A stretch of 58,540 nt of DNA, the filler included, from Sphacelaria rigidula (taxonomy: Eukaryota): NCBI GenBank assembly GCA_964200075.2. It is 9 parts of 9 records of this genome, joined end to end, with 100 filler letters (N's around TTAATTAATTAA, not from the genome) between each part and the next. Parts side by side here need not be neighbours in the genome. Positions count along the whole stretch, not along the records: positions 19,549 to 25,964 come from CAXNAA020020202.1; 8 more parts are not named here. One strand, written 5' to 3'. This document shows positions 1 to 58,540 of the stretch, piece by piece. The notes below the pieces were generated by a model, which made no database searches, was not told where the DNA came from, and was given only the letters and a program-made list of their open reading frames with translations. Position 1 is the stretch's first letter, and every line of letters begins with the position of its first letter. The position numbers and the translations under genes are program-made.

Positions 1-827
1 CTGCGCCGCCGCCGCCCCACGACCGAGTACGACCGTCCCGTGCCCAGCAAAGAAATACCAAAGAAATACCAAACTAATCGCCCCCCGATAGCCGACACCG
101 GCGGTACCCGTGGTCACCGTCGGTATCAACCAGCCAACCCGGCGTCACCGCGCCTCTTTGCGAAAATAAACACAAGCGGCGCTGCCGTCGCCGTCCAAGA
201 TGCCGGCGGAGTCGGACACCAGCACGTGGCGCTCACCACGGATACCGGCGACGGACGAGATGATGATGGTCGCATCGTGAGTCTACTACAGCAGCACAGA
301 CGCCATAGCCGACCGCCCCCTCCCGCACCGATCATGACACCGACGGCCACGCGCGACAAGAGCGCAGTGCGGCCGCGGCGGTTGGGTTGATCCTGCCCAC
401 CGATGCGTGGATCCTCACGGACACACCGGTAGTCGCTGCGCTGTCATCGCTCCCGAACCGACCACGACCTTCACGTGCCAAGCGAAGACGCGTCAGGAGC
501 ACCGCTCGCATCTGGCCACCATCGACACCACCGCGCGTGTACCGGGTCGCAATGCCCGTCCGCTGATGATGGAGTGCGGGACGGCTGATGGGTTGATCCT
601 GCCCACAGATCACTGGACCAGCGCGGACACAACAGTCGCCACTGCGCCGCCAGAAGGGTGAAAACTTAAGTAGCGGAGGGAAAAAAACTACGAACACTAC
701 ACAACGTTCACACCGGACCTAGGCCCCTTACAGTCCCTACTTTAAAAAATATGCACGCTCCACCTCTCGCGCTTGCCGTCAACGTTAGACAACATCGCCG
801 TCCCCCCCGTGCACGATTCCCGAGATT

Positions 828-1391
828 TCAGAGATCCGGGTCATCGTCGAAAAAGTCGGAATATACCAGCGCCGGTGGCGGCGACGTGTATGCGTGCTTG
901 CGGGGAATGGGTGGCACGATGACCTGATCCGCGACTCCCAAAACCTCGCACCCTACCACCGCTGTTGCGTCTGGCGCGTTGATGGAAATTGGCGTGAACG
1001 GGAGATTCGTGGTTACGATGTGGATCGAAAATGAGGGGTGGTCCTGCCCGATCTTCCGGAACTTTGGCGCTCGTTCTTGAGATGTGGTTGCGAGAGTTAC
1101 ACCATTTCCAAGAGAGGCTCCAGCGAAGATGCAGTCCTCGATGAGATCATCGTTCTCTCGGCCGCGCTTTTTCCGCACACCCGCACCGGAAGATGGTCGT
1201 TCGTCGTCGAGCGAGGCTGCTGTAGTCGTCTTCGTCTTGGCTGCACAGGGCACTACAATGTGGACCGTTGGGGAGATGACCTTCGGGCTCAAAGATAGGT
1301 GCGAGTCGACACGACCGTCGTTGCATGCCTGGAGGTAAAATACGGCAAGATGGCGAGATTTACCCAGTCGAGGTTGAAGACGAGTGATCAT
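828..1391 (-). CDS. Hypothetical intronless ORF, 187 aa
   Basis: Open frame with a basic patch (RKKRGRE) and acidic C-terminus (DFFDDDPDL); no recognised domain. Confidence 0.25.
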   Translation of the reverse strand: MITRLQPRLGKSRHLAVFYLQACNDGRVDSHLSLSPKVISPTVHIVVPCAAKTKTTTAASLDDERPSSGAGVRKKRGRENDDLIEDCIFAGASLGNGVTLATTSQERAPKFRKIGQDHPSFSIHIVTTNLPFTPISINAPDATAVVGCEVLGVADQVIVPPIPRKHAYTSPPPALVYSDFFDDDPDL

Positions 1392-1567
1392 AATCGATCT
1401 AGATAAAAAGTTAGGACCGAAGAGAAGAGTCTATACGAGCGGCACTATCGAATGTTCCCCCATCGTATCGTTATCACTTACCCTATAGGTGATAGGCACA
1501 CTAAGCCGCGACATAACTCTGCTTCGTGATGGTCGCTACCCAAATGATGCCTGTCACTTATCAAAGT

Positions 1568-1996
1568 TCAAGTAGCGGTGAACACTGAGTAGTCAACCTC
1601 GGCACGATTTTCCCAATTGAGTACTTTCTTGTTGATGCATACCTGATCAGAGGATTCTAGCGAGAAAACGCCGTGAGAAAGCTTTCCCTTCTTGTTACGA
1701 CTGAAAACATCATGATCCATCTCCCTCAGACGCTTCCTGCAGGCTATGTGGTCGAGATCCGTCGTGATGACATGAGTTGTATCAATCTGCGAGGCTTTGA
1801 CGGCAGCGGGTCTTGTGGGCATGACTACCGCTCCTGCTGCTGGCGGCGGCGGCGGCGGTGGCGGTGGCGGCTGGTTGTTCGGATCGTCTCGGCAAGACCC
1901 CCGGCTTGATGTAACGCGCGGCTTCCTTTTCTTGGCCCCTGCGCGGAAGCGCACTCCCTCGTAGTGAGACGTGTTAGCATTGCTGAGGATAGGCAC
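1568..1996 (-). CDS. Hypothetical intronless ORF, 142 aa, poly-Pro
   Basis: Open frame with KKRKPR, a poly-P run and HVITTDL/RKRLRE motifs that loosely resemble the neighbouring ORF. Confidence 0.2.
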   Translation of the reverse strand: MPILSNANTSHYEGVRFRAGAKKRKPRVTSSRGSCRDDPNNQPPPPPPPPPPAAGAVVMPTRPAAVKASQIDTTHVITTDLDHIACRKRLREMDHDVFSRNKKGKLSHGVFSLESSDQVCINKKVLNWENRAEVDYSVFTAT

Positions 1997-3103
1997 CTAA
2001 GTCATTTGACGGTATGTGTGTGGGGGGATAGGGGGGAGGGGGATCTTCGGATAGTAGTGACGTTGGAACAGCTCAAGTCAGGAATGATGCTGGGGCATCA
2101 TCTCGGGAATGGTGTGAACAGCGTCTCTAGTTTTTCTCATCATGCTACTAGCACTGTAGTGATGACAAGCAAACGGATATTGTTTCCCTCGGCGAGGAGA
2201 GGAAAACAAGTGCTCAAACCGGTATTATTTTGGCTTCCCATTGTATGCCGACCTTTGTCCCTCACCCCTACCCATTCCCTGCCTAATATGAGCAGATAGC
2301 GAACAGACGAGAGCTGTAAGAAACAGGCGACGTAGGAAGTTGTACGAATGGAGAACGAATAAACTAAAAATAGAAGGGAACAGCAAGAGTTTTAACAATA
2401 GATGACCAAAAATGCAGTGACATTTTCAGACCCGTTGGAAAGCGTAGTTACAGTTGATGCCAAAATATGAAGGGATCGGGCAGGAGCAAGATTATAGAAG
2501 GATGGGAGTCATTGGTCAGGGCCACAGCAAGGAACGTCACAGGGGAGAAACTGATCGCAAGCAACAAAGCAGTAAAATAATGGGATGAGGAGGTGAAGTA
2601 TCCTGTGAGAGTGAGGAGAGAGGCCCACGCGAGACATGTCTCGAGGGAAGCTACGGTAGGATGAGAGGAGTATGCCAAAGCTAGAAAGGAGGTAAAACAG
2701 GTTATAGAGAAGGAAAAAGAGGGAATATAGAAAGATGGAGTTCATGAAACATATCAAGCTTTCGATGGCGGGATGAAGCATCTGTGGGCAGAAATAAAAA
2801 CGAACAAGGGGAAACAGGCAGAAGAGACAGAAAAGAGGGTAACTACTCCAAGAGCACAGAACGTTAAAATGATTAGTGGTTCGAGGGGGAAGAGAAAAGT
2901 CCTGTCAGAGCACGATAGAAAGCTAGGGACATCACCAAATGACGAGATCTTCGACATGGAAATCAAGAAAGAAATCAACACGTGGGCAGAGACAATGCAG
3001 ATGCATCAAAACGGGAAGATAGGGGCTCAAAAGAATCACAGAAAGAGTTCACAAGAGAGGAAGTAAAAGAGTGTGTAGCTAAACTCCAAAACAGAAACGC
3101 AGC

Positions 3104-3186
3104 AGGGGGGTGGGGTGGGGGTGAGGGGCGTACTCATGTGTTGCTTGCTTTAGTCGCTCGACCGTTGACCACGCATCTCTTTAGAG
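3104..3186 (-). mobile_element. Short 5'-truncated LINE 3'-end copy inserted antisense in the LINE
   Basis: Reverse complement reads GATGCGTGGTCAACGG...GCAAGCAACACATGAGTACGCCCC plus C tract; ACGCAGC is duplicated on both sides; removing it restores NRNAAGADK. Confidence 0.8.
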
Positions 3187-3765
3187 ACGCAGCGGGCGCA
3201 GACAAAGTAGTGAACGAATTTCTCGAGTACGGGGGAGAGGGAATGGTTACCATTATGTTTATGCTGTAGAAGTGGATATGGGAAAACGAGTACAGACAAA
3301 ACAAGTGGAGAGGAGGAGTAATGGTGAAGTTTCGTTTTTAAGAAAGAAGACAAGACTCACCCAGGGAATTGTAGAGGGATAACGCTACTGAGCACCGTAG
3401 GGAAACGGTCTGCAAGGCTCTGAACGAAAGAGTGGGAACGATGCTAGAGAAGGGAGAAAAGCACAGCTAGGGCAGGTTTTAGACCAAACCGTGGTTGCGT
3501 AGACCATGCGTGCACACTAAGGAAGATTATTCAAGGTAGGAAAGATACCGGGTTGGTTGGCAACGTACTGTTCCTTCCTAGACGTACAGAAGGCGTATCA
3601 CAGCGTGAAAAATGGAGCTGTGGAAAAGTTGCGGGAAACTAGGATAAGAGAAAATATGTGGAGGATGGTGAAGAAGATGAGAGAATGTGTGAAAAGTGCT
3701 ACGATGCTAGACGGGCGAATATCGAAGTACTTCGATATTTTTCACACCCTGGACAATACAATATG

Positions 3766-4155
3766 TAATATATATTGCCCGCTCAATATATCGACGCGTC
3801 GAGTGGTCAATATATATTGGGCGAGCAATATGATGACACGAGAGAGGGTCAATATATATTGTGCCATCAATATACCAAGGCTCGCGACATGCAATATATA
3901 TCGACCGACCAATAGATCACGACACGCGCCACCTCAATATATATTGGCCGAGTAATGGTGCGAGAAGGCACCAATATATATATTTGTCGAGTAATATATT
4001 TGCTGCCACCCGAGGTCAATATATATTGGCGATTCAATGTACTCGACACCTGAAGCGCCAATATATATTGCCGCCCCAATATGTCGTGCGTCAATGCGTC
4101 CAATATATGTTGGGTGGACAATACACGAGGGAACCGACGGTCACAATACATGTTG
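3766..4155. repeat. Spaced palindrome array, block 1 (10 units)
   Basis: CAATATATATTG-like 12-mers start at 3766, 3808, 3850, 3892, 3935, 3972, 4017, 4059, 4101, 4144. Confidence 0.9.
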
Positions 4156-4298
4156 GTGTAGCAAAATATATTGATTTTCAACATAGATTGGAAAGTGTAT
4201 TGGAATTAGTATGGTGCGCAGTTCTTTATTCGCGGGCGCCATTCAAAGACGTATTTTACATGCCGAAAATGCTAAATGTATTCCTCCGCAAGCGTGTT

Positions 4299-4606
4299 CA
4301 ATATATATTGGCTGCACAATAGCTATCCGATCAGCGTGCGCAATACATATTGGAGAAACAGCACTTCTGCATGGTTTGCATTCAATATATATCATGGCAA
4401 CAATATGCTACGCATCGCCTCGACTCGATATATATTGAAACTTTAATACATACACGGCCGGCATGCACAATATACATTGAATGTTTTATTCTCGGAGCAA
4501 CTGCATGTCCAATATATATTGACATACATTACTTCATGATCATGACGCAAGCAATATATGTTGTTGCTTCAATATCTCCGAGGACATCTCAACACAATAT
4601 ATATTG
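4299..4606. repeat. Spaced palindrome array, block 2 (8 units)
   Basis: 12-mers start at 4299, 4341, 4383, 4426, 4468, 4510, 4552, 4595. Confidence 0.9.
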
Positions 4607-5035
4607 ATAAGACAATATTTGCGCTGGCTCCAATACAAAGTATTGGTATCATATTGGAACATATTATATTGTCCAGGGTATAAGCAACACAGCCCCGGTG
4701 ACCACAGGGGTACCAAAAGGCGCATATCGACCCGCGTTTCCTGTCGTCGTGATGTTCAGCCAAGATATTCATATTACATGCTGGAAAGGGGATGGGCGGC
4801 CCCGCCCCGGTGGCCAAATAGGTATCAGGAGGCATATATACCGGGTCGCCTCTTCTGTCACCATATTTTCTAACCAGTATACACATATATATATATATCA
4901 AACGCATTCGACAACTTTCCGGAGTAATGCACGCGAACTTCTGCGGCTCCCTTTAAAGCTTTTCCCAATCTGCACGGGCTCCGGCATCCATCGCGTCTGG
5001 ATCTCTCCTAGAGCGTACACGATACTTAAAGTATC

Positions 5036-5305
5036 CAGTATATATTGACCGGCCAATGCGTTGTCACCCACGCAGACCCAATATACATTGACCGGTCAAT
5101 ATGTTCTCATCAACGCGATCCTCATATATATTGGTCGTGCAATATGCTGCCGCCCACGCTGCCCCAATATATACTGATGGGACAATATGTGTTCAACCCA
5201 ATCGTACCAATATATATTGGGCGGGTAATATGTATGCAGTCCCACGACATCAATATATGTTGGGCGCACAATACATGTGCAGTCTAAGGGTACCAATATA
5301 TATTA
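5036..5305. repeat. Spaced palindrome array, block 3 (7 units)
   Basis: 12-mers start at 5036, 5079, 5122, 5165, 5208, 5251, 5294 (43-bp period). Confidence 0.9.
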
Positions 5306-6416
5306 CACCGGCAATATATCGAAAAATTCCAATATGATCGACTAATATAGATTGGAAACATCTTGTATTGTCCAGGGTGTGATATTTTTACAAGGAGTTG
5401 CACAAGTTAGTGAAGAAGCTGAAAACAGTATAAATAACAGCAGCTAGGAAAATGCGTGGATCCTCGAAAACGATCAGTAATACAGCATTGAGAGCAGAGT
5501 TGGGATTGTACCCACTTGAAAGAAATAGAGACACGAGGAAGTTTGAATGGCAACACAGCATAAGGAGCATGCAAAGAAAGAGATTGCCGACCATAGTTGA
5601 TAGGGCCGTTTGCAAGAAAGTGACGAAATGGCTGGCTGGAATAAGGTGGGATAGCATAGTCGAAAAAGTATGGAAGGACACAGGAGGAAATAAAGACGGG
5701 ATAATGTCACTACGTGAGTGCGAGCGGTACGAGATATAAATAAGGGAGAAACAAGCGCTGACTCGGAAACTAGACCAGGAAGAGCTACTGAAGATATACG
5801 GGGGGGTTGAGGTAGATAACAGGGATCAATACATATCTGCATGATCCAATGGACTCCGCCTAAAATTTGCAACTGCGATTTCGATTGGAGGGCCGGGACC
5901 TGCCGGAGAGAAGGAGGAGATATATCAGTAGTCGAGTGGACGAGTAATTGGATGCACAGCAACTGCCCCTGCGGCAATGCAATAGAGAGTAGAACTCATA
6001 GAATGGGGAAATATGAACTACACAAGACGGAACGAGTCGTATTGGAGGGGGAATTGAGGGAAGTAAACGAAGGTGGGGTAATATCGTTCGGTACAATGGA
6101 CAGTAGTGGGAAAACGACGGCTATACCAGGAGACAGATGGTGGCCAGAGACGGCAAAATAAGAAGGGGATACGGTATGTGAAAAAAAATTGTGTAAGGAA
6201 TAGAAGAAACGTCATGAGCGCACGAATGATGGAGGTGTCTCCATTAGGAATAGGTATGGTGCTCAGTCTCGAAAGGGATGCGTGGTAAATGATCGAATCA
6301 CCAAAGGCAAATGAGTACCCCCCCTCCCCCTCCCCTTCCCCATTTCGAGCTCCATGTAAGAGAGTGACTCGCTTCGGACCCGAATAGGAATACGAGGGAC
6401 AGGCGGGGGTAACAGT

Positions 6417-6516
6417 NNNNNNNNNNNNNNNNNNNNNNNNNNNNNNNNNNNNNNNNNNNNTTAATTAATTAANNNNNNNNNNNNNNNNNNNNNNNNNNNN
6501 NNNNNNNNNNNNNNNN
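6417..6516. other. Artificial contig linker (N44-TTAATTAATTAA-N44); also at 12933, 19449, 25965, 32481, 38996, 45511, 52026
   Basis: Identical 100-nt spacer carrying stops in all six frames, separating contigs of 6416/6415 bp. Confidence 0.99.
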
Positions 6517-6596
6517 GTGCTCCGTCCCGGCTTTGTAGGGACGCGAGGTCAATGGTCTTACGACTAAGGCATGCATGATCATGAGTACCCCCCCCG
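6517..6596 (+). mobile_element. Retroposon 3'-end fragment (family II) with C tract
   Basis: GTGCTCCGTCCCGGCTTT...GGTCAATGGTC...ATGAGTACCCCCCCC, matching ~39994-40070. Confidence 0.7.
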
Positions 6597-9029
6597 GGAA
6601 CTTGACTGGCAATTTACTGTCGAGCAATGGATGGTGACCACTTCCGCACCTCGTTGGTTTTCAAGTTTTGTTTACTCAGTCACGTCCGCACGAATTCGCA
6701 CGACGGAAGCCAAAATATCTCGATACTGTTGCGACAAACCCACAAGAATTCGCTCAAACTGGCCGTTGTGTGGCGTACCAGTCTGGCCACCCGGGCGCGG
6801 CACACGACTGAATGATGAACAACACGTGGCAATTATTTATGTGACGACCATGCGGTCACACACACTACACTACAGTTTATTCACCTTGACCAATATGTAG
6901 TAGTGTCTCAGCACCCAGTGCCCTACGTGGAGGTTCCGGAGAACGAGTGTGTCTTTTCTCATATTTATCTCGTGGGGTCTTCGAGGTGCATGCATGGCGG
7001 ACAATCAACACGTACATAACGCGCGTTATGCGTTGGAGACTGTGACGGTAGTTTTGATGCAACGAAAGTCAACGCTGTGCGGGGAAATTGACATGTAGCG
7101 TCGGCAGTTCAACGATGTCCATGAGGGTGTCCGTCTGACCTTTGTCCTACTTGTTGCAACCGTGAGTAACGAAACTTTCCCCCCATCTTTCACCTCGTGG
7201 GAAAACCACCATTGCAGGTGGCCACCATAACCCGGCAGTACGTGAACGGCCTTATTGCCCCTGGGCGATTAGAACCCGCCGCTGCCGCCGCCGCCGCCGC
7301 TGCCGCTGCCGCTGACATGACAGCATCAAGTGCTGCCCGCGATATCCAAAGCCAAGAGCCAGAGGGAAGCGGCAGTACCGCTGCTGCTGCTGCTGCTGTC
7401 GACGCACTGACGGCGGGCGGAGCAAGTGATCCCGGCGAGGCGAACCCGGGTGCAAGTTGAAAAAATAGATTCTGGGGTGGAGTGTAGCCCCGTTTTTTCT
7501 TTTGTCTTCTAGCAAGGCGCGTTGTATGTTTTATTCTATTTATTTTGGTGTCTCGAGTCTTGTGCGTTCGAGGGTTGTCGTGAATACATTTTGGCGTCAA
7601 GTGTAAATTGTTGTACACCACCAATGCTTTTGATACACTTCTTGTGCTGAACCCTGGTACGGAAGTACCCGAAAACAGTTGTTGGCCAGGACTGGTTAGT
7701 CAGGGGCGGGAGTAGATTTCCCGTCGGGATCAGACACGAGTCAGGACTGCTATTCTGGACCGACGTTTCAGTTTTCGTCACACGTGATGGACGTGCGCGG
7801 ATTGGGGCGAGGTTGTTTGGGAGTTTGGGAGTACGCTGCAGACTCAAGTCGGTCGCATACGACGTCGTCTTGACTGGGAGGTTTTCATTACGCTGTACAA
7901 CGTCGGCAGCTTTTGACAGGCCCTTTTCAGGTGGCCATTGGGAATTATCGTGGAACTGCAGACTTCGGTGTTTAATTGATTCAAAAGGTTCGATCGCCTG
8001 CAATCATACCTGGAAGCCTTGAATATTGTGCGGTTTTTCACAGCTGATGGATCACCGGGAAGTTGCAATGGCAGGCGCTCTGCCTGAAGCTCCGTTCAGC
8101 TTCTGTGAAGCTCTGTTCCCGTGAATCTCCGTTCCTCCTGTGTGGCATACGACACTCCAGCGTGGCATGCGACCACGTTATCTTGTTTGAGGGGAAAGGA
8201 GAGCCGGTATTGGTCCGGTTCGTGTTCCCGATTGTACAGTTGCATCTCAAAAGCTTGGAGCTAGATCTAACTCCAAGGTACATATTGTACTTCTACATGT
8301 AGCTTGTCAAGACCAAATCCCGGAACGGGGTTCAGCTCTGCTCTGTTGTATTGATGCATGTGTGCTAGTAGGAAGAGGCGAGAGTGACGGGAGGGATCCT
8401 TACTCTCATTACTGGATTTTTGACCCCATGAATGTACGTTGGATGAAGGCACGTTGGACGAATTTGTACTCAGCGGACGGATTTTTGCATTAAGCACAGG
8501 GGGCCCGTAGTGCTGCTGTCCAGGACCCACTCGACGGAAATTTCTGTAGACGTGCCGTCCATTTCTCGTTCCTTATTCGGTGAGGTGGAATGCCTGTGTC
8601 CTATGTTGGTTGCCATATATTCTGTAGTTTCTCGGTCCGCAAGAAATTTCTCGCAGCATTTAACAACTCGGTGGAATGCAGTAACACAGAATGATTACCA
8701 GATGGTGTATTCTGTGAGTCCGGCCGCTCGTCGCCGTGTTGTTTGGCCGTACTGGTATGCTGTGTCGCGATTGACGGCCCGCTCTCTTTTTCCCGGAGGT
8801 CGACATTGATCGACTAGGGTCCACGGTGGCGAGGTCCGTTTCATCGCTTACCGGAGTGTGAGAGTTAACACCTTTTGTTCACTCCATCGGGATTTTTTTG
8901 CAGACGATTTGTCATCTCCACTCGAAAGTTTTCGAGTATGTAGACGTTGGAAATAGAAGCAGGTCGCGGTCAGCACACGTCTCCCAAGTTCGTGTGTTGG
9001 AACAACACAGATTGAAACCCCGTTCATCG

Positions 9030-9210
9030 AGGCGGTGTTATTGACCGTATATAATTCAAAAACGTCTTTTCGGCTTAAGTGCCATGAGTATCGAGAGAAT
9101 GAACTGAACCACAAGATTGTTGATCATAACAATCCGGATCGGTTCGATCGAGTGAAAATATCTGATAGCGAGAACCAGGGGCTGTACACTCGTAGGATCC
9201 CCAACGACGT
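9030..9210. repeat. Dispersed repeat, related copy at ~42305-42495
   Basis: Shared CCCCGTTCATC..GGTGTTATTGACCGT..TTTTCGGCT..GAAAATA..GGGCTG..AGGA.CCCC framework. Confidence 0.6.
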
Positions 9211-9357
9211 AACTCGTTCAAAATTGTTCGCGGAACTCCCCCCCCCCTCTCCGAAATTTGTGCCGGTTCATCCTTTCTCCCGATTCCCGAAAATCAAACA
9301 GCACCCATGATGAGTTGTGGTAACAGAATAAGCTGAAGAACCTATTTTTCCATCGTC

Positions 9358-9703
9358 GCTCCGATGGCTCAGTTGGTAACCGCGAAACCCTATGATGGTT
9401 GGAACGTGGGTTCAAATCTCGGTGGGCTGGGATTTTTTTCTCACCTCATGCCCAGCAGTGGAGAGCGACTGTGTGGTGGGTAAACAAAATTCGACTTCTC
9501 GACGAGGGAAGGGGACCGCTGAACCCCGTTCGCGATGAAAGGTAAGGCAAGCGCCCAAGAAGGAAAGTCGGATCCTGTAACAAAAATAATAACTCTTGTG
9601 TTGGCCTTCCTCCTCTGTAATCCCCGGCTGATGTGTCCACCTAGACTGAAAGATGTAGACTGTAACGTCCAGAATAGTTGGGATGACAACACACAACACA
9701 CAA
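9358..9703 (+). mobile_element. tRNA-derived SINE
   Basis: Pol III A box TGGCTCAGTTGG (9365-9376) and B box GGTTCAAATCT (9409-9419), a non-tRNA body and a CAACACACAACACACAA tail. Confidence 0.75.
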
Positions 9704-9811
9704 TCCCAAGGTTTTTGTCGGAACTTTGACTGCTCCATGTGGTATACACGGTTGGACGCAATGCCTGATGATACTTGTATGCGTACAGACTGAAAATGGA
9801 TCGACCCCTTT

Positions 9812-10066
9812 GAGCAAATCTACGGTAGGGGTGCACTTTTGCGCAAAATCGTGTCTGGTTCAGCGGCTCGCAACGATTCTAGATGCACAAAAATATGGGT
9901 CAGGGCATCCTCGTTTGCAAATTAATTTGGCATATCCCTAGGACATCGGAATAGTAATCCTGGCGTACTGTCACATATTTCATAAGCCGTGTTGTGGATT
10001 AAATAAAGGGCTCCCAACACCTACAACCTCAGAAAATATTTGTGCACCCCTACCGTAGCATCACTT
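9812..10066 (-). mobile_element. MITE family A, 4-bp TSD CTTT
   Basis: TIR core CTACGGTAGGGGTGCAC / GTGCACCCCTACCGTAG; CTTT at 9808-9811 and 10067-10070; inverted homologue of 43481-43751. Confidence 0.85.
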
Positions 10067-10320
10067 CTTTTCCCCTGGCAAAGTGTTGAGAGTATGACGT
10101 GTACCCCGTTGAAAGAACGACGATAATTTTTTTGCCAGCACATGTAACACTGACGGGGGAACAGAGAGTCTCTCCTCGACGACAATCCGCTTTTTCCCAT
10201 CTGCAAATCGTTTCATGCAAGTTGCTCTCTAATAAGAACGTTAATCTGTCGATTTCCGTTGAGGTCTGTACTGATTGCCGTGTGTCAATGCCAGCAAATT
10301 TTGGTATTATTTCTGTACGG

Positions 10321-10520
10321 CAGTATCTTCGCACGTTTGGCCGGACCCAAAGCGGCCACTTTCCCTCAGCTCTTGCGAGTCCTTCAAATTATGTGGAAGT
10401 AGTTGAGAAAACCAAACTGTTTAGTTTTTACAGCGGTTGCGAAGTTCGGTGCATGTTGTTACGGTGAGTTATCTCTGTGCAGACGGCAGTCAGTACAGTA
10501 GAGCAACGAAAGCTGGCTAT
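10321..10520. repeat. ~200-bp dispersed repeat, copy 1
   Basis: CAGTATCTTCGCACGTTTG.CCGGACCCAAAGCGG...CAGTCAGTACAGTAGAGCAACGAAAGCT recurs at 11620-11813. Confidence 0.85.
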
Positions 10521-10811
10521 GATCGGGTTTGCCTGCCGTACTGCCGCTAGCGTTGCTTGAAAGCCACAAGACCTTTGCGATTGGCGGTTGATGGCGTGAG
10601 TCTCAAATGCAACGAGAAGTGGTTGATCATAGAGCACTCTTGTTCCTCGTGGGGTCATATCTCGCCCCGGCTTGTAATGATTCTGGAAAGCTGCTGTACC
10701 ACGGGGTTCACGCAGCGGGTGTATCCTCCAGATTGCAGCGTAGAGGCACCCCTCTGAACCACGCTAGCAACAGTTAGTTCACCATCATAGGTATCTTTTT
10801 TCACTCGGCAT

Positions 10812-11010
10812 GTCAAGATTGTCTCCACAAGTGTTTGATCTCTCATACCTCCACACCCACCCCCACCATCGAACAGCACCCTCCTTACGCTGGGCCCCCA
10901 CACGGCCGAAAGCCGGGTCAACTACTGGAGCACNNNNNNNNNNTTTTTCCCCCCGCCGGTCAAGATTGCCTCCACAAGGTTTTGATCTCTCCTCCCCCCC
11001 CCCCCCCCCC
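10812..11010 (+). repeat. Two 33-bp motifs, each followed by a C-rich tract
   Basis: GTCAAGATTG(T/C)CTCCACAAG..TTTGATCTCTC at 10812 and 10959. Confidence 0.7.
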
Positions 11011-11619
11011 AACTGGCGTATGGCACGCTCTTGTCGTTGGGCACCCAGATGGTCACATGTCGGGTAAAATCAACGACGACTAACACCCCCCAAGTTCAAA
11101 TTGGATCTGTTATTGCCGCAGCACCGTCCTTGTTGGCATGTGTGACAGAGAACGGTAGCGGTGACGGGAACTTCACCCTCTTTTTCAACGACATGTTTTT
11201 CAGCCTGCAGAGGCGCGTCCTGTCCAAAAAGAGAGGCAGAGAGAAATCGATCTTCGCATTGGTGAGCTCCACATTCAAGAAGAGACGAGATCCCTCCGCA
11301 CCTCGATGCTCATCGGGGGGCTGTGCGCAGCAATATTACATGCCTACCGGCACATGAGAAATTGGGTACATGCTGGTAACATCCATGATGCCGGTCCCTC
11401 GAGCGAATGGTAATCGCCGAGCGAGAACACACAAAGGACACGGGCGAGGAACTTCGTCTCTGTCGTTGCTTCACTGCTGCAGACTGTGGGGGGGGAAGAT
11501 GGTTTCGCTCTGTGTAACTGTTTCGCGTCTTCCCTGCAAAAAAGATATGCCACTTGAACCTCATTTTAGAGATCAGCCCCATTTCCCAGAATCCACTGTT
11601 GTTTGGTAGTGCTGTTCGA

Positions 11620-11813
11620 CAGTATCTTCGCACGTTTGACCGGACCCAAAGCGGCAACTTTCTCGCAGCTCTTGAGAGTCCTTTACTTTGTGTGGAATGA
11701 GTTGAAATAATGGAAGTGTTGGGTTTTTACAACCCTTGTAAATTTCGGTGCTGTTACGGTGATTGAACAGACGCCGCGACAGTCAGTACAGTAGAGCAAC
11801 GAAAGCTAGCTAT
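11620..11813. repeat. ~200-bp dispersed repeat, copy 2
   Basis: Diverged direct repeat of 10321-10520. Confidence 0.85.
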
Positions 11814-11973
11814 AATAGAGAGTTTCGGAAGATGTTTTTTTTTTATCATAGTCAATTTTTTTCTGTTCCTTTTTTTTTTCCCCCTTGGAGCGTATTTGAA
11901 TTTCGTTTTTCTTGGCTGCGTCTATCATGAGACCACGACTGGACCCAGGAGGGGGGGGTCAGTTAAAGTGCGA

Positions 11974-12000
11974 CAATCAATCAATCAATCAATCAATCAA
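11974..12000. repeat. (CAAT)n microsatellite
   Basis: Direct reading. Confidence 0.9.
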
Positions 12001-12169
12001 AAATGTCAGTGCAGAGTGGAAGCTTTCAAACTTTACAGTGGACGTTGAAAAGTTCAGCGGAAGCTGATGTGACGTGGCTTGACGTGATATTTTTTTGTCG
12101 CAGTGATTAGCCGCAGGTTGCCCCGCCAAATGTACGATCGATCAGCGTCCAGTTTGAAAGTGCACAGGC

Positions 12170-12480
12170 CGGCACAACACTGACTGTATCGTATACTGCG
12201 ACATCGTACGCACCGTACACTACGCTTTTTCATTGCACCTGCAGTACTTGAACCCACTGCGGCGCACTACAGAACACTGTAGTGCCGTAGTGCCGTAGTG
12301 CTGTAGTGTTGTGCAGCGTGGACTACAGTGCAGTACAGAGAGTGCAATACAGAGGGTGCAATACAGAGAGTGCAATACAGAACCCTACAACAGTGTTTTG
12401 CGATGCGGTGGATTTCTGTAGAGCGATACCGCACAGAGAGTCAGTAGTACAGACAGTAGTACAGACAGTACGGTCCGCAG
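12170..12480. repeat. Cryptic repeat of TACAG/CTGTA motifs, including 3x GTGCAATACAGA
   Basis: Direct reading; likely subterminal repeats of a transposon. Confidence 0.6.
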
Positions 12481-12650
12481 CACTTTCAAACAACAGACCT
12501 CGGCCGCATTGCGATGATTTTTCCACACATGCCACCCACAACGGTGGTGCAAGATGTCATGATCTCTCACAGGATGGGAATACAGCTAGGTGTAGTACTG
12601 CTTGTGCGCTGTAGACTACGAATCGTTCCCACCGTAACACGGGATCTTAC

Positions 12651-12830
12651 AAATTGGGGATGAGAAACCCGGAGGATTAAAATCTTCGTATCCACACCAA
12701 ATCTTCGAAGTATGGTTCCATCTCTTTACCTACTGATAGGTATTGACAGCTGCTACACGCTACAGAACTGTGGATTTCGATCATCGAAATGTTGGCGTCC
12801 TAGGTGAAAAACCAACTTGGGAAGCAATTC
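12651..12830. repeat. Copy of the foldback-arm repeat family seen at 57270-57440
   Basis: ATTGGGGATGAGAA.CCCGGAG.ATTAAAATCTTCGTATC..CACCAAATCTTCGAA..ATGGTTCCAT shared. Confidence 0.8.
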
Positions 12831-13402
12831 GGCGTCAGTTCGGATACCCGAATTTCCCCAAAATTGTTTTTGGGCAATGGCCTAGATAAGATATACCTCC
12901 TCGTTTTTTGCCTAAGAAAAATACGAAAAATGNNNNNNNNNNNNNNNNNNNNNNNNNNNNNNNNNNNNNNNNNNNNTTAATTAATTAANNNNNNNNNNNN
13001 NNNNNNNNNNNNNNNNNNNNNNNNNNNNNNNNACTGGCCCGAATGGTTTTGAAAAACGTCGATCCTGAGGTATTTTAAACTACGGCGCGGTCCTCTAAGC
13101 ACGCGGTCCTCTCACGCATTACAGTCCGCCTAGCTGTAAACACATAATCGTAAAGAGGCGAGAAAATGAGCCTTCAGGAAGCGTCCAGGACAGCGATCAC
13201 GTACGGTTCAAACCGAAAGTGTCCACCTCTTCCGTTCTCGGCTCAACGTCATCAAGCTGTGCGGTTTGCAGGGTATCCAAGAAGCACAGACACCTGGCTG
13301 CGTCTGCGAACCAGCGATACTTCCTATAAATGTGTGCTGTTCATCATGCATGCGTCGCATGTTTCCCTATTACTTGCGTTCCGAACTTTGATCTCGCCGC
13401 AG

Positions 13403-13498
13403 GTGCTACAAGACCCGTCTCAGCAGCGCCTGAGCTGCGTCAGCGTGTCGCCATCCGGACGCTACCTTGCACTCGCGGGAGACGACGAGACGTTGAAG
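13403..13498 (+). CDS. Internal exon of a WD40-repeat protein
   Basis: CCGCAG| acceptor and AAG|GT donor, 96 bp, phase 0; VLQDPSQQRLSCVSVSPSGRYLALAGDDETLK fits one WD40 blade. Confidence 0.8.
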
Positions 13499-15465
13499 GT
13501 AGAAGGACGGTAGAGTAAAACAAAAGAAGTGTGTGAATGAACGTGCGGTTCTCATGTATGTCTCGGAATACGTATGCACAACTGAAAGCCTTGAGCGACC
13601 GACGACCGGAAAAAAAATAACTTCGAAGTTGACGAAAGGACTCCACGAGTCAAGCGTCAGGCGTTGTGTGGGGTTATGTGTTCAATCATGTTAATCTCCC
13701 ACCGCCGGTCGTATTTCGTTCGCCGCACTTTGAAACCCTTCCTCTTCCTCGGACAAGTCCATAGTCTCAAGGGGTCCTCTCACCTCTCACCCGGAACAGT
13801 GACTGCCACGTTGATATCGCAGATTGGATCGGTATTCCCGCACCGCGTCAGGTTTCGTCAAAGCTTCTGTCACTCACGTCCTGACGGATTCGAAGACAGA
13901 AATCAGATACCCCGGAGAGAGGAAAATGTAGAGTAGTGTATCCACTTGGAACCAAACTCATCACTACTCCTCCCTCGCCGGTTTCAAGATGTAAGAGGTG
14001 GATAACCGGGGCGCAGCGGGCTTCCCTTCGACGTAGGTAACCTCCCGGCGTTCAACATGCACCCTCCCCCCCCCCCCGCACCCCGCAGGACCCCCTTATT
14101 GAAAAATCATACTCTGTTCTCACAATATTTACAAGGTTCTGGACTTGGCTAACAACTGTGAGACGGTCGCCTGCGAGCGGGCGCACGCGGGCTCCGTGAT
14201 AAGCGTGCAATGGACCGCAGACAACCGCCAACTTGTTTCGGCCGCGGCGGACTGTACACTTGTTGTTTGGAATTTTTTCGGCGAAGATACGCCGCCGCCG
14301 CCGCGGCCGCCGACGGAAGGCTAGCAGTAGATTTGAGCCACACAGCAGAGAAAGGCGCGATAGTGACGCAGTGGGTGGTGGATCATCACGGGTTCGGAGG
14401 ACACATCGTTGGGCAAGGCATTGCTGCTGTATTTCCCAAAAGTAGCGTTCTTCGGCGAGATCGGGTGGTTGTCGTTAGGATTGGGCTCCCTTCTCCTCTT
14501 CCTTTCGGTAGCTTCTGCGGATACGATTGATGGCGGCTCTACACGCTTCGGGATTCAACCGGCTGGAAACAACGCTCACCGGAGGGCTCAATGAGCATGC
14601 ACTACAAGTACCTGGTGTCCGCTGTGAAGTGTGCACAAGCGGCTTGCTACTGAGAGACAACAATTTGGGCCGACTTGTGATAATGCGCTCATGCTTCCCC
14701 CGCTTTCGGTGGTCTTACTGCAAATTTGGCGGTTCGTTTACATGGTAAAAAGTTACACAAAGTCAGTAGCGTCCATCTTTGCTGGCGAAGAAGTCGCCGC
14801 CAAGGTGTATTGTTGTACTCGCCGGGTTCATATTTCAAGAGCGCATATATATATATATATATATAAAGTCGTGTTATTGAACAAATGACCACACTCCTCG
14901 CTGGCCATCCATTGGATTTGACGGTGGTCGAGGAGAGACAGCGTCGTGGGTAGCCGTACAACAATTATACTACGCACCGTGTTTGATCATGCAACCGCAG
15001 CATCTTGGGCTTACACGCTGCTGCAGGCCAGCAAATGTACAACAAGCACATGTAAGTTCTACAGTCATCTAAATCTGGCATGACTCTTGTGTGCAAGTTT
15101 CAGATCCGAGCGTACGGTTTGTTTCGCATTCTTGGCACGCCGTTCTGTCCCAGAGCATCAGGGAGGGAACAGATCCGTACTTCGTCGTTATCTTTTCCGT
15201 CGTATCCTCCCAAGATTGGTCAGCGCTATTTAGATACCACAGGCCACTTGCCGTACATACTAACTTGAACGCTTCCGAACCCTCTTCCGTGGTTCAACCA
15301 GCAGAAACCAAAACTACGGAAGCGGCTGAGTAATAAATAACCTCCCTACCCAAAGATTCCACAGAGTATTTCAATACGGACTTGATTCGCTTTGCCCCAC
15401 TTGCGAAACTTCATATAAAAAAGCACACGCACATACGGTCTGTGTGACCATGGTAACACCAAACC

Positions 15466-15590
15466 GGGTAATCTACTGTACCGAACCCCTCGGTCAGGGT
15501 CGTAGTGTGTCAACACAATAGAAGGCAAGGGGGAGGAACGCGCAAGGGATAATCTACTGTACCAAACGCCCCAGTCAGGATCATTTTGTG
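15466..15590. repeat. ~45-bp direct repeat pair
   Basis: TAATCTACTGTACC.AAC...C.GTCAGG.TC at ~15469 and ~15550. Confidence 0.6.
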
Positions 15591-18500
15591 CAAAGAGCAC
15601 AAATGACAAGGGGGAAAGAAAAGGCAAGGCAAAACATCGCTGTACAATATATCAAGGACTACCAACTTCATCGCACACCAGCAAAAACAGGTCGGTGGAC
15701 CGTGTTAAAGATCTCTGCACGTACGTCCTCCGAAAATCTACGTTGTTTACAAATACAAGGGCTCTCAGTGGATTCTTACTCGCACAATCGACGCAAAACA
15801 AGTCCCTCCGTCTTCTCTTTACCCTTGGGCAAAAGAGCGGAGGGAAGGGAGGAGGCGGCAGCTCCCCATGAGCATTTTGATGGCCAATTACTCAGGTTTA
15901 ACTCGTTGACCGCGAGGATGGGTTATTCGGGTGTCACATTTATTTCGTTGTTTCCACTTGAAAAAAATGGAAGATCCGGATGACCCACCGTCGCGGTCAA
16001 AGAGTCAACTCATCTTACACGTATAATGGCGGCACGAAGTCAGCCCTCCCCCCTCCCCCCTTCCCACTCCAAAGGTTTTGAGCAGCACTGCTCCCAGTTC
16101 TTTGTTGCCATGAAAAAGAGTATGCGCCAACTGTGCTGCGTCATCCCCCAAATGAACTGTAACGTTTTCGATTCCCACAGGACTAGGACTTCGTCATCAC
16201 ATGGTTGCACAGCACCAGAAACTGACGTTTCGTTCTTAGATGTTGTCTCCGTCTCCGACGAGCGCGGTATGCGCTGATAAACTGTTTCCTTAATCCTATT
16301 AAACCCTGCAACATAAAGTGCGTGGTCATTCTCCGGTGAGCCCATGTACGCCAAATCAAACTCCTCTACCCGACTTGATTTTAACACACAGAAAATCCTC
16401 CGGCATAGATCCCAGATCTTCGCCGGCAGAAAACTCATGCATCTCGCTCATGTAGGCATGCATGGGAACAGGTCTAGATTACTCAATTAATCATCATCAA
16501 ATATACCAATAAAAGGATCAACAAACCATCATTAATTATACCTATACAAGAGACGGATTGAAGGAGGAGAAATATATGTATGTATGTACATATATATATC
16601 AATTTTCGATCAACATAAATAGATGTAATCCCCAAGTCTGCATGTCCGAAATCGACAAGATATTCCTCCATCATCACCAACACTCACAATAGGAGAATAA
16701 AATTAAAAAAAAACGGTACTAAGGGTGGCTTAAGCTTGCTGCCACAATTGGCAACATGTCACCCCCCTTTTCAATGCCAGGCCGACTGCAAACGAAAAAA
16801 AAGTAGTTAAGATGCCTTCAACTTGCCGTCGTCGCTCGCAGCAGCGAGAGCAGGCTGAGGGTTGACCGTTGCGGTGACCCCGGTCAAGCCTAACCCCAGC
16901 TTCAATATCTTGCAGATGGGGTCCTGGTACTGGTGGAGTGAGGAGGGGTGGGAGGGGGGGGGTGTCCGTTTGTGTGACCGTCCGTATTAACAGCAGCGCG
17001 TACGTGAGCAAGTTGCCGCCAGATCAGAACAGAGAAACGGCCGCAGTCACGACAAGAAAGAAACGGGAGGGGAAAAAAGCAGGGGAGTGGGCATCGCGAG
17101 CATAAATGTATGCCTAGATACTGCTTTGGTATATATCTGGATATCCGAAGTGTGCATACGTATGCATACGTGGATCCTGTCCCATCGGAGGCGTATACTA
17201 CCTGAAACGTCTATCGATGACACACCATCTGTTCACACATACATACCTTCATTATACGCAACACGCGGAGCAACAAACAAATCCCCACATATCAACAGCG
17301 GATGGATTTGATTCGGGGGGGGGGGGGCAGTGATTCCACCAAACGGCCGAAAACATTCTCGAGCAAAATCTACGGTCTTGTTTGATCGTTTTTGACATGT
17401 TCTGCAGCGGCATCCTGCTCTCCACTTGCCTCGCAACTCAGTGTTCAAATATAGCAGCAGCTTCGGGAGCACTTCTCGACAATAATCACGTTTTTGTGGA
17501 CAGGTGAAATGATGTCTATTGTACAAAGGTGAATCATGATCTACTTGCCGTGAGTGCACTTCAACGACCATAATCGAGACTAAACAAAGGACGACACATG
17601 AACGAAGATTCGGCTCCAAAGGAAAATGGAAGTAAAAAATCTTCATCAACCCAACACACAGCCGAACGGAGGGCGTCAGTGTATCTATAGGCTTGCTCGC
17701 TTCCTCACTCCCCCTACCCTCCCCTCTCCCTCCTCCTGCTCATTCTCACCATACTTGCGCGCACAAAAAGAAAAAGAAAAAAAAGAAAAACACGAAATGA
17801 CTACAACAAGCAAATTAATGAGCTAAACTGCTGTACCTCAATAAAAGACACTGCACAGAGAACTCACGTTTGGCCTGAAATAGTCCATGAAATGGTTTGC
17901 TGTGACGTAAACGGCGACCATGGCGGCCGCTTCTACGCACGGACCATTGCCGTGAGCGACCGACCACGATCCCAGCCAAGATAGCGGAAACGGCTGGGTC
18001 ACATGGCAGCAGCGACCAATGGATGGGTGCGGGAGAGGGGGGGGGGGTCCAGAGGATCGCGGGGGGTAGGGGCAAGGCAAGGCCAAGCAGTCAGAGTGAC
18101 GCACGCGTCATCTTCACAAAGCAACCCTTAGCCGAAGATGGTGTCTGATAACAGCAGCACCAAAAGAGCAGGGGCAAAATTCACTTTTTTGGAGAACAGC
18201 GACAGAACTACTCCCAAGTCCAGGACGAGCACAACCAAAACCCACGTACGGTATCCATCAGGACGTTCGTACAACAGTAGTATGGTACACATGTAAAAGT
18301 TTTTTGAAAGCAATAGTTTGGTAGATAGGACCTTGCCGCATCACTCGATAGAAAAAGAAAAACAAAATGAAAATCTAGGGAACGATCCCGGGTTCCGTCA
18401 CGATTCGTATCAGAAAATTCCGCCCGAACGTATCGTTTCTCGTACGTATGCGTGCTGTTGTGTACGTGTTGCTCGTACAGCCTCACCGCGGAGGTCAGAT

Positions 18501-18797
18501 ATCCGTGCGGGTCCGCCAAGATGTAGTATAGGCATGATGCTCCGAAAGAGCGCTGCACCGAAAACGAAGGGGAAGCGAGGGCGGTTGGCGTGCGCTGCAA
18601 GTTCCACGTTGCGCCTTCAAGGCTGATCGCAGCAATCGAAAGGGGAAAAACGGGGGTGGGGGGGGCGGGGCGGGGGAAGGCGTGAAAAAGTAAACGCGGG
18701 AATCCCAAGGCGGGCACACAAAACAGAAAGCGAACCAAAAACGCTTGAAATCCGGAGGAGAATGCGATCGTTAATATATATATATATATATATGCAT

Positions 18798-19050
18798 GAG
18801 AGGTGCTACGGTGGGGGTGCACAAATAGTCCATGAGGTTCGCATTGTTAGGAGCCCTCTATTTAATCCAAAAACGGCTCACGAAATATATGAGTGCACAC
18901 CACGATTAGCATTCTGATGGGCTCGGGAATATCCTCAATGAACTTGAAAACGGTATCGTCCTGACCCATACTCTTGTGTAGCTCTCAACTCTAGGAGCCC
19001 GTGAGTGAGAAAGATCCGAGGGTCCAAATGTGCAATCCCTACCGTAGCAT
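18798..19050 (+). mobile_element. MITE family A, diverged copy
   Basis: GAGAGGTGCTACGGTGGGGGTGCACA ... CCCTACCGTAGCAT; internal GGAGCCCTCTATTTAATCCA shared with the other copies. Confidence 0.75.
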
Positions 19051-19379
19051 GATAAACCGTATCTAGATATACAAGGGTCAAGAGCTTTTGATGGCGTGCA
19101 TGGGTGAGGACGACGAGGAGTGGATTCTAAACTACTGGAGGTCATCACGTTTTCGTACACAAATACATGTGCTGACTGGTGGGCGTGTCAACCAAAGATA
19201 GTACTACATGTACACAAACATATATATATATGGAGTAGACAGCGATGCACTTGCACCGATCGGGCAGCTCTAGCATCTAAATGAAGCATGGTAGCAAGGA
19301 TACGATCCTTGTCTTTTGGAACCTTGTGAAGTATTGTCCATACCCTCCACCGTCATGTAATACCCCACCCCCCTTTGCC

Positions 19380-19448
19380 TGCTCCGTCTCGAAAGGGATG
19401 CGTGGTCAATGGTCAAATGACTAAGGCAAGCAACAAATGAGTACGCCC
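19380..19448 (+). mobile_element. LINE 3'-end fragment
   Basis: GAAAGGGATGCGTGGTCAATGGTCAAATGACTAAGGCAAGCAACAAATGAGTACGCCC; the contig ends in the C tract. Confidence 0.8.
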
Positions 19449-21148
19449 NNNNNNNNNNNNNNNNNNNNNNNNNNNNNNNNNNNNNNNNNNNNTTAATTAA
19501 TTAANNNNNNNNNNNNNNNNNNNNNNNNNNNNNNNNNNNNNNNNNNNNCTTTACAACACCTTATCATTATCTTGGAGTAAAAACTCTGCAGCCCTGCACA
19601 ATCTGGCCTAGGCTACACAGCGAGGGTCATCATCTACAGGATGCCCTTGTCCCCTGGTCATCATTCAGGATCCACTATATACTCAATCGTGACGGCGTGA
19701 TTTCGCCACACCCCCTACTTCGCCAGGTACAAGTCGGGGTGCAAAGAGGCTCCCACCCCAGAGTGTTTCTCGGGCATCGACCAACACGCCGGAACATCTG
19801 CCACGCTGATTCTGAGCGTCAGGGGAATAGTGCCCCAGGACAAGTGGACCAATCGCCTCACGAAGTGAGTACATGGCTCGCCTATAGTGGCACTATGAGA
19901 GTGGACGTGTATATTTTGAGATGGTGTATGTCTTTGCTTGCGTCCTTCCTCACTCCGGTCCCCGAGAAACGAGAATGAGATTTTTGTTGAGGACGAACCT
20001 GGGAAACAAAACGTTTTCGAAATAAAAGTATATCTGCACTCTCCGGCGGGAATGTGTGGCGTCGCTCACGCCACGAACGAGGATCACCCGGAGTGAGTAA
20101 GGTCCTGTGTTTTTCAGGAGAATCTGAAAAATAAACACTTTTCATGGCGTTGGGCACTAAACCAGTACATGCACTGCCAGTGCATATGTACTACCGGTGC
20201 ATATGCACTGGTAGACAGCCTCGCCAGTACACCAGTACATACACATCTACGTAGATTCCTCAATACGCCTGAAGAATCAGCGGAAACCCATCCATTCAGG
20301 CCGCCTCAAAGGAGACACAGCACACCGCACACCCCACACGAACTCCTACGTATTGTTGTAGCATGCTATGCTGGTTCGTGTTCCCTTTGTTTTTTGTTTT
20401 TTTTCTTGGCTTCTTGGTTTAATTTCAGGGCTGCCGTGTCGTTGCACCCTTTGTTTTTCTGCGAGAGGTTGTCCAGTCCAGTGAACAAGAGTGCCACTCA
20501 CCACCTTGTACTCTTGTGCCTTGTGCTTTCAACTGCTGGTTTTCAGGGCTTTCTACTCAGTCTTGCATTTTTTCAAAACTCCCCAACGTAGGGGATGTGC
20601 TGGAACATACAGTTTCGCGCCCTTTCATATGCACAGAAAACGCCTCCCACGATCCTGGAGATCCTGGAGTTTGTGGGTGTTGCAAAATCTGAAATTTGTG
20701 CCACATTCCCTCATCTAGAAAAGTAGAAAACCAATAAATTTGGGCATTGTCCTCGAAATTTCTATCGTTTTCCCAGCGATAGTGCCTCTGTCACATGGGG
20801 CCAAAATCACTCATTTTTTTTATCGACTAGTGAAGCTAAATCGCGTGAAAAAGCGCCTCCAGCGGGGCCCCCTCACCAGCCGGAGAGTGTAGGTCTCTTC
20901 ATGTTCCGATTTGTTTCCGATGCTTGTGGACGTTACCAAGGGCGATCCGCAACAATAAACCCCGCCTCAATATTTGAAACCGCGTGCTCAGGCGGGTGCA
21001 TTGTTTTCCGAATGTGTTCGTAGCCGTTGTTCAACCGTGGCGGTTGCTGATGGCTGCCACTCCGTCGCGGTACGCTACGTGAATATATCCGATTGACATG
21101 TAGTTGATGGCGCGTGTGCTATACTGCTGTCTGCCGCCCGGGCCCCAG

Positions 21149-24100
21149 GGAGATTAGCAAGCTCGCTTTCGAGTCATACAGCAGCTGCGAAACGGGGGTC
21201 CAGCCGCATTTCAAAGAACTGAAGGAGAAAGTAGACGCGCTCGTGCAAAAAATAGCTTGGGGCGACAACGCAGTTTCGAGCGACAAGAAGAAGGAGATAG
21301 ACGAGCTGGGGGGTACGATTAAAGCGGTCGCTGCCCGCAAGCCTAGGCATCGTGTCAGAAAGGTAACATACGCATTTATCTCCTTCGATGCGAACTGCGC
21401 ATGCATATGCGTGTACCACAGTTTAAATCAGGCACCACGGTCTGCCGCGTGTGGCGAGGAACGGTCCGCCGCCCCCGCTTTCACGTGTTGTTCCCTCTCC
21501 AATCCATCATCATCCCCCCCTGTCCCGACGACTGGACAACATGCCCATACAGGTGCTGCAGAAGGACCCCAAACTGCGCGCGTACCTGACCACGTCGAAT
21601 GAAAAATACCAGGACGTCATAAACAGAGTCAACCTAGTCCACACTCACAATGCCATGCAAGCCGATGATGATGGTAGTATCGACGAGTCGGACACTGGGA
21701 GTGGCAGTGAAGACGATGGCGAAGACAACCCCGGCAGCGGCGGGGGCGGGGGCGAGGGTGAGGGCGGGCAGGGCAACGGGAACGAGAAGGACGACAAAGG
21801 CGATGTCGACAAAGAAAACGGGAACAACGAACCACAAGACAACGACGACGACGACGACGACGACGCATACGCCGGCGGTTTCTTCGGGGGATACACCGGT
21901 GGTATCTTGGACAACCTGCCCGACAACCCCGATGACGACAGCAGCGGGGGCAAGGGGAAGGGGGAGGGAGAAACCGAGAAGGGGAAGAAGGTGGAGGTCA
22001 ATAAGGAAAATAAAAAGCAAAAGGGGAAAAAGAAGAAGTATCCCAGTGTCCTACAGCACAAGCCCTCCTCCTCCAACCGCCAAGCGACGGGTATGCAGTT
22101 GTGCAGGTGATTGCATGCCGTTCTGTGGTCGCGTGTTGCTCCGTTTGGAACTGGTCGTGCGCGGTTTCGGGTGTGCTTCGTGGAACTGTGGGGCACTCTT
22201 GGTCTATCCCGCTATCTATGGAGGGAGATATTGGAACATGTGATATGTTTCGTCTATATTAATTTACAATATACAGCGTGTGGCCGTGTGCATACAACAG
22301 ACAAATGGAGATGACGCGTATCCGCATCGACTGTACCGTCTTCGTGTCCATGGGCAATTCAAAATATTTGAGCAATGAAGTGATCCGCCATGCTATCGCT
22401 CCTTTGGCCTGTGTATACGCATGTGTTGATGCTATATTGTTGTCCTATCGCGGCAGGAGCGAGAATGCCGTGGTGTACGGCGTACGCCCCCTTGACTCTA
22501 CCACCACGTCTTCGCAGCGGGAAAGCTTGAGCGTCGCCGACCCGCCAATGCTTATCGTCGTCTCCGTCGGCGCCGAACCTCGGCTCCTCAAGAACAAGGA
22601 GTCAGTGAACGCCCACCTGACGTCGGTCATGCGTGAGACCCACAGCCTGCTCCATCCTAAAGGCACTATGGTCTTCTTCGTGCCAAAACCCTGGCCCCTG
22701 CATATGCACCGCCCGCAAGGTGCGTGCAAACACGGCTCGTAGTCAGGCCGAAACACGTTTTTCTGCCGATGGCGAACCTCAGTACAGTGTCTCCGGCAGT
22801 ATTGTTGTGGCCTTTTCTTACCCGCTCCGTTTCTTATGTTTGTTGCAGCGCTCCAACTAGACATCCGCCCGCGCGTCAACTTCTTTGTTGTTTTGATCAT
22901 AATGTAGCGGCTGTTGCATCGATACACGTGGGGTTAGTGCTGGAGGATGAGGTGCTTGTTGTGATCTACGAGACGAGGGGAGGGGGGGGGGAAGGGGCGG
23001 ACTGCTGCAGGTAAGGAACACTATCTCCAACCTGCGGCAGACGCGATCTTAATTGCACACAATGGTGGGCCTGGGTACACGGGCAACAAGCGAGTGACGC
23101 CTTCAGACAAGTTCGACCTCAGCGGCGACCCTTTCCCCTCGCCACTGGCCGTGATGGACGACGTCGAGTATTCTGGCGCAGCGATGGATATCCCTAAAAG
23201 GACTCTCGAATTCCTTGTTAACAGGTGCGTTCGTAGCATTCCCGAACTTACAACAGCAAGCGGAGTGACTGTTGGTGACAGAACAGCTGCAAAAGCCGTT
23301 GGTGGTGAAGGGCTACGGCGTAGTGTTTAGCACGATTCTCCTGTAGTTTTTGTCGTCGTCGGGTTTTAATCTCTACCCGCTTGATTTACGTCTTTTTCAA
23401 CTGGTGCCGTTGTTAGAGCCCTTGCCTGAGACTGATCGCTAGTATTACTGTAGCTGCAGAGGGGGGTATGCAGCGCTACAAACTGTGGAGCACGACTACT
23501 GCTGGAGGAGAGGTATGTGGAGGTTATCTAATCTTTGTCGTTTTCTTTATCTGTATATTAATGTGTACTACTATTCCCAGGGGATGTAATTTCCTCTGAT
23601 CGAGGGTATGTGAAATAGGGTGCACGTGTTGATTAACGATACATTATCACACGAATATTTCTACAGGTACACAAACCCGGGTGACACGGTGCTCAGCTTG
23701 AGTGCCGAAAAAACTGCGTCGTCGAGGTGGCGCTCGAACGTGGAAGGAGAGTATAGGTGTGCGTGGCAAGCCCAGAGGCGACGGGTGTTGTGGAGGAGCG
23801 GCTCAACAACTACTTCCGCCAAGCCTACAACGCGGTGTTGTGGTGCGCGTCAGCCCCCCTTTATTTCGTCGTCTGTTGCTTTTGGTTGTGCTGTATGAAC
23901 ATCGATTGCCCTCTCTCTTGGCGCTTCTACTTGTCGTCCTGTGCTGTTTTTTGTTTTGTGACGTACAGAAGGTCCCGCTTGTTGTTATCTCTAACGCAGA
24001 TACTTCCCCTGTCTCACAAGTCTGTGCCGCTATGTTTGCACGAGCCCTTAACCGTGTCAGACGCGGGCTTTCAAAAAAAAAAGAAGCCCCCCCCCTGAAC

Positions 24101-25672
24101 AAAAATAGGCTCCGCGGAGGGAAGGAAGGCTTTGAAAAGACGCAAAAAATCGCTTCAAAACAAAAGGTCTGTCTTGGCTCAACGAAACAGAAATGACTAT
24201 TGTTGCTGAGGCCTACGGAGCGAAGGCCTAAGTTATTCAGAGTTTTTCGAAATTATGGCAGACGTTTTTCTTTTTGATCTGAAAAAAAATAATGCAAAGC
24301 ATCCGAAACGCACCCCAGAGTGTGGTTGGCCGCATAAGCGGGTGTGCGTTCTAGACACGTCGTGTTTGTTTTGTCGAATCAAAAACAAGAGCACCTGCCA
24401 AATAAGTTGAGGACACTCGGAAAAAAAACATGCTCGTTGTGCTGTCCTACCATAACCCGCATTCCCAGTGTTTCTGCCGTGCTCAGACGTCACTGTCTCT
24501 AGTCAAGCAGGTGGTCGTACGTCCGGGCCACCTACCTATAGGTATCGAGGCCCTCGAAGTCCCGGGGCGCGTGCACCATACTTACAACCTATTCACAGAC
24601 CCTACCCGCGACCATGCGCTCGATGACGCTGCCGCAACTCTGAAGGTTGCGACTGATTTGTGCACGGACTTCGGATACACTGTGAAGGTGAATGAAGCCC
24701 ACGTGAAGTTCCCGGCATGTTTGTTTTCCATCTGTTGTTTCGTTCATCAATATGGCTTTTCGAGAGCTTCAGTAGCCCATGCAAGCCCTTGCTGATAGAT
24801 AGAGGTAGCAAGTGCGCAAGTAATGGGTTTGAAACGTACCTATATGCACCATAGTTCTGCTATGAGCAGTTTTGTCGCTGGGTGGTGCCATCTTCACCTT
24901 CGTTAACCAGCTGGATATCACTGCCCTCCTCACCGCGTGATACAGTAATATGGGAACTCCACTGACCCTTGTGTCGCCCCTCGCCACCACTCCCATTGCC
25001 ATGCGCAGCCGAACATCACAAACAAACAAACCCTGTTCCCACAAGAAGGCCGTAGCTACGCCGTCAATGAATGCGACATCCCAGCGTGGAGTACATACGA
25101 AGTGCACCGCTCTCGACGGAAAGCATTCGCTTCCCTCGATGCCGATGGTCGGAATGACATGTACATCCGTATGCTCCACAAGGCGAACAACGAGCAGCTC
25201 CAAAAGATGCTGTCGGAGACAGAAGTGCGTGGCCCACGCGATGAACTGTACTTGCGCGTGGACGACACGTGCCCTCTGTTCAACGTCCTTTGGAACGACG
25301 AGCGCCAGGCGAACATAGAAATGCAGTCTGCAGTACTGCCGGCCGGCCCCCGTGCAGAGCTATTGCGCCCGTTCGCCAAGGAGAACACCGGCGCGGGATT
25401 CACCGCTACTGCTACAGCCAGGAGTTTCAGAAAACGTGCGGCGGGCGAACGAGAAACGACGTCGTTCTACGTGTTCCCGGGTGCGATGGTCGTCCGGGGT
25501 CCTCAGTACCAAGATTATGACTCGTCGGAGTCCGATGCCTGACCCGCTCGGAGTAAGCGCAAGAAATCCGCCGACAAGGCCGCCGCCCCCCGCAAAACGC
25601 GCCGTCCCAGGCAAACGCGAGGCAACGGCAACAGTGGCGAGAACAGCGCCCCATCCGAATGGGGGAGCGACG

Positions 25673-25713
<41 letters not shown>

Positions 25714-25812
25714 AACATATCAGAAGGAGATAACAAAGAAGGCCATGAGAAGGAAGAGAACGAAGAGGAAGAGGAGGAAGACGACCGGGCAGACAAGGGC
25801 GCCTCAAGCTGA
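21149..25812 (+). pseudogene. Multi-exon gene with a beta-class N6/N4 DNA methyltransferase-like core, acidic low-complexity arms and several frameshifts and stops; 5' end not found
   Basis: Phase-compatible GT-AG exons 21149-21362, 21553-22106, 22301-22719, 22908-23224, 23667-23834, 24511-24687, ~24946-25812. Motifs in order: VADPPM, VMRETHSLLHPKGTMVFF, GLVLEDEVLV, DAILIA, PKRTLEFLVNR|YTNPGDTVL, VALERGRRV, VVEERL. Confidence 0.7.
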
Positions 25813-25828
25813 TACAGTGATTTGTAGT

Positions 25829-25945
25829 TGGGGAGGGAGGGAGGGAGGGAGGGAGGGAGGGAGGGAGGGAGGGAGGGAGGGAGGGGGGGGGTATTTATCT
25901 GTTGCTTGCCTTAGTCGTTTCACCATTGACCACGCATCCCGTTCT
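25829..25945 (-). mobile_element. LINE 3'-end fragment with (CCCT)n tail
   Basis: Reverse complement GGGATGCGTGGTCAATGGTGAAACGACTAAGGCAAGCAACAGATAAATACCCCCCC(TCCC)n. Confidence 0.8.
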
Positions 25946-26064
25946 GGACCGAGCTGGGGGCGGGNNNNNNNNNNNNNNNNNNNNNNNNNNNNNNNNNNNN
26001 NNNNNNNNTTAATTAATTAANNNNNNNNNNNNNNNNNNNNNNNNNNNNNNNNNNNNNNNNNNNN

Positions 26065-27605
26065 TCGATCATCCGGTGCTGAAGATTTGGAAGCAAGTCA
26101 GGGTCGACGAAGTGGTTGCTGGCGCCGGTGTCGACAGTCATGGTGAAGCGCGAAGGAGCAGCGGCGGTGTTCAGGCTGCTGGTGGCGACGAAGGAGTAGC
26201 CCATTCCGGTAGGAGGTGAAGGGCCTGAAGGCGATGTATCTGAAGCCTGTTGGGTGGTGGCAGTCGCGGAAGTTGGAGTAGATGATCCGGTTGTGTTGTA
26301 ATGTCCCACCACAGTAGTAGACCCTGGTGTCGCTGTTGCTGTGTGTGCTGCCGCGTTGGTGTTGTCGTTATTACCACCTTGTCCACTGTTGTTGTTGAAG
26401 CGGCCTTGTCCGCTGTTGCTGAAGTGTCCTTGTCCGTTGTCGTTGAAGCGGGATTGTCCTTGCTGCCGTGGTCCGCTGTTGTGACGTGGTCCTCGGCCGC
26501 GCTGCTCTTGCTGCCGCTGATCGTCAGGATCGTTGCCCCGGTGTTGTTGCGCCTTGCAGGTCGAATTGTCGTGAAGACTGGTTTTGTGCAAGGAGCACCA
26601 CCGATTACTTCTTCCCCCTCCGTTGTTTCTTGTGCTCTTCTTGTTGTTTCGCTTAAAGCAGTTATTGATGTCATGACCAGTTTTTTTGCAGTAGTTGCAG
26701 TATTTTGCCGTTGTGGCGGTCATCGCCGAGGTACGACCCTTCGCTGCACGCGAAAGCCCGTTTTCTGCGACACGGTTTGCAAACATGTTCCTCATGGTGA
26801 ACATGGCGTCTTCAAGATTGAAAGTGGCTTGCGATTCCGCAAGCAATTGAATCTGGGTGTACTCGTCCGTCAGCCCATCCAGGATGCTGTCAAGTATCTC
26901 GTCGTCTGTAATCACTCGACCCATCTCCGCCAGTTCATCTCGCAACGAAAATAGCTCGTTGCAGAAGACGTCCGGGTCTTGACCTTGCTGCATTCTCATG
27001 TTAGACAGACTTTTTGCCATAATTCGACGCCGCTGGTGTGAAGGGTTCTTGTATTTTCCCACCAGACCATTCCAAGCGGCGATGCCGTTTGGCAAAATGC
27101 CTGGTCTAGGCTTGTACTTTAGGAGAAAGCTTGCTGCCGGTCCTACCGTACCCAAGATTAGGAAGTGGAACAGGATCTTGTTGGCCATGTGCCACTCCCG
27201 GATGTCCTCGACGATCTGGACGTTGTCATCCATCTCCCAGATCACAGAAGTAGGAGTCTCGCCGCTTGTTGAAGTCGGCTCATCTGGTGCAAGCTGCTGC
27301 TGTTGCTCGGGATGCAGTGCTGGGTCTTCTGCTGCATCCTTGTCTTCATCCTCTTCTTCATCTTCGATGCTTGAGGTTGCTTGTTTCTTGCGCTTGCCAG
27401 CTTTGCCATTGGTCTTCTTGTAAATGGTCGGCGGACATGGTCTGCCGTTCAGGATGTCTGTAATGCCCGAATGTCGCATGCTGATCACAGACTGTGCTGT
27501 GCGGGACCAGATATCGAAGTCCGTCCCGTTGAACTTTCCGCCAACAGCCTTGACGAGCTTGTCCACTGCGTCCGCCGCAGCAGCATTTGTCAATGGCTCC
27601 CCCAT
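26065..27605 (-). CDS. gag: Copia Gag running into the protease
   Basis: Capsid-like region (GQDPDVF...ILDGLTDEY), zinc knuckle CNYCKKTGHDINNC, protease VDTGASNHF. Confidence 0.92.
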
Positions 27606-27618
27606 GCTGCGGTGATCC

Positions 27619-27649
<31 letters not shown>

Positions 27650-27662
27650 GCTGTTGCTGTTG
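27619..27662. repeat. (TTG)n microsatellite just upstream of the gag ATG
   Basis: Direct reading; reads as poly-Q in the gag frame. Confidence 0.9.
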
Positions 27663-28304
27663 CCGTCCGTGTAGATGACGTATACTCGTACAACAGTCGT
27701 ACGATGACGTTGAAATTTTCCAAGAGAAACTGACAGTCCCTCAACAGAAGATGATGATGCACCCATGTGTGAGTTACCTACAGGTGTTGGCTGCGAATGC
27801 CAGTTGATAGGCTTGATGGATCCGAAGTCCTTGCCTCTTGGCTATCTATAATGTTGCTAGAAGGACCTCCCGAACTGATGATGTCGTAGCTGAAGACGAC
27901 GTAGCTGAGTGTCATTGCTGATGACGACGTATCTCTCTTTTCTTGAAAAAACTCTCACGCAACAAAAATGCGGAGGAATAGCTCAGAACTTGCCGATGCG
28001 ATACGGTCGATTGTCGATCTTGTTGATGACCGAAGATGCTCCCTAGCGAGATGAGCGTGGAGAGGTAGTCTTGAGCTAACTCCGTTGAACTGCTGTAGTG
28101 ATGTCTTGGCGACGTGGATGATGCCGACGCGCCTGGTCTTGATGGACCTCCACGGAGCTTGAATTTGATTGAGGGGGAAGGACTTGAAGTTCCCGTTGGT
28201 GCGATGTCCGTCTTCTGCTTGGAAGAGCGGTGCCGATCCTCTTGAGAACGTGTTGATCGCTGACGACGCTGTGACTCCTTGCTGTGCTTATTGATGAAGC
28301 TCGA

Positions 28305-28315
28305 GGCTCATAGCC
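28305..28315 (-). promoter_or_regulatory. Primer-binding site, half-tRNA-iMet type
   Basis: GGCTATGAGCC directly after the LTR terminal CA on the minus strand; resembles the GGTTATGGGCCC site of Drosophila copia. Confidence 0.75.
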
Positions 28316-28765
28316 TGTAGGAATATGGCTTCACTCTTGATGGTGTACCGATGTGGCAACTGTCTTCTGCAGTTTATGCAGAGGTGCAGAGAGTGGCGGT
28401 AAAGTCACTTGACTTGAGAGTGGAGATGTTGAACTTGGTGCTCATGTGGCCGAAGACTCTAACTCATGGAAGAGAAGAGTATGAGAAGAGAAGTAGTAGG
28501 GGAGTGATCAGGTGGGCGAGCACCAAGTGTGCGAGCCTACCGATCAGCTAATGAACTTCCAGAACTTCCACACGTCTGGAACACTCGTGGGATATTACAA
28601 CCGATAACTCCCGATTACTCCCCCGACAACTTGTTCTGGAAACACGATGTGCCGCAGAATATACCGCAGACTATTTCTGGAACACACAAATGATTTCTTA
28701 CTTGTTTACGATAACCTACGATAGATAGTAGTCGTTACCAATGACTGACATTGAATATTTCAACA
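28316..28765 (-). repeat. LTR, 450 bp
   Basis: TGTTGAAATAT...ATATTCCTACA imperfect inverted termini, bounded by the PPT and PBS. Confidence 0.85.
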
Positions 28766-28774
28766 CTCTCCCTC
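28766..28774 (-). promoter_or_regulatory. Polypurine tract
   Basis: GAGGGAGAG immediately before the LTR TG on the minus strand. Confidence 0.8.
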
Positions 28775-29125
28775 AATGGAAAGTCATCTCAAAGGAAAGT
28801 AATCCAAAGGAGGAATATCTTGATGCAAAAACACTTGCGCAAAAGATAACATTCTGCACTCCCACTCGCGACTAACAGAGATCGAACAAAGATCTCTCAC
28901 GCTTCCTTCTGCAGCATGTACGGTAGATGCAGCAAATGAAAAGAACGCAAGAATGCTGTCTACAAGAAGTCAACATTTTTAGCCTAGATATTCAAGCTAC
29001 TCAGGAAATGCAGAAAGTATGCACAAATCTTCTGAGGTTGCTACTCCGAACGAGACGTACAGAAGATTCCGCCTGGACTATTCCTTGGCGATGATGAGGA
29101 GCCCGATCCTTGAGTTTTGGCGTCG

Positions 29126-32100
29126 TCACTTGAACTGGAGGATTTGCCGCATGAGGCTGTCTTGTACCTCGCGGACGCAGTACTTGGCGCAAAAGTCGAC
29201 CAACATGTGGCGGCCTGGAATGAAGTTTAGCTTGATGATGCCTTGACGGATCCATTCGCGGAGTGCGGCGAAGCGGACGGCGATGTGCCGCGACCTCTGG
29301 CTGAAGTTCGCCTCCGAAGCTAGGGTCATGGAGCTCCGGTTTTCCGCATACACAGGGTGAAGATGCGTTGCCGTGACCATCCTAGCTCCCCCAGCATAGA
29401 AGAGAAGTAGAGCCCGTGCTTGGCGGTGCTCTTCATTGCGATGAGCTCCGCCTCCGATGTCAAGTGTGCGGTTATGCGCTGAACTTGACTGTCGAAGTGA
29501 ATGAGCCCTCAACTCAGAAAAACCATTGATCTGGTGATGGATTTGCTTGATGGTCCAGATGCGTAGGAGGTGTCGCTGTGGCAGGTATGCTGAAGTCGCT
29601 GGCGCGCCTGTAGGTAATGAGGAGACCTGGGTTGCGCTTGAGGCACCGAATAATCCTTTTGGCGCTAGCTGCGCTCGCAGTGGTCGGACTTGACATGTGC
29701 CGTGCTACCTGCATGACGGCATGCGCGATGTCGAATCTTGTGCAATCCACCAGGAAGATGAGGCTCCCACCAACTCTGGTAGTCCTTTTCCTCGTTTGCG
29801 AAAAGAAGTGCAGATTCACCAGTTGCGTTGTTGAGCTCGGCTCCTGTCCCTGGAGTGTGCGAGGGATTGCACGTATCCATGCCATAACGCTTGAGCACAG
29901 ACACGGTGTAATTCTCCTGGCTGAGGCTTATTGTGCCGTTCTCCAGGTCTTGATGAATGTCGATGCCGAGAATCTGAGTCGCATGACCAAGATCAGTCAT
30001 CTTGAATGATTGCTGATCCTAATGCACTTGGTGCAGCTCGTCGGTAGAAGGGCTCGTGAGAAGAATGTCGTCGACGAAGAGTGTCAGCATGCAGTAGGTG
30101 CCTCCGCTGCCCTTGGTGCAGACACAGGGGTCAGATGCTGTAGGTATGAACCCTTTCGTGCGCAGATCCTTGTCGATTGTTGAGTTCCAAACGCTCGGAG
30201 ATTGACGCAGCCCGTAAAAGCTCTCGCGCAGACGCCAAACCAGCTGCTTGCCAGTGGTGCTGTCGAACTTTTCGAATCCTGGCTCCTGAAAAGTGTACAC
30301 CACTTCGGAGAGGGTACCGTTTAGGAACGCTCTTTGCATGTCCATGGCGATGACCGGCCAGGTCTGGGTAGCCGCTATCGCCAATAGAAGTCTTTGGCTT
30401 TCAATCCTGCACACCAGTACAAATGTGGTGAAACAGTCTATGCCGTGCTGTTGCGCCCAGCCCTGAACGACGACTCTTGCCTTGAATCGCCCATCCGTTT
30501 TGATCCGATAAACCCAGCGCGTGCCGATGATGGAGCAACCGGCGGGTACGGAATCGAACGGGACGAGATCCGCCACCTCGTGGTCGGCCAGGCTGTTCAT
30601 TTCTTTGTCCATGACCTTTTCCCATTCCGCTGCGTGGGGTGAGTCCATCGCCTGCTTGTAGGTGTTGGGCACTTGGATTGCTGCAGGAGGAAGAACTTGA
30701 TCGATGCCCACTGTTCCGATGTACAAGGTCACTGAGTCCAGCATCGCTTGAGATGAATCCTCCTGCGCGAAGTTGAGCTGTCGTAGCGCCCGAGCCTGTG
30801 ATGAAATATCCATATCTGATTGGAAAGGATCAACGGATCCGAATGAACGCAGTCGTCGTGTAGATCCCTGTGGTTCCTTGAAGCGCTGTTCCTGTCGGTT
30901 GTTGATATCGTGACCGTCGCCGTTGTCCTTGTTGGAATCCAGGAATGTAATTCCGTCGTGGAATTGCTCCAGATCCGCCGTGTGGACCGATGATTCTTCT
31001 TCTTCACTATCCGGAAGATTGGTACAGCTCAGGGGTTCCGGAACCGGCTCGATGAAGGTGACATTCCGGGAGGTTGTAATGCATCCCGTAGCCCGATCGT
31101 AGATACAAAAGGTTGGGCTGTCGTCGTTGTAGCCAACCAAAACACCTTCCCACGCTTCTGGCTGCAGCTTGGTGGTATGACCTTCGACGTGGACGAAGGC
31201 CCTGGAGCCGATGATCCGAAGAAAGGAAAGGTTTGCCTGCTTGCCGAACATGCGATGGTAGGGCGTGTCCCCTTGTAGAGCCTTGTGCGGTAGGCGGTTT
31301 ATTAGGAATACCGCAGTTGCCGCAATCTCCCCTCATAGGTGCTTAGACAGACCTGCTTTGTTCAGGAGGCAGCGGGTCATGTCCATGATGGTTCGCCCGT
31401 CGCGCTCCGATATGCCGTTTTGTTGCAGCGTGTGCGGGCAGCTGAATTGCTGTATGATCCCCGTAGTTTTGCAGGATTCGCGGAACGCAGTGCTGACATA
31501 TTCCCCGCCGTTGTCCGAATGTAGACGTTGTACCCGTAGACCGAGTGGAATGGCGAGGTCTTGAACGAACCGTACCAGAGAAGAAAGGGCGTCACTTTTC
31601 CTTTCGAGGAAGTAGACGGCCTTGAGCCTGGAGTAATGATCGGTAAACTTGGTCATGTACTGGTAGCCACCGATCGCAGTTGGAGTGACGGGCCCTAGAA
31701 GGTCCGTGCCGACGAGTTGAAATCGTTGCGTGGCGCCTGTGCTCCTGGTCTTGGGATGATTCCGTCGTGTGCTTTTGTTTATCTTGCACGTCCCGCACGC
31801 TGAAAAGGAATCGGAAAACCCGACCCCGCTCTCTTTTATCCGCCCGACTTGTAGTAGCACTTGGGCATTGGGATGTCCCAGTCGCTGATGCCCCGTGTTA
31901 GCCATCGATGTAGCCATTGAGGTGGCACATGCTGTTTCCTTTTCCGTGTCCTGGATCAAAGAGGCACTGGATGCTATATTCGCTCTTTCAGGCGGCAGAT
32001 TGGCGCCGGAGACGGTTTTAAAACCGTGTTGAGTACAGATGCTGTCTGGTGCAATAGCCAGATCCAAGTAGTACATGGTGGTGCAGGAGCTGTCCTGTCG

Positions 32101-32480
32101 AAGAGGCAGCTTGAAGTTTCCCATTCTAATGAAAGAGAAATCATCAAATACCAACGGCATCCCTCTTTGCACTGCTGTTCCTCCCGTGAACAGGTGACGA
32201 CCCAGCCCTGGCGCGATGGTGAAGGGCAGCAGGACCTTGTGCTCGGCCCCGGTTTGGTCCCGTGTGAAGACCTTCATTTTTCCTCTGCCGGTGCCGTGGA
32301 GTTTTCCCTTGCCGGCGACGTTGATGACAATCAGCTGATCGTACTTTATATACTCGATCATCCGGTGCTGAAGATTTGGAAGCAAGTCAGGGTCGACGAA
32401 GTGGTTGCTGGCGCCGGTGTCGACAGTCATGGTGAAGCGCGAAGGAGCAGCGGCGGTGTTCAGGCTGCTGGTGGCGACGA
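29126..32480 (-). pseudogene. pol: Copia pol (protease, integrase, RT, RNase H), disrupted
   Basis: DTGAS, HQRLGH, DLLGP, HSDNGGEY, QNGISER, FKARVVVQG, YGLRQSP, LFVDDIL, RSRHIAVRF; stops at 31333-31335 and 30019-30021 and frameshifts in the RNase H region. Confidence 0.93.
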
Positions 32481-33553
32481 NNNNNNNNNNNNNNNNNNNN
32501 NNNNNNNNNNNNNNNNNNNNNNNNTTAATTAATTAANNNNNNNNNNNNNNNNNNNNNNNNNNNNNNNNNNNNNNNNNNNNTGTCTGGGAGAAACAAGACG
32601 AGCGAGGGGATCGACAGTAATTGCAGGGGGGTCTACACGACTGCTGTACGTGGGGGTAATGTGAGTGGCAGCAAGGCTGACCAAACGGCGGCTACGTACG
32701 GTATCGCCAGGCGGGGTGAACAGAGGGAAAAGAAAAACCAGGAGATATGAACGCCGAACGAAAGACCTGGGGGACTACAGAATGTAGGGACAGATCTACA
32801 GTACGAGGGCTAGGTGTACGCAAAAGAGCGCACAGTACAGTCAAAGGGGAAGATAACGTACGCTGCGAGAGGTGAGCGAACACGGTACAAGTGCACAAAA
32901 AGGAAAAGACCAAGGACAGGTGCTAAGAAGGGTTGCCACGGGGGAAGGCAAAAGGCTGTACGGGGAACGTGCACAAAAGGTAGACTGTGAAAACAAGACG
33001 CTGCCGGAAAAGCAAAACTGCACGAGAGTAAATGAAACACAATCTGACAGTAGTCCGACGGAGGGGATACCACAAACGCAAAGAAAACACAAGAAAACAA
33101 GAAAGCAAGGGTACTAGGAAGGTGAAAGGTATCAAAGCTAACGAAGTAGAAACTCCAAGTCAACGTCAAGTGTCACGATGTTGTAAGGCTTTATCACAGA
33201 AACCCTCGCTGTAGTGCAGAAACACACTAAGCACAACAGTGCAATCACTTGTCTGGGATACAACTCGTGACGGGTTCACGCACAATAGGTTGATAACTAC
33301 TTGACTCAAGGCTCTTGTTTAAGATATGCTCTTTTTCTTGCTCACTTTCTTCTTGCTCAATGCTTTTCCACGCTTGTGTCTCACCAATCAGGCAACAGTC
33401 GGATGCTTTTTCCTGGGAAGCTTAGCAGTGGCTTCCATGTGCTGTCTCAAGCTCTAATGATACCCTTTTATAGGTGTACACACTATATCTGACCCTCCGT
33501 TCAGACCCGTTATCCAAAAATCCAAACATCGAAAGATCGATGCTGCTTGTCTT

Positions 33554-33987
33554 CATGACACCCAGCTGGTACAGTGGTGCCCGGGTACATACTCTACCGT
33601 TCTGGGTAGATTTGGCTATGAACTCAATACTCTATACCCAAAAATTGGGTAGAATTTAATGCGATCTCAAAACTCTGGTGGGTAATTACTGTCAACAACA
33701 CTGGTACAGAGCATGACTCGTGTATGACCTCCACACTCTACCCAAAAACTGGGTAAAGTTGGGTATCATCTCAATACTCTACCCGAAACTTGGCTAAGTA
33801 CTCTCGGCAATACGTGGGTATAGAGTATCACTTGGCTGTGACCTCGATACTACACTCATTTTTTTGGTACAGAGTTGGGTATGGCGTCAGAACCCTAGTG
33901 TACTAACTTTTTGGGTGATTCCGGTATGATCTCAATACTCTCCCCAAATATTGGGTAGGTTAGGTGATTTCGGTATCCCTGACCATT
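33554..33987. repeat. MITE-like array of ~40-bp hairpin units
   Basis: Recurrent CTCAATACTCTACCCA-AAAA-TTGGGTAGA; limits approximate. Confidence 0.7.
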
Positions 33988-34706
33988 ATTGGTGTCTTCG
34001 CAACGCTACTTCACAGACTACCTTGACTGTGAGGGCGATTGCAATGACCACCTGCAGAAAAAAGGGGATTTAGTTTCATCGTCCCGCACAAGATACCTAC
34101 ATATACATTACATTGTGCCCAGATTTATTTTTCAGCACAGAACATCCACAATCTTTTTGCGTGCATTCGAGGGAGTGGAAAAATGAGCACCAATGAACGA
34201 CGTTCCTGTTCAAAATCCCACTTCCGTCCATATGCCTCACATTCAGCGCGGTCTCCGCAGACTTTCCAGCAGAAACACTTTTTTTCCCGAGGAAGGACTG
34301 TTGTCACAGGGAAAACAATCTCACGGGAGCTCGCACGGGGCGTGATGCAGAGCAGGAATCCCCGCCCCGTCCCCGCCGTGTTTTTGATAACCGGAACACG
34401 TTCCCGTCCCATCTCGTCTGTTTTCTGGCGACGGGAACGGTCTCATCCCGTGCCACGGGATGATAGCGGTCTGTTTCCGTGCCGTTTTCACTCGATTATT
34501 CCTGGGTTTCCCACAGGAATTCCTCTCAATTTGGACCGATCTTCCCGGACTTCGTTCAATATGTGGTACAACCACAATCTCCCCTCATAAATATGGCTCG
34601 TTTATATACTTGTGAGAAGGGTGAATCAAAATGACAAAAGCTGGGAACCCCCGTGCTTGAGATCGTTTTCGCCGCACACGCGGCCATTCGGCTACACCCC
34701 AAAATG

Positions 34707-34985
34707 CCTCCGGAGGGATGCGCAGCCCTCCAGGGGAAAAACAAGCCTCCGGAGGCCTTCCATCCCTCTGGAGGAAACCAAACTTTACCGACCCGGAGGT
34801 CCGCGCACCCCTCCGGAGGAATTTGGGGGTATGCGCGGCCCTACGGAGGCAACAATGAGCCTCCGGAGGCGTTCAATCCCTCTGGAAACAAAAAAATCTC
34901 CTCTGGAAGGCCGCCCACCCCTCCGGAAGCATTTAATTCCTCTGGAGGCTCGAAAAGTGTACCCACCTGGAGGCAGTTTGGAGGT
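34707..34985. repeat. Array of palindromic CCTCCGGAGG at ~20-bp spacing
   Basis: Copies or variants at 34707, 34727, 34746, 34765, 34810, 34840, 34860, 34879, 34900, 34920, 34939, 34964. Confidence 0.85.
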
Positions 34986-35149
34986 AGCCAAATGGCCACG
35001 TGTGCGATGTCGCGCATATGAGGGGCCATAAAGTCTGAAACCACCCATCATCATGTGCTGTGTGGTCGATATCTTCCTGGCACTTATCCGGCATTCAGAA
35101 CGAATTTTTCCGTGGAAATCCGTGTCTTTTTTGCGGTTCGATCCGTAAG

Positions 35150-35511
35150 TTATGCCACGGAGGACGCACGGATTACCTACGGAGTGGATAAAACCGCACC
35201 GTAGAAAACCGCGTTTCACGGTTCCAACCGCGCAGCTGTAATCTATACGGAGCGGAGCGAATATCCGTACATCGGGAAATTCACGGAATATTGCGGAGCG
35301 GATATCCGCCAACGAAAATGTCACGGTGCCGAGCGGATTTTTCGAATACGGTACGGAGCGGAGCGGAGCGTATATCGGCCAGTAGGAGAAACCACGGATT
35401 GTCACGGAGCGGATATCCGCCCCCTACAAATGCCACGGAGCGGTGCGGATTGACAAACCGCACCGTAATAATCCGCTCCGCCGATCTATTATTCATCCGT
35501 GCACATCCCTG
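35150..35511. repeat. MITE-like cluster of CGGAGCGGA / GCGGATATCCGC motifs
   Basis: Direct reading; ends CCGTGCACATCCCTG (CAG-type terminus on the minus strand). Confidence 0.65.
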
Positions 35512-35903
35512 TTTTTCGGGGGGGGGGACTATCGCGGTATCACTCGTGTACTTCATGTACGGTGAATTTGATTTGAGCATATTTCTACACATAATGTGGT
35601 GATATTTTTTAATATTAATGTCGTAAGCGTAGTCCTACTAGTTTGGATAGCAATACGTGTCGTGCTATCTCAGAGTTGAACATTATCTTACACGCACTCA
35701 CGATGCCCGCGAAATGATTCATATATAATGACGTGCTGTAGGTACTTCATGTACGGTGCAAGGCAAACCATATCAGGTCAGAAACTGGCATGATAGTACT
35801 GGGTCACGTGGGAACTAGACAGCGAGAAAGCACGCGGATGTATGTATTCACGCTCGCGGTTTGTTGGGCCAAGTGTCGTTTCGATAATCATTAACAAACA
35901 CCA

Positions 35904-35908
35904 CCAAT
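35904..35908 (+). promoter_or_regulatory. Candidate CCAAT box for H4
   Basis: ACCAATCAG about 230 bp upstream of the H4 ATG. Confidence 0.35.
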
Positions 35909-36030
35909 CAGCGACATTCAGGATGTTACGGCTCGAAAATTATTTTTTGCCTGTACGACTGTGAACTGTGAGCTGTGAGGTATGTACTTTCAAAGTTCAA
36001 ATTCCACATATCGGATTTCGAAGATTGTAA

Positions 36031-36444
<414 letters not shown>

Positions 36445-36530
36445 ACGTTGCTCCTTAGTCCGACCATGTCAGGCTTTCCATCGCGAGAACAGGGACGATC
36501 ACCCTCTCGACGCAACGAATCAACAACCCT

Positions 36531-36551
36531 GGTGTTTACTCAACACCACCC
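36531..36551 (+). promoter_or_regulatory. Histone mRNA 3' stem-loop
   Basis: GGTGTT-TACTC-AACACC followed by ACCC, 86 nt after the stop codon. Confidence 0.75.
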
Positions 36552-37753
36552 TCTCGACGAACAAAATGCGCCTCGCCTTCCCCCTACCCGTCCCCTAATG
36601 CGGACGGTCATGCTTCCGTTCCATTTGCGGCCTTGCGAGATTTGGGGTGAATCGGTTGCGTTGACAGGTGAAGACAGCCTGCGACCATCGTGTTCCTCCA
36701 GCACTCGAAACTGGGCCGTTAGTTTCCTCCGTCTCGCAGTTCTCCAGGTGAGGTTGGCGGGCATTTGGATTGGTAGGCTAACTGTTCGTACGGCGGGAGA
36801 CCAAACAGCATATCAAGCCATACCAGTGTAAAACGAGACTCCAAGTTGCGACAAACGTGGGTCTATGTCAAGTAAAGATGTATCCGACAAGGAAGAACCT
36901 CCTGAGCCCCAAGAGAAACAAAATACGAACCAGAAAAAACGGCCTGAGGGTGATACATATAGGTTAGTTTACCAAGGAGGTGCACAATGTTCCCGAGGCA
37001 AAGTGCGCATTGGCAGACCTCGAATCGGCGCCGATGTAGACACAACAGCGTTCTGCACACGCTACATACATATGCATCGGAGCGCGGCCCCCACTGAAGA
37101 TGCGAATTTCGGTGTTTACACTAGAATCAAGTGCACCAACTTCAACATACCAAGTGAACACGACGGGATACCTCTCTTTCCTTTTCGACGAAATAATTGA
37201 AGTATGTGATCTACTACTGTAGTGAACCAGCCTCGAGTCACACCTGTAGTGTACGCGGGGACGGATTGAACAGCAGTAGCGAAACGAAGCTTCAAGCAGA
37301 CAGCGAGTGGTACTTTGCCGCCACAGTGGGTCATTGCGATGCTCGTGTATCGGTATATCCCCATCTTACCAGAGCTGAGTGTGTTTTTCCGTGACCGCGC
37401 GCTACCTCGGATGCCAGCGGCAGCAGCCGCCATGCTGACGGGTGCAAGCAGGAGATGAGGTTACCAATGAAATTTCCGAGAACTGTCAACTACCGAGTGG
37501 TGAACTCTACGACCAAGCAGTACCCTAGCGGTACAGTATATCCGCAGTATGCTGTGCGTTGCTCCTTTCATCGGAGCACGGGGTCTGGCCCAGCCGGTCG
37601 AGCGGTGTATACCGGCGCTGGTTGTGTGTGTTTACCCAGCCATGTTCGGAATCACGCATGTGGTGGGTCCGGGTAACATGATTTTTTCAGTTGAGTGTGT
37701 ATACTGCACTGCGTCCCGACTGATGCTCTATTTACAGAGATGAGCACAACCAG

Positions 37754-38050
37754 CAGTGTTTTCGTGAGATTGAGAGTAGAGGATACGAGTGGGAGTGAAA
37801 AACGGTCAACTACTCCATGAGCAGTTTCACTTCCGAAATGCTCCTCTATGAGGCCCGACATGCTTTCTGCAGCTTCTTGCCACTGAATCCCTTGATATAC
37901 CTGAGTAGGATATCGATGTGTAGCTGTAGGCACACGCCAGTGTTGCAGGCGAAGAAAAGCACACACAAAGTGAGGAATTGGTTAAGTTGAAGCGAATGAT
38001 CAAACCCAATCTCAATCAACGCTCTACTCTCACTCTCACGAAAACGTTTG
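37754..38050. mobile_element. MITE family B (CAG-type ends)
   Basis: CAGTGTTTTCGTGAGATTGAGAGTAGAG / CTCTACTCTCACTCTCACGAAAACGTTTG inverted ends; second copy begins at 58475. Confidence 0.8.
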
Positions 38051-38331
38051 TTAACCATGCAGCACCTCAAGGAATCTCAGACTACAGCACATGTGAGAAC
38101 GGACGTAAGTGTGTTTGTGCTGCAAGACAGTGAAGCAGGACATGTCCCATGTTTGTGTCTGACTTCTTCGGCTGATTTGAAACGGGGCCTCAGGGTGTGC
38201 CGGGTGCCGATCTTGAACGCTCGACCATAATGATTCCTCGCGCAAATTATTGAATTCACTACAGATTTCCTGTGCCTTTGTTTCGCCCGAGGTGGGTCCA
38301 AGCGAGTTCGCAAGCCTTCGATCGAAAAAAT

Positions 38332-38900
38332 CAAGGTTGTGTTCTGTAGGGTACGGTTTTCTGTATACCCCGGGTATTTTGCCGGGTATTCACCGTACCC
38401 GACAGTTATGTGACTTCTGTAAGACTTTCATACCGGTACCCGACAGTTCTTTAATCTCTGTAAGACTTTGATACTGTGACCCGACAGTTCTGTGAGTTCT
38501 GTAAGACTCCCGTACGGTTACCGGGGGGCACGGGTATACTCTTGATAAGATACCTGATTGCGGGTACGGTTTTCTGTGCAACCTCCATACCCTACCCGAC
38601 AGTTCTGTGAGTTCTGTACATAATGTTTACCCGTACCCGGAGCGCGGGTATGCTCTTGAAGAATACCCGATTGCCGGTACCGGTTTTCTGTAAGCCTCCC
38701 ATAACGTACCCGACAAAATTTGTATTTTCTGTAAGACTTTCATAACGTACCGGTACCCGACAGTTCTGTGAGCTCTGGAAGCCTCCCATACCTCTACCCG
38801 GGGTTCGTGTATACCGGCATAGATATACCCGATTGCAGGTATGAGAACAGGTATATACCTTGGGGAGGCACGGATATAGGTTCCATCCAAACACAACCTC
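38332..38900. mobile_element. MITE with internal repeats
   Basis: AGGTTGTGTT / AACACAACCT ends; repeated ACCCGACAGTTCTGTGAGTTCTGTA and GGTACGGTTTTCTGT. Confidence 0.7.
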
Positions 38901-39095
38901 ATGACCTGAATATGTGCCTCCCATCAACGGGCCTTACAGACTGGAATACGTTATTCACCGCCCCAAATTCCCGAAAACCTCATTCTGGGCGACGGNNNNN
39001 NNNNNNNNNNNNNNNNNNNNNNNNNNNNNNNNNNNNNNNTTAATTAATTAANNNNNNNNNNNNNNNNNNNNNNNNNNNNNNNNNNNNNNNNNNNN

Positions 39096-39450
39096 GCAAT
39101 GGTCAAACGACCAAGGCAAGCAACAGATGAGTACGCCCCCCCCCCCTCCTCCCTCCCTCCTCCCTCCCTCCTCCCTCCCTACTAGACAGTAGCGAGAAAA
39201 TAATGGCTATGCTAGGAGATAGATGGTGGCCACAGACTGCGAAACGAGACGGGGATAAGATACGTAAAAGTTTTTTTGTAGTGTATGGAAGAAACGTAAT
39301 GAGCACCGAAATGTCGGAGGTGTCTCTACTAGGAGTAGGAACGGTGCTCCGTCTCGGAAGGGATACGTTGTCAACGGTCAAACGACTAAGGCAAGGACCA
39401 AATGCGTACACTCTTCCCCCCCCCCCCCCCCAACCGTACGCCCCCCCCTG
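39096..39450 (+). mobile_element. Two tandem LINE 3'-end fragments, each ending in a C tract
   Basis: GAGTACG plus C/CCCT run to 39180, then GACAGTAGCGAGAAAA..GGAGATAGATGGTGGCC (as at 6100-6300) and a second C run. Confidence 0.85.
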
Positions 39451-39766
39451 CCCCCATGCCAAATTGTGGGCTTGTATGATTTTTTGGGGTTGTTGGTACT
39501 TCTCGGTCGTCATGAAGCCATTATCCAAATCGTGTGGTCCAGTATCTGAGAGATATGTCACCCCCAGCGAGAGGTGCGAATCGACCATTTTCAAGGTCAT
39601 CACTGGGGCATGCGGAGAGTAGGGAGGGGTCAGGTTAACCCTTTTGGAACCGGACGTCCACAGACCAGGGGCAAGGAGCTGGTTTGCACGCAAGGTTCAT
39701 TTTTATGAATCGGCATCATTTTCAGTCGTTTTCCGCTGAGAATCACACTGCGTAGTGTTGAAATGG

Positions 39767-40070
39767 TGAGACACCCGTCAAGCAGTGTGCATCCCGTGGC
39801 TGTCTCTGGAGGTGGCGATACAAAATAATGCATCTCATTATAGACTGTAATAATCCAAATGCAAGATAAGCAGTACGCTTCGGACCGAACAAGCTTAGCA
39901 GGATGCACCTCACCCTTCATGCTACTCGCCGAACACATCACGGTGCGTCGCGCTTGGCGACTGATTACGAGCCTGGCCTGGCGAAAACCCGGCGTGCTCC
40001 GTCCCGGCTTTCGTCTGGATGCGCAGGTCAATGGTCATATGACTACGGCACGCAAGATCACGAGTACCCC
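39767..40070 (+). mobile_element. Retroposon family II 3' region
   Basis: Homologous to 42792-43107 (minus); 3' terminus GGTCAATGGTCATATGACTA..GAGTACCCC shared with the LINE. Confidence 0.75.
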
Positions 40071-40245
40071 TGGTTAATCCACTCAGGTCGCAAAAGCGTT
40101 CATTTGACTAGATCATGAACGATTCGCCTCTATCTCCGAAATCAAAGACACCTTAGTGCTAGCCTTCGAATTGTCAACTTGCACCTCTCGTCAAAATTTC
40201 AGTTCAGAGTCTGCAGTTTTGACCAACTTTGGCGCCATTTGCTAC

Positions 40246-40330
40246 TGACCACGCATCCCTTTCGAGACGGGCGGGGTGGGGGGTAGGGGGGGTACTCATG
40301 ATCTTGTATGGCATAGTCATATGAGCATTT
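40246..40330 (-). mobile_element. Nested retroposon 3' ends
   Basis: Minus strand: ATGAGTACCCCCCCTACCCCCACCCCGCC directly followed by CGTCTCGAAAGGGATGCGTGG. Confidence 0.7.
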
Positions 40331-40646
40331 TTGCTTGGGGGGGGAGGGGTCGAGGGGAGGACATAAAAATGTCTGGCATGCAGCTCGTACATGCTCTCAT
40401 GGCAGGGTCACACACCGCGGTGGACTCATTTATTATTATTACGCCATATTTTATATACCTTACAAAATTTTGATTGTAGTTTTTCCGCAGCTTTGAGATA
40501 TTCGTCACAGTTTTTAGCCCCCCAAAAGGGAAGATCGTTACGACAGCTCCTAAGCACTTTCCATATTTCCTTACTGGAAAAAACCTAGCCCACTATTACC
40601 TCAGACCTCAGCTTTCGAGAGTGGTCTCTGAATTAAAATGCACCTT

Positions 40647-40692
40647 GATTGATTTGATTTGATTTGATTTGATTTGATTTGATTTGATTGAT
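40647..40692. repeat. (GATTT)n microsatellite
   Basis: Direct reading. Confidence 0.9.
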
Positions 40693-40847
40693 TACCGCAC
40701 TTTAACTGACTCCCCAGGGATGCAGCTGTGTTCACATTATAGAGGTGCCCGAGAAAAAACAAAAGTGAAAACACCTCGTCGAAGAATAAGAAGGAATACC
40801 TGTAGGAAAAGTCGAACGCAGAACGACATAGCAGACTAAGATGTAAA

Positions 40848-40919
40848 ATGATAATAATAATAATAAAAATAAAAATAAAAATAATAATAATAATAATAGT
40901 AATGATAATAATAATAATG

Positions 40920-40961
<42 letters not shown>

Positions 40962-41007
40962 GTAATAATAATAATAATAATGACAATGATAATAATGATA
41001 ATAATAA
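40848..41007. repeat. (ATA)n microsatellite
   Basis: Direct reading. Confidence 0.95.
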
Positions 41008-41857
41008 GTCAACACAAGCAAATCACAAAAAAAATGGCCGATCTCAAACGAAAAAAGGCCAAAATAACATAAAAGAGTACAAATTAAAAAGAGCAACAAA
41101 GAAAAAAAAGTGACCCCCCCTGGAAAAAGCCCTGGGGATTCAGGGTAGCACCGTAGATACAGACACACAACCTTGGACATAGAAATATCCAAGACTTTGC
41201 GGTTTACACCTCCAGTCAGATTTTTGTTCAAAGGTCATGCTCGAATCGTCGTGGCGGAGGGAATCGTAATACGGGCTAGAGTTCCCAAGGCGATGTGATT
41301 CAGAATGTCCAAGACTCGTGGTAACGCCACTTCCTGTTTTGTGGCAAAAAGCTGTGCCAAATGTCCCACAAATTAGAAAATTGAACCCCAACAAAGGTCA
41401 ATCCCCATGGAAGATAGTAGACTAAGACGTGAAAAAAAATAATAAAAAAGTCAACAAAAGCAAAGCACAGAGAGAAATGGCCGACCTGAAACAAAAAAGG
41501 GAAGGAGAGGGAAGTCAAGAGAAAATAAAATAAAAAAGAATAAAACAAAATAAGATAATATGATGAAAAGAAGGAACAAGCTTGTTTTGTTCTTTTCATT
41601 GTTCTTTCTTTTTTCTTTCTTTTTTCTGTCTTTTTTCTTTCTTTTTTTCCCTTCTTCTTTACCCTTAGTCTACTCTGTTTGTCTGTTCCACCTTTTTTTC
41701 TGTTTTTTTCACTCTTTTTTTTCAGCGAGTGTTTCCATTTATTTCGTCTCGAGTACGTCCGTCGTGTGGATAATGACCACGACTGGATCATGACTCCTGG
41801 GCAATCAGTTCAATTGCAACAATCGATCACTCAACCGTTCAACCACTCAACCAATCA

Positions 41858-42053
41858 CCACGCATCCCTTTCAAGACGGAGCACCGCTCCTACACCTGAT
41901 AGAGACACGTTTAACATTCCGGCGCTCATTACGTTTCTTCCACACATTACGCAAAAACCTTTTACATATCTTATCCCCGTCCTGTTTCGCCGTCTGTGGC
42001 CATCATCTACTTCGTATCTCCCAGTATAGCCATCATTTTCTCGCTACTGTCTA
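41858..42053 (-). mobile_element. LINE 3' fragment
   Basis: Reverse complement of the sequence type at 39183-39370. Confidence 0.8.
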
Positions 42054-42791
42054 ATGCATCAAACGATTTCATGTCATGTTCGTTCACGTCCCGCATTTCC
42101 CCCTCTAGCACGTCCCGTTCCTCCTTGTATAGTTCACATTCTGCCACTACATAAGTGGGCGGAAAATATTCAGGGGTGTTTTGGGGTTTTCCTCGCCTAC
42201 TACTCTTCGATAGAACTCGAGATTGCTAGCCTCGGTAGAATAGATCATCCTCGCAAAACAATGCCCAAGTCAATGTTAGTTGGTGTTATGGAGCGATACG
42301 AGTAAATACCCCGTTCATCAGGAGGGTGTTATTGACCGTGAAACACAGTTTTTCGGCTCTGATGCAACGATTAGGCAGAATTTCAGAAAAATAAAACTGT
42401 AAAATTCTTCACGGATATGATCGGGGTATGCTCAATCGACCGAAAATACCGAAGAGTAAGAATCTGGGCTGAAACAACGCAGGACCCCCGATGACCGGTC
42501 AGCCCGTAAGTCACTCAATATTGAGTACCGACGATTTTTAACTTCTTGAAATGTGCAGTGGGTACAAACATCCTTTGATCTCCAATGTGATCAGTGATGG
42601 CAAGCGAAAAGAGCTCAAGAAAATCGCCAACTACGAAAAAATCACAAAATGCCACAGAATGAATAGTTAGACCGCCCATTACTGTATATGACTTCTGCTC
42701 TCTATTGCTTTGCCACAGAGGCAGTTCTATGCATCTGCTTTCTCCTTCACACGACTACTGGTGTATCTCTTTCTTCTTTTTGGCAGGTTCA

Positions 42792-43107
42792 GGGAGGGGG
42801 GCGTACTCATGCTCTTGCATACCATAGTCATATGACCATTGCCCTCGCATCCTTACGAAGCAGGGACGGAGCACGCCGGGTTTCCGCCGGACCAGGCTCG
42901 CCGTCAAGCACCAAGCGTGAAGCGCCGTGGTGTGTTCGGCGAGGCGCATGAAGGATGAGCTGCATCCTGCTAAGATTGTTCGGCCCGAAGCGTGCTGACT
43001 ATCTTGCATTTGAATGATAACAGCCTCGAATGAGCTGCTTCATTTTCTGGTATCACCACTTCCAGAGACAGCCACGGCTTACACACTGCCTCACGGGTGT
43101 CTCACCA
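42792..43107 (-). mobile_element. Retroposon family II 3' region
   Basis: Homologue of 39767-40070, ending GAGCATGAGTACGCCCCCCTCCC. Confidence 0.75.
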
Positions 43108-43480
43108 TGTAAACGCTACTACGTAGTACGATCATCCCCATTGTGCGAAGTTGAGGTTCTCCCACCCCGCACAATATGATCTAGCTCGACCACCATCGTG
43201 GTTACCGCAAAAAAAACGCAAGCGCGCGCAAAAAAAGAAGGTAACCTGGTTGCCAAGCTTAAGCAATGAGTAGCGTGTTTTATAGGGTCATTGCCAACCG
43301 ACGCCATGGTCAGACCACCGTGGGCAGGGGGGGGGAATGCGGCGGCGGAATCGTTGGCAATGATCAGCCGGAAGGCTCGAAAGAGCTGCATGATGAGTGT
43401 CTTACGGCCGAAGCTCATAAGAGGAGGGCGGTGCGAGCACTGCGCCAAGTTGACGGGGGGTTTCAGTGGGTTCGATCCCC

Positions 43481-43751
43481 GAGTGATGCTACGGTAGGGG
43501 TGCACAAATATTTTCTGAGGTTAGAATTGTTATGAATAGGAGCCCTTTATCTCATCCAAAACACCACTTACAAAATATGTGTGAGTACTCCAGGATTACT
43601 ATTCCAATGTGCTAGAGATATTGTATCCCGAATGAATTTGCAAACGGGGATGCCCTGACCCGTATTCTTGTGCAAGCAATCTAGAATCGTCAGGAGCCCC
43701 TGAACCAGACAAGATTTCGTGAAAAAGTGCACCCCTACCGTAGCATCGCTC
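43481..43751 (+). mobile_element. MITE family A, 25-bp TIR, 4-bp TSD CCCC
   Basis: GAGTGATGCTACGGTAGGGGTGCAC / GTGCACCCCTACCGTAGCATCGCTC; CCCC on both flanks. Confidence 0.88.
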
Positions 43752-45367
43752 CCCCGCATTACCTTGGGCAAAGATTTTCCCGAACGCTTGAGGCGCCTAC
43801 AGCACATGGCGGTCACGAGGCTGTCTAGCGGAGCCTCCGAGTAATCGGCACACGAATCCATTCGTTGGGACATGTAAGTGTTTGGGCCAGGTTTCCCCCA
43901 TTTCTTCAAGAAAACCGAAAAATAATGATGGGTGCCCCTCGCCGTGTTTTTAATAAAACCCGGACGCGTTATAGGTGGCGGCGGCGTCGACAGCGTCATT
44001 TCCGCGACGCCCTACAAGCTGGACTACGGAAATACAACGACCGATGCTGTGGCGGCTCGGCTCGGCTGGACGAACGATGCACTCGATCAGCAGGCTAGGT
44101 CGGCCCTGAAGTTGAAGCCGTCTTCCTCGTCATGTGCGTTATGCCGAGCGTCTTCATCGACACGTGCGTTGTTCCGAGCGATAACAGCAGCAAAAGAAGA
44201 TGAAGAAAAAAGAAGGATGGCCCGGGTGAATGGGAGGGTGGTGGCACACGTACGTACATATATATTTTCCTTGTAATAAAAAAGCAACTTTGAGCAGCTC
44301 AGCAGTAGTACTAAAGTGTGAAGTGAACAAAAGAAAACTCAGCTCGGCCACGGAAGAATGCAAGAAACTACGTATAATGCTGCTGAAAGCTTGGCAACTG
44401 TACCAGAAAGAGGTGGCGAAAATAAAAAAAATAAAAACAGCGAATACGGCGGAAACAGACGAAAATCACCTATTTTTTATTTTTGACCCTGTCCCGGTGC
44501 TTTTTTCTCGTATAAATACGGTGACCCGAGTCATTCCTGACACCTCGGAATGATTTCCTCTATTATCTGAGCGGATTCCGGAAAAATCTTGGCAATCTTC
44601 TGGTACGTGCGATTTGACGCCGGATATAAAACGAAAAATAGTGGATTTTTGCAGACAACCGATCGAAAGTGATTTTGCAAAAATGCACTTTTTTGTGGAG
44701 TCAGAAAGGCTCGTCAAAAGATGCACTACTGTAACTTTTGTTACATTTGTTTTCGACCCACAGTCGAATCTCAGCACGCTCAAAAAATCTACGAAGCTGT
44801 GCTGAAATCGTCCCCGATAGCAGAGTAAGTCACTCCAAGGTGGGGTGTACCTCACACCTGACTCTCTTTTCCCTCGATATATATATATATATACTACCGA
44901 AAGATCAAAACATACACTTTTGATTCGGTTTATTGTACATGTTTGTGGTCCCATGAGACGTGGTACACAATAGCAGAGAAATTTCGTTCGTGTTGAGCAA
45001 AAGGGGGTTTTACTTTCTTTTCGTAGGGTTTCCTCCCCTGACTGAAAAAAAGGAATGGACTGCTGTGGGCAACTCATGCAGCACATGCCAAGAAAGTCAA
45101 GGGCGTGCTGTACCTCTCATGTCAAGCGAGCGCTTCTTGAAACCCGTCGTGCATGATGGAAAGAGCCCTTTGATGCCAGGTATACCGCCAACGAGGAACG
45201 CCATTCCGTGATCATCAACAATCGAGAGCAATGACAATAATAGTGTTTCGTGATGTCGACAGGAGATTATCATTTTGGTCCCTGGGTGCCCTTACTGTAA
45301 TCTTCAACCTTTACGATTGGAGAATAACGTCAGTTGATGCCTACGAAAGCCCCCCCTACCCCCCCTC

Positions 45368-45448
45368 AGATGGTGGCCAGAGACGGCGAAACAGGACGGA
45401 GATAAGATATGTAAGAGGTTCTTGTGTAATGTATGGAAGAAACGTAAT
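45368..45448 (+). mobile_element. LINE 3' fragment starting directly after a C tract
   Basis: CAGATGGTGGCCAGAGACGGCGAAACAGG..GGAAGAAACGTAAT, as at 6134-6215. Confidence 0.75.
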
Positions 45449-46593
45449 TAGCTATAGTAAGACGGTAACGACCGCCAGATTGTCGCATTCGCCTCTAGTA
45501 AAAGTACGAANNNNNNNNNNNNNNNNNNNNNNNNNNNNNNNNNNNNNNNNNNNNTTAATTAATTAANNNNNNNNNNNNNNNNNNNNNNNNNNNNNNNNNN
45601 NNNNNNNNNNTCGTTCTCGTTAGTTCGTAGTCGGCCTTCGGTGTGGGGGGCGTGAGGGGGGGGGGGGGCGGGGGGGGCGGGGGGGGGTAGCATCGAAGGT
45701 TATAACTCACGGGCACCATCGGCTCGACTTAAGGTAGTCTGCGTCATGCAGGGGAAGCAGAGGGCGCACGCTGCCATACGAAGATAGGCAAGACGGAAGT
45801 ACATCGCATATGGCACCAGCTGGTGCAGTTTCGTGTGTTTTCAAGCTTTGAGTTCGATAAAGTTGAAACTTCTCCCCCGAGGGGGTAGAGGGGGTGGGAC
45901 GGGTTGGAGGGGGGAGGGGGGTTCCTGGGCATCCAAAAGTCCATTGCTCGGGTACCTATGCCTTGACTACAAATTCTGGGTACTTTATTGCACCTAAAAA
46001 GTATTTCACCTGAACATATCACTACGTAACCACCCAGTTATTGTCTAGAGAGTCAGTAGGTCGTGTTGTGGTGAAACTCACCGATGTTCCTCGCTACCCC
46101 TTGGAATTGCTACGAACCCTCATCCAGTGTCACCAGCGCGGCGGTTGCACGATGAATCGACAGCGGTTACCATAGACGGTACAGTTGTAGGAGGTGCGCT
46201 TTGGTGTAACGGTATAAGATATCGAGGGGTCGGCATGAAAGTTTTCATATTCGACATTCCAGGACGGGGGGCACACTGTCCCACCAAATTGTGATTTGAA
46301 TATCTAGTGTGTTCGACTTCTCTTGAGCCCTATCCCGTAAGGGGGCGTCACGATACCGTGCGGTCATTGCATTGACAATGGTCGTAGTTTTATCTCAACC
46401 AAGCATGGTCGCAGCGGTCGTCTACGCAATCGCAAGGATAGATAATGGCCTTTGTGTGCATTTTACTGAACCACTACAGAGTACAATATACTACTGGAGC
46501 TCTGCGTGACAGACCAACTCGGACTACCGCGTCCAGTATTCAGAACGCGTGCATTGGTACAACATAGTATCATGGTAAATACGTCCAGCTCAC

Positions 46594-46862
46594 CTGCCAG
46601 CGTTTCCCAAAGCGACACACGTAATCATACCATCGTGCCCCGACAGTATGTGTTGCTCATGCGGATCGCTGAAGTCGCAAATGACTACCGTACCCCCCGC
46701 AGCGTACACCATGTGCTGTCCATTTGGGTGGTAGAAGAGCGCACCGGGCAGACTGGAGTACCCTACTGCGTGCTCTAATTCCATTCCCGGCTTTTCGTTC
46801 ACACCGTCGTCTCCAATAGCCGGCGGTTGTGGCGCGTTCTCCTGGGCGGCGTTTTTGGCCAT
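46594..46862 (-). CDS. Probable first exon of a WD40-repeat protein, CFAP52/WDR16-like N-terminus
   Basis: MELEHAVGY..LFYHPNGQHMVYAAGGTVVI..QHILSGHDGMITCVAL, then a CAG|GTGAG donor. Confidence 0.8.
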
Positions 46863-49060
46863 TTTCGAGCTGTATGCTGCAGGATGTGTACTAATGAAAA
46901 TATTCAGCTGGGCGATTCCAAAAGGTCCATGGGTTGAAAGGATGTCGTTCTCTTTGCCCCCGCCGTATTCGTGACTCCCGATGTCGCTTCGTCACGTTTC
47001 AGTCTGCTCGCCAGGTGTCTGAGAATGCCGTCAAGGACGAAAGCGTTACCGCGAACATCGATACGCACACGACGGATATACGAGGAACACGGTGATAGGC
47101 ACGACAAGTCGGCAGTGCATTCAATGCAGTGCTCAGCAGCCGCCCAAAGAAAGCACTCAAGGTGTACTTTATCTGAGGTGTCTCTCACGCGACTTGATGG
47201 TGTTCGGAGAGCTCGAAAGTCTAGGGGCAATTGGCAACCTCGACCGCTGCACCCTACGAAAATCAAATTATTGTTCCGATATCTTTCGGTGGCATATCCC
47301 CCGGCCTCTATTCGGTACAATATTTTCGGTTAACGCTCCCGCGGAAGGAGTGCAGATGCTGTGTCGTCGTCGTGGCCGAAACTTTTAAATACGGTGTACA
47401 GTTGTCTTTCCAGGATAAAGATGACCACCCAAGATTACCGCACAGTGGCTCACTATTGCTGTCATTTCGTCTAAATTGCCCAACGCTGTCAACAAATACT
47501 CGCACTCAATCCCGCGCTGAGCGTATGTCACGCTGTTGGACGAACGCGCGTTTTGAACATTTCCCTCAATTTGGGCTTTGCTGCCGGTTTATGGATTTGC
47601 CCTGTCGAAAAAAAAGTGAAACCTAACATGTCTTACTCCCTCTGGTCGGGAATGTAAGTTCGAATCAATTTGGTGGAAATATAAGCTCGTTTGGTATAAC
47701 TCTCTTCCCAGGACCGATTTCTGGCTGGGGACCACGTAGTAGTGTTCTCTAAATGTGTTCTCTAAATGACTGATGGGTTCGTGATTTTCGACAAAAAAAA
47801 ATGGGGCTGGCGGGGGAGGAATAATTTCATCCCTGGGTTTAGTGACGCGAGATAACACCCCCAGGAGACAAGTACTTCAACGTAGCCTTTTCGCCCCTGT
47901 ACCAGTAGAAACAGCAGTAGAAACCGCGGAACTCTCACCACCACCACCACCACCTCCACCACCACCTCCATCACCACCACCAGAGCTAGCGGCACTTTCG
48001 TTCGACGACATGGGAAGGAATCGACGAGAGTACGGTGAACCCGAAAAGTCCTCTCTCAAGCCAGAGTGCCTATCTTCTTCTGGGTCGACTGACCGCTGTA
48101 ATAAGATTGGTCGCCTCCCGGACATCTCGGTATTGCGCGATTCTCCATAATAACGCTGGTAGAGCCACTGTGAACAAGTTTCCGAAAGTTTTTGACCGGA
48201 ACCCGTTCAACCGGAGATTTTCCTTTCTTTCTTTTTTACCTGTTCCTCCAGAGTGTGCAAGTAGTTCGATGTTGGGTTCTCATAAAAAAAACTCGGTTTC
48301 CACAACGTTCAAAGGCTATGACACGATACATGCATGTGTAATGCCATAGCCTTTGACAGCGTTTCTCCAGGTAGGTCATAAGAAAACTAACTGACAAAAA
48401 AAAGCTCGGGGAAACTCCTTCATGGGCCCCTGATATTCACAGTTCCAAGCGAGCTTACATTCCCGACCAGAGGAAGTACACACTGTATTGTTTTTGAGTC
48501 CACACTCTTCTTCGTGTGTGTCTGTTCCGTCCTTCTGTTTTCTTCATTTTCTCTTGGCGAGTTTTTGTTTCGTTCAATCTCGGGCATACGTCTATTGAGG
48601 GATCCGTGAATGAATGAATGTGTAACCATCAATCTATCTATCAATCAACATGTAATTTATCTTGGCTCGGGCGGTTTGGGCGATTTTAGCGAACTTCGAC
48701 TACTCACTGTCAAAGTATCATTATTATTTTATATTTTCGACACATATATTGGTCCGATCTCTCGAACCCCTGGTCACAGACGCAGGTTTGTCTTCCCAAT
48801 ACCGTCCTTATCATCATTGTAATAATTTGACGCTTCCAATGTGAGAAAAGCTTCCGCAGTTCAGGTGCCCTCCACTTGACGGTTAATTAAATATAACTGG
48901 AAAAACAAATGATACCAGCAAATGCTCTCTACTCGTTGCGTCGAGAGATACCAACGACTATACTACTTACATGGCGTGGCTATACTGCCGAACAAATTCT
49001 CGTTACACTGGTTGAACGACGTTTACTGTATGGAAAAATGGCTGGTCGACCGACGAAATT

Positions 49061-49522
49061 TTATTACTACTATTATTACTACTACTACTATTACTATTAC
49101 TATTACTATTACTATTACTATTACTATTACTATTACTATTACTATTACTATTACCATTACTATTACCATTACTATTACTATTACCATTACTATTACTACT
49201 AGTATTATTACTATTATTACTACTAGTATTGCTATTATTACTATTATTATTACTACTATTACTATGACTATCACTATTACTATTACTATTACTATTATTA
49301 CCATTATTACTATTACTATTACTATTACTATTACTATTACTATCACTATTACTATCACTATTACTATTATCATTATCATTATCATCATCATCATCATCAT
49401 TATCATTATCACCATCACCATCATCATCATCATTATCATCATCATTACTCGTATTATCATCATTATCATTATTATCATTATCATTATCATTGTTATTATT
49501 ATTATCATCATTGTCATTACTA
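49061..49522. repeat. Compound (TAT/TAC/CAT)n microsatellite
   Basis: Direct reading. Confidence 0.97.
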
Positions 49523-51461
49523 TGATATTCGTCACAATAGCTCGTTCTCTCGAACCCATGATCACAGCGTGCAAGGAGCATACCACCCATACCCATAACC
49601 CAAACAGCCCGTAGAAGAAGGCAAAAAACAAAACATCTGCACGAAAAATGGTCACATGTAATTCACGGGAACGGTAGGATGTTTGAGGATAGTGTGGTGT
49701 TCAAAAAACAAAATATCATGTGTCTCTTCATGACCCCTCGGCCCAGCCTTCAGATAAAAGAGCGTACCACACGCCGACTGTTGGGAGCTGTATACCATGC
49801 CCGATCTCACGGAAGAAGCGCTTGAGAAAATATCGGTGGAGACTAGCATGCTCTTTATGGGACTGGAGATCGGAGGAACTACCTTATCGGCTGGTTTGCT
49901 TGACGCCGATGCGGCTGCTCTCACAGGCGGCGGTCGCCGCAGCACGAAGCTATCTGCTGATCGCGAGCCGGAGGTACTTTCATTCTTTTGCCGTAAATTT
50001 TCGATATCATGAAGCCATGTACGCCCTTGGGGGCTCAAGTTCATACGTGTGTAGCACAAACAAGTGTGATGTGTAGGTTACTCGCTGGTTTTTCGTGAGC
50101 ACTACACCGGAGTTAGCGCGTCGTGGGAGCTCCGTGCAAGCATACAATCGTCTCCTCGGTCGAAGTACTCCGCATTTCGGAACAACATTTTGGGGTGAGT
50201 ATGTTCTGTCAGCTGCTGAACAGCTGAACATGGCTGCTGTGCTACTTCGGGTAGAGGCGGAGATTTCAAGCTTCTGCCGCCTGGGGCGTTCGCTTATCCT
50301 GACGTTCGCCGTTTTCTCTTTCGCGTGGTGTTGTTCTCGGGGCGATATATACTCTTGCCATACAGGACGGTGGATGGAATATGCATGCTACTCTTCTCCA
50401 GGAACAATCTGAACAGTTAGTATTTTGTGTCACCCGCTTTTTCTGGAGTACTTGTGTACAGACAGTTTTGACCGCACGAAGACAGCTAGAATTATCTACA
50501 ACTGTTGTAGGTATGTGTCCCTTCGGCTTGAATATCAAGGGTAAAGACACGTTGTTGCACCCGGGCTGCTACTGTACTTCTTTTGTGACACGTAAATGTT
50601 GCCTTCCCGTCGACATTGCCAGTAGTCCAGTACACCCCAGTTTCCGTTGGCGCAAGGCTATGCTTCGCACTCCCTGCACCTCCATCGTGGCCATTTGAAA
50701 TCTCTCTGGTATGTCCAGGATATGTATCTTCTCTAAATTAGCATGCTCACGAACAACCGTTAATGATTGTATCCTGCCTGGTCGGACGGGTCTGCATGCC
50801 CTCTACCCCTCTTGTCCAGGACAAGCAACAACACGAGTATTGTATCTTTCATGAAGCTGGGTCTGGATAGCGCCGAGTCAGCCTAGGTGATTACAAACAT
50901 CAACAACTTTCGGCGGCAATGAAATCCATACCCCCTGACGAGACCAATTGAGGTGTATATTTGTGTCTTTGATGATTTAGCCAGTCCGGCCGTGTCTTCT
51001 TTCGACGCGAAAACGTAAGTTGGAATCGAGTTTGCTCGTACCTGATACATCCATGGCATTGATGTTCTCAATCATCTGAGAAAATAAATAGCGTTGACGA
51101 ATCAGAAACGAGCGAGTTCGATTCAACCACACGTTTTCGACACGAAAGCAATTTGAAAAGACATGGTCTCAGTGAGGAAAATATTCTCTTCCGCTACACA
51201 CAAAATAATCCTGCCGCAATTTTTTTTCTGACAGTACAGGTATCCAGACCCTGAAGAGACCCATCGAGGTGCTTCTTTGTATATTTCCTCAAGTCGCAGC
51301 CAACTGCGTTAATTGTAGGAGATACTGGGAACAGCGCCCAATAGATCCAGTGGTGAAAATATATACGCATATGATTCAGGCTGACGCGGTTGTGTTTGAC
51401 GTTTCCATTAATTTGGTTGGTTCATTTCCCCCCGCTGTATTTCATGATTTCTAGATATTAC

Positions 51462-51726
51462 AGCGAGGAGCTGTTCGTGTGTGTACTGAGGAGTTCTTGT
51501 GTATTGTGATGTAGTGAGGAGTTCTTGTGTCACGTAGTGAGGATTTTTTGTGTCATGTAGTGAGGAGTTCTTGTGTGTTGTGACGTTGAGAGGAGACACG
51601 CCCCGCTTCTCACTTCCCTGTTTCACCACTTCGATGATTAATTTATGTATGTTGAGGAGTTTTTGTGTTTTGTGATGTTCAAAGGAGGCACGACCCGCTC
51701 GTCACTTCCCGATTCCATCACTTCGA
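51462..51726. repeat. Minisatellite GTGAGGAGTTCTTGTGT plus a ~75-bp duplication
   Basis: Five to six units of 23-28 bp; GAGG..CACG.CCCGCT..TCACTTCCC..CACTTCGA occurs twice. Confidence 0.75.
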
Positions 51727-51912
51727 CAGTCGAATCAACTTCCCCTTCTTCTCTTCACAAAGCTGCCACCGTCTCCCCGTAGACGAGCAACAATACAGGT
51801 CTTGCACACAAATTTCGCTGTACCACTCCACCACAGGCATATATTCCTCACGGGGTTTCCCCGTAGGAATGTCGGGGGAAAACGTGCATTCGCATGGAAC
51901 ATAACTTTTGGC

Positions 51913-51946
<34 letters not shown>

Positions 51947-52141
51947 TTCTTTGCTTTTGTGTTTTTGTGGTTTTTCCCGGTGTGTGGTTTTGGGTGTGTG
52001 TTTGGCGGCTTGGGGAGTGTGGGTGNNNNNNNNNNNNNNNNNNNNNNNNNNNNNNNNNNNNNNNNNNNNTTAATTAATTAANNNNNNNNNNNNNNNNNNN
52101 NNNNNNNNNNNNNNNNNNNNNNNNNTGCTGCGGGGGCGGCG

Positions 52142-52173
<32 letters not shown>

Positions 52174-53029
52174 ACATACTGTAGGGTCTCGGAGGTTTCA
52201 TTTTGGGCACCCTTGGTCTAACTCCTATTAATGGCGTAAAGTCTTGCGCGTATGCACGAGGACATGAACTTCAAAACGACGTGGTTCAAGTATGAAACAT
52301 CTTTTTCGGTGAATCATGCGTCAATGCAAGAAAAACTGTGCGGGTTTTTCGAGTTTCTCGACCAACCTTTGTACATGTGCTATCCCGGGACGCATCATTT
52401 CATTTATTTTCTTTCGACGGGTTTCATTCCGGGGGACCACCTCAATTCCCAAGGATTGTTTTTTCACCTAGGACCCCCGAATTTCGGTAATCGGGATCCC
52501 ATTTTTTTCGGCGTGTTGTTATTTTCGAAAGCTACCAGCAGACGAAGGAGTGGAACCATATTTCGAAGAATCGGCGTGGAAGCGAAGATTTTGATTGTTC
52601 AGGTTATGATCCTCAAGTGGATATTATACGGAAATGACACCGTATTCAAATTATCATATTACATACGGAATAGAGTGTTCCGGCTATAACTTTCGAACGA
52701 CGATGGATTAACACTCAAGCTGTGAAGTAGTGCCGTTAATATAATGCCCATTGTCTTACAAGCTGACTCAGCCTGGGTGCGAATTTGTAATTTGTAGGCC
52801 CCATCTCACCTCAATTTTGAGAGTTGGACTTTCAAATTTGGTGCTTGTATGGAGACCGAATCGAACATGATAAAAACAAATGCGATACATTTTTTTTCAT
52901 GAGTTAACCGCATATTACTTGAAACCGTTTTCAGTAACATCCCGCTGAATCATGAAACACGAAAATGTCCCGCACTTTCCTTTGTCGTACCTTATTAATC
53001 CTCCGTACAAATTGTGAAAGTCCAACTCT

Positions 53030-54066
53030 CCAAATTAAGGTGGAAGTGGGCGATTTAGAAATCTGGCCGGTCGGATGTCGGAACAGTATTTTGTAGGCCA
53101 CTAACCGGCCCAGGTTTGGTCCTTGTGCTTCGAAATTTTGTGTAGGGCCTCACCAGGGCACAATGAAACAAACAGAATGAGAAAGGTTAATTGTTTTTAT
53201 TAGTAAGGGCGTCTAGTAAGGTGAAGACTATTCTTTCACGAGGACGCTCTTACCTCTCTCTCTCTCTGAAAAAGGAAGGCCCACGTTTTGTATTTCCAGC
53301 TTGCCTTCGCGATTTCTCAATGCTTGTTTGAAATCACTACCCTGAAAATTGAGTTGAAATACTGCCTTGAGATAAGGTCCAAGAACACTACCCATTTCCC
53401 CTCACGTATCCCCTTACGGCCTTGCGCAGCCTAGATGCAGATTTGAAGTTTGGAGGCTCATTCCCAACTCGGTTTTTAGAGCTGACCCCTGAAATATTGG
53501 TATAAGCAATGAATAGGACATGAAATAAAAGGAAAGCCAGACCCAAATAATTTGTTTCATGATTTAACGGCGTTTTACTGAGACCTAAAAAGTGACTATG
53601 GCCTCTACCTTATGAAACTATGAACACAACTAGAGATTGAGGTGAGAATGGGCCGTTTCGTAACCGGATCGGTGGAAATTCTGCACAGTATTTTGCAGGT
53701 CACTTACCGGCCCACGTTTTGTGCTTGTGTATTGAAATTTGGTGTTGGACCACGCTAGGGCTCAACGAACCAAAAAAAGGTGGGTCCGTTTGTTCTTATT
53801 TTCCTTTTCACTGATTTAGGGCGTTTCAGTATAGTAAATACCACTTTTCAACGAGAACGCCCGAATCTCTGGAAGAAAATAAAACTAAGGCCCATTTTTT
53901 TTTTTGTGATTCAGCGTACCTCTGTGGTTTTTCATGCTAGATTTCAAATCACAATTCTCAAGAATGAGCTGAAAAACTGAGATGAGGTCCAAGAGTAGTG
54001 TTCATTTCTCCTCAAGAGTCACTCACGAACTGGGCCAGCCTAGAGGCGGGTTTGAAGTTTGCAGGC
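53030..54066. repeat. Diverged ~430-bp direct repeat pair (53030-53457, 53635-54066)
   Basis: ACAGTATTTTG.AGG.CACT.ACCGGCCCA and CAGCCTAGA.GC.G.TTTGAAGTTTG.AGGC shared. Confidence 0.75.
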
Positions 54067-55087
54067 GAATGCGCCGGCCAATATTTAGAGTTGGAGCGTA
54101 AAATTTGGTTCAGGCTTGTTCACGGTGATCACCCAAAATTGTGTCACCAGCAAATGCCTTCCGCAATACGCACCCAATAGTCGCATATATGGTATCATAC
54201 TGACCGCAATGGAGAGACGTAGAGGGTGACATCGCCAGGCTTTTGTTCAAGGCCGTAGCGGTGACACTATGGACGAAAACATGTCTCAGCCAATCAGCGC
54301 CCTTCAAACTGTTTCGAGATCGAAATTACGGATACCAAGCGCAATTTTCACCCAATCTCTACATGCTTCAAATCGTAGTAACCATCATCGACACGGGAAT
54401 CTAACGAGAAAATCATATTTTAAAAACGGTTACTACGGGGGTCGAATTGTACCGGAAACCGTGATGTTTTGGTGATGTCGGGTGTCGGCGTCGTTTAATT
54501 TCCACTAATGATACCCACGAAAGACCCAGGGAGCGTCGTGACGGTGTTTCCTTTATCTGTTGTAGAAAAGCTCAGATCGCTCTCACACTCGGCAGTTCCG
54601 TAGGTATTGATGCTCCAAATGGAAAAATTATATTCTTTACAGTATATAATGTTTTCTCCGTTCTCTACCGGCTTCCGGGGGTCCCAGCATGAAGACCCCC
54701 GGAAGGCGGTACAGAATGCGCTAAAAGAAAAAAATGAAATGGTACGTCCCGGGAGAGTCCAAGAAACACATTTACAAACTTTGATGGAGAAAACCGAAAA
54801 CCTCATACTTCCTCTGTCCCATAAGTAAAGTCCGTTATGGGGGAAAGATTGTATATTGCCAATGGAGTTGCCCACGATGCTATGGTTAGGTTTTTTGAAA
54901 AGCTGTTGACATGGTGATGCTCGTTGAACACAAAAAAAAAATATGAATCGAAATTACTGAGAATTAGTGGGTCAAAAAGTGGGCATTTTGGCGGGAATTT
55001 GAGAATTTTTTGAGATTTTTTTTGAGAATTATATTGAGAATTTCTGCTTTTCTGGGCAATTGAACGCCCATTACCCCCACAACCACG

Positions 55088-55591
55088 ATGGAGACCCCCC
55101 CCAAACGTAAGCGGGGCGCAGATGTGTCGTTGGGCTGCCGGTATGCAATGGCGGTGGAGATAGCGATGGCCATTCCCCCAGGAAATTCGAGGGCGACGAA
55201 GGGCGTTCTAGGCCCCATGGCGGAGCTAGTCACGCAGCCTGCACGGTCGCCTGACTTGAACGTCAACGACTTGGGCTTCTTCGCATCTCTTGAGTCGAGG
55301 GTATGGGGGATGAATGCAAGTTCGATAGACGAGTTGGTGGAGATTATCTTTAAGCAGTACGAGGAGTACGACGGTGACACGTTTGAGCGGGTTTGGCAGA
55401 GCCTCTTTAAGGTTTACAACCAAACACTACGTGAGATAGGCAACAACGACTTTATTAGTGTGGAACATTCCGGGGTGAGGGTGCGGCAAAGGGCAGGAAC
55501 GTTAGAAAGGGTGGTAAAATACGATAAGGATGCCTTCACGAAGGCCTGGGACTACCTAGCGGCAAGCCCTAGCGACGACGAGGGCGGGTAA
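55088..55591 (+). pseudogene. Tc1/mariner (DD39D-type) transposase, in-frame internal deletion derivative
   Basis: QPARSPDLNVNDLGFFASL third-Asp motif and C-terminal helices, joined to a ~45-aa N-terminus; the first two catalytic motifs are absent. Confidence 0.85.
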
Positions 55592-56087
55592 CATATATAT
55601 ATTTTCTGACACTTTCTTGCCCCTGCAAAAAAAGGGCCTAAATATGGCCTTTTTTGGGCCGACTACTTTGTTTTCGGACGGTCGCGTGAGCCGGGGAGTG
55701 CGTAGAAAACAAAACAAAAACGGGGTTCAACCCAAAAAACATCAAAGATTTAAAAAAAACTATCGCCTGCGACACCGGACACGGCTAAGGGTCCGTGTGA
55801 TCATAACGGACTTTACTTATGGGGCAGAGGAAGTACAGTTTTTCTTGCCTTGACGTCAAATTCATCCCAAAAGACGTTTCCATACTAAAACCAAGTAGTT
55901 AGGAGTTGCACGTTTCAAGCCCACGTCCTCCACCAACGCGCAAACGGTCACGCTGTCATTAGGAGTTAGATCTTGAAACTTCGCATAAATATGCTATGTG
56001 TCATCACGCAACTTTGTAAGGACGATGGTTTTTGTACTTCTTGATTTTTTTCCCGTTTTTCGGGGGTCCGACGGGATCGAAGTCGTT

Positions 56088-56860
56088 TTTCGAAATAGTC
56101 TCCATTTTGGGACCCCAGAAAAACGGCGGTACGATATTTTTCTCATTTTTTCGCGAACTATCTGCCTCCGCATAACCTAAGGATAGACTCCACGAATTTT
56201 CGTCGCAAACCTCGATCAACTGATGATGTTTGAATTTCCATGTCCACGTCAAACAAGGCCCAAAAACGCCGTTTTGGTACTAAAATCAAGTAGTTTGTGG
56301 TTTCACCGCGGCACGGCAAAGTTCATCGCACAAAAGCCAAAAACCTCACGCCGTTTTAATGAGTTGGGCCCTGAAATTTTGTACAACTGCGCTTTGGATC
56401 ATCATGCAACTTTGGATGGACGAGGCTTTTATTTTGGTTTTGTTGACGTATTACGGAGGTCACCACGCCAAGCGACGGTGCCTACCCGATTTTCGAAATA
56501 GTCTCCATTCTGGGACCCCAGAAAAACGGCGGTACGATATTTTTCTAATTTTTTCGCGAACTATCTGCCTCCACATGACCCAAGGATGGGCTCCACGAAT
56601 TTTTGTGGCAAAACTCGATCAACTGATGCTTGAATTTCCATGTCCACGTCAAAGAAGGCTCAAAAACACCGTTTTGGTACTAAAATCAAGTAGTTTGTGG
56701 TTTCACCGCGGCACGGCAAAGTTCATCGCACAAAAGCAAAAAAAACTCACGCCGTTTTAATGAGTTGGACCCTGAAATTTTGTACAACTGTGCTTTGGAT
56801 CATCATGCAACTTTGGATGGATGAGGTTTTTCTTTTGTTTTTGTTACCGTTTTACGGGGG
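56088..56860. repeat. 403-bp tandem duplication
   Basis: CGAAATAGTCTCCATT.TGGGACCCCAGAAAAACGGCGGTACG at 56091 and 56494. Confidence 0.9.
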
Positions 56861-57247
56861 TTTGATTGGGTCGAGGTTTCCCCCAAGAAACTGGGACCCC
56901 CGAAAAACGGTGAAAAAAGTAAAAAAGTAAAAAAAACGCGATCATCGAGAGTTGTGTAACGACTCATAGAACATTTGCGCAAAATTTCAGAGTCTAATTC
57001 TTTAAAACGGCGTGAGATTTTGCCGATAAGTGTTTTTTGAGTGACCAACGTGAACCAGCCTGTATAGACCGGATTTGGATTCCTCTCGGCTGTGCGCGTC
57101 GTGCGAACTTGGTTTGTTTCGTGTGTCAACTCGTAAAAATAAACGAGAAATAGCGGTGCCCTCTATTTAGTGAAAATAGTGCTGCATGAACCACACGAAA
57201 ATATAACGTGAACTCCGATTTGACAGCCGATAACGCGGGATTTTACC

Positions 57248-57650
57248 AATTGGGGATGGATTCTTCATTGATTGGGGATGAGAACCCGGAGAATTAAAAT
57301 CTTCGTATCTGCACCAAATCTTCGAAACATGGTTCCATTTCTTCACTTGCTGGTAGCTTTTGACAACTGCTACACGCCATACAAATTTGGATTTCGATAA
57401 CCGAAATTTCGGTGTCCTAGGTGAAAAAACAATTTTCGGGGATTTAGGTGATCCGATCATACACCAAAGTTGTTTTTACACCCAGGACCCCGACATTTCG
57501 GTTATCGAAATCCAAATTTGTATGGTGTGTAGTAGTTGTCAATACCTACCAGCAAATGAAGAAATGGAAGCATACATCGAAGTTTTGGTGTGGATACGAA
57601 TATATTAATTTTCGGGGTTTTAATCCCCAATAAAAGATCCATCCCCAATT
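57248..57650. repeat. Long imperfect foldback, ~190-bp arms
   Basis: AATTGGGGATGGAT...CCTAGGTGAAAAAACAA, short loop, TTGTTTTTACACCCAGG...ATCCATCCCCAATT. Confidence 0.9.
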
Positions 57651-58474
57651 TACAGTGTTTTTCGTCGAACATACGGCTGATTACGTGAAGTAACATTTAC
57701 TGAGGAAGCCCTTGGGGTATCGGTCATCCGTTTTCGCAAATGTTGGGGTAAAAAGAAGGGACGGGTCGTCTCGGGTCCAACAGGCCACCAGGACCGCCTG
57801 TGTTGTGGCTTCCGTGAATGTCGGAGAGACGCAGAACAAAAGAAGAAAAACCAAAACAATGAACCAGAGAACAAGGTGGCTGAGGCCCTCACAGCTAGCG
57901 AGAAGCAACTGCGGTGAGTACTTCGGCACAGAATGGATGGCAGTCCGATTTACGTGAAGATTTTGCCTCCCCAAACCAGGCACTTCTCGGGAAGGGCTAT
58001 CATAGAAAGTGTCCGATACATGATCTTTGTTGCAATAAGCTCCAGATTGCGGCCGCCAATGTCTGTCGCTAATCACAGCAAGATCTACAACGCGGCCAAC
58101 AATAAATGTTGTTGGTCACAACAGGATTTAAGTTGCGTCCGCGAATGTCTGTTGCTAGTCACAATATATTCTGAATCGCGGCCATTTATGTATCTCGCTC
58201 GTCACAACGCGGTCTAAATCGCGGCCCAGTAATATCAATCTACTGCTGGCCTCAGTAGGATTGAATGGCGTCGATCACTAGCTATGTATGCACATTTTGT
58301 GGTGGATGTTTCAACTTTATTCCACACAACGTATGGCCAGCTACCGCCTCAGGTAGTTGCGTGTTCATATGTGAGAGGTATTTCCGTTGATGCCATAAGA
58401 CCACTGTAGTGAGCAATATCTTCATCAAAACCCATCGTTGGCGTCAGCGACTATCGATAGATGCTCCCTATTAA

Positions 58475-58540
58475 CAGTGTTTTCGTGAGATTGAGAGTAG
58501 ATGATACGATTGAGAGTGGCTTTGATCATTCGGTTTAAGG
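58475..58540. mobile_element. MITE family B end, truncated by the window
   Basis: CAGTGTTTTCGTGAGATTGAGAGTAGA. Confidence 0.75.

What the first reader, a model, noticed from the sequence alone, without database searches (positions are those of the whole stretch)
21149..24687. Intron-containing gene encoding a bacterial-type beta-class N6/N4 DNA methyltransferase fold
This is invisible in single ORFs. Splicing phase-matched GT-AG exons gives the permuted beta-class motif order. SLSVADPPM (DPPM at 22539-22550) compares with LIVTDPPY. About 36 aa later, VMRETHSLLHPKGTMVFF compares with ECYRVLKPGGSIYI. GLVLEDEVLV compares with GFxLxNEIIW and DAILIA with EYILVF. PKRTLEFLVNR|YTNPGDTVL, joined across the 23225-23666 intron, compares with PxxLxERLIxxxTNPGDxVLDPF. 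VALERGRRV...VVEERL compares with AAxxLGRxFIG...IAxERL. The catalytic aromatic is Met and the SAM-binding FxGxG reads SLSAEK, so it may have been an inactive, DNA-binding derivative. There are frameshifts in a G run (~22977-22991) and an A6 run (23708-23713) and a TAG at 23754. Eukaryotic capture of beta-class amino-MTases is known but rare (bdelloid N4CMT). An intronised family in this lineage would point to an uncharacterised 4mC/6mA writer or reader, possibly carried by a transposon.
Basis: partly seen in the sequence, partly recalled or inferred. Interest (0 to 1): 0.8.

Follow-up and report, generated by a model that had tools for sequence, protein, structure and literature searches.

The report
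Decayed transposon-type methyltransferase-like gene, brown-alga family
The stretch is a broken copy of a real, intron-containing algal gene whose protein carries a bacterial-type DNA methyltransferase fold that has lost its catalytic residues; proteins of this kind were recently described as passengers of giant transposons in brown algae.

Summary
All the quoted peptides are at the stated places. The intron 23225-23666 is bridged by RNA-like contigs. Both proposed frameshift sites are places where other genomic copies differ by 10 nt and 1 nt, which restores the frame.

The gene is longer than reported, at least 19713-25812. The copy in the window is a pseudogene, one of several diverged copies. 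The "window" is a chain of unrelated 6.4-kb contigs, so only 19549-25964 is context.

The spliced product aligns end to end with Ectocarpus "expressed unknown protein" CBJ26632 (E 2.9e-36). The full-length form of that protein has 1116 aa.

Pfam finds nothing. A profile-profile comparison with beta-class amino-methyltransferases gives 95% probability over 185 collinear columns, and the controls are negative. The best fold matches of the confident part of a model are CcrM and M1.HpyAVI.

None of 32 family members has a canonical (D/N/S)PP(Y/F/W) tetrapeptide, and the SAM loop is degenerate, so the domain is probably inactive.

A 2025 Ectocarpus transposon paper describes a 1104-aa ParB-like plus N4C/N6A methyltransferase accessory protein of a giant Sola-1 element. 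This family has that length, and one weak lead points to a ParB-like front.

The parts
19549..19712 (.). Start of the contig that holds the finding. It is an extremely high-copy repeat, not part of the coding sequence.
   Evidence: The linker N44-TTAATTAATTAA-N44 ends at 19548. The depth bin 19549-19762 reaches 2.6e5 to 3.3e5 in the DNA-like runs, against hundreds elsewhere (table 2).
19713..19864 (+). Its donor is AA|GTGAGT at 19864|19865.
   Evidence: An X6 contig joins about 19842(+21 nt) to 21149 (tables 5 and 5c). The frame is open and in phase with 21149. There is a weak collinear match to P0043 residues 348-378, E 0.025.
21149..21362 (+). Exon (EISKLAFESY...RHRVRK).
   Evidence: It is an open frame with acceptor cag|G. 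It is covered by an X6 contig (table 8). That contig runs on unspliced through 21363-21552.
21553..22106 (+). Exon encoding the acidic and lysine-rich low-complexity linker.
   Evidence: It is an open frame, 21427-22110, in phase with the next exon to give ...LCR|SEN. The Ectocarpus protein has an acidic linker at the same place.
22457..22719 (+). Exon C. It encodes the relic of motif IV (DPPM, 22539-22550), a helix, LHPKGT and the strand VFFVPKPW.
   Evidence: 31 related genomic ORF fragments at 26-78% identity all end at the same donor place. This part reaches pLDDT above 90 in both models.
22908..23224 (+). Exon D (GLVLEDEVLVVIYE ... DAILIAHNG ... NKRV ... IPKRTLEFLVN). It has 10 extra nt in the G run at 22977-22991, which shift the frame.
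   Evidence: The frames are seen. Other copies lack 10 nt at 22977 (table 4). The same stretch is contiguous in P0026 and P0044.
23225..23666 (+). GT-AG intron.
   Evidence: 2 X6 contigs skip 442 nt (GT..AG, cut +4). 0 contigs of X1, X2 or X4 do so (table 5).
23667..23842 (+). Exon E. It encodes YTNPGDTVL, a degenerate SAM-loop region (SLSAE..), GRRV and VVEERL. One base is missing in the A run at 23708-23713 and there is a TAG at 23754-56. The 3' end is diverged, so the donor is uncertain (23834 or 23842).
   Evidence: Other copies carry +G behind 23711 (table 4). YTN(P/A)GDTVL and GRRV are shared with Ectocarpus P0044. The X6 joint 23829(+15 nt) to 24485 is.
24487..24687 (+). Exon F (TSLSLVKQVVVRPGHLPIG...GYTVK).
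   Evidence: 2 X6 contigs enter at 24485. Read in frame, the junction gives ...QAYTDGKFK|TSLSLVKQ in the expressed copy (table 5c; sequence). It aligns with P0044.
25009..25812 (+). Last exon. It encodes the conserved C-terminal domain (..NEQLQKML..LYLRVDDTCP..), then an in-frame TGA at 25540-42, then a basic and acidic tail open to 25812.
   Evidence: The X6 joint 24681(+4 nt) to 25007 is. tblastn of P0043 residues 873-1105 against contig positions 5443-6108 gives E 1e-15.
25830..25964 (.). (GGGA)n followed by a dispersed repeat at the end of the contig.
   Evidence: Copies at 74-90% identity lie near the ends of four other places in the window (sequences).

Best explanation
Window 19549-25964 is one small unplaced contig. 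It holds a decayed copy of a multi-exon gene that exists in several diverged copies in this genome, probably that of a brown alga.

Intact relatives, such as the 1116-aa Ectocarpus protein CAM9205284, have this order of parts:
- an N-terminal region with ParB-like features;
- an acidic linker;
- a circularly permuted, beta-class (N6_N4_Mtase-like) Rossmann methyltransferase domain;
- a conserved C-terminal domain with an acidic tail.

The window holds everything from the middle region onward.

The methyltransferase-like domain descends from a bacterial or phage beta-class amino-methyltransferase. It has lost the catalytic (D/N/S)PP(Y/F/W) tetrapeptide, whose family consensus is now xPPK. It has also lost the FxGxG SAM loop. 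It therefore most likely no longer transfers methyl groups and serves as a DNA- or base-binding module.

By architecture and length the family fits the ParB-like plus DNA methyltransferase accessory protein reported for the giant Sola1-1 transposon of Ectocarpus. Such a protein is proposed to bind its own element.

**Shown here:** the gene structure, the pseudogene state, the homology to the Ectocarpus proteins, the beta-class homology, and the motif loss.

**Inferred:** inactivity, DNA binding, and residence in a transposon.
For: **Gene and junctions**
- the X6 joints, and the indels of other copies at both frameshift places.
- exon C has 31 relatives, all ending at one donor place.
- the upstream exon is in phase.

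**Homology to named brown-algal proteins**
- P0026 is from Pylaiella littoralis.
- an Ectocarpus cluster of 11 includes CBJ26632 "expressed unknown protein" and the 1116-aa P0043.
- 142 of 506 aligned positions are identical.
- blastp E 2.9e-36 over 434 aa.

**Beta-class homology**
- my own HMM of 44 YhdJ-like enzymes scores the 256-aa spliced core at 12.9 bits, E 3.7e-6 for one sequence. 0 of 3000 shuffles reach that; their maximum is 3.7 bits.
- hhalign gives 95.1%, P 3e-8, 185 columns for the family; 93.5% for the window alone; and 65%, P 6e-5 without the window rows.
- the reversed, column-shuffled and PrmA controls are all negative.

**Fold**
- P0043 residues about 580-650 reach pLDDT 89-95, with the order strand-helix-strand-helix-strand-strand.
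- the top Foldseek matches are CcrM (E 8.2e-4), M1.HpyAVI (9.3e-4), TTHA0409 and a type III Mod subunit (1.7e-3), then METTL3-METTL14.
- VIA gives CcrM Z 6.4 (128 aligned), M.MboIIA Z 6.3 and M.RsrI Z 6.1.

**Motif loss**
- 0 of 32 members are canonical. The fourth place is K in 22, M in 8, Q in 1 and V in 1.
- the SAM-loop region reads SLSAE.. in the window and GIGVETTT in Ectocarpus.

**Literature**
- PMC12477816, passages read.
Against: - Pfam and NCBIfam find no family in any exon, in the 32 family members, or in P0037, P0026 and P0043, even at E up to 10.
- P0044 alone reaches only 15.7% in hhalign.
- Other family members score lower than the window copy against my HMM, from -3.2 to 8.4 bits.
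- The exon C family profile alone aligns only the LkpgG-like 30 columns (23.7%).
- Both structure models are poor outside exon C (mean pLDDT 65.9 and 41.9). The fold scores are modest (Z at most 7.0, E about 1e-3), and many unrelated small alpha/beta folds score alike.
- The ParB-like reading of the N-terminus rests on one language-model look-up, with no Pfam support.
- Nothing in this 6.4-kb contig shows a transposase or element termini.
- I could not compare with the published Sola1-1 protein, because its FASTA supplement is not readable here.
- Inactivity is inferred from motifs recalled from the literature, not assayed.
Confidence: 0.7

Rival explanations
1. Intact members of the family are active N6-adenine or N4-cytosine DNA methyltransferases (writers). 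Only the window copy looks dead, because it is a pseudogene.
For: - The window copy keeps D-P-P and is the member most like the enzymes.
- PMC12477816 words the Ectocarpus domain as predicted to produce 4mC or 6mA.
- An RNA-like run carries spliced copies.
Against: - 0 of 32 exon C sequences have an aromatic residue at the fourth place or a canonical tetrapeptide. D occurs once, in the window alone.
- The annotated Ectocarpus and Pylaiella proteins read YSPK and KPPK there.
- The SAM-loop region lacks FxGxG in both lineages for which it is known.
- The family does not match the motif I region of PrmA (P 0.065), whereas true beta-class enzymes do (92.7%).
Confidence: 0.12
2. The resemblance to methyltransferases is chance or a generic Rossmann-like arrangement. 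The family is a lineage-specific protein of another origin.
For: - There is no Pfam, NCBIfam or PDB sequence hit.
- The fold scores lie in the range where common arrangements appear.
Against: - The hhalign match covers 185 collinear columns in the permuted order. Without the window rows it persists more weakly (65%, P 6e-5, 159 columns). It fails with reversed, shuffled and unpermuted templates.
- The exons were fixed independently, by RNA-like junctions and by other groups' gene models.
- The top Foldseek rows are beta-class DNA methyltransferases and MT-A70 enzymes.
- YTN(P/A)GDTVL and GRRV are conserved between lineages that share only 28% identity.
Confidence: 0.08
3. The family is an ordinary multi-copy host gene family of brown algae, not cargo of a transposon.
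For: - The Ectocarpus members are annotated as genes ("expressed unknown protein").
- The window contig shows no transposase and no terminal repeats of an element.
- The exon-intron structure is conserved across deep divergence.
Against: - Several diverged copies, some with disabling indels, lie in one genome: 1-11 contigs per listed site and run.
- The gene is flanked and interrupted by high-copy repeats (table 2).
- Almost no annotated proteome carries it: 1 named protein among the 31 exon C hits (4 of them looked up by source: 3 unnamed, 1 named), as expected if it is repeat-masked.
- The published Sola1-1 accessory protein has the same length class and domain pair.
Confidence: 0.25

Closest known systems
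ParB-like plus DNA methyltransferase accessory protein of the giant Sola1-1_Ec32 transposon of Ectocarpus (PMC12477816, 2025; passages read)
   Same: - It is from a brown alga and is an intron-containing, transcribed gene.
- It has about 1100 aa (1104 against 1116 for P0043).
- It has a prokaryote-type N4C/N6A (beta-class) methyltransferase domain behind a ParB-like front.
- It is a repeated element with few intact copies.
   Different: - Identity with that protein could not be checked, because its FASTA supplement is unreadable here.
- The paper speaks of a predicted writer. Here the catalytic and SAM motifs are degenerate in all 32 members seen.
- The window copy is from another, unnamed species at 28% identity, and it is a pseudogene.
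Bacterial and phage beta-class amino-methyltransferases (Pfam N6_N4_Mtase: YhdJ, CcrM, M.MboIIA, M.RsrI, M1.HpyAVI)
   Same: - The motif order is permuted, IV to VIII, then X, then I, over 185 aligned columns.
- The stretch PxxLxxLIxxxTNPGDxVL and the GR+hh strand behind it are shared.
- These enzymes are the best fold matches.
   Different: - The family falls below every Pfam threshold.
- It has no DPPY-type tetrapeptide and no FxGxG.
- It has introns.
- It carries large eukaryotic extensions: an acidic linker and a C-terminal domain.
Inactive methyltransferase-like domains: METTL14, and the methyltransferase domain of DIRS1 retrotransposons (PMC4738411; passages read)
   Same: These too are amino-methyltransferase folds kept after loss of the catalytic residues. 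In DIRS1 the domain sits inside a mobile element, and a binding role is proposed.
   Different: They belong to other clades (MT-A70, and PCIF1-like group 2). DIRS1 is a retroelement polyprotein, not a separate spliced gene.
Accessory genes PAG2 and PAG3 of red-algal Plavaka transposons (bioRxiv 10.1101/2025.02.11.637652; one passage read), and bdelloid N4CMT (recalled, not read)
   Same: Prokaryote-type DNA-modifying or ParB-like domains were captured by eukaryotes, in the algal cases as cargo of giant DNA transposons.
   Different: The domain combinations differ: an N6A methylase with SET, and ParB with a 2OG oxygenase. N4CMT is an active single-copy host enzyme with a chromodomain.

Membership tests
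Pfam N6_N4_Mtase (PF01555), beta-class amino-methyltransferases | Score above the curated Pfam cut-off | tested here: not met
   No PF01555 hit, even at E up to 10, on the 8 exon pieces, 10 ORFs, the 32 family members, P0037 and P0026, or P0043.
Pfam N6_N4_Mtase (PF01555), beta-class amino-methyltransferases | Circularly permuted motif order: IV to VIII, then X, then I to III | tested here: met
   hhalign of the family against 44 YhdJ-like enzymes gives 95.1%, P 3e-8, for columns 57-257 against 59-259 of 294. The window alone gives 93.5% for 24-221 against 35-240. The reversed, shuffled and PrmA controls are negative.
Pfam N6_N4_Mtase (PF01555), beta-class amino-methyltransferases | Catalytic tetrapeptide (D/N/S)PP(Y/F/W). 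The motif definition is recalled. | tested here: not met
   0 of 32 members are canonical. The window has DPPM. The fourth place is K in 22, M in 8, Q in 1 and V in 1.
Pfam N6_N4_Mtase (PF01555), beta-class amino-methyltransferases | Glycine-rich SAM loop FxGxG behind TNPGDxVLDP. The motif definition is recalled. | tested here: not met
   The columns aligned to DPFxGSxTT read SL-SAE.. in the window and GIGVETTT in Ectocarpus. The family fails to match the motif I region of PrmA, which true beta-class enzymes match.
Pfam N6_N4_Mtase (PF01555), beta-class amino-methyltransferases | Class I methyltransferase fold like the solved beta-class enzymes | tested here: inconclusive
   Only residues about 570-700 of P0043 are modelled with any confidence. 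Foldseek gives CcrM E 8.2e-4 and M1.HpyAVI E 9.3e-4. VIA gives Z 6.0-6.4 over 119-128 residues for the five beta-class enzymes CcrM, M.MboIIA, M.RsrI, TTHA0409 and M1.HpyAVI; the list's top score, Z 7.0, is a tRNA m1A58 methyltransferase. The C-terminal half of the domain did not fold.
MT-A70 (METTL3/METTL14-like) permuted methyltransferases | Profile or fold match better than to N6_N4_Mtase | tested here: inconclusive
   No MT-A70 profile was available to me. METTL3-METTL14 chains follow the beta-class DNA enzymes in Foldseek (E 2.0e-3 and weaker), and MTA1 has Z 6.5. The TNPGDxVL..GR+hh stretch matches the N6_N4 alignment.
ParB-like plus methyltransferase accessory proteins of algal giant transposons (Sola1-1_Ec32 type) | N-terminal ParB-like domain | tested here: inconclusive
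   That part is not on the window contig. For P0043 residues 60-330 the ESM Atlas gives DUF3723 clusters at 0.95 and ParB_N-bearing clusters at 0.93 (11 hits). Pfam finds none. The model there has pLDDT under 50.
ParB-like plus methyltransferase accessory proteins of algal giant transposons (Sola1-1_Ec32 type) | Lies inside a Sola-1 element, opposite the transposase | not testable with these tools
   The contig has only 6416 nt and is filled by the gene. The Ectocarpus DNA and the transposon library FASTA could not be read.
ParB-like plus methyltransferase accessory proteins of algal giant transposons (Sola1-1_Ec32 type) | Repeated in the genome, with mostly defective copies | tested here: met
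   1230-1480 contigs per DNA-like run lie on the 6.4 kb at 90-99% identity, with 1-11 contigs per listed site, including indel variants. The window copy has two frameshifts and in-frame stops.

The most novel reading that the evidence does not exclude
Brown algae harbour an old, widely diversified family of pseudo-methyltransferases with a conserved xPPK...LHPxGT..VPxPW core. In this family a captured beta-class DNA amino-methyltransferase has been turned into a non-catalytic DNA-binding or modified-base-binding module, coupled to a ParB-like front. The protein would act as a transposon-encoded marker or reader of its own element rather than as the 4mC/6mA writer assumed so far. A bolder alternative is that the lysine in place of the aromatic residue marks a changed chemistry.
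Probability: 0.2. Interest if true: 0.65.

Novelty: new member of a known kind. Interest (0 to 1): 0.45.

Why it matters
Brown algae such as Ectocarpus are reported to lack, or nearly lack, cytosine methylation. I saw this only in paper listings and recall it, and did not test it. A transposon-borne prokaryotic DNA methyltransferase module is therefore one of the few candidates there for a DNA-level mark or for its reader.

The work here makes two additions. First, the family is far more diverse and widespread than its one published mention suggests: 31 exon C relatives down to 26% identity. Second, all members seen lack the catalytic tetrapeptide. That changes the expected experiment from "look for 6mA/4mC" to "look for binding".

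It also shows that unplaced, repeat-flanked contigs of draft algal assemblies hold recognisable copies of such cargo genes, which annotation pipelines skip.

Tried and rejected
- **Own genome:** none is held.
- **Earlier notes of this scan:** nothing by place, sequence or words.
- **Sequencing runs:** no RNA holder is listed. X6 is RNA only by guess.
- **Protein searches that found nothing:** exon C with lengths "longer" (22 candidates, none scored); exon D with lengths "near" (95 candidates, none scored).
- **Metagenome scan with a 9-member subset alignment:** 5 loci with 16-23 residue matches, taken as spurious. The full alignment was too variable for the scan.
- **Viral contigs with P0044:** none.
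- **PDB by sequence:** exon C gave one unrelated hit at E 1.2; exon D gave none; the family profile gave two unrelated hits; P0037 gave none.
- **ESM Atlas on the last exon:** best score 0.82, no lead.
- **Rfam on the whole window:** 0 matches.
- **PHROGs:** only E 0.2 to a "methyltransferase" family at P0043 residues 749-784.
- **Pfam on the 32 members:** Eco57I methylase in 2 of 32, best E 0.077.
- **Model of P0026:** Foldseek found no match at E <= 0.001, and VIA gave Z at most 5.6 with generic folds.
- **ParB_N in 5 viral records:** none. The two E. coli matches were not followed up.
- **Self-comparison of the contig and a repeat search:** no second copy of the gene and no terminal inverted repeats.
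- **Alignments A3 and A5:** MAFFT misplaced the short window pieces, so these were not used for folding.
- **Dropped rows:** of the 35 hits, P0002, P0008 and P0023 were read and are bacterial-type tandem-repeat proteins. P0024 (2075 aa, 10 stretches) was dropped unread for the same pattern.
- **Rejected idea:** from the G after each acceptor AG I first thought of a dinoflagellate host. I dropped this when the named relatives turned out to be brown algae.
- **Irrelevant paper:** PMC3627910 (Fanzor), passages read.
- **Supplements of PMC12477816:** 4 held files were searched for methyltransferase, accessory, ParB, unknown function and additional gene, with 0 occurrences. The two FASTA files and the PDF cannot be read here and may hold the deciding sequence.

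Full report
**What the window is.** The 58.5-kb window is not one locus. Every 6516 nt there is a linker, N44-TTAATTAATTAA-N44. The window is therefore a chain of unplaced contigs of about 6416 nt each. The finding lies on the contig 19549-25964, and nothing outside that range is genomic context. The copia-type ORFs at 26013-32532 belong to another contig.

**Checking the observation.** DPPM is at 22539-22550. LHPKGTMVFF is in the same ORF. GLVLEDEVLV and DAILIAHNG lie in two frames on either side of the G run. PKRTLEFLVNR ends at 23224 and YTNPGDTVL starts at 23667. GRRV is followed by TAG at 23754.

I laid Logan contigs of four runs on the contig. Three runs behave as DNA: they cover all 30 bins and show no intron-sized joints at exon borders. 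X6, labelled RNA only by guess, has no depth in 5 of 30 bins, all of them proposed introns or their edges. X6 alone shows these joints:
- about 19842 to 21149;
- 23829 to 24485 (2 contigs);
- 24681 to 25007.

Read in frame, the few extra letters at these joints give in-phase junctions in the expressed copy. For example, ...QAYTDGKFK|TSLSLVKQ.

Ten nt are left out at 22977 in one X2 contig (depth 88 of 219). One more G stands behind 23711 in most of the depth of X1 and X2 (126 of 160 and 115 of 154).

The window copy is thus a real variant and a pseudogene. It has two frameshifts, a TAG, a diverged end of exon E, an in-frame TGA at 25540, and YG where relatives have a conserved HD.

The gene is larger than reported:
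- an upstream exon at 19713-19864 is in phase with 21149;
- two further exons, 24487-24687 and 25009-25539/25812, follow.

The entry into the sixth exon is at about 24487, not at about 24512.

**Relatives.** An exhaustive phmmer search with the exon C ORF found 35 proteins at E <= 0.001. Three that I read are bacterial tandem-repeat proteins. A fourth of the same pattern was dropped unread. The other 31 are short genomic ORF fragments at 26-78% identity. All of them run into an intron at the same place, so the exon and its donor are old and conserved.

One hit, P0026, is an annotated Pylaiella littoralis protein.

Searching with P0026 for longer proteins found an Ectocarpus cluster of 11. It includes CBJ26632, "expressed unknown protein" (531 aa), and a full-length model of 1116 aa (P0043).

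The spliced window model aligns with these from exon C to the acidic tail:
- 142 of 506 aligned positions are identical;
- blastp gives E 2.9e-36 over 434 aa;
- YTN(P/A)GDTVL, GRRV and LYLRVD.TCP are conserved.

The source is therefore probably a brown alga or a close relative. The runs are labelled "algae metagenome" and a coded organism. I did not try to name it.

**Is it a methyltransferase fold?** Pfam, NCBIfam and PDB sequence searches give nothing.

I therefore built a profile of beta-class enzymes from E. coli YhdJ and 43 relatives taken from viral contigs. The results were:
- The spliced 256-aa core scores 12.9 bits, E 3.7e-6 for a single sequence. It does so in two collinear pieces, DPPY to LkpgG and PxxLxxLIxxxTNPGDxVL. 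None of 3000 shuffles exceeds 3.7 bits.
- Profile against profile, the family domain (Ectocarpus, Pylaiella, the window, and the exon C fragments) matches at 95.1% probability, P 3e-8, over 185 columns. The match runs from the helix before LkpgG, through the strands of motifs VI to VIII and motif X, to the GR+hh strand behind motif I.
- The window model alone gives 93.5%. Without any window row the match is 65%, P 6e-5. Ectocarpus alone gives only 15.7%.
- A reversed template gives P 0.21. Twenty column-shuffled templates give P 0.34-0.98.
- An unpermuted class I enzyme, PrmA, gives P 0.065 for the family and 0.72 for the window. The beta-class alignment itself matches PrmA at 92.7% through motif I.

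The likeness is therefore specific to the permuted beta-class layout.

**Structure.** The alignments are shallow outside exon C, so both models are poor overall. The confident segment of P0043, residues about 570-700, has the order strand-helix-strand-helix-strand-strand.

In Foldseek its only two matches at E <= 0.001 are CcrM and M1.HpyAVI. Next come MnmM, TTHA0409, a type III Mod subunit and METTL3-METTL14.

VIA-align gives Z 6.0-6.4 over 119-128 residues for CcrM, M.MboIIA, M.RsrI, TTHA0409 and M1.HpyAVI. All of these align by their N-terminal halves, as the permuted order requires. Small unrelated alpha/beta folds score in the same range. I rate the fold evidence as supportive, not decisive.

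**Active or not.** In the 32 exon C sequences, the tetrapeptide aligned with DPPY is never canonical. The first place is N, T, H, R, S, K and others, and D occurs only in the window. PP is kept in 13 sequences. The fourth place is K in 22, M in 8, Q in 1 and V in 1.

The columns aligned with DPFxGSxTT read SL-SAE in the window and GIGVETTT in Ectocarpus. What is conserved is LHPxGT..VPxPW.

Under the textbook roles of motifs IV and I, which I recall and did not test, the domain should neither hold the target base in the usual way nor bind SAM in the usual way. I therefore read it as a pseudo-enzyme kept for binding. This is an inference.

**What it belongs to.** Passages of PMC12477816 describe giant DNA transposons in Ectocarpus. 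The 21.5-kb Sola1-1_Ec32 carries a transcribed accessory gene, opposite the transposase, for a 1104-aa protein. [quoted passage not shown] The domains were found with InterProScan or HHpred. [quoted passage not shown] Its table lists 1989 copies of the Sola-1 superfamily, 2 of them intact.

P0043 has 1116 aa. Its residues 60-330 lie nearest to DUF3723 clusters and to clusters carrying ParB_N in a language-model look-up. That is a lead only, because Pfam sees nothing there.

The window gene exists in several diverged copies, some with disabling indels, amid high-copy repeats. This fits the published case, but I could not align with the published protein and I see no transposase on the contig. 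I put the transposon-cargo reading at a little over one half.

Related precedents are the inactive methyltransferase domain of DIRS1 elements and ParB-HTH-fused Dam enzymes of chlorophytes (PMC4738411, passages). Another is the Plavaka accessory genes of a red alga (bioRxiv 10.1101/2025.02.11.637652, one passage).

**Verdict.** The interpretation — a beta-class fold, probably inactive, perhaps transposon-borne — is supported.

It is not a new kind of system. It is a new, decayed member of a kind described in 2025. Two additions come from this work: the family is broad and deeply diverged, and it lacks catalytic motifs throughout the sample seen.

Noticed in passing
window 6417-6516, 12933-13032, 19449-19548, 25965-26064, 32481-32580, 38996-39095, 45511-45610, 52026-52125: Linkers of the form N44-TTAATTAATTAA-N44 recur every 6516 or 6515 nt. 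The window is a chain of unplaced contigs sorted by length (6416, then 6415 nt), so neighbouring stretches are not neighbours in the genome.
   Followed up: yes
window 26065-32480, minus strand: Copia-type retroelement ORFs (gag with a zinc knuckle, protease, integrase, reverse transcriptase, RNase H-like). The same 41 residues (VATSSLNTAAAPSRF...LQHRMI) are encoded at both ends of this contig. The contig is therefore circularly permuted or was assembled from tandem copies.
   Followed up: partly
window 19549-19762: The summed contig depth is 2.6e5 to 3.3e5 in the three DNA-like runs, about a thousand times that of the rest of the contig. This is an extremely abundant repeat of unknown kind at the contig start.
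   Followed up: no
window 25842-25957; also 19378-19448, 39097-39180, 39346-39431, 3104-3177, 6261-6334, 6538-6595: A dispersed repeat, (GGGA)n or a G run followed by ..TTGCTTGCCTTAGTCGTTTCACCATTGACC.., lies at or near the ends of several of the chained contigs. It is probably where the assembler broke.
   Followed up: partly
window 20191-21046, inside the first intron: Depth is 400-2500 in the DNA-like runs, several times that of the exons. A weak 34-nt inverted repeat lies at 20017-20050 and 20876-20909. This is probably a nested small repeat element in the intron.
   Followed up: no
P0043 residues about 500-545 (Ectocarpus protein, not in the window): A cysteine-rich stretch, CGVC..CSSC..H..C..C.DC, is spaced like a PHD-type zinc finger. 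The pattern is recalled, and Pfam gives no hit. The window copy has only acidic low-complexity sequence at the corresponding place.
   Followed up: no
window 48913-49700: A long imperfect trinucleotide and hexanucleotide repeat is open in several frames (ITITIT.., NSNSNS..). It is low-complexity sequence, not a gene.
   Followed up: no
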